The translations under genes and the position numbers were made by a program. A stretch of DNA of 64,000 nt, from NCBI GenBank assembly GCA_020137815.1, contig CM035354.1, forward strand, positions 124,001 to 188,000. Reading direction: 5' to 3'. Origin of the DNA: Hormiphora californensis. Its lineage: Eukaryota > Animalia > Ctenophora. How positions within the stretch are numbered: the stretch's first letter is position 1; each line of letters begins with the position of its first letter. The notes below the pieces were generated by a model that was not told the DNA's origin, ran no database searches, and saw nothing but the letters and a program-made list of their open reading frames with translations. This document shows positions 1 to 64,000 of this stretch, in pieces.

Positions 1-1255
1 GTCTTGGTAACCATAGTAACTACTCACCATGGTGTCTTGGTAACCATGGTAACTACTTACCCTGGTGTCTTGGTAACCATGGTAACTACTCACCCTGGTG
101 TCTTGGTAACCATGGTAACTACTTACCCTGGTGTCTTGGTAACCACAGTAACTACTTACCCTGGTATCTTGGTAAACATGGTAACTACTCACCCTGGTGT
201 CTTGGTAACCATGGTAACTACTCACCCTGGTGTCTTGGTAACCATGGTAACTACTCACCCTGGTGTCTTGGTAACCATGGTAACTACTCGCCCTGGTGTC
301 TTGGTAACCATGGTAACTACTCACCCTGGTGTCTTGGTAACCATGGTAACTACTTACCCTGGTGTCTTGGTAACCATGGTAACTACTTACTCTGGTGTCT
401 TGGTAACCATGGTAACTACTCACCCTGGTGTCTTGGTAACCATGGTAACCATGGTAACTACTCACTCTGGTGTCTTGGTAACCATGGTAACTACTTACCC
501 TGGTGTCTTGGTAACCATGGTAACTACTCACCCTGGTGTCTTGGTAACCATGGTAACTACTCACCCTGGTGTCTTGGTAACCATGGTAACTACTTACCCT
601 GGTGTCTTGGTAACCATGGCAACTACTCACCCTGGTGTCTTGGTAACCATGGTAACTACTCACCCTGGTGTTTTGGTAACCATGGTAACTACTCACCCTG
701 GTGTCTTGGTAACCACAGTAACTACTTACCCTGGTATCTTGGTAAACATGGTAACTACTCACCCTGGTGTCTTGGTAACCATGGTAACTACTCACCCTGG
801 TGTCTTGGTAACCATGGTAACTACTCACCCTGGTGTCTTGGTAACCATGGTAACTACTCGCCCTGGTGTCTTGGTAACCATGGTAACTACTCACCCTGGT
901 GTCTTGGTAACCATGGTAACTACTTACCCTGGTGTCTTGGTAACCATGGTAACTACTTACTCTGGTGTCTTGGTAACCATGGTAACTACTCACCCTGGTG
1001 TCTTGGTAACCATGGTAACCATGGTAACTACTCACTCTGGTGTCTTGGTAACCATGGTAACTACTTACCCTGGTGTCTTGGTAACCATGGTAACTACTCA
1101 CCCTGGTGTCTTGGTAACCATGGTAACTACTCACCCTGGTGTCTTGGTAACCATGGTAACTACTTACCCTGGTGTCTTGGTAACCATGGCAACTACTCAC
1201 CCTGGTGTCTTGATAACCATGGTAACCATGGTAACTACTCACCCTGGTATCTTGG
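1..1255 (-). repeat. 33-bp minisatellite (~37 units, runs off window start) built from the myosin exon 3' end plus splice donor; 570-bp higher-order repeat
   Basis: Minus-strand unit CCAAGACACCAGG|GT(G/A)AGTAGTTACCATGGTTA. The variant block aaccacagta...ggtaaacatg occurs at 141 and 711. The 454-aa plus-strand ORF is a by-product of the repeat. Confidence 0.95.
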
Positions 1256-2990
1256 TACTCCTTAGCATCGTTGGTACCATCCACTGTGTAAGTTCCACTC
1301 TGGTTCAGGTACCAGTAGTAGTCCGGCTCTGCCAACCCACACTCAGCTATGGAAAGAAACATCTTTAGTTAACACTATTACCTACTGATACAATGCTGCA
1401 GTAACTAACTGAACTAAATATTTAGAGTTTAGTTAACACTATTACCTACTGATACATCATACAATTGCTGCAGTAACTAACTGAACTAACTGAGCAAGCA
1501 TTGTGTACCTTTTTCATCGTCAGAAGCGCCCACTAATATTTGATAGAAGATGTGAAAGTTTCTCTCTAGTGGGTTCTGTCTGACAACTCTACTTTTCTCT
1601 AATAAGAAGTTGCTGATCCGACCACCATCTGGGAGTCCGGCCATACTGAACTGGATCTCTATGTACTTTCCCTGGGACGGAGATATATGTATGAAGCACA
1701 TTTGTGATATATGTGAGGCACATGTGGAAGAGGAGGAGTGATTGGGTGATTGAATTATTGAGTTAGTTTAGTAGTTGTTGTTTTAATGAATGACCTGATA
1801 TATTAATATGTTACAAATCAGTACAACTTACAAATCTACTAGAGTTATTATTTCGAACAGTTTTGGCGTTCCCAAAGGCCTCCAGTAAAGGATTGCTCTC
1901 GATAATAACATCTTTCACCCTCTGAAACAGTTGTTCTCGTCACTGTAACGCCAATAAAAAGAAGCTATTTTTAATATCTTGATCTGCTCAAAAGAAAGAT
2001 TATTGTAACACGATACGTCAGGCACGCGAGATGGAGCTAGGGTAATTCTATATCTCCCCACCCAAGCTATAATACCACACTCCATGTACACACAGCTGTT
2101 CTATACACCTGGTGAGGACGTAGGAGCCAGGAAGGGTGGTCGAATTGAAGATGTAATACATAGTTCTAACTTCTAGGACCCTACCTGAATATCGGAGCCA
2201 CCTCCAGAAATAGCGGATAGGTAGCCCATGATGTATTTGGCAGCCACAGTTTTTCCAGCACCGCTCTCTCCACTGATAATGACACACTGACTCTCTTTGT
2301 CTATCATCATGTTGCGGAACATGTTGTCAGTTAGAGCGTAGATATGAGGAGGATTTTCATACGACGCCTGTAGGAGTAGATATCAGGTTGGGAAGAGATG
2401 AGGAAGAGATGAGAGGGTCGAACAAGGTTAGGAAGAGATGAGGAAGAGTCGAGAGAGGGCGGAGCAAGAGATGATTCGCTCTGCCGAGCACGCTTTTATG
2501 AAATAAAATGCAGTGTGAGCTACACAAGAGAAGAAGCGATTGTTGAGGGTTGATAACTATTGTAAAGGGGGTCTAGCTAGGCAAGATAACTAACAGATCT
2601 GAGGGGGGGGTCAACCTAAATGTATCAACTCACCGCTCCCTGATACATATCTATCTCTTTCTGGGTGAAATATGACATTTGTTTGAAGGGGTTTACAGAT
2701 ATCAGCACTGGTCCGATATAGGTAAATATCTGGTCGTCCAAGAATCGCTTCTTCAGATTCTCAACAATGTCTGCCTCGGTAATCTTTGGTAAAAGGACCA
2801 TGTCCTCTACCCCCTGCGCCTTGGCTCTCTTGTACTGACTCTGAAGAGTGATACTGTTTTGTTATGAGTTAACGGTTAACCCTCCTTTGTGTGAAACAGG
2901 GTCGAGCAAGGCAAATACTGTTGTAGTGTTTCAGGGAGAGAACGATGTGCGCGTCGGAACACGTTTTCGGGCCTCCATAGCACTTACCAT
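1243..2990 (-). CDS. MYO1E: Class I myosin (MYO1E/F-like), N-terminal motor exons; gene continues beyond window start. Exons 2988-2990 (ATG only), 2634-2840, 2185-2367, 1832-1921, 1509-1671, 1243-1346
   Basis: Spliced translation [23 protein letters not shown]...[16 protein letters not shown]...ENPPHIYAL...[16 protein letters not shown]...[24 protein letters not shown]...LLEKSRVV...[13 protein letters not shown] introns with compatible phases. Confidence 0.92.
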
Positions 2991-3407
2991 GTTGAGCGCC
3001 GAGCGGTAGTCGGTACAGTTGTCACTGAGCTTGAATTATAATCTTCTTTGTACCATTGCTATGCCTAAAACAACAGGGTTTATTACATATATGTAGGGTG
3101 CAGTAGGTGGTCTATGATAGAGATTAGAGCCCTCCGTTCCATCAAGTCCTGATGCTGCATCAGTGACCCTCAGCGCTCAAATCTTGTTATTTTCTTGGTG
3201 TATAAACTGCACAGGTGTCAGTTTTTCAGAGAGCATCCCCTCCAGCTCCCGGAAACTACCCGTCTTGGTGAACTTGATTTATTGAACACTGAAATCTCCT
3301 ATCCGTGTATAATGTATTACGGTTTTTGAATTGTTTGGTTGTGTCCAAACGGTTATTGGCGAGCTGCAAAGCGCAAGGTGTACAAGGTCTAAGTCCTTAA
3401 GGCTTAA

Positions 3408-4772
3408 GGGTACGCTAACCAAAAATTTTTTTCGAGTGCAGGGAAATCTCTCACCGTAGGGTTGTAGGCCATGCCAAGGAGACCTCAAATATGCAATTTG
3501 AGCTCTCAAGTCGAATTCATATTTTTGCTACAGCTGCTTGAAAAATGAACTGAAAATAAGTTTTGGCATCTCAAAAATTTTTTTTCAAAGATGGAGCATG
3601 AAAATTTGGGGATTTGAAGAGGACATGAAGGTGAATAACCACAAAATTTTTTTTTGCAATCCGAGCTGATTTCCGGTCCTGAGATGGATTTTTTTCCACT
3701 TTAACGCCCTATTTGGCAAGTTCCGAAAACATGTGAAAGCTGTAAATTGGTGAAAAGTTGCGTCTAACGATTATCTAAGTGGCCATAAATTTGGGCGTGT
3801 CCTTATTTGAGATAAGCTGTACAGAATTTTTTGTGAAAGCCGTCATTTCAGAAAAATAAATTCCTGATCTCAAAAACGGCTGATCGTAGAGACCTGAGAC
3901 TATGCTTAAACGATTCAGAAGGTCCGATTTTGGGGGGGTCTTCTGAGAGACATTTTGCTCCTACTTCAATCGTTTTGCTGTAATTGCGAAAAACAAATTC
4001 TATGAAAAGGGCAAAAGCTAAACTCCAATATCCTGTAATTAGGGAATTTTAGCAAGAAGGACCGAAACTATGGAAAAATGTTTAACAAGCTAATTCCTTC
4101 ACTATTTGGTCCATATGGGTCCCTATAATCATCAAAAACAAAATCACAAAAAATCCACGATGGCGAAGATGGGTTATTGTTTTTCGCAATTACAGCAAAA
4201 AACGGTTGAAGTAGGAGCAAAATGTCTCTCAGAAGACCCCCAAAATGGACCTTCTGAATCGTTTAAGCATAGTCTCAGGTCTCTACGATCAGCCGTTTTT
4301 GAGATACAGGGAATTTATTTATTTCTGAAATGACGGCTCACAAAAAAAAACTCCGTACAGCTTATCTCAAATAAGGACCGCCCAAAATTTATGGCCACTA
4401 GATAATCGTTAGACGCAACTTTTCACCAATTTACAGCTTTCACATGTTTTCGGAACTTTGCCAAATAGGCGTTAAAGTGGAAAAAAAGAAATCCATCAGG
4501 ACCGGAAATCAGCTCGGATTGCAAAAAAATTTTTTGTGGTTATTCACCTTCATGCCCTCTTCAAATCCCCAAATTTTCATGCTCCTATCTTTGAAAAAAA
4601 AATTTGAGATGCCAAAAACGTATTTTCAGACACATTTTTTAAACAGCTGTAGCAAAAATATGAATTCGACTTAAGGGCTAAAATTGCATATTTGAGGTCT
4701 CCTTGGTATGGCCTACAACCCTACGGTGAGAGATTTTCCTGCACTCGAAAAAAATTTTTGGTTAGCGTACCC
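3408..4772. mobile_element. Non-autonomous foldback DNA transposon, Kolobok-like (TTAA TSD, GG...CC ends, ~590-bp TIRs)
   Basis: ttaa|GGGTACGCTAACC ... GGTTAGCGTACCC|ttaa. Arms 3408-~3996 and ~4177-4772 are near-perfect inverted repeats. Confidence 0.8.
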
Positions 4773-4889
4773 TTAAGTTAGAATGGTTTAGAGAGGGATT
4801 GGCAAACGTTGCTGGCCCCGCGGGATAAGGCAGCGCTTTTCAATGTAATGAGAGGGAAAAAAATAAAAATGAAAATTGACGAATTCAAT

Positions 4890-6755
4890 TTTCAAAATTG
4901 GAAAGCCTTCGACATCATCTCCTGCACAGCACCCACACAACTATGTGGCGGACTACCATCGGGGGTTGAGGCCTCAGTGCATGCTGCCAGGAAAGCTTTT
5001 GAACGTGAAGATGTGGAATGCATCCTGATGGTTGATGCTTCGAATGCATTTAATGCACTGAATAGGAAAGCAGCTTGAGCAACATGGATCACACATGCCC
5101 GGAATTCCACCAATACTTGACCATACCTATGGGCTCCCATCACGTCTTTTTGTCACCGATGGCGAACACCATGAAATCTTGTTATCCCGGGAAGGAACCA
5201 CTCAAGGTGATTCGGCTGCAATGGGGATGTACGCCTGCTCCCTCATGCCATTTGTAAACACACTTCGGGTATGATAAAGTTATCACGATCTTCTACGCAG
5301 ACGATGGTACGGGAGCCGGACGCCTCGATAATGTGCAGAATGGTGGGGAAGAGTCAAAAGTGATGGTCCATCATTTGGGTACTATCCCGATCCTGGAAAA
5401 AGCTGGCTAGTGGTTAAGCCAGGACTAGAACAACAGGCCAAAGATCTTTTCCCTGATGTTAACGTCACCTCCATTGGACATCGCTACCTAGGCTCTTTTA
5501 TTGGCACAGAGGAGGGGACTGCAGATTATCTGAAGGAGATGCACTTAAATGGAAGAGCGACATCGAGACAATCAGCGAGTTTGCTTATACTGACCCACAG
5601 TGCCTACTCTGCCTACACGATGGGCGTCAGTAAGGAGTGGTCATTCGTTCTCAGAACAACAGCCGGAATCAGTAACCTACTGAGAGAGTTGAGGAGACGA
5701 TTACCACTAAACTACTACCAGCCATTACTGGACAGCCTTACATCGACGACATCACCCGTAAAACCATGGCGCTACCACGGTACGGAGGCCTTGGGATAGA
5801 GAACCCGTCAAATGGCTGACCTGGAAAATGCGAACTCAGTAGCTGCTACAGCGGAACTAGTAAAAGCTATTACAGAGAAGAAAACGGAGTTGTTCCGGAC
5901 CAGGAAATGGACAAAGTACGAAAGCTGCGATTCGTAAACTCAAACAGCTTTACAAAAGTTTACACGAGACCATCAGAGGACAACTAAGTGAGAGTGCACG
6001 TAGAACTTTGACTGATAAGTGAGAAAAATCTTCTGCGTACCAACATGTCTACCCACAACAACTAAACTTCAACCTGAATAGACAGGAATTTTAAGATGCA
6101 CTGTCAATCGGTACAATTTACCCATCGTGGGAGAGGCTAGGCCCACGAACTGTGCATGTGATGAACTGAACACCGTTGAACATGCCATTTCATGCAAAAA
6201 GGGTGGATATGTAGCTCTGAGACACAACCGTGTTCGGGACTATATAGCAGCGGAGCTTACCGGGTATGCGACGGTACTGAAATTGAGCCCTCTCTCCTCC
6301 CCACCAACGGAAGAGATCTCCCCGAAGGAACGATCACTGAGGATACGCCAGATTGGATATCTCAGCGAGAGGATTCTGGAATACAATGGACAAGGCAATG
6401 TTCGATGTAAGAGCCTTTAATGCTCAGGCCCCATCAATTGTAACCAGACTATCCCGCTTACATATGCAAAGCATGAGACACAGAAGAAAATAGCCTATCT
6501 TCACCGAGTCCGGGAAATAGAAGGAGGATTCTTCAGTCCACTTGTGATCAGCACAACCGGGGGACTTGCCAAGGAGTTTACCTAAGTGGTCAAACACATT
6601 GCTGAACTAAAGGCAAAAAAATCAGGAAACAGTCATGGTGACTGCATCAGATACATCAGGCTTCGCCTAAGCTTCTCAATGGTCAGAAGCGTCACCCTTT
6701 CGATCCGTGGATTCCGTGGGAAGAAGACCGAAACTACATCTGATGATCTATGGAA
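4890..6755 (+). mobile_element. Degenerate 5'-truncated CRE-like non-LTR retrotransposon (RT + CCHC + restriction-like endonuclease)
   Basis: Frameshifted fragments VDASNAFNALNR, GTTQGD, FYADDG, CKKGGYVALRHNRVRD, LDISARGFW...FDVR, HETQKKIAY...FSPLVISTTGG, RLRLSFSMVRS. Confidence 0.8.
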
Positions 6756-9700
6756 CAAGATTACAAGATTACAAGATTAAAACAGAATTTATAATGTCAA
6801 TAAAATCAACATCCGCTCATACACTATACGAGCCTGGATATGCATAGTACAGTATGACAACACATAACCAGGCCCGGTAATAAATTAATATTACTAGTTA
6901 CCTCAAGCGGATTTCAACATTAAGGTAACGAGAAATATGTAAGCACATTAGGTACTGTCCGAATCATCGAGTCAATCAATAAATTTAAAAGTGTATTTTC
7001 ATAGTCATCTCACACATTGATATGATTGGGTGACACACGAATTTAATAGTAATTATAACACATGTAAAACAAGTCAACATTATATAACGCTGCAGCGATA
7101 TGGATTAAGCAGTACAGTAAAGGGACCCAGAGACCGATGTGATATTAGGTTGAAGTAAAAGGACCAGGAATGATTTTGAGAAGGGGAAAAGGGCTGATGC
7201 CGGAAGTGATGGAATAAGTAATATAGAGTAGAAGGACCCGGAAAACCGATGCGAAATTATGTTGGAGTAAAAGGACCCAGGACTGATATACAAGGCAATT
7301 ACTGTCCGTATGCTTTAGAAAGAGGTGTGTCTTCAATGCTGTTTTGAAAGATGATAGGATTCTGAGTCACGTATCGCTCGTGGTAATTCATTCCACAGTT
7401 TTGGAGCTACAATACTGAACGCTCCCTTGGTGTTGTCGTAGTGAAACTCACTTTCCGTATTTCCTTGAGTGCAGTTTCATCTTTGTCAATTCTGAGTGAC
7501 TGAACTTTCTGGGGTCGCTTCTCCAACATTTCAGCCATATAGGGGGGAGATAGTCCGTTTAGAGTCTTGATACCAGTAAACAAATTTTACTCTCATCGTT
7601 GTCTTACAGGCAAGAAATGTGATTCATTCTCAGTTTTGTCACACCACGTCTGCCCCTCTGCCGTATATAAATCTCGTCGCAGCGTTTTGTATTTTTGGAG
7701 TCTTTTTAGATCACTATCTTTCATAGAAGACACAGGGATTGCAGTAATCTAGCCGGCTAGGATGAGAGTAGTCACCAGCTTCGTTTTCTGCATCTTGTTG
7801 AGTTCTCCCGCAATCCTCCACATTTGCACCAGTTGAAGTTACATGCTCGACAACTTTAGTAACGTGATCAGACATGGATAGGGTACTGTCAAATATTACA
7901 CACACGTTTCTTGCAGATGGAGCGATTGCCGTTTCCTCTCTTCTGGATCAATTTGAATAGTCTCAGTTTCTGCTGCTTTGCTCCATTTACTCTTCAAGAT
8001 GAGACACTTCTGTTTTGTCAGGATTTAGTTTCAACATATTGTGGTGCCATCCACACCCTTATATGTGCCACACATTTCTGTAACCTATCAATGACATCAG
8101 CGATGGAGTCTGGCAGAAAGGAGATGTAAAGCGAGAGTATATCTGCGTACATATGGAGGCTGAGACCATATAGAGCAGCAATCTTTTCCAGATCCTTTGT
8201 GTACAAGATGAACAAAAGAGGTCCCAGAATGGATCCCTGGGGAACGCCAATCTCGATGGGCTTAGAACTAGACTCCATGGATCCAATCCTGACCCTAGCA
8301 GACCGTCCAGACAGATATGACTTTATCCATTTGAGAACTCGACCTCCAATTCGATATTCAGTCTCAAGTCGATTTAAGTTTGGAATGGAAATGGTGTCGA
8401 AAGCGGCAGACAAATCCAACAAACCCAAGATCACCTGGGATTTTTTGTACCTTGCATGAGGATGTCATTTCTATCTTCACTGTAGCAGTTTCGCAGCTAT
8501 GGTTAGTTCTGTAAGCAGATTGGAACTTAGCAAATAGATCATGTTTTTCTATGTTCCTATCAACTGGTCTGACACACACTTCTCTACACTTTCGAGAGGA
8601 AAGATAAGTTTGAGATGGGTCTATAACTCTTGAGCTCATCCGGATCCAGAGATGAATTTTTGTAAGCAGGTCTTATGATAGCTCTCTTCAGACTTTCTGG
8701 AACTTCCCCTTCTGATAAGCTCATGTTGACAATTTTTGACAGGAGGGGAACAAGATGAGGAAGTACTGCAGTTAAATCGAAGTAGGAAGTGGATCGAGAG
8801 CACAATGTTTTTGATTCATACTTCGGATTTGTTTACCAGTTGTTCATCAGACACAGGTTTAAACGATGAAATACAGGAGAGATTGGCGATTCTGGCGTCA
8901 AATCCGGAAGGAAAGGCAGAGTTTCCGAGAATGCTGGGTCGTTGCGAATATCATCGTAAATACTCTGACCTTCGAATGGAAGAAGTCGTTAGCATTCTGG
9001 TGTTTGGCAGGATCAGCAACGGTTGGTAGTTGACGGGGAGTTTTATCTTTACCAAGTAGGAGTTCAGAAGTTGATAAGTTGCAGAAGGATTTCCTTCGAC
9101 AGCTTCAAGACGTCTTCTAAAGTACTCTCTCCTCGCTTTTCGAAACACAGACCGTGCACATCGCACTTCTTTCACAACTCCAACTCAGCTCGATCAAGCT
9201 CTCAAAGGACACCCTGGTGGGCTTCCGCAGCTTTTTTCTGTAAAGCTTTTTGTACTGCGTTCAGCCTTGCGTCGACTCTCAGCACATTGTAGAGGCATTA
9301 TCAAACCATTGAGGTTTTCCTCCAACCGATAGATTTCCTCAAGAGGTGCTAGTTCATCCAATATATCAAGTAAAAGCTCCTGGTACATTTCAACGCAGTC
9401 AGCAAGAGAGCGGCCAGGAAACAGTGGTCCTTTCAGTTCAGATTTCTGGATCAATCTGTTATAGCTTCAGCTGTTATTTTTCTCATAGCTCGGCATGTAA
9501 CTGTCTTTTTCAGAGATGGTCGGTTTGCTGAACCACAGTGAACATTAAATGATACAAGAAAATGATCAGGAACCTCTGGAGTTGGTATAACATCTACATC
9601 ACTCAACAGATATTCATCTCTGCAAACCAGGTCAAGCAACCACCGTTTATATGAGTCGGCGTGTAATCTTCTGGTGCCAGTTATGATCTTCAACTATTTG

Positions 9701-11595
9701 CAATAGTTGTTCGAAAAATAAGCTGGGGGTTTTCAGCATGGATGTTAAAGTCGCCATGATGATTAGCAGGTGTCCATTCAAAGTGGAGAAAGCCGCAAAA
9801 AATTGTCGAACTCGTTAGAAGACAGCCTGTTTTGTTGAATCAGGTGGACGATACACAACAGCTACTCTAGTAAGTTGAACTCCGGGTCCTTCCACTGTAA
9901 CCACTAGGCACTCATATGACGAAAATTGGCGATTCGTCTTCGGTCGCTTCACAGTTAAGCCATTTTTGCATATTACTGCACACCTCCTCCTCTGGAACCT
10001 CTAGATAAACTTATCAACTGATAGTCAAATCAGAGATATGTCTTGAGATCGCAGTTCTTCGACATGAAGCCTGACTCAGTGATGACACATAAAATCAATG
10101 CACGTTCAGAAATAAGCACCATAACTCCTCCAGTTTGTTACGAGAGGGAGAAACAGTTCAAGCTTCAAATCGGAGATGAGGAACCCCTGACATCTCTAGT
10201 TTTTTTGCCATCCTGTTAATGACACTGACCCGAACGGGACACAGACGATAACCACTGTAGTGAGAATGGGAGCTGGATTTATGCTCCGATGAGTTATTGC
10301 AATTAACGCACAGTTTCGTAGATGTAGCATCGCATTGCTTCACATCATGGTCACCGCCACAACGTTTACAGACTGAGACTTCACTAGTACAGTCCTTTCA
10401 CATGGTTGAAACCCTGGCATTTATAGCATTGTTGAATGTGAAAGCGTCCTCAACATTTAGCCGTGATCTCCCGTAGTATAACTTACCATATCCAGTACAC
10501 GCTTTGGATGGCTACTGGAAGTCTAAGAGCCACATTGCACAACTGTTGTTTTTAAAGTGACTCTTTACATCAACCACAGTGGTGTTGCTAGATTTGATCA
10601 GGGTTTTGGATTCAAGGTTGTGCAAACTAATTTATTGATGGCGTCCTTTCCAACACCTTCGGTCTCCAGTGGTACGTTGAGAATAGTCACTTTAGCGGTG
10701 CTGACGACTGGTGAAATAGTGGCATCGGCAGAAATTTTCTTCTCGATAATCTCACTGATTGATGTCATATCAGTTGATTCTGGGAGGCCAATAATGATCT
10801 CATCAGACTTTTTGCAGTCAAGGAAGTTGATAGGGGTCGCACACAGGGCTACATCAAGGTTTTCAGCTATCCTAGCTGAATCATTGTTCGGGCAGCTAAT
10901 CCTCAACTTCATTGATGGAACAGTTTTCCGGATAGGTCGCGTTGTGGTTGGAGGTTGGATTACAGGGGTCTCTGCTGAACTTCCGGCCGCAGTCGCAAAT
11001 GTCGGAGGTGACGTGGAGGTAGTTGGAATCTGGGAAGCAGAGGGTTGGGAAGCAGAGCGTTGAGTTGCAGTTAACTCAGATTCAAGGGTATCCTGTGATG
11101 ACTGGGAAGCATGATTGGGTTGCAGCGGGGGGCCATTCGGGAAAAAGGATTTGAGAGCACTCACAATTTTCGACTCTATGCTAGACTCCATTTCCTCATT
11201 TAGTTTACTAACTCGACTTTCAATGGATTCATTTAGCCGTGTTTCAAGCTGAGGAACCAGTTTTGCAGTCAGAAAGCTGATCAGCTCTTTATTGCGCCAG
11301 ACTCAATGTCCTTAACCAGCACACAATGGTTGCACCACCAACTGGAAACAACAGTCGGAAGTGTGGATCGGTTAATGTTCGCAAAACCAGGATTAGCACA
11401 AGCTGGATGATAGTACCTGGAACATTTCAAACACTTGATCCGCGGGACTCTGTTGGTCGCCTTCTTCCCACACTTGCACATCTCCAGATCGTCCGGAGAG
11501 GTCATATCTTTGGACTGCCCTTCGTGGGCTGTTACATCAGCTTTATCCTAAAACTCAAATTAATTTGTTTAAAGTAGTGTTGAAAAGTTTGAAAC
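6752..11595 (-). mobile_element. Full-length but frameshifted L2/CR1-group LINE ('LINE A'): ORF1 with PHD finger and zinc knuckles (~11505-10158), ORF2 APE-RT (~10150-7310), (TCTTGTAA)n tail, leader-like 5' end
   Basis: CKCGK..CLKCSRYYHPAC..WWCNHC; CYKCQGFNH; YRPISNLSFLSK; QSAYR..HSCETA; LLDLSAAFDT; GVPQGSILGPLLF; HMYAD. Tail repeats (acaagatt) at 6755-6779. Confidence 0.88.
11554..11595 (-). other. Spliced-leader-like sequence copy at 5' terminus of LINE A
   Basis: GTTTCAAACTTTTCAACACTACTTTAAACAAATTAATTTGAG, identical over 41 nt to 37159-37199. Followed by TTTTAG, not a GT donor, so it is not an SL RNA gene. Identity with the ctenophore SL is recalled from memory. Confidence 0.8.
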
Positions 11596-11635
11596 ATGAG
11601 AGTGTGTCAATGAACAATTGTTTTTTTTAATTTAT

Positions 11636-12450
11636 TATTTAAATACAAATACAAATACAATTATAATTTATATCCCGCTTTTGGGCTATGCATTGTTAGT
11701 GCTAGGAGGACGCCGTTTCAATCAGTCGATTGAAGCAACGAAACCACCACTAACAAGCCTTCTAAAGCGGGCTTATAGGATAAGATCCTAAAGGCCTTAA
11801 AAAACCGTCGGCAGTCATTCGATATAATATATATAAATGTAAGTAGAAAATAAGGGTTATAAAATATCTAATTAAGAAATAAGCGTAATTAATTCGTTGA
11901 GTGATGAAGTAGTTAGATAATTGAGAAATTAACTAGTTAGATAATTGATAATTAACTAGTTAGATAATAACTAGTTAGATAATTAACTGTTGATTAATAA
12001 GTACATAGTGTAAATACTAAGTAAGTAGTATAGTTTCATAATTAATTCAAGTAAAAGGCTAGTGATCCAAAAGGAGGCGAATAGCTAAGTAATTAGTTAA
12101 TGGATAAAGTAACTGTAACAGGATAACCGATAAGGTAATACACACTAACCATATTAATTGCTATATAAGGTTATGATCTAATAAATGGCCTATGAAAATT
12201 CTAAAGAAGCTGGTAATAAATTAACGAATAACGAGGTAGAAAAATAAAAGCAAGAGACCAGAGGTCAGTCAGTAGGTTAAATACAAAGCTGTTAATAAAT
12301 TAATTAATTGGAGCGGTAAAAAATAAAAAGGCAGGAGGCCAGTGCAATGGCCAGTCAGAATAAGTTAATTAATGCGGTTGGGTTTAGTCCGTGATAGCGC
12401 AAGAGCGCATGTATTTTGATAACAACTGAGAACTCTCAGCATCAAAGATT
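11636..12450 (-). mobile_element. Probable 3' UTR/tail remnant of another non-LTR element
   Basis: Minus strand ends GCGGGATATAAA...(TTTGTA)n, resembling the 3' ends at 13544 and 31665. Short internal taactagttagataat repeats. Right boundary uncertain. Confidence 0.4.
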
Positions 12451-12479
12451 GCTTACGGGAGTGCTCTTGGCCTATGCTA

Positions 12480-13585
12480 GAAGCCGTGGAAAACGCGCGC
12501 ACTTGGGGTCTGCAGCGCATGCCAAGGAGTGCTCTCCCCCCAAAAAAAAAAATTGGAAAGCCTTTGAAAAGTTTTAAATTTTAAATTTACAATTGCTTGA
12601 ATTCATGTCTTAGCGCTGCAATATTTGTGAAAGCAACGTAACGCGCTAATTTTGTAGTACTCTGCTGCAGAAATTAATCGGCGCGCGCGATTCAGGCGTT
12701 TTTATGCTTATTTGTTGGACCTTGGAAACGCGAATGAAATTATTGAGGCTACTTCGCGTGTTGGGGTTAGTGAATTTTGAAAACAACAATGAACAATTTT
12801 GAAAATGTTATCAGCGCAGAAAAACTCGAGAAGCAACTACGTGAATGCAAAGAAGAACTTGATCGCCACCGTCTTAGCGTGATTGAGCTTCAGCAAACGG
12901 TTATTGAAGCCCAAAAGCAACAACTAAGTGCAGTGTCAACTTCGGTGCAGAAGGTGAAAGCCTACTCTTCTGTGCTTGCACAGAATTGTGTGCTGCAAAC
13001 TCCCTAAATGGTAAAACCACTAACGTCGCACCACCCTACTCCCGTCCAACAGCCCGGAAGAGAGAAGAACCTGATTGTGTTTGGTCTCCAAGAAACAACC
13101 GATAGAGTAGCTAAAACTACTTTAGACGAACTTTTTGAGGAGCTGCAAGAGAAACCGAAAGTGACAACGATAAAACGCATCGGGGAAAGAAATGAGAAAC
13201 GTCCTAGACCGCTCTTAGTATCCCTGGAGAGGAGAGCGACTCTCCTGGCGCTTCTCAAAAAAGCACGAAACCTCAAAGACTCCAAACAGTTTTCGGCTGT
13301 TTATCTATCTCCGGATCTAACGCCCTCTGAACTGAAGGAGCAAAAAGCTCTCAGGTCCACTTTGAAACGGATACGACTAGAAGATCCAGACGGCTGCTAT
13401 TTTATCCGTAACAATGTTATCCAAGTGGGATAGTTCCCGACTAATTCACCGTTATCAGAGAACCGTGCTAGGAGCAGGCAGTCTGCTGCAGTCCCTTTCA
13501 AATGAAGGAAAACGAGTTGTCTGTAATTAAAACTGTGTCAGTGCGGGATATAAACTGTCATTTTTATTATTATTATTATTATTTT
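12480..13585 (+). mobile_element. ORF1-only non-autonomous LINE derivative (coiled coil + RRM-type ORF1, one frameshift near 13005) with (TTA)n tail
   Basis: NLIVFGLQE...RIGERNEKRPRPLLVSL...VYLSPDLTPSELKEQKALR. No ORF2 follows. GCGGGATATAAA then (tta)n at 13544-13585. Confidence 0.6.
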
Positions 13586-13874
13586 AAATTTTAATAAACA
13601 CGGGCAGTTTTGCTTGATAGTTGATGTTTTAATTGTTACGGAACCCGGGATAGGCATCTGCTGTCCGCTATATCAAGATTTAAATAGCTGGATTATTCTC
13701 TGTTCTCAAGAAACAAGTTACACAGTTATTGAACGTCGCCTTATTAAACGGCAAGAGACCTCATATTTTGAAATATAATTCTACGGACTTTTGTAAAACT
13801 TTAAACACATTTGTTGACTTATTACCTGTCAGCTGTACTAACTAATATCTTTTGAATCAGTCGGTGTAGTAGCC

Positions 13875-15679
13875 ATGGCTATGCGACGAGAGTACAAATT
13901 GGTGATTCTGGGTGCCGGTGGTGTTGGAAAATCCGCATTGACCATGCGACTCGTACAGGGTGTCTTCGTGGAAAAATATGATCCCACAATTGAGGATTTC
14001 TACCGACACCAGATGGAGGTAATTAGCTTTACGAGTTTCACAGGGCATCATTCATTTAGCAAAGAAAGGCCCCAACAACTGCTATATATTTTCTATCGGA
14101 AAAATTAATGGAGGATATTTGGTTTCCCATCTATTTAGGAGTTAGGACAAGGGTTTACACTTTTGATGTCTGCACACTGTTGTCTACATAGATGAGTCTC
14201 ATTTACCCTCTCCCCAGGTTGACAGTGTGGCTTGTACCCTCGAGATTCTGGATACCGCAGGAACGGAGCAATTTGCTGCAATGCGCCAACTTTACATTTC
14301 TAATGGACATGCCTTTGCACTTGTGTACTCCATTGACAGTCAGGCATCGTTCCTTGAACTCCAGGTAATGGGGAGACTTTTCTGTGGGCTATATTGTAAT
14401 AGGCATTGTGGCCAGAAAATTAATTGGCATTAGATCGAGATTCTGATTGAAAATATAGTTCTAAGGAACTAAGAAGGGGTACCTACTAATGAAAGATAAG
14501 AGATGGAAAGTAAGAGTAAGATTGACGTCAGAGAGATATTAATTAGAATTCTGCATGCTTCAGACGATACATCAACAAATAGTTGATGTGAAGACGTCAA
14601 GTCAGGTGGCGATGGTACTCGTGGGCAACAAATGTGACATGGAAATGGATCGGGAGGTCAGCAAGGAGCAGGTAATTAATTATTGTGTAATTAATTAATC
14701 GTAGAGTTAATTACTTTTACACCCACATTCATTGTGCCATAGATTTGGTGTACATTAACCGACATATCACTCGTCTATTCTTTTTCTTGTCACTTATAAT
14801 ACTAGTTCGCCATAACTTTCATTTGAGTAACATAGCAACATGCACAATGCACAATGCACCTGTCATCTATGTATTATACCATCTACCTGAAAAATATCAC
14901 TGCGAAACTCTCATCATATGAAGCGCAATATGGAATTCATCCACTGCTGCTGGTACATTTAAGTAGAAAGAGCTCGACCGGGAGCAATACTAATCAAATT
15001 AAAACACGAGTTTATTACAAGGCAGTAGCAGATGTCTGATAAAAAGAAGCTATGAGATTCATATCTTCTTTTTATATGACAGCTGTTACCGTCTGACATC
15101 GACCCTTATATAATCTGATTTTGATCGCTTAGTCAGACATCTTTCACTCGCTCTCTAGCTCGACTGAGTACTATAAAAAGAAATTGGGGTTTTTTTCTGC
15201 ATCTTCTCTTTCTCTATCTTTCTTTCTCTATCTCTCTACCCTTCTCCCTCTTTAACTACTTCCCCTGAAACCGATAGACAGCTGCAGTGTGACATGATAT
15301 GCACCTCTTTCTCTCTCCCCTTCACTGCTGGGTGCACTTCTAAACTTTTAAAAATAGGCTAGATTCATTCATTTTCCAATAAATCTGCACATTAGTTCAA
15401 TTTCCGCGCCCTATTATATAACTCCATATCTAATTTTCTCTCCCCCTCTCGCCCCTCAATATCGCTTACTCTCTCCCCCATGCCTCATTCTCTCTTTCCC
15501 TCCAGGCGGATCAGCTAGCCACACGATCCTGGAACTGTGGATTCATTGAAACGAGTGCCAAGTCGGATACCAACGTCCGAGAGTTGTTCGTTGAGCTGGT
15601 CAGGAAAACAAACCAGTACATGGGAATGGGCGCCAAACCGGACAAGGTCAAGAGAAAATTCAAATGTGCTCTTCTATGA
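13875..15679 (+). CDS. Rap-family small GTPase; exons 13875-14018, 14218-14364, 14564-14671, 15506-15679
   Basis: [29 protein letters not shown] (Rap-type Thr61), NKCD, ETSAK, C-terminal CALL CAAX box. Phase-0 GT-AG introns. Confidence 0.92.
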
Positions 15680-16261
15680 TTTAGGTAAGCAAACTGACTA
15701 CTTTTTGTTTGTGTGTGTGAAGTGTGTGTCGTGAGTGGTAAAGTTAGTCTAACTTTACCACTGTTTATTTACACACACGACAATGACCCCTCCTTTTTAC
15801 AGGCGATATATGAGTGTGTGGGCGCATCTAAGCAACGCAGGAGAGAGAGAATGGACATGGATGAGAGATGGAAAGATGGAGATACGAAATTTTGAGTTGG
15901 GTTGATTGTTTTTACTACCAGAAATTCGGGCTGCTTAATTTTAATGAGTGTGCGTTTGTGTGTGTACACAAGACAAAAAAGGTCATTTATAAGTCGAGAT
16001 ATTTTACTGTTTAATAAATCATTTGACGACTTAAAACAATTTAAAAATGTTACATTCAGAAGATACAATAATAGAGTTTTGGGTCCTGTCCTTTTTTGCA
16101 TGTGAGTGATATATTGATCTCTACCTCTTTTTTGCAAGCGAAAGAAGAAGAGAGAAGAACACATATTTTTATTGCGCTCTGGAATTGTGTATTAGTGTTG
16201 TTTTTTTCTGGACACGTGTCGTAACAATAAACACGTGTATCTCAGGAACAGAGCACCTGGG

Positions 16262-17235
<974 letters not shown>

Positions 17236-17683
17236 TGGAATCGTTACACATCCAATAACGCCATCTACGGGAGACGGGGAAATAGAAGCGAGCGGGACAG
17301 AGAAAGATAGAGAAGGACGGATAGAGACACAGAGAAGGAAGGAGGGACAGAGAGGGGAGAGAAATTAATATCATCTCTGGCTCGCATCTAACTAAGTGGG
17401 GGGGGGGGTACACGGGTTCTCCGCCCCCTCACACACACACGAAGTGTACACAGTGTGTATATAACAATGCCGGAAACTGGAGCTACTAGCTGCTATTACA
17501 TGAACCATGATAGTCCATAGCAATCGGGGGGAGGGGGGGGGGGGCAACCAATCGGGGAGGGGGGGGGGGCAACTAATCATACATTGCTGCTTCCTATATT
17601 TCATTGTTCAATGTACAATTTCTAATAGCCTGCATTCTTTCTCAGCTCCATTTTCTCTTCTACGACACGACATGTACATGAGG

Positions 17684-18344
17684 CATAAACTCTGGCCACT
17701 GGCGCGTTATTTCAGATAACTTTCTCCCAGCGCGCCGCTGGGAGAAGTTAGCTGGAGTTTATCCGCCGCTGGCGGATAAACTGGTTTAAATCACGACGAC
17801 GATCCCGAGGCGGAGCCGAGGGAGAGGCGGAGGGGTTTAAACCTATAACGTGCCAGTGGTCAGAGTTTATGGGTTATATACCCTGCTTTAGTTGTTTATT
17901 TTAAGTATTACACACCAACAAGAGAGAGAACACTAATCAAAACACACAAAGAGAACTGAGAAATAGTTAAAAACACGTCACAATTGAGTGTACACTGTTT
18001 GGTAACAGTTACTAAGCAGTTGCTAAGGAAAGAGAGTGAAAGAAATAGCCTGATAAGGGGCATGTCACAAATAACACAGAGAAAGAGATAGTGAGACAAA
18101 AGGGGAGATAAAGAGAGAGTAATTGACGGAATGTGTCCTTTCTTTCTCTCCAATGTGTGTAAGTGTTGCACATAGTGTTCCCTCTGTATTTTAGTAAGAA
18201 CTGATCATTTACACACACTTTGAATGTTACGTAGGAGTTAAAAATAAATAACCTGCCAGTGGGAAATAATCTGCCGCTGGACTGGCTGTTTACTGAGAGC
18301 GCGCTAGTGGGACTGGCGCATTATTTAAGTTAGCAGGGTATATA
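17684..18344. mobile_element. Multi-hairpin non-autonomous element, possibly Crypton-like (copy 1)
   Basis: Outer stem 17684-17871 enclosing three hairpins and CCGAGGCGGAGCCGAG. tatataccctgct / agcagggtatata inverted pair. Homologous to 22144-24268. Superfamily assignment is tentative. Confidence 0.55.
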
Positions 18345-18513
18345 TGTATATATAAGTAGATCAGTTTTCACTTTTTTTACGTCAGACGAAGGTGTTATTA
18401 CACTCTGATAAAAACCCAGAATTTTCTTTGATAAGAGAACAAGGTGCGTGTGGGTTGAACTGCCTGTACCAAGCAAGCATTTCAAATGGTGACCAGCTCG
18501 ATCTGTCATAATA

Positions 18514-18677
18514 CAGGGTGTCCCACTGTCTTTGCGCAACCTGCGATTACTGGTCATGACCGGGTTCTGTCAAATTAATCAAAACCGATCAAAACGTGAT
18601 CATGAGTTTTGATTAATTTGACGGAATCCGGTCATGACCAGTAATCGCAAGTGGCGCAAAGACAGTGGGCCACCCTG
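18514..18677. mobile_element. Tc1/mariner-type MITE (TA TSD)
   Basis: ta|CAGGGTGTCCCACTGTCTTTGCGC ... GCGCAAAGACAGTGGGCCACCCTG|ta. Confidence 0.85.
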
Positions 18678-19342
18678 TAGAGCAGTTTGTTCGTTCGTAC
18701 CAGGTCAGAGACTGTCAAGTGTCAGTATAAAAAACTATCCATCTCAATCTAATAGACGATCTTTGTGACAGTGTATCTTTGTTTGTTTATATCATCAAAT
18801 CGTGTGTACATGTGTTACATAATCCTCAATACATTGCACACAAACAAACAGGTGATAGTTGGGGGTATTTGGGTCTGTGTGATTAGCATGCAGGCTAGGA
18901 TCAATACTGCACTGTGTGTTTAGAGATTAAACGGTGTATAGGTTGATAGAGGGGAGAGAGAGAGAAGAGCTCTAGAGAGAGAGGAGAGCTCTAGTGGAGG
19001 GGGCGATATTTATGTGATTTCTTCCATATAAGGTAGTCAGCCACTAAAGTCGTTCTCTGTGAGAATTTGTCGGGAGGGCTATTAGTGCAACTCCAATCCT
19101 GTCCCACTTTGGATTTAAATGTTCCCTAATTAATCTCTTGAATCTCAAAATATTCCCCTCACAATAGCGTGAATATAATCTAAATAATGTTGAATCTTTC
19201 TCAAAATAGTCCAGGGTGTGGGTGAGAGTGAGAGTCCTCATGGGAGTTCCTGTCATAACCCTGTGTTAGCGGAGAGCGAGAGGTATCTCTATCTAATAGA
19301 GCGAGAGGGCTGATACGTAGAGAGATCGGCTATCTCAGAGGA

Positions 19343-19378
<36 letters not shown>

Positions 19379-19816
19379 TCTCCTTCTCTCTTCCTCTCTC
19401 TCTCTCTCTCTTTCTTTCTTTCTCCCCCTATCTCTCTCTCTCTCTCTACCTCTCTTTCTCTACCTCTATCTCCCCCATTTATTTACCTTTCTCTTCATCA
19501 CAGCACTTTCTCGTACTTTTCTTCCTACCATGAATACACGATCGTGTCTTTCGTCTTGAACATTTCACTTTTTAGCTAAACATGTATCATGAAAGTCGCA
19601 TCATCTCTCTAAAAATATATTAAATTTTGGCTGCATCTGTCAACTGTCACCTCTAAAATATATTCATGATTGCAAGCAGATCGCACATTAGGTCAGAGCT
19701 ATCTACTATTGAGTATTGAACACTATATAATCATCTACTATGATATACGATGATGTCATTCAGTAGATCACGTCATTCATCCTACGTCATTACCCTGCAT
19801 TACCCTTCATCTTTTC

Positions 19817-19920
19817 TTGGTGACGCGGCCACCCCTACACTAGCCGCGCGCAGCGCGGCTAAACGAAGCCCGCGAAGCGGGCTGAGTGTATTATAACATA
19901 ATAGGGGATGGCATCACCAA
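19817..19920. repeat. Small two-hairpin (Y-shaped) dispersed element; second copy at 37365-37456
   Basis: TTGGTGA..CCCCTACACT [GCCGCGC-GCA-GCGCGGC] [AGCCCGC-GAA-GCGGGCT] AGTGTA..GGGG..TCACCAA in both copies. Confidence 0.75.
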
Positions 19921-20531
19921 CATCTTTTCCCGTTTTTCACATCCTAGTAATTCCCCCGAATTCTGGGACTTGTAATATGAAGTAATAATATTCTGTCGTA
20001 CATGTCAATACCAAACCGATTTGAATCTCAGACAGTACCAAACTAGGTTATATTAAGACAGAATTCTCTATCGATTAATTTTTATAATTTATGGCTATAG
20101 TTTGGTCAGATTGGATAAAAAATAAATAACTCCGAGGCAGCCGGTATTTTATGAATGACGCACGTTTTTAGCGTCACGCGAGGGAAAGCAAGCGCTTGTT
20201 CCTCTGAGTCTTAGAGCGATATTATAGACTATAGAGCAATGAGATTGTCAAGATATTTTTCTTAGAATCCAAAAAGTTAACATTTAGAGTAAGAAACTGG
20301 AGATGTTGTGTGAATGTTATAGGGGATGATGGTAGAGAGTTTCAAATTACAATTCTGTGTCCTTGTCTGGGAAAATTTACACAATTGATCCGTAACAATT
20401 TCTCCTTTTCTCCTTCCTTGACACGTAACGGTTCACTGGATCTGACATGTGATATCTCATACCTGTTGGGTTACCTCGCTTGCTGGTGAATGGTGTCAGG
20501 TGTGGCACCTGCCACCTTGATTTGTCTAGAG

Positions 20532-20640
20532 CAGGAACCGACCGAATCAGGAAATACTGGTCCCTGATTGGCTGATAACCAGTCACGTGACCTAAATAAC
20601 GAGTTCTGATTGGTTGTTTACTTAATCCGGTCGGTTCCTG
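20532..20640. mobile_element. hAT-type MITE with 8-bp TSD; internal fragment also at 28088-28161
   Basis: gtctagag|CAGGAACCGACCG ... CGGTCGGTTCCTG|gtctagag. Confidence 0.88.
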
Positions 20641-20990
20641 GTCTAGAGTATACCACCGGTCCTATATGACGGCTGATGACACAGAGTGAAGGAGGGGGAG
20701 AACCTTGTTTTTTTCAAATCATTTTTATTTTCCCGTGTGGAGAAATGTAGGGTTGAGGAAGGCGAGGAGAACGATATTGACTTTCTAGAACAAACAGCAA
20801 TGTTTCCCCTTCCAATTTTCTATTGTTCCATCTCCTTCCATTGTCACATAATACACAGTAACTTTATATCTCCTCTGTATCTACGTGTCCACGTCCCTCA
20901 GTCCCCTGAAATGTGATCAAATCACGGGATCTGCAGATACGCATAAGTGCTTTGTATATCTCTTTCTTTCTCTATCCATCTATCTCTCTC

Positions 20991-21021
<31 letters not shown>

Positions 21022-22143
21022 CGCCCTCTCGATTTAATGCAATATTAAAAATAGCGACATGACTCCCCCGTTTAATATCCGATTGGTATCACGCTAAGTG
21101 AGAGGAACAGAAAGAGGGGGATAGTGCACACTGGGTCGGGTACTTTAAGAATAGAAACACAGATTTACTTAGTTTCATCTGAAAGAGTGAGGCAGGGAGA
21201 GGTAAAACGTTTGAAATGAGTCAAACATTGATATTTCAACCCTCATATCCCTTCTTGTTTGAGTATGGAACCCCCCCCCCCCCCCCCCCAACGCATGCAC
21301 ACAACTTGTAACAGTAGCCGTCAATTGTTATCAAACCCCTGAGAGCTGAATTCTATGTGTAGCCATTGTCTCATATAAGACCGTCCTCTTCGATGTACTG
21401 TCAGTGCCTGACAATGTAGCCCTTGTTTGGCAGTCTAGCTTGGCAAGTGTAGCCCACGATTAAAAGTAAAAGGGGGACCACAACTTGGTAACATGATTTT
21501 CCGTTACCTGGAAAACTTGACGTAGCGCGCGAGTCCCTCACCTAAAAACAAATCACTCCTTCTTCGCGCGTATTAGGATCATAACGCCGCGCAGTGTTCC
21601 CTGGGATCGCGATCGGAGCTGAGAGGCCCAAACAGATCAAGATTTTAAGAAAAACCAAGTCCTCACTCTTGTTTTGTGAAATTTCCAACGGTCATTGCTC
21701 CACAGTCCACACCCTGCCTGATGAGTCATGAGATTACAAGGCCAATGTTAGGATTGTCAGGGCTCAGGCCAATGCTAGTGACAGGGTTAGGAAGAAATCG
21801 GTATGGTTTTTGTTTCGGTTTTGCCTCGCCGAATGCGCTGTAGCCCCTCATGGCGCCCTTCTCCCGCCCGGCCCTGCAGCATCAAACCACCGTTTACCTC
21901 ACAGAGCTTTAACAAATCGGCTACTATCTCACGTTTGAAAAGCGCTGCCTTATAGGGTCTGTTACAAATGCCAAGTCTCACGTCATCAGTCATTAGGCTC
22001 ACCGCTCATTTACAACATCTAAGGGCGTGGGGCTACCAACGCTTTCTTCATGCCATGGACTGGCTCAAGGGTACACCGAGTGAGCGAAAGATGGCCAGGC
22101 AAAAACCCTGGTGAAGTCATTTAGTTGGGCAAACGAATAAATG

Positions 22144-24268
22144 AACTATGAACGTTTGTAGACTGGCGCGTTATGAAGTTGGCTTTTCCCAGCGCGAGCT
22201 GGGAACAGCCAACTGGAGTTTAATCGCCCGGCAGGGCGATTAAACTGGTTTAAATCCCGACGCCGATCCCGAGGCGCTAGCCGAGGGTGAGTGGGAGGTG
22301 ATTTAAACCTATAACGCGATAGGCTAACAAACGTTCATAGTTTATGAAACCCGATAGTAATTACACGCAAATAAGAGACACAACACAAGGTGAAACACAC
22401 AAGGACTGCTGTAGTCAACAGACGTCCCCAAACTGTGTGTAGACTAACTGGCACCTAGTTGCAACTGTTCCTTACATATTTGAGTAAGAGAGAGCAAGCA
22501 CGGTGCCCCTGAAGGAAGTTCCACCTCGACCGAGTCCCCCAGCAAAACGAACGGTTGTGTGACCTAAAGGGGACCTCTGGGAACTACGGAGGACCGTGGG
22601 GGAAAAGATTTAAAAGTAGCCTAAAAAATTAAAACGATAGAAAGATAGCTATCGTTTTTTCACTTTGAAAATACGACATTTCTTTAACAAAATCCTTGAT
22701 CAGGAAGATGCAATTAGTGTCTCCCACCTATTTTTTGACGTAGAATCGAATGCCGTTGAAGTCAAATCTCTAAAATGTTAGAAAAATGGTGAAAATCGCG
22801 TTTTTAGGTGTTTTTTGGTGAAAAAATCGTTCAAACTGGTACTAGATGATGAGATAGAGTCCCAAAAGTATGACAAATCGCTTTTTTGGGACCTTTTCGC
22901 CCTAGAAACAGATTTTTATGAAAATCTAGTTCAGCGCCTATTCTCTGTATACTTTCAAAGAAGGTGAATATTGCTCTAATTTAGCCAATTTTGAAGAAAA
23001 GTCATCCAAAACAGTACTAGATGATGAGATAGTGGCCCAAAAATATAACTAATCGATTTTTTGGGTCTTTTCCGTCCTAGAAACAAATTTGCATGGCGGT
23101 CGGATGATAAGTTTCCTCTCGGTAGGCCTCTGAAGTAGGTGGAAATAGCCAAAATATAGCGATTGCGGCAAATGAATGTGAATAAACGTTTACCAAACCC
23201 ACTTCATCATCATGTATGGCTCTTGCATAGTCCAGTAGCCCAGAGATAGGTCAAACATGATGCTAAAGTGGGTTTGGTCAACGTTTATTCACATTCATTT
23301 GCCGCAATCGCTATATTTTGGCTATTTCCACCTAGTGCAAATTTGTTTCTAGGACGGAAAAGACCCAAAAAATCGATTAGTTATATTTTTGGGCCACTAT
23401 CTCATCATCTAGTACTGTTTTGGATGACTTTTCTTCAAAATTGGCTAAATTAGAGCAATATTCACCTTCTTTGAAAGTATACAGAGAATAGGCGCTGAAC
23501 TAGATTTTCATAAAAATCTGTTTCTAGGGCGAAGAGGTCCCAAAAAAGCGATTTGTCATACTTTTGGGACTCTATCTCATCATCTAGTACCAGTTTGAAC
23601 GCTTTTTTCACCAAAAAACACCTAAAAACGCGATTTTCACCATTTTTCTAACATTTTAGAGATTTGACTTCAACGGCATTCGATTCTACGTCAAAAAATA
23701 GGTGGGAGACACTTGCATCTTCCTGATCAAGGATTTTGTTAAAGAAATGTCGTATTTTCAAAGTGAAAAAAACGATAGCTATCTTTCTATCGTTTTAATT
23801 TTTTAGGCTACTTTTAAATCTTTTCCCCCACGGTCCTCCGTAGTTCCCAGAGGTCCCCTTTAGGTCACACAACCGTTCGTTTTGCTGGGGGACTCGGTCG
23901 AGGTGGAACTTCCTTCAGGGGCACCGTGCAAGATTGGGGCCAATACACACATTGAGAGATATTGAACAGTAAAAGAGAGAATGAGAGAGAGAAACGAATG
24001 GAATGCGATTATTTTGTCTCTTGATGAGAGAGATAACATTGAAAAGTGTTGCAGATGTGTTCCCCTCTCTGTTATTGACAGAACTGTGTGTTTACACACA
24101 TTTTCATTACTTGGAAATTTACACGCATGTTATGAAAATGAAGAGAAACGCGTGAAAAAGGGCACTGGTCTGATAAATAGCGAGCAGGGTGTTAAATCCC
24201 CCAGCTCGCAGTTATCGAGTGCGCGTAAAATGTTCAAAAGACTGATAAATCAGCTATCGGGTTTCATA
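22144..24268. mobile_element. Multi-hairpin element (copy 2, diverged), interrupted by the 22499-23928 insertion
   Basis: Same stem architecture as 17684-18344. tatgaaacccgatag / ctatcgggtttcata inverted pair. Internal similarity (aagtgttgca...gttccc...agaactg...tttacacaca). Confidence 0.55.
22499..23928. mobile_element. Non-autonomous foldback element, Chapaev/Transib-like (CAC...GTG ends, 4-bp TSD, ~600-bp TIRs)
   Basis: caag|CACGGTGCCCCTGAAGG ... CCTTCAGGGGCACCGTG|caag. Arms near-identical, with an internal second inverted pair. Confidence 0.8.
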
Positions 24269-24425
24269 CGATGTTGAAAACGCCACTGGCGTCGCCAGTA
24301 CCCTTAAGTACAATTACAATCAACTTTATTAAAGACAGGTTTTTTAGGAGTAATAAAAAGCAATGTTTTACAAAAAAGTTTTACAAAAGTATACAAATCA
24401 AATACATATTAAGCAAATGTAATTG

Positions 24426-27400
24426 TCAAAACAGCAGCTCCTTCAGTGCAAAGAGCCAGCTCATGTAGGCATCATCGTTTGCAAAACCTAGCACCATCTT
24501 ACCGCACTTTCCTGATTTCCCCTTATCCGCCTGGTCTAGTTTAAACAGGGTGACTTCAAGTCTAGTTTTATCTCCTGTGGCAACTGAGAAGTTGCAGAGT
24601 GATGTTGTATTGCAACAACTCGGTGTCTTGATTGTGCTAAGGTGAAGGCTCTCCCTGAACAGATATGCCCTGGTGGGCTGATCACACCACGTGACTTCAC
24701 CATACAAAACGAGAGAAGTGGGGTTACCACTGGGGGGTTGATCTTCCTCCGCTAAATGGAGCAATCCGTTAATCCTGAGGAGGGTGTTTCGGCTGTGCAG
24801 GACCGCTTGGCTGACTACGGGCACCTCAAACACCCGCCATGTCCCCTCCAGCATGTCCTCAAAGAACAGCTTGTATTGGCAAAGTCGCTGCATAGGCTTA
24901 TTCCGGTAGGAGACGGCCGGCAGACGATCCCCGAGATCTTCCTGAATCTTTTTGAAATAGTCTTCTGATAATATTGATTCCAATCGGGATTGCATTAGAA
25001 TGAAGTCACCATACACTTTCAACCGTGGGCTAAACTCTGAGAATAGTTGGGCCAGTTTAAGAACCGATGAGTGGTCTTCCATAAGTTTGGCGCTGATTTC
25101 TAAAATCCCCTCCAGAGCCTCGAATGCGAAAATGAGACACGATCTCAAAGATCCATCGTGAGGTGTGTAATCTTGATCTTTTAGGGCAGCCCCAATCAGC
25201 CTATCTTTTAGGTGGTGAAGGGATGAGACGTATCCAGCTTCTGTCTCTTTAAACTCGCTCAGCACGTGAGTGAGCCGGGATGAAGCCTTGTCTCGATTGT
25301 GGTGCCTACAAATCGCAGCCTCAACCAAAAGAACCTGAGAACGTTTTTCCTCCGCCTGCGAAACCATGTCTTCAACATTTCTCAGATAGTCCGTAATGGT
25401 CGGGGTGAGCGGGCGAAATGATGGCCTTCGCTGGTCACTTCCCCTTCGTAATCCAATGTTGCTATTTATCCTGGTCCGTGAATCCACATTACTACGAGTC
25501 AGCGCTGCAAAGCTCTTCAACAGTTCCTCCAAGATTCGCTCAGATCCATCACCGGCTTGAGACTTGTAAAGTTGTAACGCGGACACATCACAGATCTCTT
25601 GTACCTCAAACGGTTCTGGGCTAAGTGATAAGCAGAGAATGGTGATCTTTTCCAGGGATGCAAGAGTTTCAACTGAACCCTCTGCTTCCTTAAATCGAGC
25701 CATGCTGTTGTCTAGGGACCGCCGGAATATCTCCACTTCATGGTTAATGAGAGAGGATAACTGCTGAGTAGCTGACACCAGGTCAGTCACGAGGCGAGTT
25801 ATGCACGTTTCCACACCCTGGACAGACCCAAGTAGTGATTCTGTGCCCATGGACTCACAAGTGCTCAAGTAGTGTTGGATGACCTGGCACGGGGCGAATG
25901 TTAGCCTCCTCCTGATCTTACTGTCCTTCCTGACTAGGTCCACTAGCCGGGAGGTCCGGGATATGTCATCGAGTGACAAGAGCGACTGAAACTCACGAAC
26001 CCATGACAGAATGTCATACTGGGTGTTCAAAACAAACTCCAGCCCCACTACTTTTTCATTGCTCTTCACCAATTCAGAAAAGTCCTTGGCTATGCGTGTT
26101 TCTAGAGCTGAAACCGCAACCTCGGCAGGACCTCTCCGCTCAATCGGTAGGGCGTCTCTCCGTTTTTCGATTTCCTGGAAGGAAATTTTAATAGCCTGGA
26201 GCATTTGGTAGGCCTCTTTTCTTCGTTCATCAGCTTCAGAGCTATCGGGTGTAAGCTCTGTCATCTTGGTCTCCAACTCAACCAGTCGATCTTCCAAAGA
26301 TTTGCAATCTCGATTAAGTTCGTTCCAGTTCCATTGAAGCTCTAGAGACCGTTCCATGACCAATTCGAGTTCCGAATAGTTCAGATCCAATTCTGCGATT
26401 GCCCTCATAAGACTCTTAGTGGCCATAACGAGGACTCTATCACAGAGTAAATCACTCGACAGGAGTTTCATTAGCTCTTCCCCTTTCATAACCAGCGATG
26501 TGTTAATAGGACGAATTGAGCCGGCCTGATCCAAGTATCGCTGTCGGGCAGTCTCCAGTGAGGGATGACAGTTCTCTTCGTCCACACGTGCTGCCTGAAA
26601 TTAACGAGTATCTTTCATTTCTGCACGGGTGAGTTATACAACTCTCATCACATTAATATTTATTTTACGATTAATGCTTCTTACCTCTTTTACAAAGCCT
26701 TTCAGCATTATTGGCTGAGCCTGAAGATGTCTATAAAAATGCCGACACTCGTTCCAGAATCCCTCAAACTTTAGTCTTCTCTCGTACCATCTGTCCATGC
26801 TGTTTGATGGGATATCCCCGCCCATCTGAGAGGGAACACACCGGGGCCCTCCCAAAACCTCCGCTAAGTTCTCGCTCGTGCAGTGGTCAACTTCGGAGAA
26901 TACCTGCTCGTCTGAGAATGGGGGGGGGGTTCTGATAAAGTTAGTGCCAATGGAGGCCGCGGTATAGGGGGTGACAAAGCAGGTAACAAACGACTTCAGA
27001 AGATCTCTGGTATGATATACATAAATTGTAAACCTTGATTACTATACGGTCTTGCCTCTCCTCTGTTTTCAAAAAAATCCCCAAGCCAAACTTCTTACCG
27101 ATTGATAGCATTGAAAGGATGTCAGATGATTTTTTCACAGTAGTCGGAACCTCCTTTTCCCACACGACTAAGAGTTTCAGATTGTAGTGTCTGTAGGCTC
27201 GGAATAGTTCAACAAGCTGTGCATGTATTCCACCACACCAGCTGGAATCCACCATCTCACATAAAACAACCCTTGAGTGGGAAATCATCAATTTTATTTG
27301 TTTTTTTACACATGACAGACGCCTATAATACATGAGCATAATTAACTTATAGGGATTATCAGGGGAGAAAATGCAAATTGTTTGTCATTAAGGGTAAACA

Positions 27401-28317
27401 TCCTAGATAATAGTATACCTGAGATCTTGAAGACACTCCAACCCAAAGGTAGCACCATGCTCGAAAAAGTTTCCCACCACCGCATCCATAACATAATGAA
27501 CAGCCAGTTCATCGTCAGGTCGGACTGGGTTGTACAGAAACAGGAGATCAAATCCGCCACTATCGAACACACCTGGAGAAATATTTCTAGGGTAGACATG
27601 ACCTTCTTCGACCCTCCCTCCCCGTGCCCAAAAGGTTCAGAACAAAACAATGCAAGATAGACACTGGTAGTTGACTAGGTTTTACAAATAAAGGCTGCCG
27701 ACACACATGATGCTCTTCAGTCTTCAAAGTGCAACCCTATTCTCGACGTAGAAAGTTATGAACAATACAAGCAAGACTTGTTGAGTAACGTGGAAGTAAG
27801 GGGGAAGAGTTTCCCCCTTACTCAACAAAGCAAAACCTCTGCAATGACCAACCTGGATAGATAATGTTTCCGGTCAGAATTTGGTTGGATAGCTCCACGC
27901 CATGCTCTACGTGAAACAAGTTCGGTAGTACCGGTTCAGCTATAAAATACGCAGTTGTTGGTATAATTATATGTGAGAGGTTGGAAAAGAGATGGGAAAT
28001 GCGCTATTTTTTCGCATGGCAATTCAAGCAGGTTGTGGTTATGACCACAACAAGCTCTCTTACCCAGGATATCATAATTCATAACATCAGGAAATACTGG
28101 TCCCTGATTGGCTGATAACTAGTCACGTGACCTAAATAAAGAGCTCTGATTGGTTGTTTACTCACTTACCCAGGATATCATAATTCATGACATTCACTTC
28201 ATCGATAACACTCCACGATCTGGACAAATCTGCTTTACTCGCTGAACTTCTGCTCGCTGACGTTTCCCCGCTTACAGTCCGCTTTATCATTCTTAACAAA
28301 GACTTCTTTTTCGGCAT
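24426..28317 (-). CDS. RhoGEF of the DBL/DBS/PLEKHG4 type (Sec14-like, spectrin-like helical region, DH-PH); approximate exons 28170-28317, 27854-27939, 27418-27571, 27099-27271, 26683-26912, 24426-26594
   Basis: IIYPGVFDSGGFDLLFL and QMGG...WYERRLKFEGF resemble Sec14-domain borders. DH motifs LSEFKETEAGYVSSL and KPMQRLCQYKLFF. PH-like C-terminus ending in a W-helix. Splice phases compatible. Confidence 0.75.
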
Positions 28318-29132
28318 GGCGTGTGCAGCAATATAATACATATACACAACAGATCTTTATAGGACAGTGAAGTAAGGCAGGGAAGCATGAGGAGATATAT
28401 AGGATGCATATAACAATCTCACTTTGTAATATGACGCGTTATAACCTGGGCTACTGCTCAAGGTCAGAGTTATGAGTTTCGGGAAAGTGCACTTTTTATT
28501 TCAGGACGAAAAAACACATTATGGTGCTATTGTAGCCGCAGCTCACAGACCCCTGTCTGGCGCCGCAGATCCGGGACCCCATCTAAGCACACTGTCATGC
28601 ACCCAATGTGAGAATGAAATCGGGTTCTGGCGCCGCCAGACAGACAGACAGACACACACAATGGAACCTACCTTTTAAAGGCCTCTGAAGAACTCATATC
28701 CACTTTCAAGTCTCATACATGGGATATTTTAAGTTCAATAGATATCGACAAACATTCCATGAAACATGTGTTGCGTCCAAAATACAGTTGTATTACTTCG
28801 TTGTGACAAACAAAAGACGAAATGTTTCCCCATGTTTACGTTTTACACAAAATGTATGACAAATGAAAACAAGCTGATTGTACCAAATACCACGGATAAT
28901 TACCTACAACCGGCCGTGCAATGTAGATCAGTATACACGTGCAATAAAAACAAAGTATAAAACTAAAAATATGATTTCTGTGTGTCCCACACCGACCTTT
29001 GCTCCACCCTCTCTCACATGACATCACCGAATCAGACCATGTACATTTAGTCCATCAAGTGGGACTTCTCTCTTTTTAGAGAAAAGGAACAACCCAAACA
29101 ACACCAATAATATATTAATTGTCCCCTTCTCT

Positions 29133-31123
29133 TCACGGAGCAGAAGTAGGAGAAGAACTGAGACTGATTTCGGCAGCGGCTTTAGCTTCGCTGTAATTGT
29201 GAATGATCGTTGAGGCCCCAATTATCGAGCAGCCAATGGCAAGGAACAATACCTGAAAGAATTGGGAAGCCAATTACCCACTTGTTTGATTTGTTTCAAA
29301 TGAAAGGCATTGGAAATACCTATGTACTCATGACTCGATCTACCGAACCCTCAGTCCTCACAGAGCGTGGTGTAAACCACACAACTTATGTCTCATTATA
29401 CCTTAAGAACTAGGTCTTTGTTATTCCTCATTTCGTCGAATATCATTTCAGCAAAGGTAATGTAAAGGAAGAAACCGGTGCTTAGCCCTTGAATTATTCC
29501 TGAAATGATAACACTTCATGAATTCTCGTCTTTGAATAGTTTAGCCAAATTTGCTACCATTGTAGTTGACAATATATGTGCAACCATGCAACTGAACTGT
29601 CAGAGCATTGGCCTGACCCTATTCTGACTTGTTGAGTCAACAAATTCTGACCCTATTCTGACCCTATTCTCATTTCGCGGAGCGCACGAGAACTGTCATG
29701 GTCAGAGCATGATTGGCTTGGCAACAACTGGATAGGAATTGTACCTGAAACGAGGGCAACAGTAACAGCATCCAGAGATGCCATTCCTTCCAGAATCCCA
29801 ATAGCTACGGCGATTCCTATCGGTGTACCGATACAAAACACACTCATGTGAATAACTATGCCTCTACGGGAAAACGGGGGGGGGGGGGGGGGGGTTAACA
29901 AGAATTCCCTGTCTGAAGGTGTTTGTATGTCTAAATCATTAAAGCATGCTAGGGACCAAGTAGGGACCGTGTGGGATGAATCCTGTTATATTAAGGGGTT
30001 TGGTTAATGCGGAGAAGACACGAAGAAAAAAAAAGAAGAAAAAAAAGGGGTTTGGACACTTAACATACTTGATTTGCTGTTCGGCTTCAATTAATCGAGC
30101 TCCTACAGCAAATGCGACCACACATTTGTGTATAAGAATGGCTCCTGCTAGCTGCATAAAAACACTCGACCTTGCTTCCACACCTATGGCAAGGCCTTCA
30201 AAGATGGAGTGGATGAGGAGTGCGAATATTAGTACTCCAACTCCTTTCCTTATCTGCGTGGAAAGTTAAGTTAACCAGCCAATTTTATCAAAAGTCAATG
30301 AATCAAAGATAGCAATACGCTGTGATTTGTGAAGTTACCCCCACACTGACAGTAAACTAACCTGTTCTGAATCGGTTGGGCTTTTCGGTGATTTAACTAC
30401 ATTACCATTAGTTTTAATACCGTCATCTTCATCATCATCTGTAGGACACGCCTGAACACATCCCTTTTCAGAATTAGCTTGATGATGCATTTTCATGTTT
30501 TTTGTCAGACACGGCTCGTGGTTCGAGCATTAGTTTGGATTCCATGATATAAAAAGAATTGAAAAGCTGTTTGTCTTTTTAGTTGCTATAATACCTCGTG
30601 ATGATGAGAATGCCCATGACCGTGTGTGACTGCTTCAACCAACAGAATTAGTATAAAACCAACACACTCCAAAATCTCAGCCAGTGGCAAGGCCTTTAAG
30701 AATTCATTTTCTGTACTTCTTTTCCATATATTAAGCTCCATCGCCACCTAAAAGTATGATCAGTATAATTTAATTATTGACTGTTCATACTCTGTCGCGC
30801 ATAAACATGATAAAAGTTAAAACTCTGTCTGGTGGTGCGAACCCAATCTGAGCGCACTGCCATCAAAATGGCAGACAGTTTTAAATACCCACCTCGGGTA
30901 CTAGGTGCATGAAGCACGTCCCAAAGAATACACCCCCTCCAAAACAGCTGGCTATGCTGGTGAACCGAGCCGTGTTCTTCATCTTTTTGAACCGAATTGG
31001 CAGGAGTCCAAACAGGAAGGGCACCACAAACATGATCGCCATTCCACCACATTTCACCCAGATTGAATGTTTGCTAGTCTCCGAGAGATTGTCCTCATCA
31101 TGTTTAGTGTTGTTGAATATCAT
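29133..31123 (-). CDS. ZIP (SLC39A1/2/3-like) zinc transporter, ~7 exons
   Basis: SCFGGGVFFGTCFMHLVPE; His-rich loop HGHGHSHH; ALLIHSIFEGLAIG; AILIHKCVVAF; GTPIGIAV; QGLSTGFFLYITFAEMI. Confidence 0.9.
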
Positions 31124-34100
31124 ACTAGACAAGAATGAAATATAATCAAGGTTAGATCTACTCTAACTAAGGTTATCTACACTGTATTTTAAATAATCTG
31201 TTGGAGATCAACTAGAACTGATCATATTGTACGATGGTAAACGTCAATATACGTCAATAAACGAAAAGATTTTAAGACGGAGTGAAAGATAGAGAACCTA
31301 AGATTAATTAAAAATTCTTTAACAATGTATCACGTACAAAAGAGTAGTTATTATACACAGCCATGCATCTATTGCACTCATGTACGTGGTGTGTGTTAGT
31401 AAAACAAGCAAGAACGTTGCACTGTACAACGTCAACAAATTACAAAGAAGGAGCAGATATACACACACTCGCTAACCATGACCAAAAATCCGTGGCCCAC
31501 TCTGTACAAGTGCAAGTGGTTGTTTACTGTACCATGAGAAGGAACAGCTATACATAAAAGTGTGTGTGTGTATGATTTTGTAATGTATTCTAACACCTAG
31601 TACCATGAGCCATGTGGTGGCCACACGAGGTTAAACAATAATAATAATAATAATAATAATAATATTCCGCGCTTATATACCGCCCATACCCGACGGAAAC
31701 ATGTCAAAATATTGGCGATGTTCCGACGAGTCATCAGAGCGGTATATCCTAGAGTAAAAATATCGCACACGAACAATTCTGGTTGAAAAAGACAATATAT
31801 GGAAAACCAAATTAACTGGACTTATCAAACTGAGGGAATAACTGGTCCCATAAACCTGTAGATATAATTTTAAACACGCTATACTCACACCTGCTCAAAA
31901 AAGGATACCAGATAGTGATTTAATAACATGACTAGAGAGAGGATGAGACTGATTGCCCGCAGACCCCACAACTACAACAAACATTACAACTCAGCCATGG
32001 GTTCCCCATCACCCACTCCAAATGCACCAACGAAGAGATGTGTTTTCAGGCGAGCTTTAAAGGTATCAACGTTGGGGATCGACCTTAACTCGAGGGGTAG
32101 CTCATTCCAAATAGCAGGCAGAAATACTGATAGTCTCCTACGTCTCAATTTAGAATTGGCTTTGATACTGGTCATCTTGGGGTGTTTTAATCTGTAAGGA
32201 TCAATAACACTAGTCATCCTTGTTGTCCTGGAGACTCCCCAGCTTTTATCAAGAGGAACCATTTCCTGGAGGTAACCTGGTGCCGTTCCATAGACTATCT
32301 TATAAGCGATTAGACAGGCTTTGAAGTCCAGTCTGTAGGAGATGGGTAAAATATGACACTGCCTGAAGTATTCCGAGTAATCCTCTTGATGCCCATGGAT
32401 GTTGAATATAAAGCGTACACAGGAGTTTAGTGTTTTCTGGAGCCCACCAAGAACTCGGGCCGGAAGTCCACAGTACAGAATATTACTGTAATCAATCCTC
32501 GATATAATCAATTGTTTCACCAACATTATCTTCGTTTGAATATCAAAACATCTGTGTAACTGCCAAAGATTCCGTAGTATCAGCCCACACTGTTTCCTCA
32601 CATTGTTAACCTGTCGTTCAAGATTTAGGTTGTGGTCCAAGAGTATTCCCAAGGTTTTCCCATCTGCTCCACTACATTCACTGGGGAAGATTTCCGTTCC
32701 TCCAAAGTTGATAACTGGATCGAAAGAGATTTTACTCAAAGAACTGCGCTTTCCAAGCAGGATGAATTCCGTTTTGGCCTCATTACACTTCAACCACTGC
32801 CCCACCATCCACCGCTTCACCTTCGCCAGACACTCCTCAATATCCACCTTCGTCCTAGACCAGCCAGTAGAATCCGTAGGAACCAGACTCACATAGAGCT
32901 GGGAGTCGTCTGCATATAACTTTATCCGGAGTCCATATGGTTCCACAATATCTTGCACAGCTTCAATGTAAAGTAGAAACAAAATAGGACCAAGAAGAGA
33001 CCCCTGGGGCACTCCACAGAGTAAGGCCAGGGTATCCGAGAGACAATCACCAACCGAGACTCTAAAAGATCTGGAACTCAGGTAGCTCTTAAACCATTGA
33101 AGAGGATCACCATCCACTCCAAACCGTTTCTGCAACACCTCCAACAACTTTTCATGATCCACCGTATCAAATGCGGCACTCATGTCCAAACAGATCAGAG
33201 CAACAACATTTCCTTTATCCATCTCACCTAATACATCATCAAACATGCTGGCTAACAGAGTTTCGCAACTGTGACCAGCACGATAACCGGATTGATGCTT
33301 GCCCAGAAGTGAATTGCTTTCAAGGTACTCATTCAGCTGCGTGAGCACCACCTTTTCTAGGAGCTTAGAAAGGAATGGGATATTTGAGACAGGACGATAG
33401 TTACTGAGAGCTTCCCTATCTCCGTACAGATTCTTGATGGTAGGAAACACGATAGCTTTCTGGAGAGATTCCGCAACTGTAGACTGATGTAGAGATTGGT
33501 TTACCATCGATGTTAATACCGGAGCAAGATCCCTAATGCACTCCTTTACTACCCAAGTGGGCAACGGATCAAGGTCACAATGTTTGCTTGACATAGACTT
33601 CACCACCTTAACAAGTTCCTCCTCCGACATCTCTTTGAATTCCTTCCATGTTGAATGACAGGCTTTTCCGGGTTCCTCAAAGTCGCCAGCTTGCTTCTGC
33701 TCCTCATTGACTTGGGTTCGAATTTTTTCCACTTTGGAACTAAAGAACTGGGAGAAATCATCTGCCAAGTTCTTGGTGTTTGTTGTTTCAGGAAGAATTG
33801 TTTCAGCTTTTCCAAGGAGTTTCTGGAGCTTACTTTGCAATTTCTTTGGGTCACCTTTGGCAGCAACCAAGTCCTCTTTAATGAAAAGTGACCTCTTTTC
33901 CCTATCCATCTTTCCATACAGTTTCTTCAGGTCATTAAATCTCCGTTTCGCATCCACAGTTCCAAGTTTCCGCCAACACCGTTCTGCATTCCTCCTCTCT
34001 CGAAGTAATCCTCTAAGTTCCTCATCCCTCCATGGCTTAAACTTTTTACCAGTCCTCACCCGTTTCCTCGGTACTCGCTTCTCCACTATACCTTCCAGCC

Positions 34101-34844
34101 AACGATAGAAATTCACCACGCCCTCCTCTGGATCCCTACCTCCTTCAAAATCTGCCTTCCGCAAGTCCTCTTTAAATCCTTCCAAATCCACTGACTTGTA
34201 ATCCATGTATTCTCGATGCACTGATTTCTTCAGACAGGAGTTCGACAGGTCAGGTCTCACTTGAATCCCAAACTGTACTAGGAAGTGATCTGATGTAGTA
34301 CCATTAGGAAATATGGAATATGTCACCTAGAGAAGTTTCTCTTGTAGTTATCACCAAGTCCAAGGTTCCTCCCAGCTGGTGAGTAGGCAACATTGGTACT
34401 CTTTGTTGAAGATCAAATGAATCCAGCAGCTCCAAAAGTTTCCTTGCATAGAAGTTATTATCATCTTGCACCTGGAAGTTTAGGTCACCAGCGATGATCG
34501 GAGTACCTTGCTTCATAACAAGCTCGGAAAGGTAGTCACCAAACTCCGACAGGAAAGTTGCTTCTGTAAGTCTCGACCTCGGTGTGTACGGAGGACGATA
34601 GACATTACAGATTCTCTTCGGTTGATCTCTGTCACTGATCAGAACCTCTTGTACTTGAAAAGACTTATACTTGGTCTTCACTGGACACTGCCGAAGAACT
34701 ATGCCATCTCGAAAAAGTATTCCGATTCCTCCACCTCCTCTGTCTCCTCTGGGGCATGAGAAAATGTCCCATCCATTATCTCTGATTTCTTGAAGTTTTC
34801 CAGTGTCCGTTGATTTCAAAAATGTCTCCTGTATAAGACAAATA

Positions 34845-35709
34845 CAGTCGGACCCCGATTTAGTGGCATCCTCGGGGGAAAGAAATCCTGCCACTAAATC
34901 GGGGTGCCACTAAATCGAGGTGAGCCATATTTGGCCCATAAAAACCTATTTTATGCCCAAAATGCTATACTAAGACTAAAGACACCTCTAACTGTTATAT
35001 ATGCAATATTCATGTATTGATGACATGATCATTTCTGATTAGAAATAGAAAACTATCAAATAACTTTTTCAAAAAAATTATGAAAAATTTTCTAAGTTAT
35101 ACCAGCCCGTCTGATTTGTGTTTCGAATCGGTGCAGCTTCCTGGATGTCCTGTCTAATTAGCGGGTTCGAAACGAACCGATACGTGATACCATGCCGAAT
35201 CGGGGCACCCTAAGCGGGTGAGGAAGTACATATCAAAATTTCAAAATAACTTTTTTTCTCAAAATTTATGGGGAGCACCGATCAAAGTGCATTGACAATC
35301 GTACTGTAAAATTTTGCAAAAAAAAGTTTTAAATTTTTTTTAAAGGTATACCAGCCACGTCCGAATCGTGTTTCGAATCGGTACATCTTATCGCATGTCC
35401 TGCTGCTAATTAAACGGTTCGGAACGAATCGAAACGTGATCCCCATCGAATCGAAATTTTGACGCTTGATGAACTTATGATTTAATGACCCCATGGGGAT
35501 CACGTATCGGTTCCGAACCGTCTAATTAGCAGCAGGACATGCGATAAGATTCACTGATTCGAAACACGATTCGGACGTGGCTGGTATTCCTTTGAAAATT
35601 TCAAAAAAATTTCACAAAAAAAAATTCAAAAAAATTTTTGGGGGAAAAATATCTTGCCACTAAATCGGGGTGCCACTAAATCGGGGGCCACTAAATCGGG
35701 GTCCGACTG
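34845..35709. mobile_element. pogo/Tc1-type MITE inserted in LINE B ORF2 (related remnant at ~48510-48595)
   Basis: ta|CAGTCGGACCCCGATTTAGTGGC ... GCCACTAAATCGGGGTCCGACTG|ta. Excision restores the APE reading frame. Confidence 0.9.
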
Positions 35710-37158
35710 TATCACAATCCTCCTCTTCCAGATGCGAAATAACACCTCCAGTTTTGTTAATAAGAGAGCGGACATTTAGTGTCCCAATCTTCCAAGTCTT
35801 TTCCTGTGTAGTTCCTCCTTGGTCCTCGTCCAGTACAGGTTTTTTTCCTCTTTGCTTACACCTGCAGTCCTCTCCATAAGCCGTGCTCGTTCATTGATGT
35901 AGGAAGGGCACCACATACTTGAAGCCGTATGGGTCTTCGAATACTTCTTGTCCTCTCTTGATCCTCCAACTTCACAGTTCACACATTTCATCCTACCAGT
36001 CTCGTTGTTCTTCTTTGCTCTACAGTCTTTCGTCTGATGCGATCCAGCACAGAAGCAGCATATTGGAGTATCCTTTTGGGGGCAGTAAATCGATCCTGCT
36101 ATATGCCCAAATCCTTGACAGTGAAAACACTGTATCACATGATACCTGTTCTTGACAAAGTGTTGCCGAAGACCCAAGTTGATCTTATCCCCGTTAGTAG
36201 ACAAAAGCCTCCGGATCTCTGGAGCCATCTGGATCACTGCATACCTGTCTCTTTCGCTCACAAACACCACCTTCAACTTCTTGTCCTCATGATAAAGTTT
36301 TCTGATATCCACATTCTTGTCCAAAATCGCTGCCAGGATAGTCTCCTTTTTCAGTAGGTCTGGGTCCAAATCATTTATAGTTACCTTTGGTTCAAGCTTC
36401 TTGGCCTCCTCTGAGAAAAATGACATGGAACAGTCCTGTGCAAGTGGAGTCAAAACTTTCTCTGCTTCCTTCATCTGGTCTTCATCAGGGAAATACAGCC
36501 GGGTATGGTCACTGTTCACTCTGGATCTCACCACCGGTATCGTCTTCAACGCAGTTTCCACTTTGGGTTTGACCTCATCAGTCCACTTCTTCGCACAGAA
36601 TCCTGGCCCTCCTTCCTCATTGATGCCAGTTTTAATATTCACATAGTGTTTCATCGTAGGTGTAACCGGTTCCTCTGGATCACCACCACCAATATCACTT
36701 CTACTATTCTCCATAGGTTTGACCAAAGCAGAGATAGTGGAAACCAGATCCTTGTGCAGCTTTGCAAACGACTCTTTCAGATCAGTCTGGTCTCCAGGAA
36801 CAGAAAACGGTGCCGACGCCGGAAGCATGTTGTAACAGGCTTTGAGAAGATGCCACAACTGAGGTTTATGGACAGACGACGGACAAACAGTGTCACCCCT
36901 CCCAAGGCACACTAACAAATCACTACCCTTATAATCATTACTAAATACTTCTCCTGCTAACAGGTCTTCAAAATCACTCTTAGTGATACATATGTCATAA
37001 TTACTCGTAACGGTCATCCTAAAACACCCGTTGCACGCCGGCCAACAACAAACTCTTCACTGATATCACTCGTAAGTTAAGTTAAAGTAGGCCTAACAGA
37101 GATCTAAAAGATTAGAGAATAGATGCTAACACAGTTATCAGGAACGATTGACGGCAAA

Positions 37159-37199
37159 CTCAAATTAATTTGTTTAAAGTAGTGTTGAAAAGTTTGAAA
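37159..37199 (-). other. Spliced-leader-like sequence copy at 5' terminus of LINE B
   Basis: TTTCAAACTTTTCAACACTACTTTAAACAAATTAATTTGAG followed by TTTGCC (no GT donor); 141 nt upstream of the ORF1 ATG. Confidence 0.8.
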
Positions 37200-40100
37200 G
37201 CATAATAATTAATTGTGAAATAGTACATGTGTGGGTCGTGGGGTTTCACTCCACTGCATATTATATGACCTAACTATTTATCCAACGTGGTAAACCACAT
37301 AGAAGACTGGGGAGAAGATTGTGATACTGATGAAAGTACTGATGAAATTGTTTCAATAGAAAAGTTGGTGACGCGGTCACCCCTACACTAGGGCCGCGCG
37401 AAGCGCGGCAAACGAAGCCGGCGAAGCCGGCTGAGTGTAGGGGATCTAATCACCAAATAGAAAAGTAAAATATAGTTCTCTCCACAACTGAAGATGACTG
37501 ACATAGTTCAGCCTAAAACTTTACATAATATACCTGGACAGACTACTAGTATGTAGTACAAATTTAGGTAGCAATATATGACAGTATTATGGTCTATCTA
37601 TATGGTGAAGCTTTACGTAAACACGCAGTACAATCTTTAAAGACTAATGACAAACGACAGCATATGTAAAGCAAGACTGAGTTGTGTAGGAAACAATATT
37701 GGGTGTACAAACTCAACAAATCTTCATGTCTCAAGATTCGTTTCAAATTCAGACCATTAATAGGATTAAGAAAACTTTGCAGGTTCAACAACTTTTCTTT
37801 CAGATGTATTGTACGCTATTCGCTAATACTCGCCTTCAATTACTCTTTATGTATGCGTATCTGAAGTCCTTATAAGTATATTAGTTAGTCCAAATGGCAT
37901 ATAATATACGGCGTGGGTCTATCATGCCAATGCTCTGACCACAGTTCTGACCACAGAATCTGAATAGGGTCAGGCCAATGCTCGGACAGGCGTGGGTAGT
38001 TGTGAACAAATTTGATCTAAGAAAAACACTAAATAGAAACAATGGTCTGCTGTAATTTACTAAACTTTATTGGCCGATCCAAGTCAAATATAACTTCTTT
38101 GCATACCGATAAAGCTTTTAACAAAGGACTAGCAGAGTTTACAATATGTAATATTAGCATGTCTGGCTCCTACCGCAGAAAGCCTAACAAAAGATGGATC
38201 TGTTATTATACTGGTGTCATGGAGAACTATGACTATAGTTAGGAGGATAAAGGCTGCCCCACTAACATAACAACTCACACATGGGGAGCTGTCATTTGTG
38301 AGAGAGTGAGATAGAGTGAGATAGATATGTGAGAGAAAGGGAGAATGAGAGAGACAGAGGGAGAGACAGAGCTGAGGGAGATAGTTAGAGAGTGATATAG
38401 AGAGGGGAGAGTGAGACAGAGGGAAAGAGAGGCCGAGTGAGATAGAGTGAGAAATTACGTGACATAGACAGATAGATAGAGAGATTAATTGAGAGACTGA
38501 GAGAGAGAGAGAGAGAAAGACATTTAGGGGCCTTACAAACACAGCTAATACTATATGAGGGAAATAGTGAATAGAAGGAAACTATCAATAACATGTTGGA
38601 GCTAGCTAGATTAAAATAAACATGAGGGTCCAGTGGGCACAAAGCCAAAATCGCCCCGCCACAGTGGCTATCTATAGCAAATTAAGACGAATTTAAAAGT
38701 ATCATATTCATTTAGGTCTGCGGTTAATACTTTGAATTGAGTTACAAAATTGAGAAGTGAGAGATTGGACAGAATAAATATTAAAGCTTTCGTCATCCAC
38801 ATGAGTATCATGCTGCAGTAGATTTTCGTGGAATCTTATTTGCCTGAATGAATTAAGCAACATACATCTCCTGGATCTCCCTCGAAATTCTATTCTGTGG
38901 CCCAGTTGTAAAAGCTGTAACCGCGATACACTACACACCCTGGGCCACACTGATACGTGTGAATCACACTGTGGCACTGTGATTGTGTGTGTGTTCAATT
39001 GTCCTTCGTCAAATAATAAAAAGAAAGAGAGCTTATGAAACTACCACCTCTAGTTCTAATATATATCTTCTCTATCCAGATGGCATTGCCAGCTGTTTCA
39101 CGAGCGAGTGATCTCTCAATTCAGTTACGCTCTTGAGTCTATGACATAAATCGGCATATGGTGAATTGAAACAACAAAAAAGCCGTTAAGATAGCGGATT
39201 GGTTTGATATCAGATAAGACTATTGTTGCTGTCAAGTGGCAGTGATTTTTGGTCTGCTCAGGCACGCGTGGGGTGAGTCATCCAAGCCTGAGAAACAAAA
39301 ACAAGGCTGGGGAGGTGGTTTGAGTAAGTGGTCCTAGCTCCCACGTAAGATAAAATACTCGTAATTCAAATAATTCTGTTTTGTGCAGATAAACTCAAGT
39401 TGTAATTAAGAAGATAAGGTCTGCCCATGTTTACATCATACATTTACAGCATGTTGAGAGAGACAGCAATAATACACTCACATGAAATTCCCCGCACAAA
39501 ACTTGTAGGTCCTCTAAATGTATAAAGGCCATTAAGTGTACAACTACCTCTCACTGAAGCCATGCTACTCAGCAAAAATCTCTTGAAAGGATAGTGACAT
39601 GTTGTGTACATCTGTCAGGCCAATGCCCTGACCACAGTTCTTGCGCTCATTTGAGAGAAATGAGAATAGGGTCAGGCCAATGCTCTGACATGTGTACATT
39701 TCATAGATTCTCTGTCAGATCATTGGCCTCAAAGCGCGAGAACATGGGCCTGACAGTAGATTCTTTGACTGAAGTGTGCGTCATATGTAGGTACGTAGGT
39801 CACACATGTTTAAAGGATGGCTCATGATCAGATTCAAATTATTCAAAGGTTGTTGTCGTAGTAATGGTCAATACTGTTGAATTGAGAATTCCCTTGATTA
39901 ATTTGACATCTAGTCGAATGAACATGTAGCTGTATAAAGTATGTAATATTAGCTGTATGACCCAGACGAATCACTCATATCAACATGACAAAATGAGCAT
40001 AATTTGTGCGTCAGAGTGTATGATGTGTAACCGTTTATATCTATATGAGAACGAACGTCTGATGAGAGAACTAGGACAGATAAAATTATGGAAAACGGGA

Positions 40101-40879
40101 GATAATAAGCAGAGATTTGTGGAAAACGGGAGATAATTAGTTCACATAAAAGTGATCGGGAACGACCTACAAAGCAAACTAGGAAGTGGGAACTTGGGAG
40201 ACAATGTCGAGAATATTATAATTATAATATCGAGTGTATCAAATTATATTCTTCTGTCGCGTGAAATTGCTTCAGTCGGTGATCATTGATCATTGAGACT
40301 CATTGTCGGTGTTGCGTAATATTATGTTGAGTTAGTAACTCAATGAGTTACTCGACAAGTTATATTATGTTTTCCAACTGCATGTCATTCAGTTAAAACA
40401 ATCTCTGTTGGCGACAAATGGATTAGGAACTCGTATACAGCAAAAAAAGATGGCTAGATGTAGAACATAACAAGCAAAAATGAAACAAGCAAAGTTAAAC
40501 ATATAACGTGCAAGAAGGACTTTTTAAAATGTGCCTCTCTAGAGCTTGGTACAATCGAAGCTTTGCAAAGACATTTTGGACAAGGATAATGCGAACAGGG
40601 GTATCTGCCAGTATACCTCATTGAGTAATACTGTATGCGGCATACTCAATAAGGCATACCGCCACACCAATTTAAAACTCTACGAAATGAAAATATTGCG
40701 GGTAAATGGCAATATTATTGCCGCATAAATATCAAACTTGCATGCATCAGAGCATGCGCAGAGAGAGAGAGAGAGAGACGAAGGGATGTGTATAGGCTCT
40801 GTATAATGAGGGGTAAGAGGAGTCTCCTTAATGTTTCCTCTCTCAATCTCCTGGAGAGAGGGAGGAAGACAAAAGGAAG

Positions 40880-40957
40880 CTGTCAGGCCAATGCTCTGAC
40901 CACAGTTCTCGCGCGCTCCGCGAGAAGCGAGAATGGGTCAGGCCAATGCTCTGACAG
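40880..40957. repeat. Short dispersed repeat/MITE family with TCAGGCCAATGCTCTGAC direct repeats (also ~29597-29720, 37925-37990, 39612-39690, 21740-21785)
   Basis: Recurrent ctgtcaggccaatgctctgaccacagttct...gaatagggtcaggccaatgctctgac. Confidence 0.75.
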
Positions 40958-42223
40958 AAAGGAAGAGAAAAAGGTAAACATTGCACGCATATGATGAAAC
41001 CGATTAATAACACTTTCTAACTAAATATCGGGGAATAATCCTTTATCTCGCAATTCGCATGCATCCAACACGGTGTGTGTTTGAAGTAAGGTCATTAGTT
41101 AATAGTTTGATGACATATCCACGGAATTCTCGTGTCTCACTTACCCGCCCTTATTCTGTCTGGCGGCGCCAGACAGCCCTTATTCATGATTATGGGAATT
41201 CCAAGAAAACTGAAATATTCACGAAACAGAATGAGCATGTGGCTTACTAATACTATTTTCAAAAAGCTCTGCCTCAGGCAGTGCCTGGCGACGCCGACCC
41301 GATCCGGATCTGGCGACGCCAGACAACCGATTATTTGATTACGTCAGGCGCGATGACGCGCATCTTGACAAAGTACTGTCCTGGACGCGCAGCGTGGGAA
41401 ATTGGGACCAGGGTGCCTGAGGTTGAAAACAGAATCAATACCGGAAGTTGGTAGAACTTTGCCGGTATGGAGGAACAGTTTGGATCGGGCATCCTCACTG
41501 CACATGTAACCGATGCTGGGAGTTCTTGTAGGATCAAATCTGAGAGTTAACAGGGTTTGCCGTTTGTCACTGCCGGACAGTTTAGTGCGACATAAAAGGT
41601 CTGAGATTGCTGAGAGATGTACAGTACATTGTAGTACAATTTGTACCGAGAAAGATATTGTCTTTCAGCAACCTCTTTTGTTTGGCAAAATAAAATTGTC
41701 AAGTTTTGTAGAAACGTTAATACTAGCGTAACATAACAATAATATGGGGGGTAATTAATATACGAACAGTGTATTTCTGCAAATGTCAACACATACAAGT
41801 CACATACATATGACGTGCAACTATAGTCCTATGTGTAATATACGGAATAATAAAAGGTCCAAAATTCGTCAAATAAATCCATCATGTTGCTTTTATCAAA
41901 CACAAGATGCCTCCTTTTTTATCTCTCACGTTTTCAATTTTCTTCCATCTTCATCGACAAATTACGGAGTGTTTAAAAACAAACAACAAGACCTTTCTGA
42001 TTCTTCTGATTATATTCACACACAAACAAATTGTTCGGTTCAAGCCGCTATTATTCTTCAGAACGGTGATGTAATTATTTGGGCAAGAACAAAAAGTGAA
42101 AACTTATTAACAGCTCTGATCTCAGCTCCGGACTGAAGAGAGCTGAAATTGCACACAAACATTATACAAAGAAATGTGCATATAACTTGATTTACAACGT
42201 ATATTTCTCTCTGCAAGAGATGC

Positions 42224-43039
42224 TCAAACAAGGGATGATTTGGGTAGGATAGGGGTGAGAGCGGCAGGGGTCATCTCTCCTGACGGCCCGGCCTCAGCAG
42301 CATCCTCTTCAATAACAAGCCGTTTCACATTCCCATCATCTTGGCGGAGTAGGAGGGTAGGGGATGTAGGGTGCATGGGGGTGACAGCATTCAGGGGGAT
42401 TTTCTTCTTAGGTTGGGGAGTTATGAACTCGATAGGAGGGCTGGGTGGGGTTGGTTGGGATGGAGTAGTGGGGGTAACATCTCCATCCTCCTCAACCGCA
42501 GTTACACCTCGCAGTATCTCCAGACTGGTCGGCCTCTTCTTTGCAGCCTCCGCAGCCCGAGATTTCTCCATGGCCTTCCGGGCATTAGAAATGGCATCCA
42601 TCCACTGTTTTTTAGTGCCACTCTGTACGGACAGTTGGTGGCCGGTTGATTCGTGGTCGCTGACTCTCATGAAGTTCTTGGAGACTTCCCCGCCCGTTGT
42701 GCTGAAGGTCCTCTTGAAGCTGCCCCCAACCCGAACCTCGGGGAGATCTTCCACACAGATATCCGACACAGGGATGGGCTGTCTGTAAACCTGCGGAGGA
42801 AGGAGGGTTAGTGGGGATTCAACACCAAAATCGTGATATTATGATACTCTTTGCCGAGAATTGTTGCCTTGATTTTAATTGATCAAGGCAGAGTGTCAAG
42901 CGACTGAAGCCTTGATAGATGTTAGCTTTGTTTGGGGCAGTTGCATGTTGTTTTTGACAAAACGGGCTACTGCCTGAGGGTCAATTATTAACAGTCCTTA
43001 GTACAATAGTGTAGTACACAGCATGTAAACAAGTGAGAG

Positions 43040-43088
<49 letters not shown>

Positions 43089-45869
43089 AGGTAAGGGCGG
43101 GGCTAATGAGGTCGTCTAGAGTTTGAAGGGCGTCACTTGGAGGTACAAGCGTCAAATTTCTACACTCAAGTTCAGAGACAGAGCTCTAACTGACAACCAA
43201 GAATTAAAATTGTTCTATGTTTTCTGTTCACTGATCATGCAAGATGAGATGAAGGGATAAAACCAAAACAAACCTGATAATGAGTTTTCTCCTGCTTCTG
43301 TAGCTGGCGACTCAACACGAACACCGTATCAAATAAAAGGGCGTGCAGTTTCTGAAAAAAAGAAGGAAGATGTCAGTTTCATTTCAAAAAGGTTTGAACG
43401 AGGCAAAATGACAAACTCCCCGGCATTTATATTTCAGTTTCTTACCGTTCCGTTCTTGTTTTTGATAGGTCCATCACAGAGAAGGACAGAGGCAGAATGA
43501 ATCTCGGGTGTGTTGTGTCGTTCCTGGAGGAACACTAGCCTGCTCTTGAACTTATTACACTGGGGATAGGGGTGTTGGTTAGGAGTGTGTAATGTGTATG
43601 TTATGATGGGGGTGTTGGTTAGGGGTGTGTTGGTTATACAGAGGGTAGCAAGGAGATGATACTAAACATATTGTGGGGGAGGGGGAAGAAGCACTATTTT
43701 CTAATTTAAAGGCAGATGATATTTTAGTGGACTGCCCCCCTTGAGAGAGATAACGAACTCACCTTTGCCTGTCCAGTAGCTTTATCTACCACACCAAGGA
43801 CCTTGTGTAGCCGTTCAATGGACGACTGAAGGCCGATCTTATCAGCATGGGTTGGAACCGTCATCTTGATGATGTTCTTAATCAACAGCACATACTGAAA
43901 GGGGGGGGGGGGGCTTTAGAAGATCAACAAAGTGGGTAAACTTGAGGTAGGAGAATCAACCAACTGATGAAACTCAAAACATGGGATGTGATTTCGATTC
44001 TGTGCCCTAATAGCTAAGTCCTACAAGACACATGTTCTTACCTTGGGTAGACGTCGTCTGGGTGTATCCAAGAAACTCCACAGATCAAGTTTCCGGGAAA
44101 AAGATGAAGATCGACATCTTTCAAGGAAATCAGCAACTGCTGGTTTGGTGGCGATATTATCTAGAACCTCTTTTGCGTAGATCTGGTTGCTACAGTAACG
44201 GGAGTAACAACCCAGCTTGGGCACCTGACAGGGGTAAAATGCTACTAAAAGGGTGGTTCAAGGTTCAATTCACGCATGTCTCCTTGTTTTGTAGCACGGT
44301 GAAACGGGGGTGAAATAGGGTCGAGCAAGGCAAATGTCTCCTTGATTTAACTGTACATAACTATTCAATCTTACCCAGCGAGATATCGTCTCTGAGATAG
44401 TATCATATACTCCTATCTGGTTCCTTAGTCCCTCTAGATCGTCCACTAGCTGCTGGTGAACCTGTGATGGAATCATGTTAACCAAACATACTAAATAAAC
44501 ATATTAACTGATTTTAAACTGGTCAATAACTACGCAAGATTGTAACTAACCTCAATCAGCTGTTCGATATTCCCAAAGATATATCCCATCTCCTCCTCCG
44601 AGACCAAACCAAGCTGCTTCATAGGACCATGAAATACCCTCTGAACAAGGCTCAGGTCTTCGACCAGCTCCTTTTCACCCTGCAAAAGATATAGTTATAG
44701 TAACACGTCAGAGCGTACAATATACTGGTTCAAGCAGAACTGTTTTGTTCAAACTATTTTTAGGAGGGTCGATCAAGGCAAATGCAGAACGGTACATTAG
44801 AGTAAATATCAAAACTTAAAAGAAGCCCAAGTATGGTATTTTTAGTTTGGGGATTACTTTAGCTAAACTTTGTTGCACTAATTGTTAATATGTTAATTGT
44901 GATTAGTCTCACCTGGAGCAGCTCATAAATCGCCTCCTGTCTCCGTATCAGGGCTGGGGGCATGTGCTCTAGAACAAACGGGTCTACTGTATTTTGCCAC
45001 ACCATGTGCTCACGAGTCTTGGATGGGGTCAGGGCAGGGCCGGTGTATGGTTTTATGAAGTCGTTACTAGGAGACCTGAAAACAGGGGAGAAGGGTGTAA
45101 AATCGGGTTGCTGAATTTTATGGTTCTAACCCTCCTTTACAGAGAGTGGGTCGAACAAGGCAAGGATTTCAATATTGGCCGTAGGGGGTAATACACAGAT
45201 CACACATATTATATTGTGTCTGGTTATATTTTTGTGTGCCACTTACCGGACCATACGAAGACTATTAGTTCGGCTGAGGGTGGCAGACTTAGTTCGTCCT
45301 GGTGTTATGACAACATTACTGAGGTTCACCCCAATACTACCGTGCCTCTTTCGTTTACTGTTACTGTCATTCAGATCTTCACACATCTTCCTTTTCCGTT
45401 TCATCTTCTCTTTCAACTGAGGGAGAGAGGTAGAGATAGGGGAGAAATATATAACAGTGAGAGAGAAAGATAAAGGAGAAATAACTTGATACAAATAGTG
45501 AAAGAATACTGGGGGGTAGGTAGAGAACTGCATTTTAAACCATACCTTGTTTTTGATCGAGTAGATACCACCGGATAAAGATGCGATACTAGATCGAGAT
45601 GTAATGGAAGATATACTGTTTACACTTCTGAGACTGCTATTACTACTCTTTCGCTTTAGTGGCCGCCTGAGACAGAATGGTGTTAGTATTTCAAATGATG
45701 TAAGGATTCAACCGACGCGGCGGTCGATGTTTTGAAAAGAAGTCACGAAATCAAAGAGTTGATTGGGGTGCAGTTGTTGAGTAAGGGGTGATAGACCTCC
45801 TCCACTCAAGTCTCAACAACCAAAAAGGAGAGGGACTCACAGGGCGGGATGCTCTAGAACACGATCCAT
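42224..45869 (-). CDS. NET1: NET1/ARHGEF3-like RhoA GEF (DH-PH), ~11 exons; possible longer isoform from 48730
   Basis: RRQEAIYELLQGEKELVEDL; YCSNQ; FSRKLDLWSFLDTPRRRLPKY; YQVYRQPIPV..EDL...VGGSF; C-terminal SSLV. GT-AG introns in phase. Confidence 0.88.
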
Positions 45870-46040
45870 GATGTACTACCGCAATATGGGCTAAATAGAT
45901 CGGGAAGTCAAGAAACGAACTCAATCGAGAGTTCAGGAAAATGGGCTAATTGTTAACTGTCAAGAGCAGTAGATGGACAATGGATTAGAGTAGTTCTGCA
46001 GAACAAAAGCAACGTTGGAGTTTAGGTAATTGCAAGTCAG

Positions 46041-46132
<92 letters not shown>

Positions 46133-46567
46133 AAGAAAAGTTGATTGTTCTCCTAATGAGTCGGTTACACGAGTTGTTCGTTGCATGGTAACCATCGCCC
46201 AATCACGATGAGTGGAGTGTTCTAGGAGGGGGATCCAGTATACTCATTGGACCTTACGTAGCACCCTATACGAAATCCAATCCGCCCAATTAGCCCACAC
46301 ACACTTCCCTCACTTTTCCGCCTGGAGGGGTATGCCACACTATGTCTGCCTCCGGGGTAGTTAGTCACGTGACAGAGGGGTGTCACGTGATTCCTGACAG
46401 CCCAAGTGACACTAAATCAGAGTGGGTACGCGCAACCGAAATGCTGACAGCTACCGCGCGCATACTTTTCATACCACAACACCCGTGCATGAGAGGAAGG
46501 AGAGCGCGACAAAGGGGAGGTAAATTCAAATGTTTGGATGCCGCCTGCTGCTTGCCACAACATAGAG

Positions 46568-46679
<112 letters not shown>

Positions 46680-47095
46680 ATAGTATAGCAGAGAGAGGAG
46701 ATAGATATCTATAGCTCTCGCTCAGGCTGGCGAGAGTATGAGCTAGATCGTCTCATCGTCGCGCTCCGTCCTCTCTCCTCGCGATCTGCTACGCTCTCTC
46801 CTCTCGCGGGGCTCTCCGAGCAGCGCGCTTCCGCCTCTCCTCTGCCCCTTGCTCGCCTCTCGTGTCTCTCGTAGCTTCTGCTCTGCTCTGCCGCTCTCTC
46901 TTTCTGCTCAGAGCTCCCTCGTCTCTTCGTGCTCCTAGCGAGGGCCAGGAGTAGCGGGAGCTGATGCTTGCAAGCCTACACAGCTAACCACTCTATCTCT
47001 CACAGCTATGCATACATCCGTCAGTACGCATCTCTCTCATCAAAGGTGGTCCTACCCCCACGCAGGCCGCTATCCCCGGCCGCTCCACGCCTCCC

Positions 47096-47476
47096 CACAC
47101 AGCGGAGTGAGCAGCTGTCAGGGGCACTACCGGAAAAGGGGTGGTAATAAGCGTGGGTGAGAAAGGGAGAGAAAGGGGGTGAAGAGTCAATAGAAAGTGA
47201 GAGTGAATAGTAGAAAGGGGAGGGAACAAAAAGAGAGCAGTGACAAGCAGAGGAACTAAATCAGGCTTGAATGAGAGGCGGCAGTGGATCACTTCATTAG
47301 TGGGAACCGCAGCTAATCCGCCGTACACTCACACAGCGGAGTGAGCAGCTGTCAGGGGCACTACCGGAAAAGGGGTGGTAATAAGCGTGGGTGAGAAAGG
47401 GGAGAGAGGGGAGGGGGTGGTGAAGAGTCAATAGTGAGTGAGGGCAGTAGAAAGGGGAGGGAACAAAAAGAGAGCG
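47096..47476. repeat. Local direct duplication (~145 bp, period ~235 bp)
   Basis: cacacagcggagtgagcagctgtcaggggcactaccggaaaagg... occurs at ~47096 and ~47331. Confidence 0.85.
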
Positions 47477-47783
47477 GTTTGAAGGGTGGTAGACATTGGC
47501 GGATAAGATATTTTGTTCAGTCAGGAAATAGAAAAGCAAATAAACTGCAGACAGAATGACTCCAATTGAATTGTTCATTCGTCTTGTGATAGTGAATAGA
47601 AGAACTTGAGAGAGTTATAAGCTGTACTATTATAACACTGGCCAATTGTAGACATCTGTCGTATTTTGTAGGAGCCTGTATAAACAAGTCATGGTAGATT
47701 TACCATGGCTCCTTGCACGGCAAATTAACACCTCCCTGCCCCACCCCTCACAACTCGTTTGAATATTTAGGGGGCTTTATTAC

Positions 47784-48730
47784 CTGAATCCTAATATATT
47801 TTCAGAGCTTGCCAGAATAGCCATTTCCTTCTGCAATTCTGAAGTGGTTCGTTTTGGTGCTTTTGGTGTCGATAATTCTCCTACGGAAGAAGGAACTGTG
47901 AGGGAGAGCTAGAGGGAGTCATGTCATAACTCAGGGAGAGAGAATGTCAGAGGAATCGGGGAGAGAATTTCCAAAATAACCTCCAGACGAGACAAAAATG
48001 ACACCGTAATAAAGCGCGGGAAAAGATAACACGAAATGAAGTCATTCGGTCAGCATAATTCGGAGGGAGTTCTGTGTGATTGGAATGCACAGTAGAAGGA
48101 ATGTGAGAGGGGGTATCTGAGGGAAGTTGAGGACTGAGGTATTGGGACATTCTACTGCAGTAGCGATACCGGGATAAAAACTTGACTCCCTTGACTAGCT
48201 TCTCTCTCTCTCCCTATTATAAATCTCTCACTCTCGTATTGTTAAAACATAGTACGAACACAGTACACATGAATATGTGTTCGAAATTAGACGATTGTTC
48301 TATAAAAGAGAGCTACTAAAGAGTCATCAAGAGTCATTGCCAATTAATTAGACAGGTGTCAATATCCAGTGGGGAAGGCAGCAAAGGGGGGTGTTTTAAT
48401 TCGTCTGTTTTATTTACTTTCGTTTCAGTTTTGCATGCAAGAATACCAATCAACCAGACAAATGATACACAACCAATTTATTAACACAACACTATTTCAA
48501 GTTGCTATTACAGTCGGAACCCGATTTACCGGGATGTAATTATTGGGGGGATTGGAAAGGGTTTTGCCCGGTAAATCGGGGCCCGGTAAATCGAGTTGCT
48601 ACTAGATTACTAACCGGTAGCTGGAATGTTACTCATACTCTTCATCACAGCAGTAAGAGATGGAGTTGTGGGCATCCTGTTCTCAACATTCTCCGGTGTT
48701 CCAACTTCTTCTGTCTCTACTTGACTCATC
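47784..48730 (-). CDS. Putative alternative N-terminal exons of the NET1-like gene (48615-48730, ~47981-48117, 47784-47898)
   Basis: tag|gATG start; open frames whose phases (1,2,2) splice into the 45666 exon. No homology support. Confidence 0.4.
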
Positions 48731-49091
48731 CTATTAGTAAGGGAGTTGTTACAACGGAACAGCTGTATATTGAAATATGAAATACAAAACGGGATACAAA
48801 ACAGATTCTGGGGACGGGGTGTGAGAGTTAGGCGCTAGTTTGTCACCTTGAAATTAGGATCTCTAACCATAGAAGAGTAGCACTAGGGAAGAAGAGCTCA
48901 GCAATATATTATGTGTAATTAGATTTGAAACCAGATATAGCTCTACAGGGGGCAGTGGGAGTGGTGAAAAGAAGTCATACAAAATCAGGTGTGTCTAGAA
49001 AATAGTGTCCATCACAAAACAGATCAATAAATTACTACATGCTCAATTTTCTAAAAAACACTCACAAATCTCGATCACCAAAATATAAAAT

Positions 49092-49682
49092 TTAACCCGA
49101 AGCACCCTCTTCTCTCTTCTTATCTGCCAGCCCTGTGACACACTCAAACAATCTCTTGTCAGTTATGTCATTCTCATCTATCAAATATGATTCACCGTTC
49201 GCTTCAAATGACTCAAATACACCAACATTAACCGGAACACGAATATCTTTCGGATCAATTGTCCTCTCGTAAGATCTACAAAATAGGCTCAGTTTTGTTG
49301 CCACTATCTTATCATCTCCCTCCATTCTCATTTCAGTAACATAATTGCGTGTTGTGTAGTAAATTACCCCTGTGTATAGGTAGGTAAGGGAGATAGGGGC
49401 TCCTGTTGCTAGTGCCATCCATACAGATGAGAGGTGGAACTTTTTAGCAGCTATCATTGGGGCGAATATGGTGGTAAATCCAGAGGATGCGAGGGTGATG
49501 TAACGAGATCGCTTCACTCGAGGGGAGAGTTTTCCCTTGTAAGAATCACCAGAAAGACAGCGTGGAGAAATTACTTTAGCTGGGTTTATCAGTCGAGAGA
49601 TACAACAACGGATATTCATGGCCATGCCTGGAAAGTACATGTTGTTAGTTTCGTTAAAATCAAGATCAATTTGAGCAGCCAT
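49092..49682 (-). CDS. TMEM70: TMEM70-like mitochondrial ATP synthase assembly factor, intronless
   Basis: YKGKLSPRVK..SS, two TM segments, TRNYVTEM, DIRVP...VFESFEANGESYLID pattern. Confidence 0.8.
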   Translation of the reverse strand: MAAQIDLDFNETNNMYFPGMAMNIRCCISRLINPAKVISPRCLSGDSYKGKLSPRVKRSRYITLASSGFTTIFAPMIAAKKFHLSSVWMALATGAPISLTYLYTGVIYYTTRNYVTEMRMEGDDKIVATKLSLFCRSYERTIDPKDIRVPVNVGVFESFEANGESYLIDENDITDKRLFECVTGLADKKREEGASG

Positions 49683-49832
49683 ACCCAAAAAAATTCCACA
49701 CTGAAAAGGGAAACTCCAAACACAACCACATGGCTAATTCGAGTAAACTATACGGTTTACAATAGATAGTCGATATCACTAACCAATGAACGCAAACATA
49801 ACCCTATCGGGTAGCCCTAATCCGTCTCAAAC

Positions 49833-49976
49833 TAGTGGAAGCTCTTACGGTATTCCCACGACCGTGGGAAAAGAGAGATAGATATAAATACTAAGAGAGA
49901 GAAATTTCTCTCTCTTAGTATTTCTATTTATCTCTCTTTTCCCACGGTCGTGGGAATACCGTAAGAGCTTCCACTA
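49833..49976. mobile_element. Near-perfect palindromic MITE (TA-flanked)
   Basis: TAGTGGAAGCTCTTACGGTATTCCCACGACCGTGGG ... CCCACGGTCGTGGGAATACCGTAAGAGCTTCCACTA. Confidence 0.8.
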
Positions 49977-50421
49977 AACGCCAAAAAATGATTGTTGGCA
50001 CCGCGACCGGCGACTCGCATATTTTAAAGTTGGCCCTCGATATTTGGTTATTCTGCTTGACCGGGGCCCGCTTGGCCCTAGCCCTGAACATTTCCGAGGT
50101 TGCTCATCAGTAATCATACAAATATTTAATATCCCGCTACAGGCTCCAGAGCGGGATAAGGTTAGCCTACGCAGCAGGCCCCCATAGAAGCCGTAGGGGT
50201 CTGCAGCGCATGCCAAGGGATAAGGCAACGCTTTCCTTGTATTGGCAAACGCAGCGGGGGATAAGCAGCGCTTTTCAAACGCTTTCCAAGTTTCAAATTT
50301 TCAAACGGTTTCGAAAATTTTCAGATTTTTTTGAGCTGCGAATATTTTTTCTTGGGGGAAACTAATGTGCGGCGTTAATTATGTATTTGCGCGTTACCAA
50401 ACCCGCCGCGCATCCAGGGCA

Positions 50422-51890
50422 ATACAAGTTTACAAGTTTACAAGTTTACAATAAAAGTTTTAGTGTACACAACAGGCCTTCCCTTAGTGGGTCCACCTAA
50501 ATAAATTAAACACGTATCACCTCTCAGCCACTCTCAGACATTTACAGCACATTGAGGGGAAATATCATTGGGAAGTGATGGATAGCCTCTGACAGGGGGA
50601 CGGTCATAAAAGCCTGTCAAGTAATTGCCCAGGGATGATTTGAATTGACCTAAGCTTCCGCAAGAGTTAACGGCCGCTGGCAACCTGTTCCACAGGTGAG
50701 CAGCTCTCGGTCCGAAGGAAGAATGGTACTGATTCGCTCTCCAGGTCTCAGCCCGATAAGGAAACACTGGTGGGACTAACCTCATACCCAGCCTTGCACT
50801 GTGTTGGAACACAAGATTAGCAGAATTCGGAACAAACCCATGGATCGTCTTCCACACATGTATCAACATGTAACGTTGTCTCCTACGTTGAAGAGACATC
50901 AGGTTGAGAACTTTTAATCTCTCCCAATAGTCGAGATTCTGCATTCCATCAAGTCTTCTAGTAAAACACCGTTGGACGTTCTCAATTGACTTGATGTCCC
51001 CAGACTTTGACGGATCCCAGACCAGACAACAATACTCCAAAATTGGTCTGACCAGTGATTTGAAGAGTTGCAACATTACCTCTGGTGAACGATCTCGAAA
51101 AACACTGAAAATCCACCCAGATAGGAGAGAGGCTCTCCTCACAATGGTGGCAATGTGCTTAGACCAAGAACCATCCGAGGACATCTGGACACCCAAGTCA
51201 CGGACATCAGCTTCAGGAAACAGTTGTACTCCAGATTTTGTGGTATACGAACATATGTCAACTGAAAAAGGGAATTCCTTGTAGATTGCCGACTTGTTCA
51301 GTCTGTAACTCAGGAGTTGAAATTTCTGATCATGTAGCACCATATTGTTTATCTTGGCCCATTCTGTAACCTTCAAAAGATCAGATTGTAAACCCTCCTG
51401 ATCAACAATATCTGTTATGGCTTTCATTAACTTGGTATCATCCGCAAAGGTGAGACACATACTACCATCCAGTACAGATTCCAGGTCCAGTATATAAATA
51501 AGGAAGAGGAGAGGGCCCAGGACACTACCCTGCGCCACCCCGCTGAGCACCTCCACCCATGGTGACCTAACCCCATCCACCATCACACACTGCTGCCTGC
51601 CCAGGATCCACGCACTGATCCACTGATGAAGTTTTCCTCCAATCCCGTACCTTTTCAACTTAGCTAGCAACACATTGATATCCACCGAATCAAAAGCTTT
51701 AGAAAAGTCTAAATAGAGAACATCAACTTCTCTATCTCCACAGAGTTCAGTTAGGATGTAGTCAACATGAGATAACAGTTGGGACATAGTACTACGTCCC
51801 TTTCGAAAACCGTGTTGCGTTTCACTCTGTAACTGCATCTCATCCAAATAATCAGCTATTCTCTTTCTGACTAGCCGCTCAAACACCTTC
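50422..51890 (-). mobile_element. 5'-truncated CR1/Daphne-type LINE ('LINE C') with open RT frame and (CTTGTAAA)n tail
   Basis: QHGFRKGRS, YLDFSKAFDSV, SGVAQGSVLGPLLF, FADDTKL, YWERLKVLNLMSLQRRR. Confidence 0.92.
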
Positions 51891-52811
51891 GATAGGTTTC
51901 AGAATGCACGAAGAATACAATACAACTTTTTTTTAAAGTTAAAAATCTCAGCTCGGCCCAAAGGAAAACTTTGGAATGCGCTGCAGCCCCCTCATGCGTG
52001 CACCCCCGCAATTATATTATAAGGGGCCTGCAACGTATGCCAAAGGAAAACTGAAAATTTTGGACTTTGTTGTTTTTCTTGAAAAGCGCTGCCTTATCCC
52101 GCCTTATCCCGCCTGCAACGTTTGCCAATTGTTTTCTTTCTATTGGGGGCCATCAGCGTTTTCAAATTGTTTTCGAGCAAATTTCTGGATCGAGGTGCTT
52201 TTTCTTTCATGCAATACATTCCCTTAGGCCTTACCTCGCACCCTCTTCATGGAGCCTGTACTCTGTAGCATATTTCAAGCTATTCCCTGCTTATTTTGCG
52301 GTACACCAAGCCAAATTTACCGGGCAAAGAAGGCTAAAATGTTAACAGTTTAGTACGTTCTGCTCTGGCTGCCGTGACCGACCCCTCGTGGGAAATTTCC
52401 TCCTCCATACTCCATAGATATCTGTAGAAAAGTTCAAAGGCCTCCAGGATACAACAAGAGACTCCAGGTGACACACCACCGGAGATGATCCACAGTGTGA
52501 GAGATGATGTCACATTTCACAGAGATCCCTGTGCATCTGAGACACCTGATCCATTAGCAATTGCAACTCCCATGAGGTAAAATGTGCACCCCTGTCCGGT
52601 TTCTCATGCTCAGGGATCTCTTATGCATGTGGTGTCTCTTGTTCTTCCGTGCTATGGGTCATCTTCTGTGCGTCACTTGGAGTCTCCTAGAGGCCATGGA
52701 ACTTTTTACGGGTTGCTGGACCTTTGGCATATTACATCAGGGACCCTGGTCGACCGCCATCAAATTATTAACCATTTACATTTAATCTCTAATCTAAATA
52801 TTTTATGCAGG

Positions 52812-55106
52812 ATGTATAAGGCCCCATCCATCCGAGCAATCGACAAAACTTCGATTCACAACATTTGTTCTGGCCAAGTAATTGTGACCCTTGCCACTGC
52901 TGTGAAAGAGCTAGTTGAAAACTCCATCGACGCTCATTCTACGTCAGTTCAAATCACATTCAGGGACTACGGAAAAGTTTCAATTGAGGTCTCAGATGAC
53001 GGATCTGGGATTTCTCCGGAAAACTTCGGGGGACTAACTTTGAAACACCATACATCGAAAATCAGGGACTTTGAAGACATTTCAGAAGTTGGGACATTCG
53101 GTTTCCGTGGTGAGGCGCTGAGCAGTCTGTGTGCCCTGGGAGACCTCTCTGTCACCACCTCAACTGGGGGCGCTGGGAGCCAGATAAAGTATAACCACGA
53201 GGGGAGTATTGTCAGCCAATCAACTTGTGCCAGGGGTAGGGGGACCACGGTCACAATTGAGAATCTGTTCAGCACCCTTCCTGTGAGACACAAAGAGTTT
53301 ATTAAGAACATCAAGAAGGAGTACCACAAGGCGGTGGATGGGCTTCAGGCGTATGCGATGATTTCTACTAATGTCAGGTTGCACTGTGTGAACATTGTAA
53401 ACAAGAGGAAACAGGTGGTGTTTTCAACTCAAAGTAAATCCTCTTTGAAAGAAAATGTTATCAGTATTTTAAGTGGCCAGATCTATCGAAATCTCACTCC
53501 ACTCTCATTTGAAGAAGGTGTTTTCAAGGTAACTGGGTATATCTCTAAGCCCCTTCCCAAGCATGGTCGAGGGTCGGCTGACAAGCAGTATTTCTTCATC
53601 AATAACCGACCTTGTGATCATGACAAACTTGCTAAAACTGTTAACTCTGCCTTCCGGCAATACGAGAAGTTCCAGTACCCCGTGTGTGTTGTGGTCATTG
53701 AAATTAGGACCGATCACTTGGATGTCAACGTCACGCCGGACAAACGGAAAATGTTCCTGGAAAATGAGAATATCCTGCTGACTGCGTTCTCCTCTCATCT
53801 TGATGAGGTGTTCCAGAAATTTGCTGGAGTATTCTTGGATCAAACCACCCAACTTTCCCTTCCTTTTACGACTCCAACCGCGACACCCGACTCTACTCCT
53901 AGCACCATGACACCCATTACTCCTTCATCAAATAAACCACCGGGCGGAGGTGAGGTATTGTTCTTGAACACCATTCCAGATCTCCCATCCTCCTCTCATG
54001 TTCTCCCTGCTACGCCCACATCCCAGGAGAGCTATACAGGAGAATCTCCCAGTGCTGGTAGTGACGATGTGATCTTAGAGTTATTTGAACCCGACGGTGT
54101 TGCTCCAGATGATGGCGAACTGAAAGTTGAGATATTCGAACCATCTTTTGATACGATCTCTACTGGGGGCATGCAAATTGAGATGTTTGAACGTGATCCG
54201 CCCACGCAGGAAGTTGGAATAAAAGGTGAACCCAGCCAGGAAGTTCACATAGTTTCTCCGCAACTGTCAGCTGACCTTGTAATAATTGAACCTACTAAAC
54301 CTTGTACCACTGTTGATCATCTTGATGTGCCTTTAGTTCGTCGCAAAAAAGAGGTCCCATTTGCGTTTGATCCTAGTTATCTGAGAAAACGTCGCCGAAC
54401 ATCTTGTGATCAGGAAAGTGACGAACCAGCGGTCCATTTTGTACACCAAGTTACAACTGATTCATCTGCCGAGAAGGAGCTCAGTCAAACAATCACTAAA
54501 TCCATGTTTAGAGATATGACAATCCTGGGGCAGTTTAATTTGGGATTTATCTTGACACGTCTAAACAGTAACTTGTTCATTATTGACCAGCACGCTACGG
54601 ATGAAAAGTACCGATTTGAAACCCTGAAACGGGAGACAAAGATTGAAAGTCAGAAACTGGTGTGCCCTAAGCCCCTTCGAACACTAAACGGTGCCCAGGA
54701 AGATCTCCTAATTTCGTACCTTCACATTTTCAACAAGAACGGTTTTGAGTTTCGTATTAACGAGGAGGGTACTCCCGGTACACGAGTTGCTCTAACAGCC
54801 CTGCCTCGCAGTAAATCACTTGTTTTTGACGAGGGAGATGTGGAGGAGTTGTTGTGGTTGTTATCCGAGGATACAACAGTAAACAGAGAAAACCTCCGAC
54901 CCTCTAAAGTATTCCGAATGTTTGCATCTAGAGCCTGTAGATCTGCGGTGATGGTTGGGACAGCGCTGAGTGGGGCGAGAATGGGTGAGATAGTCGGTCA
55001 CATGGGGGATATGGATCATCCGTGGAACTGCCCCCATGGGAGGCCGACCATGAGACACCTTGTCGATCTTAATAGGCTTCAACAGAGCAGTGCTGATGAA
55101 CTGTGA
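52812..55106 (+). CDS. PMS2: Mismatch repair endonuclease PMS2 (MutL family), intronless, 764 aa
   Basis: AVKELVENSIDA, TFGFRGEALSSL, DVNVTPDKR, DQHATDEKYRFE, ASRACR, CPHGRP. True start follows the acceptor tgcag|gATG. Confidence 0.96.
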   Translation: MYKAPSIRAIDKTSIHNICSGQVIVTLATAVKELVENSIDAHSTSVQITFRDYGKVSIEVSDDGSGISPENFGGLTLKHHTSKIRDFEDISEVGTFGFRGEALSSLCALGDLSVTTSTGGAGSQIKYNHEGSIVSQSTCARGRGTTVTIENLFSTLPVRHKEFIKNIKKEYHKAVDGLQAYAMISTNVRLHCVNIVNKRKQVVFSTQSKSSLKENVISILSGQIYRNLTPLSFEEGVFKVTGYISKPLPKHGRGSADKQYFFINNRPCDHDKLAKTVNSAFRQYEKFQYPVCVVVIEIRTDHLDVNVTPDKRKMFLENENILLTAFSSHLDEVFQKFAGVFLDQTTQLSLPFTTPTATPDSTPSTMTPITPSSNKPPGGGEVLFLNTIPDLPSSSHVLPATPTSQESYTGESPSAGSDDVILELFEPDGVAPDDGELKVEIFEPSFDTISTGGMQIEMFERDPPTQEVGIKGEPSQEVHIVSPQLSADLVIIEPTKPCTTVDHLDVPLVRRKKEVPFAFDPSYLRKRRRTSCDQESDEPAVHFVHQVTTDSSAEKELSQTITKSMFRDMTILGQFNLGFILTRLNSNLFIIDQHATDEKYRFETLKRETKIESQKLVCPKPLRTLNGAQEDLLISYLHIFNKNGFEFRINEEGTPGTRVALTALPRSKSLVFDEGDVEELLWLLSEDTTVNRENLRPSKVFRMFASRACRSAVMVGTALSGARMGEIVGHMGDMDHPWNCPHGRPTMRHLVDLNRLQQSSADEL

Positions 55107-55210
55107 ATTGTGGTTTCTTATTGTTTAGTGATTTGTTTTTACATGCTTAATAACAATGTGTTTTAATAACCAAACCACTTACTTCCCCTCACTCCTCCCT
55201 AGTTCTCGTT

Positions 55211-56042
55211 ATGTCTAAAATCAGTACCCAACACATGCACAAACAACGGAAGGAGACGAGTAGTAGGGTTCTCCTTCAGAATATCTCAAAGAACAGTGAC
55301 TCAGTGAGTTATTCTGATTCCTGCTTTCGATCTTTATAGCCAGTTTTTTAATCCACACCCTTTTTAATTTCCGGACTAACTCCTAACCATTCCTTCTCTC
55401 TTTACAGAAACCAGGTACTGTCTCTGACGACTCATGCCCCTCTTCTCCTCCTCGTCTCCGGCGTAAAGCGACAACAAGAAGGAAACTTGCTCGGCAAAAG
55501 AGGGTCGAGCTAGGCAAAAGGAAACCTGTCCCAGTCTTTGAATCTGACTCAGAAGATGACTTCAGCCCCTCGCCAGAAGAAAAGTAAGTGATACTGAGTT
55601 TCACATGAAACACTACTTAGTAGTCTTGAATCTGCAGATCAGATAGTTGGTACTGGCAGCAGTTCAATCTCTGTTGAATCTAATTTGAGATTGCGTGGCA
55701 GTTAACTAACCATTCTATCAATGCTTTAGGAGCCGTAAACGGAAGCTAAAACGTCACCCCGCTACCCCTACCATCCAGAATTATTTCTTCGGCAGCCAGA
55801 GAAGACCTAACTTTGGTTCTGACTCGGGTTCTGACTGCCCAGGCTCCGATTCCCCTCGTCCTGTCAACCTATCCTTCGTACTGAACACGAACCTCAACCC
55901 CGACGATGTGATCAGTAGTGAGGAGGATGTTACCTGCACCCCACCAGGGCGGGTAACAGTACTGGAAAAGAGGAAAAAGAGGAAACTGGAAAGGTCATTT
56001 TCTCTGGAGTGGCCATATTTTCTTGACAAATACTTGAAATAG
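55211..56042 (+). CDS. Truncated paralog 1 of the HACE1-like N-terminus (exons 55211-55303, 55408-55583, 55730-56042)
   Basis: Open spliced frame MSKIST...DSEDDFSPSPEEK SRKRKLKR...YLK*, homologous to exons 1-3 of the 58247 gene. Confidence 0.65.
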
Positions 56043-56366
56043 GTCAAATGGTTCAACAAAAACAGTGTTTGAGAACATTTCCAGGTGGTTAATCAATTTT
56101 GATTTGAGTTTTTTGAGTGTATATATCAGAGTCATGAGACTAAATTTCGGTTCATTTTTTTGCAATCACGTACCTATGTATGATCCCTGTATGATGTTGT
56201 TGTTTTTAGTTTGTCTTTTGAAGATCGTGTGATGCCCAACATTGAAATTTGATCAACAAATTCTTGTTCATTGCTTTAAAGTTTATAATTAACGTACCCA
56301 ATTCATTTAGCTTTGATTTACTTAACACAAACCACTAACTTCCCCTGCTCCTCTCTAGCCCCCTTT

Positions 56367-57844
56367 ATGTCTAAAAGCAGCACCAGACAACAGAACCGAA
56401 AAGTTAAGTTAGGGACCAGAGTTCTCCGAGCACAACTCCAGAACGCCAAGAATTCATCTACCTCAGTAAGTTAAACCGATTCTTGTTCTTTTACCAACTG
56501 TTTCAACCCAGTCAGTTTTTCTACCACGCTCTTTTTAACTAATTCCTAACATGTCCTCCTTTCTTTACAGAACTCGGGTATTGCCTCCAAGAAGCCGGGT
56601 CCCTCTATCTCACCCAAAAGAACCAAGCTCACTGTTGTTGAAGCTAACTCAGAAGATGATTTCACCCCCTCTCCTGCAGAAATGTAGGTTTAACCCTAGA
56701 GTTTTACATGAAACAACTTAGAAGGGGTTGGTCTTGTCTTAACTCTGCAGCAAATAGCTCGTTTTTGCAGCAGGTGCAGTTGCTCAGTCCGGTCGGGGTT
56801 TCTACTTTGTGTAGCGCGCGAAGACTACAATGGTAGAATCTTCGCGCCAACTGAAACACAAACATAGGCAACTCATGGCTCATGAATCCGCATGCACTTA
56901 CAGTTACAAACTAACAATTATTTCACCATTTCAGGAGCCGTATTCGTAAAAGAAAGCTGAAACGTCGCCCTACCTCTATCTCCCCGATCCTGAAGAACAA
57001 GGATCTGTTCGACAGTCAGATATCGACCACTCCTGAATCTACATCTACTGACTCCTGCAGCTCCCATACTACTGTTGACCTTTCCCCAATTCAGAATCCT
57101 AACCAACCTTTAAACCAAAAAGATTTCAATTCGAGCAGTAGTGAGGAAGAGGAGGAGCTTCCTCCCACCCCGCCTGAACGGGTAGCAGAACTAGAGAGGA
57201 GGAAAAAGAAGCCGGACTTAGCTGAAGAAGCTGTTCGGATCAGTGACTTTGCTTCTGGTCAGGTCTTCCGGCGTCCTCGAGTGGTTAGTTCGGATGAAGA
57301 GGTCTTACTGAATGGTGTAAAAAGTGGTACCTCTACGATTGATACAGGTCAGACGTTGTCAGACGACCCTCCCTCAAAAGCAGCTGATGGTGACGAGGAG
57401 CTGATGATCGTGAGGCGGAAAAAGAAACGTAAGTGATGGTCCTTTTAGTAGTGACCGTTTGTGTGGTTTATACTGTAGGAGTCTCCCCACCCCTTGGAGT
57501 TTACATGATAGTGTGAGCCACTTTAAACCATCCATTCCCGTGCTCAGTACCACCCTCTTTTCCCAGCAGGCAAGACAATACCAGTGTTTATGCAGAAAGA
57601 AAATCCTCAACGCAGGAGAAGGGCATTTGATAAGAACGATAATGGATACAACGATGATGTCGCCTGTTATCAGGATCGTGATGAAGATTTTAGTTTCATA
57701 GTTCATGACGAGGATGACAGTTCTAGTTCGTCAGAAGATAGCCAAGACGAGGAGATTCGAGGTAGGGTTATGAAGAGAGCTTTCAATCCACTGAACACGC
57801 AGGAGGACCCTGTAGATTGCGATGAGGAGGAGGAGGAGAGATAG
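56367..57844 (+). CDS. Truncated paralog 2 of the HACE1-like N-terminus (4 exons)
   Basis: MSKSSTRQQNRKVKL...RKRKLKRRPTSISPILKNK...YNDDVACYQDRDEDFSF...EEEEER*. Splice phases conserved. Confidence 0.7.
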
Positions 57845-58246
57845 AGGACTGTAATGGCGATATTTTCTGAATAAATACTTGAAATAGGGCAAATCAGTGT
57901 TTGAAAAAACTCCCCGGTAACATTTTGATTTGAATTTCCCCCGAAAATACGCCACAAATACAAAATTGCTAGTAAATTAGTTTGCATTGTTGTAGGAAAG
58001 TGTCCGGATGTTGCCCCTCTAACTCTCTGAGGGCTAGAACTGAGAGAATCATGATATAAGGTTGACGTATTCTTTTGTTTATTTGTGTGACTTCTAACAT
58101 TAATAATTGTTAAACAGATTCATTGCTTCATTTTCATTGCTTTAAAGTTTATAATTTATGTTCCTAGTTCATATAGCTTTGATGTGTTAACGATTTGTTA
58201 GAATAACCAAACCACTAACCTCCCCCGCTCCACTCTAGCCCCCTTT

Positions 58247-61200
58247 ATGTCTAAAATCAGCACCAGACAGCAGAACCGAAAAGTTAAATTAAGGACCAGG
58301 GTTCTCCGAGCACAACTCCAGAACGCCAAGAATTCATCTGCCTCAGTGAGTTAAACCGATTCTATTAACTCTTTCAACCCAGTAAGTTTTCCTTCCATCA
58401 CCTTTTTCACTTTCAGACTAACTCCTAACCCACCTCCCTCCACTCTTTACAGAACTCGGGTACTGCTTCAGACGAGCCAGGTCCCTCAACCTCTTCTCGG
58501 CCCCGACGTAAAGCACCCAAAAGAACTAATAAACCCACTGTTGTTCTATCTGACTCTGAGGACGATTTCAGCCCCTCTCCCGTAGAGAAGTAGGTTTTAT
58601 CCTAGAGTTTCATATGAAATAACAGGCAACTTATATGTAAAGTGGGTTGGCCCGCGGCAGATGGCTCGTTTTTGCAGTTGCCGCAGTTGCCAAGTCCCGA
58701 AGTACGTTTCACTGTCTTGGTTTCTGTAGCGAGCAAAGACCACAACAGTAGAATCTTCACTCGTCCTGAAACACAAACATGGCTCAGCATCTGCTAAACT
58801 TAAATATGAATCTGCATGATTTACTGCATTGTAGATTCATGCGTTCAGGGCGCGGTGAAACAGGGTCAAGCAAGGCAATTAACTGTAAAGTACCTTGCTT
58901 GACCCTGTTTCACCGTGCCCCGAATAGAACGAGAAGCAGGGTGTAGAAGAGTCAAAGTCAGAGAGAGAGCATGAATGTACAAAAACACATCACCCTCTTT
59001 TACAAACTGTTCCAAACTAACCATTCTTCTAACCATTTTAGGAGCCGTAAACGAAAGCTGAAACGTCGCCCTACCTCCATCTCCCCGATCCTGAAGAACA
59101 AGGAATTGTTTGACAGCCAGAGAAGCACTACCCCAGATTCTACATCTGCCGATTCCAGCTCCCCTAGTCCTACTCCTGCTGACCCTCCCTCTAACCAGCC
59201 CATTCCCTCCACTGCTGTTAACCCCAACGATATCATTACGAGTAGTAGTGAGGAGGAGCTTCCCAACACCCCACCAGAACGTGTAACCGAGTTAGAGAGG
59301 AGAAGGAAAAGGATGGATTTGTGTGAGCAAGCTGTGAGGAATAGCGACTTTGCTTCTGGGCAAGTCTACCGGGATCCTCGGGTAGTAAGCACCTCAGAGG
59401 AGGAATCAGGGAGTGGTAACAATAGTGGTGCCTCTACTTCTACCATCGATACTGATCAGACGCTATCAGATGACCCTCCCTCGACTTCTAAAGGAGCTGA
59501 CAGTGATGAGGAATCGATGGTAGTCAACCGGAGAAAGAAACGTAAGTTTAGAAGCAGTTTTATTTAGAAATATTAAATAAGATTTCCATTTATGTTGTTC
59601 TGAACAATTTTCACACTGCAGACCTGTCATTCCCAGTTTTTTTGAATTGTTCATACTTTCTTTTTATTCTAAGCACGGACACAGTGTCAGGCGACTCAAC
59701 AGTTATTTACAACAATTATTATAGGGTGAATACTAAACCATCCAACCACGTGCTCACTTTCACCTCTTCCTCTCAGCAAAGAAACTGCCGATTTATTGGC
59801 GGAGAGAAAATGAAAGAAAAGGAAAAAGAAGAGCCTTCGACCGTAATGACCACGCATACAACGATGATGTCGCCTGTTATCAAGACCGGGACGAAGATTT
59901 CAGCTTTGTTGTCCATGAGGAGGAGGAGAGTTCATCAGGAGACGAGGAGGAGGTTCGGGGTAGAAAGAGAGCTGCCAATCCACTAGATAGCCAGGATCCT
60001 GTGGAGTGGGGGGAGGTCCCTGAGAGAGAGGATACTCCCCCTCCCGAGCCGAGAAGTAAGTACTAGTAACAGATACTCTAATACCCGGTGGCCAGTGCAG
60101 AGAGTTTGGTTCTGAAACAAACAAATTTGCTTTCCTTTTACCCCCATTGCATTGACCGTCTCATAACAGTATCTAATTTCTTTGCAGCGAGTAAAAGGAA
60201 GAGAGGGATCACTGCAGAGAAGGTCGAGGTTCCCCTGAAGGACCCTAAAGTTATTGAGTTTAACGACGAGGAAGAGTGCCCCGAAGATCACCCACTCCAC
60301 TCTGTAATAATGTGAGTTTTGGGCTTTCGCTGAACTTTCCCGAATCCTCATTTCACGCTTTTAAGACCTGCTTTTTTCACTTTTCTGACATTTCTTCTCC
60401 AAAAGGAATAAAACGCACAAATACGGATCCCTGACTGCGAGCGAGTTGGGTCAGGTTGACCTTTCCACGGTGTTTCAAGTCGTTTGCCACTGTGAGAACA
60501 CTACCCTCCTGGATGAGATTTTAAACAAAAGAAGTAAGGAAAGGTTTCGCGAAAGTACTCTGACCTGGACCAGCTTATCAAACAAAAAAACGTATCCATC
60601 AATATTTAATAGTTTACTACCTCCTCCCCTTTTTCAATTCCGTAACGCCTATACCTTATCATCCGTATCCCCCCAGAGTTTAAGAATCTACTCAAAAGGA
60701 GCACGAATGAGAAGACGGTGGTAGATTACGCCATAATAAACAACCGTTCTGACATCCTAAAACTTCTCCTGGACCACCTATATGAAGATAAAGTTGAGGA
60801 GAAATCCATCGTCAGAGCCCTCTCCAGGTATTTTGGTTTAGCTTGTTGGAAAGTCCCTCGTTGCTATATTTGCCATTTGGCCCCGAAACATGGCAATATA
60901 AAAATTGGAAACATTTTCAATCGACTAATCGTTCTCCCTACTACAGGTCAATCCACTATCTGGTTACTCCTGGGGCCGAGTGTCTCAAGGTGATCCAAGA
61001 GTGGGGCGAGAGGTGCGGATATCCTCTCATTCTCGCCGAACTGCTAAAATGCTCAAACCACCGACACCCTGGAAAGCTCAAAACGTTCTACAGTAAGTCA
61101 CAAAACAAATTGACAATAAATTACAAACCACAACAGGAATATTTCATTTTATAATATCCCCCTGTTTTCGCAGAGGAGATCGGTTCGACTGCTAACCTGG

Positions 61201-63856
61201 ATATCCTGAATCTGTTTATGGAGGAAGCTGAACAAGACTTCACCAACCCCGATCTTCCCTGCTCTGAACTCCTCATTTCTTGTCTTGACGATGATAACTC
61301 TCCGCAACTATGGGAGGAGGAAGAAGGGAGATGTGTGGAGTTCCTCACTAAGCTTACTAAGGTTCAGGGGTTGCTAAAAATGAGGATATCCTCCTATGAT
61401 GATGAAGATACCGGAGAGAGGATGGATTTGGATGTGATCGATCTGGCTTGTATGAACGGTGAGTGCTGGATGTTTCAGTCCCTAAACAAGAATTATTGCA
61501 TTATGTATTCATAATGCGGTGTTTCCCTGCCAAATGGTTTTAAAATTGATGAATAAGCTTCAAAACTGGATTTCCTGATGAATTTTGTGCTCAAAGAGTA
61601 TTTTTGGCTGATGCGATGTTGGTTACTAAGGTAACTAGGTAAGTTGCTATGGTAACCAAAGGCAGTTGCTATGGTAACCAAAGCAATTCCTATGGTAACC
61701 AGGACAGTTGCTATGGCAACCAAGTCAGTTGCTTAGGAGACCCCAGTTGGTTACCAAGTGCTTCAACTTTAACCGCATCTCAACTTGAGTCACTAGTGTG
61801 GCAGTAGTTTCATGCTTGGAAGACGTTCTATCACTTCATAGCATGGCTGTAGGGCGCCCAAAGTGATTTCAGGTGATAGTGGGAAGTGCTATCAGCGAGT
61901 AATTGTGCGCCACAATGTGTGTTAATCATTTCCTTTGTTGAATCAACGAAGCGTGAGATGAAAGTTTTATGAAGGAGCAGACTTGTTGTTAGGCGTTGTC
62001 CGTGACGGACGGACGGACGGACGGACGGACGGACACTTTTAGTTAACTACACAATCTGCTGATTTCTAAACCCTGAATGATCTTTTTAGCACGTGCGTGC
62101 TAAAAAGATCATCCCGGGTGATTGCCTTCGGCAATCACCCGGGCAGGGAAAAAATGTCTTCTTCTAACGTAATATGGTGTCTACTCGTGCGGGTACGACA
62201 GGGATCTTAGTACTCCGAGCCCAATAACACACCCCTATCACACTTGACTCCCTTTTTAGGTATTCCTGCTGCTCTAAAGATCATGTTGCCCCATGCCGGG
62301 CAAATAAACTCCAGGTCCAGGACGGGGAACAGCTGGAGTAAACTTACAACCCTCCATCGAGTGGTTGTAGAAAACACTCCGAGTCACAGGGAGTGTGTTA
62401 AATTGTTAGCGGAGCATCGTCCTGCTGATCTTCTTGCAGTCGACAGGTTAGGAGGAAAGCTTGTGCCAATGAATCTCCAACCTCCCCTTACAATATTTTC
62501 TGGCCTTTCTCTCCCCTCTTTCTCTTATGCCTCCCTCTTTGCAATCTATATGTCTCCTCTAACTACACCATATTGTTAGTGGTGATTCCGAAAGGATGAT
62601 CCGGCACTATGCTGTCTCGCCTGTTCGGCGAGACTTGGCTGTGTGACTGTTTACAGTCCCAGATGAGCGGCCCAAACCAAACCAAACCATATTGTTACAG
62701 GTTTGGTTGGACTCCTACCATGTACGCGGTGTTCAAGGACCATTGGGAGATGGTGGAAATTACACTCCGAGGACCGATGCAAACCAACTCCGAAACCCTG
62801 TTCAAGTCAATTAAGAAAATTGCCGAGCAGATCGCTAAGGACGGGATGTAAGTACCAGTTTAGTAACAAAGAAGATAGAAGCACCAAACACTGAATGTAT
62901 CTCCCAATCACCTAAAACTGCATGTATTGCATCTCCGCTCACTGAATCAGTTATTGTACTTGTCTTGTTCGAGTTTGAACAAAACAATATTGTACTTGTA
63001 TTCCAGGTGTGTATCAGACAAAGAGAAGAACAGGTCAATGATAGAGAAGCTGGTTGACTACATGGCCAGTCAAGAGGAGTTCCGTGACCTGCTAAACTCG
63101 GTCCTAAGTGAGGCATACCGGAATCTGACCACAAGATCAGCTCATGATAAGGAGCTGTGGGAGTGGTTCGTGGTACGATACCCCCGACTCTTTACACTCG
63201 GTAGGGAATGAACTCTTTTTTTTAATTACTTTGAACCATTTTGGACCATTTTGGACCGAGGGAGTCTGAACTAACATCTTCATTCAGATGTGCGCCTGGA
63301 GATCATGCGGAATAGAATCACTCCTACTCACAGCTGGAAGTCAGCTGACCTTAAAATCCGGAGGAATGCCTATCTGAGTGAACTGATGAAGGAGAAGGGA
63401 AAACTGGAGGGGGCTCACGTGGTTACTGTGTCATTTCTAGGGGAGGCTGGAGCGGGACTAGGTTAGTTGATCACACTAAGTACATGATCATACCATGACC
63501 AAATACACGATCAGTAATTACAACAAATACACGATCACAACAAATTCATGATTAGTATTACACGACAAAGAGTTCTGTGCCCCTCCTTTTGCAGCATATC
63601 CGAGCTTCCCTTCTGATCTTCATTTGTGAACCCCCCCCCCCCCTCAGGTGTAACGAAGGAGTTCTTCTCTCTGTTTGGAAGTACAGTTACCAACTCATAC
63701 CTCCACAACAACGAGAAGTGTGAGCGGTTGTTCACTGTGAACGAGCACGGGTTGGCAGTCTTTAGTTACCTGCCCGCTTTCTACCGGAAATCACAAGTCG
63801 AGAACAATATCAAGGAGTCAGACTTTAAAACTACACTGAATGATCTGCTGGACAAG
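58247..63856 (+). CDS. Ankyrin-repeat HECT E3 ubiquitin ligase (HACE1-like) with long low-complexity N-terminus; >=14 exons, continues past window end
   Basis: Ankyrin-like VDYAIINNRSDILKLLLDH and DRFGWTPTMYAVFKDHWEMVEITL. HECT entry motif VSFLGEAGAGLG|VTKEFFSL across exons 63288-63471 and 63648-63856. Confidence 0.75.
58848..58922. mobile_element. Hairpin MITE of an intron-resident family (fragments GGGTCGAGCAAGGCAA at ~2899, 44318, 44767, 45148)
   Basis: gggcgcggtgaaacagggtcaagcaagg ... ccttgcttgaccctgtttcaccgtgccc. Confidence 0.7.
61600..62155. mobile_element. Helentron/HINE-like intronic element with GTTGCTATGGTAAC tandem repeats, (GGAC)n microsatellite and terminal hairpins
   Basis: 21-bp repeats at 61640-61760; (acgg)n at 62005-62035; hairpins atctttttagcacg-cgtgctaaaaagat and cccgggtgattgcc-ttc-ggcaatcacccggg. 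Left boundary uncertain. Confidence 0.55.
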
Positions 63857-64000
63857 TAAGTGTCGTTAAAAACATTCACTGAAACCTGAGGCTGCCGATC
63901 GTCCATTCAAATAACGGCCTCCATCACCTATGATAGTCGGACTAGTAGTCTATATCATACAGATACTTTGGTGACGAAGTTACCCCTCCCTTGCCGGTGC

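Follow-up and report, generated by a model that had tools for sequence, protein, structure and literature searches.

How does a retrotransposon come to begin with the spliced leader (SL) of its host? The question is raised by a window of DNA, 64,000 nucleotides of a Hormiphora californensis contig, in which two LINEs, referred to here as A and B, start with the same 41-mer. The initial annotation proposed that the RNAs of these elements are capped by SL trans-splicing and then reverse-transcribed as far as the leader. The existence of leader-headed LINE families is now well supported, and, judging by the arrangement of their sequences, these families are likely to have been copied from leader-capped RNA.

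Two LINEs with a leader at their head

The 41-mer is found on the minus strand at 11554-11594 and 37159-37199. These are its only two matches in the whole window, both without mismatch, as against none in 100 shuffles of the window, and outside these two places identity to the leader nowhere exceeds 26/41. The head of LINE A has one leader base more than the 41-mer (a G at 11595), giving a leader copy at 11554..11595 (-) with 42 of the 43 leader bases, the first three of them inside a target duplication; the copy heading LINE B (37159..37199, -) has 41 of the 43. Read against the published consensus (PMC8527503), 42 of 44 letters are present in LINE A and 41 in LINE B, with no mismatch. Both copies end in AG and are followed by TTTT (LINE A) or TTTG (LINE B) instead of GT, so that the junction is of the mRNA type, as had been claimed. 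The exact matches, together with a PHD finger found by Pfam, also bear out the assertion that the leader forms the 5' end of a PHD-ORF1 LINE, 48 nt ahead of the ORF1 ATG, and that an identical copy caps LINE B.

LINE A lies entirely on the minus strand. Its 48-nt 5' UTR (11506..11553) has an acceptor-like TTTTAG at +1 to +6, an ATG-TAA start-stop at +16, ahead of the ORF1 ATG, and a GCCC-GGGC hairpin. ORF1 (10200..11505, lower end approximate) is spread over several frames; it opens with the PHD finger (PF00628, E 1.5e-5), and cysteine/histidine knuckles can be read from the translation near its end. Remnants of an ORF2 with an APE endonuclease and a reverse transcriptase (RT), frameshifted in the window, occupy 7300..10240 (ends approximate), the RT being identified by RVT_1 (E 2.7e-14 at 8021-8464) and the endonuclease by tblastn with a LINE B relative, L007 (E 0.001). 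The 3' tail (6758..6781) consists of 8-nt TAATCTTG repeats, which come after a ATTTTATT/poly-signal-like stretch. Contig pieces from two public sequencing runs, X1 and X5, differ from LINE A by 20 substitutions and 108 gaps over about 5.2 kb (12 of the 14 pieces listed; two, on an internal repeat, were left out). Since gaps far outnumber substitutions, the frameshifts of LINE A are likely to be assembly errors and the family is likely to be young. A third run, X8, carries the family at about 94-95%.

LINE B, also on the minus strand, has a U-rich 5' UTR of 141 nt (37018..37158), with GGTGTTTTAG-G directly ahead of the ATG, an intact ORF1 of 413 aa with cysteine/histidine knuckles (35776..37017), an ORF2 encoding an APE endonuclease and RT (31987..35890) and an (ATT)n tail (31638..31665, approximate). 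ORF2 is split in the endonuclease region by an insert at about 34845-35710, which has short inverted and repeated ends and is missing in L007.

The claim that A and B have no extended similarity in their UTRs or ORF1s stands as far as blastn is concerned, which finds only the 44-nt head and a weak 39-nt stretch of the RT region in common, but it has to be qualified: TTTTAGGAT is common to the start of A's UTR and the end of B's, and a weak match between zinc knuckles connects the two ORF1s (E 0.006, 18 aa). The RTs are 40% identical in amino acid sequence over 147 aa. A and B are the window LINEs that retain an ORF1 start, and both are leader-headed. A third, LINE C (50.5-52.0 kb), is without its own start, as is an ORF1-like piece at 12.8-13.4 kb, and these two therefore provide no test of the model.

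The host genes recognised in the window are myosin I (1246-2837, -), a Ras-family GTPase (13842-15676, +), a RhoGEF in a single ORF (24426-26489, -), a ZIP transporter (29942-31162, -), a second RhoGEF (43727-44257, -), a TMEM70-like gene (49092-49682, -) and a MutL/PMS2-like gene (52623-55106, +). The window also contains a palindromic (inverted) repeat of about 1.4 kb (22498-23929) with arms that are 91% identical; no Rfam family was matched in it.

The insertion boundary

Contigs of four public runs (X1, X5, X8 and X14) were compared with the window over 5800-12800. In X5, position 6753 is joined to 11593, and 4 letters at the joint are compatible with either side; in X8, a run labelled as another organism, 6757 is joined to 11606 by way of target-like letters. 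Contigs of X1 and X14 have no empty-site joint over the same interval. The empty sites, which are probably paralogous and not allelic, have no leader in either of the two runs. The X5 joint defines a 4-bp target duplication with copies at 6754..6757 (AACA on the plus strand) and 11593..11596, the latter overlapping the first three leader bases (microhomology). Taken strictly, the ends of LINE A are thus 6758 and 11592, between the duplication copies; of the original assignment of 6752..11595, the leader-headed element stands and the exact limits do not. The target is the last codons of a multicopy, 5'-short RT element on the plus strand (4900..6753, start approximate), which resumes at 11597, as translation, joints and depth indicate; we take it, from its motifs, to be CRE-like.

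Because the leader is missing from the empty-site contigs, it belongs to the insertion. The suspicion that the 41-mer might be flanking target DNA is laid to rest by the same contigs and by the duplication, which overlaps only three leader bases. For LINE B and for two other leader-headed elements (L008 and L015), target-site duplications are not resolvable against their ATT tails. One contig of run X1 joins 11595 to 6758, so that a LINE A-type tail is followed by 8 letters and then by a leader start, possibly a head-to-tail tandem of leader-headed elements. At this locus, the run guessed to be RNA covers the leader bin only (1/30 bins), which speaks neither for nor against expression of the LINE.

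The leader of the host

The leader consensus of H. californensis has been published, and the accessible part of that report puts the leader on at least 56% of long reads and counts 718 genomic leader copies in Hormiphora and 491 motif copies in Mnemiopsis, giving no origin for them there (PMC8527503). Scanning metagenome contigs for 29 leader bases, with a perfect match required, gave 34 loci: 23 mRNA-like, one SL-gene/5S array and 10 heads of LINE-type elements. (By this criterion leaderless or diverged heads are invisible and the share of relatives without a leader is not derivable.) In the 23 mRNA-like loci the leader stands no more than 7 nt from the contig start and is followed by a host-type ORF; all six of those put through Pfam are host genes (G-alpha, chaperonin, RuvB-like, innexin, ubiquitin-S27a and Na/K-ATPase beta). 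The putative SL gene (L022) is a 778-bp tandem in which the leader is followed by GTAAG and the other half of each repeat carries 5S rRNA; the position of the GTAAG sets the length of the leader at about 43 nt. A canonical Sm site was not matched in it by the pattern used. There is a TCACC at -61, which we take to be comparable to a PSE. The leader core has no match in viral contigs or in prokaryote genomes. With the published consensus, the mRNA-like starts and the GTAAG donor in agreement, the original identification of the 41-mer as a ctenophore leader is supported. Two of the LINE-type loci, L021 and L003, deviate in their first leader bases (both start with GTA), through truncation or as leader variants.

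Leader-headed elements at other loci

In the 10 LINE-type loci the leader is joined to a LINE-type ORF1, and seven have evidence of an endonuclease or RT, six by Pfam (L003, below cut-off, L007, L008, L015, L020 and L034) and one, L021, by translated similarity; LINE B, L007, L008, L015 and L034 have both APE endonuclease and RT by Pfam. Eight of the 34 loci have at least 10 nt of non-leader flank: seven are LINE-type, one is the SL gene and none is a host retrogene. Other full-length elements with the same junction, which the model required, do occur: L007, intact and inserted at another site, is related to LINE B (ORF1 84% and RT 88% identical) and has an identical junction, and L016 has LINE A's junction and the first 39 nt of its UTR in front of a different ORF1. 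L016 is probably similar to L032, a complete, leader-headed, ORF1-only element (471-1600) with an (AAT)n tail. Such ORF1-only elements resemble HAL1. The ORF1-like piece in the window (12790-13580, +) is a 5'-short relative of L032 with an (ATT)n tail. The assignment of L031 to the LINE type is uncertain, the ESM Atlas yielding leads only (PHD-type clusters, 0.87-0.90).

The leader is the constant part of these elements. Together with A and B they make 12 leader-headed copies, drawn, without being independent, from several samples and perhaps several species. Ten of the 12 keep 40-43 of the 43 leader bases without internal mismatch, and all departures are at the 5' end; the full 43 are present in one copy, and the other 11 lack at least the first base. 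Leader bases 3-14, on which the search did not select, are perfect in seven of the 10 loci. Among seven B-type elements the UTRs are 40-92% identical and the ORF1s 31-84%, with the leader unchanged. Beyond the junction, 10/12 LINE copies have a T-rich start, compared with 1/23 mRNAs (Fisher p 4e-6, for copies that are not independent). TTTYAG stands at +1 to +6 in 4/5 A-type heads and the GCCC-GGGC hairpin is likewise in four of the five; GGTGTTTTAG lies ahead of the ATG in 5/7 B-type elements.

A few features of single elements should be recorded. L020 is a leader-headed LINE with a 351-nt flank starting with GTAAG. The four further loci of its contig set are mRNA-like, and L020 is possibly an unspliced read-through RNA. 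In L015 and L021 a GT follows the leader and a YAG occurs shortly before ORF1, so that the UTR is formally removable as a cis-intron. ORF2 of L008 (1395-4730) has an in-frame tandem repeat, with units of about 12 aa, between the endonuclease and the RT.

How the leader is maintained

The junction falls exactly at the leader end, the donor position, in all 12 copies, which points to the spliceosome, and 5' ends that lie 0-3 nt from the leader start suggest that reverse transcription ran as far as the cap. The leader of LINEs A and B is thus likely to stem from SL trans-spliced RNA that was reverse-transcribed; whether it is, moreover, renewed in every cycle is a question on which we are evenly divided. 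In such a cycle a genomic copy would be transcribed from upstream, by host read-through or from a weak, imprecise start. The spliceosome would take the last AG of the DNA-encoded leader as acceptor and swap in a fresh leader, so that the same RNA would be regained without loss, and the ORF2 protein would then prime at the target through short homology and copy the RNA to within 0-3 bases of the cap. LINE B lies within a run of minus-strand genes; LINE A faces the plus-strand Ras-family gene, and the myosin-I exons, which extend to 2837, lie downstream of it. A host gene spanning either LINE was not identified in the window (exons shorter than 62 aa fall outside the scan).

Since flank or an additional leader, tandem relic or otherwise, is contained in none of the copies (0/12), persistence by trans-splicing needs the leader's own last AG, a requirement that the initial annotation does not mention; other acceptors would not fit, an upstream one leaving flank and old leader inside, a downstream one deleting the UTR. 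With the first base or bases missing from 11 of 12 copies, erosion would be expected of a leader passed on purely as DNA, and that it has not occurred counts for renewal. So does the constancy of the leader over distances at which UTR and ORF1 have diverged, the RTs of A and B are down to 40% identity and the endonuclease of L020 barely aligns with that of other elements. Counted on the other side are an acceptor that reads GAG, when the myosin introns of the window end in YAG in 4/4 (read by eye), stronger acceptor-like sites that are kept downstream and apparently unused (splicing at one of them is apparent in L031 only), and a conserved UTR module (the 39 nt common to A and L016, with the hairpin) that could be a promoter. 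The failure to identify a host gene around either LINE weighs on this side too, as do the search's demand for a perfect 29-mer and the non-independence of the 12 copies. To speculate, the T-rich starts may help to define a weak upstream acceptor.

Renewal has a bolder extension, which we put forward tentatively and with more doubt than confidence: LINEs of at least two ctenophore lineages, with their ORF1-only satellites, might be promoterless SL trans-splicing parasites, the leader AG serving as a self-renewing acceptor through which each full-length copy, in whatever transcript it lay, would regenerate capped element RNA. If so, most dispersed genomic leader copies in ctenophores should be LINE heads.

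The alternative that fares best, unlikely as we judge it, is that trans-splicing supplied the leader on one occasion or a few and that it is now plain LINE DNA. A promoter within the leader or the UTR would then direct transcription from the first leader base, and the downstream acceptors might yield a separate trans-spliced mRNA. The poor GAG acceptor, the neglect of strong ones and the portability of the 39-nt module between unrelated ORF1s all suit it. There is precedent as well, as far as the accessible parts of the sources go: the genomic RNA of C. elegans Cer1 skips its SL1 acceptor (PMC3315495), a promoter role has been proposed for the dinoflagellate leader (PMC12014239) and internal promoters are common in LINEs (PMC2861651). 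It demands, however, that both the 41 nt and the start position stay unchanged where UTRs are 40-60% alike, and it has to contend with the missing first bases. The likely promoter of the SL gene, moreover, is upstream of the leader and missing from the LINE flanks, which share no word longer than 7 nt with the upstream 100 nt of that gene.

Rather unlikely, in our estimate, is a scheme in which rare master elements with a longer promoter and an outron, and with a normal acceptor at the junction, have most of their RNA trans-spliced, so that most full-length copies are leader-headed but never transpose again. This removes the GAG problem and accounts for junctions that are fixed within families (B with L007, A with L016), and leaderless masters would escape a search for a perfect 29-mer. 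Against it, both window LINEs with an ORF1 start are leader-headed, the T-rich starts are unlike ordinary acceptor use, and many lineages would have to persist although most of their transcripts lose the promoter, given the leader's presence on at least 56% of Hormiphora long reads in the accessible part of PMC8527503.

It is very improbable that the RT switched template from LINE RNA to either SL RNA or a capped mRNA, or that the two were ligated. Chimeras of U6 and L1 establish template switching as a route to 5' chimeras, but such events would not be expected to produce a junction exactly at the donor position in 12/12 copies, with related copies joined at an identical LINE base, and neither SL intron nor mRNA sequence lies between leader and LINE. 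Insertion into SL genes can hardly be credited and is rejected: the duplication does overlap three leader bases and GT follows the leader in 2/10 loci, but the empty-site joints have no leader, the four two-ORF elements in which both ends are present (A, B, L008 and L015) have no SL intron after the tail, the flanks are unlike the SL gene and the endonuclease is of the APE type.

Comparison with known systems

LINEs must rebuild their 5' end in each round, and the known solutions are internal promoters and ribozymes. Host trans-splicing, if the renewal of the leader is real, would be a third route, and one that ties transposon activity to SL RNA supply and host transcription. Among the closest known systems are R2, L1Tc and RTE, in which an element-coded HDV-like ribozyme sets the 5' end of the element RNA on a longer transcript. 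Processing of a longer transcript is common to these elements and to the proposal made here; in the ctenophore LINEs it is the host spliceosome, in place of the element's own ribozyme, that would act and also supply the cap. CRE, SLACS, CZAR and NeSL share with LINEs A and B a leader sequence adjoining a non-LTR element. They encode a restriction-like endonuclease and target SL genes, so that their leader is target DNA, whereas the leader of A and B lies within the element, which has an endonuclease of the APE type. Some SINEs are reportedly headed by snRNA genes; the head of a retroelement is taken from a small spliceosomal RNA in both cases, those SINEs being non-coding with a snRNA gene at the head, and the elements described here being coding LINEs with the leader exon only.

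In the openly accessible literature that was searched, no report of LINE families starting with a host leader was found. Leader-headed LINEs may explain the 718 genomic leader copies of Hormiphora and the 491 of Mnemiopsis, which can be tested even without the promoterless step. In ctenophore annotation they give rise to first exons that are falsely shared, and the leader provides a simple tag for full-length elements.

The remaining comparisons are with systems of which we have seen the accessible parts of the published accounts. By architecture, LINE A resembles the L2/CR1-lineage LINEs with a type IC ORF1 (PHD, RRM and three CCHC knuckles; PMC4120745) in its PHD and knuckle ORF1, APE-RT ORF2 and microsatellite tail, and differs from them in having the host leader as head. 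The use of host trans-splicing by transposon RNA is seen in Hydra, where a leader is present on about 30% of TE long reads (PMC12220107), and in C. elegans Cer1, whose sub-genomic RNA is trans-spliced while its genomic RNA is not (PMC3315495); these are phenomena of RNA, genomic elements starting with the leader not being described in the accessible parts of either report, whereas here the leader heads genomic copies. A further parallel is provided by dinoflagellate retrogenes, which carry relic leaders from reverse-transcribed trans-spliced RNA (PMC12014239, PMC3942190). There, as here, reverse transcription of trans-spliced RNA is betrayed by a leader copy in the DNA, and an AG in the old leader serves, or in the LINEs would serve, as acceptor for the new one. 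The passengers in dinoflagellates are host genes, behind whose newest leader the relics stack up; in the ctenophore they are LINEs, each with a single whole leader.

Follow-up and report, generated by a model that had tools for sequence, protein, structure and literature searches.

A LINE needs either a promoter inside its own RNA or borrowed transcription followed by 5′ trimming; trans-splicing normally discards the 5′ end of an RNA. In R2 an HDV-like ribozyme at the 5′ end cuts the element out of its co-transcript, and a ribozyme of this kind is reported to release L1Tc in the same way. The elements CRE, SLACS, CZAR and NeSL-1, which use a restriction-like endonuclease, sit inside spliced leader (SL) genes, where a leader exon adjoins the end of the element. 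SL-trans-spliced Penelope-like elements have reportedly been described as well, although they did not come up in the literature searched here.

In parasitic flatworms, partial SL sequences lie near LTR and LINE elements (597 loci, ≤500 bp), and integration of trans-spliced retrotransposon RNA was suggested as their origin in a remark on filtering (Calvelo et al. 2025, PMC12582326, as excerpted). These copies are similar to ours in being genomic leaders near retrotransposons; still, in the excerpted text the leaders are partial and related to the elements by proximity only, with no junction anatomy, empty allele or family comparison, whereas the ctenophore LINEs have a near-complete leader exactly at the 5′ end of a full-length element. 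In dinoflagellate retrogenes trans-spliced RNA is reverse-transcribed, so that the leader becomes DNA, and recycling by further splicing was proposed; the relics have host-gene cargo, break off at an AG inside the leader and accumulate as tandem arrays (PMC3229502, PMC12014239). LINE B, described below, shares with such retrocopies a 5′ DNA leader, an intron-free junction and an empty site almost without leader, but the LINE leader is single and nearly whole and its cargo is an autonomous element. The SL is present in ∼30% of reads of Hydra TE transcripts (PMC12220107), and repeat-associated trans-spliced transcripts occur in Heterodera (PMC6362198); in the sections of these reports that we used, TE RNAs exploit host trans-splicing at the RNA level, with no genomic leader-headed copies. 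For the genome of Hormiphora californensis 718 leader copies were reported and treated as spliced-leader loci, with no link to retrotransposons in the available part of the report (PMC8527503). Our observations at LINE heads give these ∼700 genomic copies another reading, suggesting that many of them are LINE 5′ ends.

In the literature searched, no LINE copies headed by the SL were described for ctenophores; genomic leaders may be mentioned in the supplementary material of PMC8527503 or in Derelle et al. 2010 (PMC2844618). What is new here is the ctenophore case, with base-level junctions and an empty allele, while the idea itself has already been voiced in print, in passing, for flatworms. 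An exact copy of the SL exon heads LINE B and its relatives, and we consider it likely (probability of about 0.85) that the element RNA receives its leader by trans-splicing, as host mRNAs do, and is then reverse-transcribed to the end and inserted. Direct support comes from the identity of the leader, the junction at the exon's AG without SL intron, the lack of SL-gene flanks, the empty allele and the copies at other sites.

Two LINE families in the window

LINE B (31637..37199, minus strand) is a full-length APE-type non-LTR retrotransposon, polymorphic as an insertion, in the window, i.e. the whole 64-kb stretch of H. californensis DNA analysed. Its 5′ end is a copy of the spliced-leader exon (37159..37199, minus strand), which ends at the exon's AG and comprises 41 of the 43 nt of the SL-gene exon as we read it; 41/41 nt coincide with positions 4–44 of the published leader (PMC8527503). 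The leader is followed, on the same minus strand, by a 141-nt 5′ UTR with a T-rich start (37018..37158), by ORF1 (35776..37017), an open frame of 413 aa with putative C-terminal Cys/His knuckles, by ORF2 (31984..35794), encoding an APE endonuclease and a reverse transcriptase (RT), and by a tail of nine TTA units (31637..31663; AAT on the forward strand). ORF2 has Pfam matches PF03372, PF14529 and PF00078 (Exo_endo_phos and RVT_1), the APE domain lying at its N-terminus. It is interrupted by one frameshift near 34317 and by a MITE of 865 bp with terminal inverted repeats and a TA duplication (34845..35709, no strand assigned); against an intact relative it aligns in three pieces, residues 1–28, 29–203 and 204–979. 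Copies of LINE B in other contigs are in frame, with neither MITE nor frameshift, and the MITE-free joint 34842–35710 is present in runs X5, X6 and X7. The sequence-only reading, which had called ORF1 intact and ORF2 broken by these two lesions alone, is borne out by the reading frames and by the alignment with the relative; its suggestion of a young family fits the presence/absence polymorphism as well as the MITE-free, in-frame copies.

Searches returned 18 relatives of ORF1 and 738 of ORF2 (120 of the 738 were listed). Alignment of the possibly gag-like ORF1 with its relatives shows invariant Cys/His columns; zf-CCHC matches in the relatives are weak (E-value 0.006–0.98), with Atlas leads at 0.87–0.88. 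Four distant LINE-like loci with 30–37% identity, found with ORF1 in bacterial MAG records (L122–L125), were set aside, and the ORF1 search of viral contigs gave no confirmed locus. L2-group LINEs are characterized by a short tandem-repeat tail, absence of target-site duplication and microhomology at the junction. LINE B has a (TTA)9 tail and 4 nt of 5′ microhomology, and a search for a target-site duplication found none at either LINE B or LINE A; its SAAFDT motif makes LINE B a putative member of the L2 group, our RT tree covering relatives that bear no clade name.

LINE A (6760..11595, minus strand, 3′ end approximate) represents a second family, with a PHD-finger ORF1 and an RT. Its 5′ end matches the SL gene over 42 nt (11554..11595, minus strand). 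The leader is thus perfect while the element is heavily frameshifted, a combination that counts against the trans-splicing reading. The 41-mer is present exactly twice in the window (11554–11594 and 37159–37199, both minus strand) with no mismatches, while none of 100 shuffles matched at ≤3 mismatches. A 3′-anchored search for partial leaders (12–30 nt, 0–6 mismatches) found none in the window beyond the two sites, and no SL relic was seen at its intronless host genes. At the DNA level LINE A and LINE B share a 44-nt identical block, the leader plus TTT, and a 39-nt patch in the RT, and are otherwise without similarity; upstream of the leader they have no common sequence. Thus, the statements made from the letters alone, that both elements start with the same 41 nt, that their similarity ends at the leader's 5′ edge and just after TTT, and that LINE B is a distinct family, all stand, the last with RTs 39–41% identical and with different ORF1s and tails. 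It is also correct that the full-length LINEs carry the leader while LINE C and the CRE-like piece do not. Since LINE C starts within the RT (ORF2 residue 519 of 979) and the CRE-like piece also begins inside its RT, so that both are without any 5′ end, the absence of the leader there carries little weight. Both LINE A and LINE B are co-oriented with the nearest downstream gene (ZIP and myosin), a sample of two being too small for interpretation.

The leader in SL genes, mRNAs and other LINEs

The SL RNA genes (L088 and L089) form a tandem unit of 778 bp in which conserved upstream DNA is followed by the leader, GTAAG and a structured tail (fold z −4.1); an Rfam search matched no family. Our metagenome search required the exact 22-nt end of the leader, and leaderless copies or copies with a diverged leader were unable to appear in it. 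Among the matches listed, the leader formed the contig end in 109 of 121 loci; 59 of 69 such contigs scanned matched ordinary host Pfam families and none matched an RT or endonuclease, which identifies the sequence as an mRNA leader. Of the 12 metagenome loci listed with a flank, L019, L067 and L090 were mRNAs with spurious 5′ extensions. The leader pattern had no match in viral contigs or genome contigs.

Four LINEs of the LINE B clade (L039, L028, L043 and L065) were found among the listed matches with perfect leaders of 40–43 nt and unrelated flanks. Their ORF1 proteins are 44–84% identical to that of LINE B, and the first 140 nt past the leader are 51–90% identical, compared with 44% between LINE A and LINE B. 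In a quick RT tree they fall into three sub-branches of a single supported clade that excludes LINE A, whose own branch is long and of unsure placement. Three further flanked elements in the same list are also leader-headed. All nine flanked copies listed have a single near-complete leader, with a retrotransposon as cargo where the cargo was identified; neither truncated tandem relics nor host-gene cargo of the dinoflagellate type was seen in any of the nine. The single-ORF proteins of L015 and L072 received no assignment from Pfam or Atlas and are presumably ORF1-like; the 300 nt past the leader in L082 and L086 gave no element identity. The leader is therefore carried by more than the LINE A and LINE B copies, and the part of the earlier claim that denied a one-off chimera holds; what was termed leader capture is better described as probable trans-splicing of LINE RNA, a strategy that may be general among the LINEs of this genome.

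In the leader part outside the search pattern we observed no mismatches in 118 nt across six flanked copies listed. The constancy of the leader beside diverging UTRs and ORFs makes its repeated renewal from SL RNA likely. It could be argued instead that an ancestor gained the leader once, and that the leader is now inherited as element DNA with an internal promoter and no splicing in each cycle. The position of the junction is indeed conserved within the pairs LINE B/L039, L028/L043 and LINE A/L072, and the T-rich start recreates the AGTTT start of the SL gene itself. Such a start is present in eight of the nine flanked element copies (two of the nine having no assigned identity) compared with three of 112 mRNA-like contigs, among the matches listed. 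There are also motifs at a fixed distance from the junction: GAWGTAACMRCCC of LINE A (11526..11538, minus strand), 15 nt past the leader, recurs in L072, L015 and L082 at +15 to +17, and GTGTYAG at +26 in the 5′ UTR of LINE B is common to L039, L028 and L043. Ordinary trans-splicing does not predict the T-rich start or these motifs, which by their sequence could fit an initiator with a downstream promoter element. In addition, GAG, with which the LINE leader ends, is a poor splice acceptor. Still, we consider a single ancestral gain improbable: it would have to keep 118 unselected nucleotides free of mismatches beside UTRs only 51–90% alike, and to leave an identical leader in LINE A and LINE B, whose RTs share ∼40%. 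Furthermore, in one X11 contig (n = 1, shorter arm of 27 letters) the leader is followed directly by sequence from beyond a later AG of the LINE B 5′ UTR (37126..37127, minus strand), with 33 nt skipped, a join such as splicing would produce.

The insertion junction

Another individual has an allele without LINE B. It is represented by record 17 of X6, one of the sequencing-run contig sets (X runs) used for LINE B, whose DNA label was guessed; the contig has just 11 letters separating 31627 and 37196, runs ungapped from 37196, and flanks the empty site with arms of 728 and 156 letters. An empty-site check had been set beforehand, with the leader expected to be absent, and 37 of the 41 leader nucleotides are missing. 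The other four (37196–37199) are present in the empty allele as 5′ microhomology, and so may derive from the target site.

On the occupied side, record 8 of X1, a run that is possibly the source sample itself, is identical to 37188–37394 and includes 12 nt of the leader. The six X1 pieces listed as extending to the junction all run on into the leader. Loose ends of X1 at 37159 and 37199 are dominated by two SL-gene flanks, as in L088/L089. None of the 24 pieces listed out of 3,803 spanned the leader–UTR junction with 31 letters to either side of it, and no spliced LINE B RNA read was seen in these contigs, labelled DNA by guess.

Chimeras of the U6/L1 type, in which a whole small RNA is fused to a 5′-truncated LINE, are a precedent for template jumping by an RT. 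At LINE B we found the leader exon only, with no SL intron, on a full-length LINE, and assignment to this type was rejected. A jump of the cDNA from the 5′ end of LINE RNA to leader RNA through a shared AG, or an RNA ligation, could account for the AG common to both at the junction, and the LINE could natively begin with the initiator-like AGTTT. We give this explanation very little credence, as the exon end forms the junction in every case, without the SL intron, on full-length elements, family members have the junction in common, and six of six X1 pieces entering the leader would make a rare accident the usual path.

Site-specific insertion into SL RNA genes, with the leader as target site, has parallels in other trans-splicing lineages, and a CRE-like fragment lies in the same window; as in CRE, SLACS, CZAR and NeSL-1, a leader exon stands at the element's end. 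However, LINE B has an APE rather than a restriction-like endonuclease and an ordinary target, the LINE flanks have neither the upstream DNA nor the intron of the SL gene and so do not mark insertions into SL genes, and the empty allele, which retains just 4/41 nt, refutes such an insertion for LINE B; it is hardly credible for the LINEs generally. The chance that assembly mis-joined an mRNA leader to a repeat is negligible, given the exact X1 record and the same structure at other sites in the independent assemblies L039, L043, L065 and L028, even though three of the flanked loci listed are mRNAs with a spurious 5′ extension.

A possible life cycle

In the reading that we prefer, trans-splicing of LINE RNA, the spliceosome would add the leader, reverse transcription would halt 0–3 nt before the cap, and the cDNA end would join the target through the 4-nt microhomology, with no target-site duplication. 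The 5′ end would then possibly be set without the element's own promoter start, as in R2 and L1Tc, with the host spliceosome and SL RNP in place of self-cleavage.

The least certain step is the expression of daughter copies. Transcription might start upstream, by host read-through or from the flank, with re-splicing at the leader's own AG rebuilding the same 5′ end, the route that we favour, at slightly less than even odds; it is weakened by the GAG leader end, the putative host acceptors in the window being YAG. An internal promoter within the head motifs is rather unlikely, and it is unlikely that a few master copies with an outron sustain families of dead daughters. Tentatively, ctenophore LINEs could follow a self-renewing, promoter-independent cycle in which the element's own trans-splice site re-caps passing transcripts and rebuilds the exact genomic RNA. 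If so, most of the hundreds of dispersed comb-jelly 'leader loci' would mark the heads of retrotransposons, and with every insertion a new site for trans-splicing would arise close to host genes.

Persistence of the LINEs in many intact families despite a host-leader start shows how a LINE can live in a trans-splicing animal. As an exact tag of complete insertions, the leader makes insertion counts and truncation rates directly measurable. Caution is needed with long-read gene models anchored on leader loci, which can be mis-joined.

One more putative acceptor, judged by its shape, is TTTTAG (37019..37024, minus strand), one base 5′ of the ORF1 ATG of LINE B; it is kept in L039, L028 and L043 and resembles the putative acceptor before the start of host PMS2.

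Leader-headed LINEs in the window and the empty allele of LINE B

Two non-LTR retrotransposons, LINE A (6760–11595, − strand) and LINE B (31637–37199, −), start with the same 41 nt (the leader), located at 11554–11594 (−) and 37159–37199 (−) with no mismatches. There was no third site in the window; a 3′-anchored search of the window for partial leaders gave nothing beyond these two sites, and 0 of 100 shuffled controls matched. At the DNA level the two elements have in common a 44-nt block (the 41-mer plus TTT) and one 39-nt patch in the reverse transcriptase (RT) region. LINE B, a putative member of the L2 group, has an open ORF1 of 413 aa; its ORF2 (APE endonuclease and RT), mapped in three pieces to that of the intact relative L039, is interrupted by an 865-bp TA-flanked MITE (34845–35709) and one frameshift. 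In other copies the MITE is missing (joint 34842–35710 in three of four sequencing runs), and so is the base gained at 34317 (four of four runs). These observations bear out the sequence-only reading, which had described two exact 41-mers, an open ORF1 and an ORF2 broken by a MITE and one frameshift.

In LINE A, ORF1 has a PHD finger, and the RT is 39–41% identical to that of LINE B. Many frameshifts, which may stem from age or from sequencing error, are present in LINE A, yet its leader is perfect; on its 3′ side LINE A adjoins the end of a CRE-like element (about 4900–6750, +). The CRE-like piece and LINE C, a further 5′-truncated element, both start within the RT.

It had been proposed that an allele without LINE B should be free of the leader as well. 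We observed such an allele in record 17 of run X6, which has the organism label of run X1 but comes from a different sample and study: record positions 300–1027 correspond to 30887–31627, and positions 1039–1194 to 37196–37351. All gaps of this record are confined to 37227 and 37259; therefore it is ungapped from 37196. LINE B and 37 of the 41 leader nucleotides are absent, so the 41-mer was not retained; the joint was placed from record coordinates, not from its letters. The four leader letters kept are 5′ microhomology. Between the two sides of the joint there are 11 letters, apparently the number expected for 31628–31638, and no target-site duplication was found at LINE B. Record 14 of run X5 starts at the same place, but comes from the same sample.

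The leader and the SL RNA gene

The 41-mer represents positions 4–44 of the published H. californensis spliced leader (SL); according to the available part of that report (PMC8527503), 56% of Iso-Seq reads carry the leader and the genome has 718 copies of it, with no connection to transposons made there by the authors. Metagenome contigs scanned with the leader's last 22 nt yielded at least 121 loci (80 taken whole, 41 with 300-nt flanks). Among the matches listed, the leader was at the contig end in 109 of 121, while 12 had at least 5 nt of non-leader DNA upstream. A Pfam scan took in 72 of the 121 loci, three of those flanked; of the 69 mRNA-like leader contigs scanned, 59 matched ordinary host families and none matched RT or endonuclease. 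The median distance from leader to first ATG was 11.5 nt in mRNA-like contigs versus 141–188 nt in B-clade LINEs, and another AG occurred within 6 nt past the leader in 45 of 112 mRNA-like contigs (both among the matches listed).

Two of the 12 flanked loci, L088 and L089, are tandem SL RNA genes, in which conserved upstream DNA ending in CAG is followed by the leader, GTAAG and hairpins (fold z −4.1). They lie on one contig with a unit spacing of 778 bp and have a UUCG-capped hairpin and one more hairpin; no Rfam family matched them. The consensus of X1 loose ends at 37199 and 37159 equals their upstream and downstream sequences. Since both genes read leader and then GTAAG, in agreement with the X1 loose ends, the exon ends at the leader's AG, and the TTT that follows lies outside the SL gene.

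Other leader-headed copies and their head sequences

Leader capture had been proposed to be more than a one-off event, and this holds: the leader-headed state is real and general, spanning two or more LINE families and several subfamilies. The flanks of all leader-headed element copies differ. Four flanked loci are B-clade LINEs, with ORF1 identity to LINE B of 84% (L039), 44% (L028), 44% (L043) and 47% (L065); of these, L043 and L065 are full-length elements that carry (TTA)n tails. The single-ORF element L072 and LINE A have 40 nt after the leader in common; two further flanked leader-headed copies, L082 and L086, fall outside the B-clade, SL-gene and mRNA groups. Three candidates (L019, L067 and L090) were rejected as mRNAs with spurious extensions.

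In flanked copies the match between leader and SL gene spans 40–43 nt (35 in L086). The portion of the leader not fixed by the search pattern had 0 mismatches in 118 nt in six copies; the next 140 nt are 51–90% identical to LINE B. Because the leader is identical on diverged elements, sequence comparison argues that it would be renewed from SL RNA rather than inherited. A quick RT tree places the B-clade copies in three sub-branches within a clade of 38 rows (support 97); LINE A falls outside this clade, and its long branch is unsure.

Two pieces of run X11 (organism B) extend from the LINE B 5′ UTR into the leader by 11–17 nt. In one contig of this run the leader is joined to position 37125, the skipped 33 nt ending in AG. 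In run X1 all six junction-reaching pieces extend into the leader, in no case by 31 letters (24 listed of 3803 pieces), and no loose end marked a leaderless copy among 18 listed of 121; together these are a weak hint against leaderless copies.

A T-rich start (three or more T in 4 nt) was seen in eight of nine flanked element copies (L082 and L086 counted) and five of six families, versus 3 of 112 mRNA-like contigs among the matches listed (Fisher p 2e-6 by family); AG+TTT reproduces the start of the SL gene itself. The motif GAWGTAACMRCCC is located at +15 to +17 in LINE A, L072, L015 and L082, and in 0 of the other 111 mRNA-like contigs among the matches listed. GTGTYAG occurs at +25/26 in LINE B, L039, L028 and L043, and also in two mRNA-like contigs, at +29 and +50 (among the matches listed). 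Such fixed spacing suggests that the head may be core-promoter-like or splice-defining.

In L043, a LINE otherwise intact, ORF2 contains a Gly-rich unit of 12 residues that is repeated in tandem and in frame; the repeat lies between endonuclease and RT. L082 has 280 nt of upstream flank, and other contigs of its source data set look like mRNAs; it could be an unspliced read-through transcript, DNA or a chimera. At 12786–13585 (+) lies a 5′-truncated single-ORF element that ends in a (TTA)n tail and is 82% identical to the leader-headed contig L015. The single-ORF protein (L015/L072) has 25 relatives, mostly on 0.9–2 kb contigs, and received no assignment from Pfam or the Atlas; elements of this type are possibly non-autonomous ORF1-only retroelements with LINE A's head motif. 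LINE-ORF1-like sequences in bacterial MAG records (L122–L125) are probably eukaryotic contamination.

Proposed mechanism, known systems and neighbouring genes

Retrotransposition of trans-spliced LINE RNA explains the leader-headed LINEs best (probability about 0.85). Firm ground is given by the exon-exact junction, lack of SL-gene context, absence of the leader from the empty site and the many families. LINE RNA would receive the leader by trans-splicing and be copied to within 0–3 nt of the cap, and the cDNA end would join the target through microhomology. In Hydra, trans-splicing affects about 30% of TE reads, according to the available text of PMC12220107.

The more novel possibility is that the leader frees the element's cycle from dependence on a promoter. 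Several features speak against a simple loop: the last letters of the leader are GAG, where putative host acceptors of the window have YAG, and the copies have T-rich starts and fixed-distance motifs. Daughter copies may, tentatively, be expressed by re-splicing of RNA started upstream. Some 540 nt separate the end of LINE B from a ZIP zinc-transporter gene downstream of it on the same strand (29100–31101, −), and a RhoGEF gene is upstream of LINE B, also on the same strand; this gene order would be compatible with read-through. Expression from an internal promoter is somewhat less likely than re-splicing, and a supply of RNA by outron-bearing masters slightly less likely still. The polymorphic LINE B insertion may lie in the outron or promoter of the ZIP gene.

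In flatworms, Calvelo et al. 2025 (PMC12582326, in the part available) discarded 597 loci where a partial leader lies close to an LTR or LINE element, and suggested in one sentence an origin from trans-spliced retrotransposon RNA. From the accessible text of the respective reports, dinoflagellate retrogenes bear truncated tandem relics (PMC3229502, PMC12014239) and trans-spliced transcripts of Heterodera overlap a CR1 repeat (PMC6362198). The available parts of PMC7986045, PMC4558846, PMC12460157 and bioRxiv 10.64898/2026.05.21.726589 have nothing on leader-headed LINE copies, and our literature search found no description of SL-headed LINE copies for ctenophores. The proposed mechanism works like SL-relic retroposition; unlike there, the cargo is an autonomous element. 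LINE B is not of the CRE/SLACS/NeSL type.

No leader relic was found in the window upstream of the long uninterrupted ORFs of PMS2/MutL (52581–55106, +), RhoGEF (24426–26600, −) and TMEM70 (49092–49733, −), so the window gives no sign of a leader-tagged host retrogene. A multi-exon gene in three diverged tandem copies, with acidic, Ser-rich ORFs and repeat families D8–D18, occupies 55150–59950 (+). A minisatellite array with a 33-bp unit lies at 1–1110, and long near-perfect inverted-repeat elements of MITE or foldback type at 22498–23929 and 3388–4792.

Follow-up and report, generated by a model that had tools for sequence, protein, structure and literature searches.

Ctenophore LINEs Headed by the Host Spliced Leader, and a Proposed Cycle of Renewal by trans-Splicing

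Anatomy of the Leader-headed LINEs

The window analyzed here, 64,000 nucleotides of Hormiphora californensis contig CM035354.1, contains three LINE-type stretches on the minus strand. Two of them, LINE A and LINE B, begin with a copy of the ctenophore spliced leader (SL); the third, LINE C, is a leaderless fragment.

37159..37199, minus strand: integrated ctenophore SL at the 5' terminus of LINE B; 41 of 43 nt, lacking the initial AG; ends GAG
37018..37158, minus strand: LINE B 5' UTR, 141 nt; first 60 nt T-rich
35776..37017, minus strand: LINE B ORF1, ATG at 37017; C-terminal Cys/His motifs
31984..35890, minus strand: LINE B ORF2 (APE endonuclease, reverse transcriptase), interrupted by a MITE and by a single frameshift near 34317
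34845..35709, no strand: MITE-like insert in the LINE B endonuclease region; terminal inverted repeats, TA on both sides
31637..31665, minus strand: LINE B 3' tail, (ATT)n
11554..11595, minus strand: integrated SL, 5' end of LINE A; 42 of 43 nt; followed directly by TTTTAG/GAT
7050..11553, minus strand: LINE A body; ORF1 of another type, ORF2 with frameshifts; 3' end approximate
50534..51898, minus strand: LINE C, 5'-truncated reverse transcriptase fragment without leader; 25% identical to the family-B type ORF2

The leader heading LINE A and LINE B is the host ctenophore SL. The two copies are the 3'-most 42 (LINE A) and 41 (LINE B) consecutive nucleotides of the 44-nt SL printed in the available part of PMC8527503. 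The 3' end of the leader at 37199-37159 (minus strand) reads TTAATTTGAG, and the identical sequence stands at 11594-11554. With up to 3 mismatches allowed, the 29-nt leader core occurs twice in the window and not at all in 100 shuffles; no third copy, exact or fuzzy, is present in the 64 kb. The copies were also considered as SL RNA genes, a possibility rejected because the GT donor and SL intron are absent behind the exon: the next letters are TTTGCC in LINE B and TTTTAG in LINE A, followed by LINE ORFs. A sequence-only reading of this DNA had placed TTTTAG/GAT right after the leader in LINE A and, in LINE B, immediately ahead of the ATG (37017), as is indeed the case. It had also called the leader AT- and pyrimidine-rich, which is correct for AT (78%) and wrong for pyrimidine; since pyrimidines make up only 56% of the leader and 40% of the 15 nt before its AG, it offers no polypyrimidine tract.

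LINE B is organized as an APE-type non-LTR element, with ORF1 followed by ORF2, a simple-repeat tail, no LTRs, and a dispersed, multi-copy distribution. Its ORF1 has no Pfam match and is 84.5% identical to that of a metagenome element, L007. Pfam matches elsewhere in LINE B are to PF03372/PF14529 and PF00078, domains that are intact in L007, L008, and L015. No target-site duplication is seen around LINE B. The reverse transcriptases of LINE A and LINE B are ∼40% identical, and their ORF1s are of different types. The window LINEs look L2-like, as a resemblance only; of 1501 homologues, the 120 listed bear no clade names.

Summed contig depth in run X1 is 2,000-12,000 within LINE B and 9 in the flank, a measure of depth and not of copy number. 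Over 36500-37400 the assembled contigs indicate a highly repeated family B in organism A, and the family also occurs in organism B. In run X5 the flank at 37196-37352 continues into other sequence, a probable empty site, and the LINE B insertion may be polymorphic. The MITE-like element at 34845-35709 abuts another family-B UTR in the same run; it is one of three foldback or MITE-like elements in the window, with 22498-23929 and 3388-4792. A decayed element on the plus strand at 4950-6750, in reverse orientation to LINE A and the myosin gene, has no Pfam match and resembles an RLE-type retroelement. The window also holds a 33-nt tandem array in a myosin intron (1-1250), whose unit repeats a GTGAGT/GTAAGT donor, and a segmental repeat of three 1-2 kb copies at 55100-60100.

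LINE A has a plus-strand Ras-family gene and a minus-strand myosin gene as neighbors, and LINE B sits between two minus-strand genes, a RhoGEF ending near 42,200 and a ZIP starting near 31,100. LINE C lies between divergent genes, upstream of the minus-strand TMEM70-like gene; a PMS2/MutL-like gene (52581-55106, plus strand) and the TMEM70-family gene (49092-49733, minus strand), one open frame each, stand head to head around it. Each LINE is thus upstream of a co-oriented minus-strand gene (myosin, ZIP, and TMEM70-like, respectively), as the earlier reading had stated. Its use of this arrangement as support for host transcription does not stand: co-orientation in 2 of 2 leader-bearing elements (p = 0.25), or in 4 of 5 retroelement-like pieces (p = 0.19), is no evidence for such use. 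LINE C, being 5'-truncated and leaderless, is evidence neither for nor against renewal of the leader.

A further proposal, that renewal explains the 100% leader identity in the frameshifted LINE A, fails because renewal takes place on RNA, and an inserted genomic copy is left open to mutation. In LINE A ∼9 frame changes are present, which may be assembly indels. If 10-30 indels per 3 kb are assumed, the probability that a 42-nt stretch stays unchanged by chance is ∼0.66-0.87, so the perfect 42-nt leader of LINE A is expected by chance.

Leader-headed Elements beyond the Window

A scan of JGI metagenome contigs with the exact 29-nt leader core gives 35 matches in 34 loci: 2 SL RNA genes, 23 mRNA-like contig ends, and 10 retroelement 5' ends. 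Because the core had to be exact, the scan covers only elements and families with an unmutated leader core. At the 23 mRNA-like loci the leader stands at the contig end ahead of an apparent host mRNA (translations were examined for part of them). Seven of the 10 retroelement loci have an endonuclease match, that of L003 being below the Pfam cut-off, and 4 of the seven also have a reverse transcriptase; L016 and L032 are ORF1-only elements, and L031 is unconfirmed as a LINE. Viral contigs contain no leader match and no ORF2 relative. Prokaryote genomes give 37 matches to an 18-nt leader piece, which were taken as chance.

Together with LINE A and LINE B, 12 leader-headed elements are available, and their flanks are unrelated to one another. 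Compared with the 43-nt gene exon, they lack 0, 1, 1, 1, 1, 2, 2, 2, 2, 3, 5, and 8 nt at the 5' end; that is, 11 of the 12 leaders are clipped by 1-8 nt, nine of them by 1-3. The leaders are otherwise unchanged, with at most one possible internal change (L007). The earlier observation of a single leader per LINE with no tandem relic holds for both window LINEs and for each of the other 10 loci: none of the 12 elements has tandem decaying leader relics. The UTR itself was considered as a decayed leader relic and set aside, as alignments inspected by eye show no convincing likeness.

The elements behind these leaders are diverse. The UTR start can be aligned across L003, L008, L034, L007, and LINE B, and the UTRs of LINE B and L007 are 56-60% identical to those of L003, L008, and L034. 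ORF1s are 43-61% identical among families with a whole leader (43-44% for LINE B and L007 against L003, L008, and L034). The ORF1s of LINE A, L016/L032, L020, and L031 have no match to the B type, and the L020 endonuclease has none to the family-B type ORF2. SL-headed 5' ends are therefore general across several ctenophore LINE lineages. In the first 60 nt behind the leader, the 12 elements and the 23 mRNA-like contigs do not differ significantly in pyrimidine content (p = 0.19) or in T alone (p = 0.08).

Several loci merit separate mention. ORF1-only retroposed elements with (TAA)n-type tails include L016 and L032, which are leader-headed, and a copy in the window at ∼12790-13580 (plus strand), which is not and lies just upstream of the plus-strand Ras-family gene. 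In L020 a 364-nt flank ahead of the leader (1926-2289, minus strand) starts with GTAAG in the element sense; four other loci that share its contig prefix resemble mRNAs, so the flank may be intronic read-through RNA (or DNA carry-over).

The two SL RNA genes are in L022, at 693-735 and one 778-bp repeat further on, each with exon and GTAAG donor, in tandem with 5S rRNA genes. Their exon begins with AG and is 43 nt long; a library artefact may therefore account for the additional G at the start of the published 44-nt consensus. The SL RNA of L022 matches no Rfam model. A TCACC motif lies 61 nt upstream of the SL gene and is reminiscent of an external snRNA promoter, which is absent from the LINE copies.

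Acceptor Sites in and behind the Leader

GAG acceptors are rare in general, and the AG that closes the leader is a GAG. Among 11 predicted host intron acceptors in the window, from introns picked by eye, 8 are CAG, 3 are TAG, and none is GAG (12 introns were hand-picked, and MYO2 was dropped for an anchor mismatch). With neither a pyrimidine tract nor a clear branch point, the leader AG fails as a canonical U2-type 3' splice site. Outron acceptors of S. mansoni are described, in the part of the report available, as more permissive than cis acceptors (PMC5832876).

Eight AGs lie between the leader and the ATG of LINE B, the first at +33, and the UTR includes the following sites.

37126, minus strand: end of the AG at +33, GTGTTAG
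37104, minus strand: end of the AG at +55, a further TTTTAG
37019, minus strand: end of the AG at +140, GTGTTTTAG before the ATG

Class-B UTRs (LINE B, L007, L003, L008, and L034) keep GTGTYAG near +33 and GTGTTTTAG before the ATG, and GTGTTTTAGGATG is kept in L007, L003, L008, and L034. In LINE A, L016, L020, and L032 a TTTYAG is kept 6 nt downstream of the leader. It is present in 4 of the 5 UTRs related to the LINE A type and missing in L031, as if this element had been spliced 6 nt further on. Over their first 50 nt these five elements have a common UTR module despite unrelated ORF1s, consisting of TTTYAG (except in L031), then GTAAC and a GCCC/GGGC hairpin. The downstream YAGs alternate between T and C at -3, the pattern of an acceptor under selection, but they are seldom removed. 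A precedent is reportedly found in Drosophila Sxl exon 3, where a downstream YAG is said to recruit factors while the upstream AG is ligated.

Contig Evidence at the LINE B 5' End

The read data consist of assembled contigs only, and region 37005-37180 was chosen to exclude other leader carriers. In run X5 depth runs on from the UTR into the leader (14,261; 12,987; 11,629), whereas runs X8 and X9 contribute no contig to this region and so bear on the question in neither direction. No non-leader loose end at 37158 is among the rows listed for X5 and X13 in this region, and no continuation from the UTR into non-leader sequence at 37158 is among those listed for X1, X11, and X12. The rows listed in the DNA runs thus include no outron-bearing source copy of family B, and the 5'-complete family-B forms listed are headed by the leader. 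Eleven variant rows fall in the UTR part and none in the 22 leader nt covered (p = 0.23).

One DNA contig of run X13 departs from the standard junction.

37126..37158, minus strand: 33-nt stretch absent from one DNA contig of X13, where the SL abuts the letter after the first downstream AG

Here the leader continues at 37125, and the skipped 33 nt end in the first AG behind the leader. The joint is a single contig with a depth of 138.6, compared with 16,838 at 37144; its side is 22 nt long, the position has a 2-nt ambiguity, and further letters may lie between the two sides. When deletions are placed by chance, 27 of 8128 (0.3%) give a product with the SL behind an AG, and 0.04% give this exact one. 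The simplest reading is a second round of trans-splicing on family-B RNA followed by reinsertion, although the joint could be an AG/AG microhomology deletion. It concerns splicing at a downstream AG and not at the leader's own AG; re-splicing at the latter would restore the same junction and so leave no footprint in DNA. No joint anywhere in 36500-37400 is among the rows listed for X1, X5, X11, and X12, and no SL-GATG joint, the product of splicing at the ATG-proximal TTTTAG, is listed in X1, X5, X11, X12, or X13, bearing in mind that contigs drop rare forms.

RNA run X11 provides one 165-nt UTR contig (depth 3.6) in which the ATG-proximal TTTTAG has not been spliced, and two further contigs that extend 112 and 159 nt beyond the 5' side of a leader; all three are strandless and may be DNA carry-over. 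In X13, two contigs at window position 37180, with a loose end at 37179, have an SL gene variant with one exon substitution that could serve as a natural marker in tests of leader renewal.

A Renewal Cycle and Its Alternatives

These insertions were copied from RNA that had the host SL at its start, attached to the UTR. Nearly every insertion then lost bases at the 5' end, so plain copying should erode the leader or fill it with flank letters. As the leader is nevertheless whole in far-apart lineages, it must either be restored in some way or be kept by strong selection for the rare complete copies. We lean, with modest confidence, toward restoration: the LINEs would carry the host SL as their genomic 5' end, and the leader would be renewed in each cycle by SL trans-splicing at its own final AG. 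Transcription would start upstream of, or at, the genomic leader, and the flank and old leader would serve as an outron. A fresh SL spliced on at the same junction would restore the 1-3 nt usually lost at insertion, with no relic building up. If the leader is restored by splicing, the junction stays fixed, and there is no outron-bearing source, then the acceptor must be the leader's own AG, as the earlier reading had proposed. Speculatively, the conserved downstream TTTYAG and GTGTYAG might help recruit 3' splice-site factors for the weak GAG while rarely being used themselves; such helper YAGs would sit inside the element, downstream, where splicing cannot remove them. The X13 joint behind a downstream AG is a footprint to be expected if trans-splicing still acts on family-B RNA. 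Against renewal at the own AG stand the GAG acceptor, the stronger YAGs downstream, and the textbook TTTYAG kept at +6. A broader version of the renewal model is tentative and on the whole doubtful: promoterless LINE lineages and ORF1-only elements might have any through-transcript cut to an exact, freshly capped 5' end at the GAG, assisted by the conserved downstream helper YAGs, and such ends might account for a large part of the hundreds of genomic leaders.

The acceptor problem disappears if the SL was captured once per lineage and copied along thereafter, with an internal promoter in the leader or UTR that starts at the leader's first base, selection keeping the leader exact, only rare complete copies propagating, and downstream trans-splicing occasional. 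The GAG then need not serve, the conservation of the downstream motifs is explained, and both the X13 joint and the one RNA contig unspliced across the ATG-proximal TTTTAG fit; a promoter role has also been proposed, in the available parts of two reports, for the integrated leaders of dinoflagellate retrogenes (PMC5585692, PMC6050394). Inheritance of this kind is nonetheless unlikely, though to be taken seriously, given that 11 of 12 copies are clipped and that exactness over deep divergence demands very strong selection. Moreover, the UTRs of the element groups are unrelated, some being shorter than 50 nt, so the same start geometry would be needed in each. The SL gene appears to have an upstream promoter element.

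A GAG acceptor is equally unnecessary if source elements have their own promoter, an outron, and a normal YAG upstream of the UTR, and the leader-headed copies are their trans-spliced, non-propagating offspring. Full-length Hydra CR1 transcripts do bear a trans-spliced leader, according to the portion of PMC12220107 available. Such sources are improbable here: no listed family-B contig in X5, X13, X1, X11, or X12 goes from the UTR into non-leader sequence at 37158, and a source that loses its promoter in copying has no means of self-renewal. Splicing of the element could be dispensed with altogether if the reverse transcriptase, on reaching the leader, switched by homology to an abundant SL-bearing mRNA. 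The leader is present on more than half of the Iso-Seq reads of H. californensis (PMC8527503, in part), and 5' chimeras of LINE-1 are attributed to template switching or RNA ligation in the accessible text of PMC13174262. Switching gives no reason for a joint to fall exactly behind an AG, and read-through templates should often leave 5' transductions whereas the 12 flanks are unrelated; it is accordingly very improbable as the source of the leaders.

Comparison with Known Systems

Dinoflagellate retrogenes with SL relics were reportedly described by Slamovits and Keeling in 2008. As far as the available sources go, they resemble the ctenophore elements in that trans-spliced RNA was reverse-transcribed into the genome with its leader. 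The published model is re-splicing at an AG inside the integrated leader (PMC3229502, available part), with a promoter role of the leader as a rival model in the portions at hand of PMC5585692 and PMC6050394. In the same partial accounts, the dinoflagellate copies are passive host genes, and splicing after nucleotide 7 gives tandem decaying relics, whereas the ctenophore elements are autonomous and have no relic. The ctenophore leader has a single internal AG, at positions 1-2, and 11 of 12 copies have lost it.

R2 elements obtain a defined 5' end by means of a 5' HDV-like ribozyme that cuts it from a co-transcript. L1Tc/ingi elements, in the literature as partly available, likewise derive a defined 5' end from a longer co-transcript and have a 5' HDV-like ribozyme and an internal promoter (Pr77) within the element. 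In the ctenophore elements, by contrast, the host spliceosome and SL RNA would do the 5' processing. At the gathering score, Rfam finds no family and no HDV-like ribozyme in the 64-kb window, although divergent ribozymes could escape. NeSL-1, SLACS, CZAR, and CRE are non-LTR elements with a restriction-like endonuclease that insert into SL RNA genes. The ctenophore elements differ from them in their APE endonuclease, their dispersed flanks, and an SL exon only at their own 5' end; SL-gene-specific RLE elements (NeSL, SLACS, CRE) were rejected as an identity on account of the APE endonuclease and flanks unrelated to L022.

Leader fragments at LTR and LINE loci have been noted in parasitic flatworms, with trans-spliced element RNA suggested as their origin (597 loci in PMC12582326; 6 of 32 genes in PMC5832876). 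In the available text of these reports they are passing remarks on discarded loci, given without element anatomy or a renewal mechanism. In Hydra, ∼30% of Iso-Seq reads from transposable elements, full-length CR1 included, carry a trans-spliced leader (PMC12220107); in the part of the paper at hand this is described at the RNA level only, whereas in ctenophores the leader forms the genomic 5' end. For H. californensis itself, the same leader is reported on 56% of Iso-Seq reads and in 718 genomic copies, with 491 copies in M. leidyi (PMC8527503), and the accessible text treats the genomic copies as spliced-leader loci or mapping artefacts without a link to LINEs. A search of openly accessible papers found no description of ctenophore SL-headed LINEs or of a renewal cycle in autonomous LINEs. 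The elements described here are APE-type LINEs with the host SL as their 5' end, together with one probable DNA footprint of continued trans-splicing.

Implications

LINEs easily lose their 5' ends and must rebuild a promoter or processing site in each cycle, for which internal promoters and ribozymes are the known answers. If the renewal model is true, host SL trans-splicing would be a third answer, operating in an animal and in many lineages at once, and the 718 genomic leader copies of H. californensis and 491 of M. leidyi would be reinterpreted. Leader-based gene annotation would pick up LINEs. Given the DNA footprint, public chromosome-scale genomes and long RNA reads can be used to test the model, and, were the model true, the system would test whether GAG can be a routine trans-splice acceptor.
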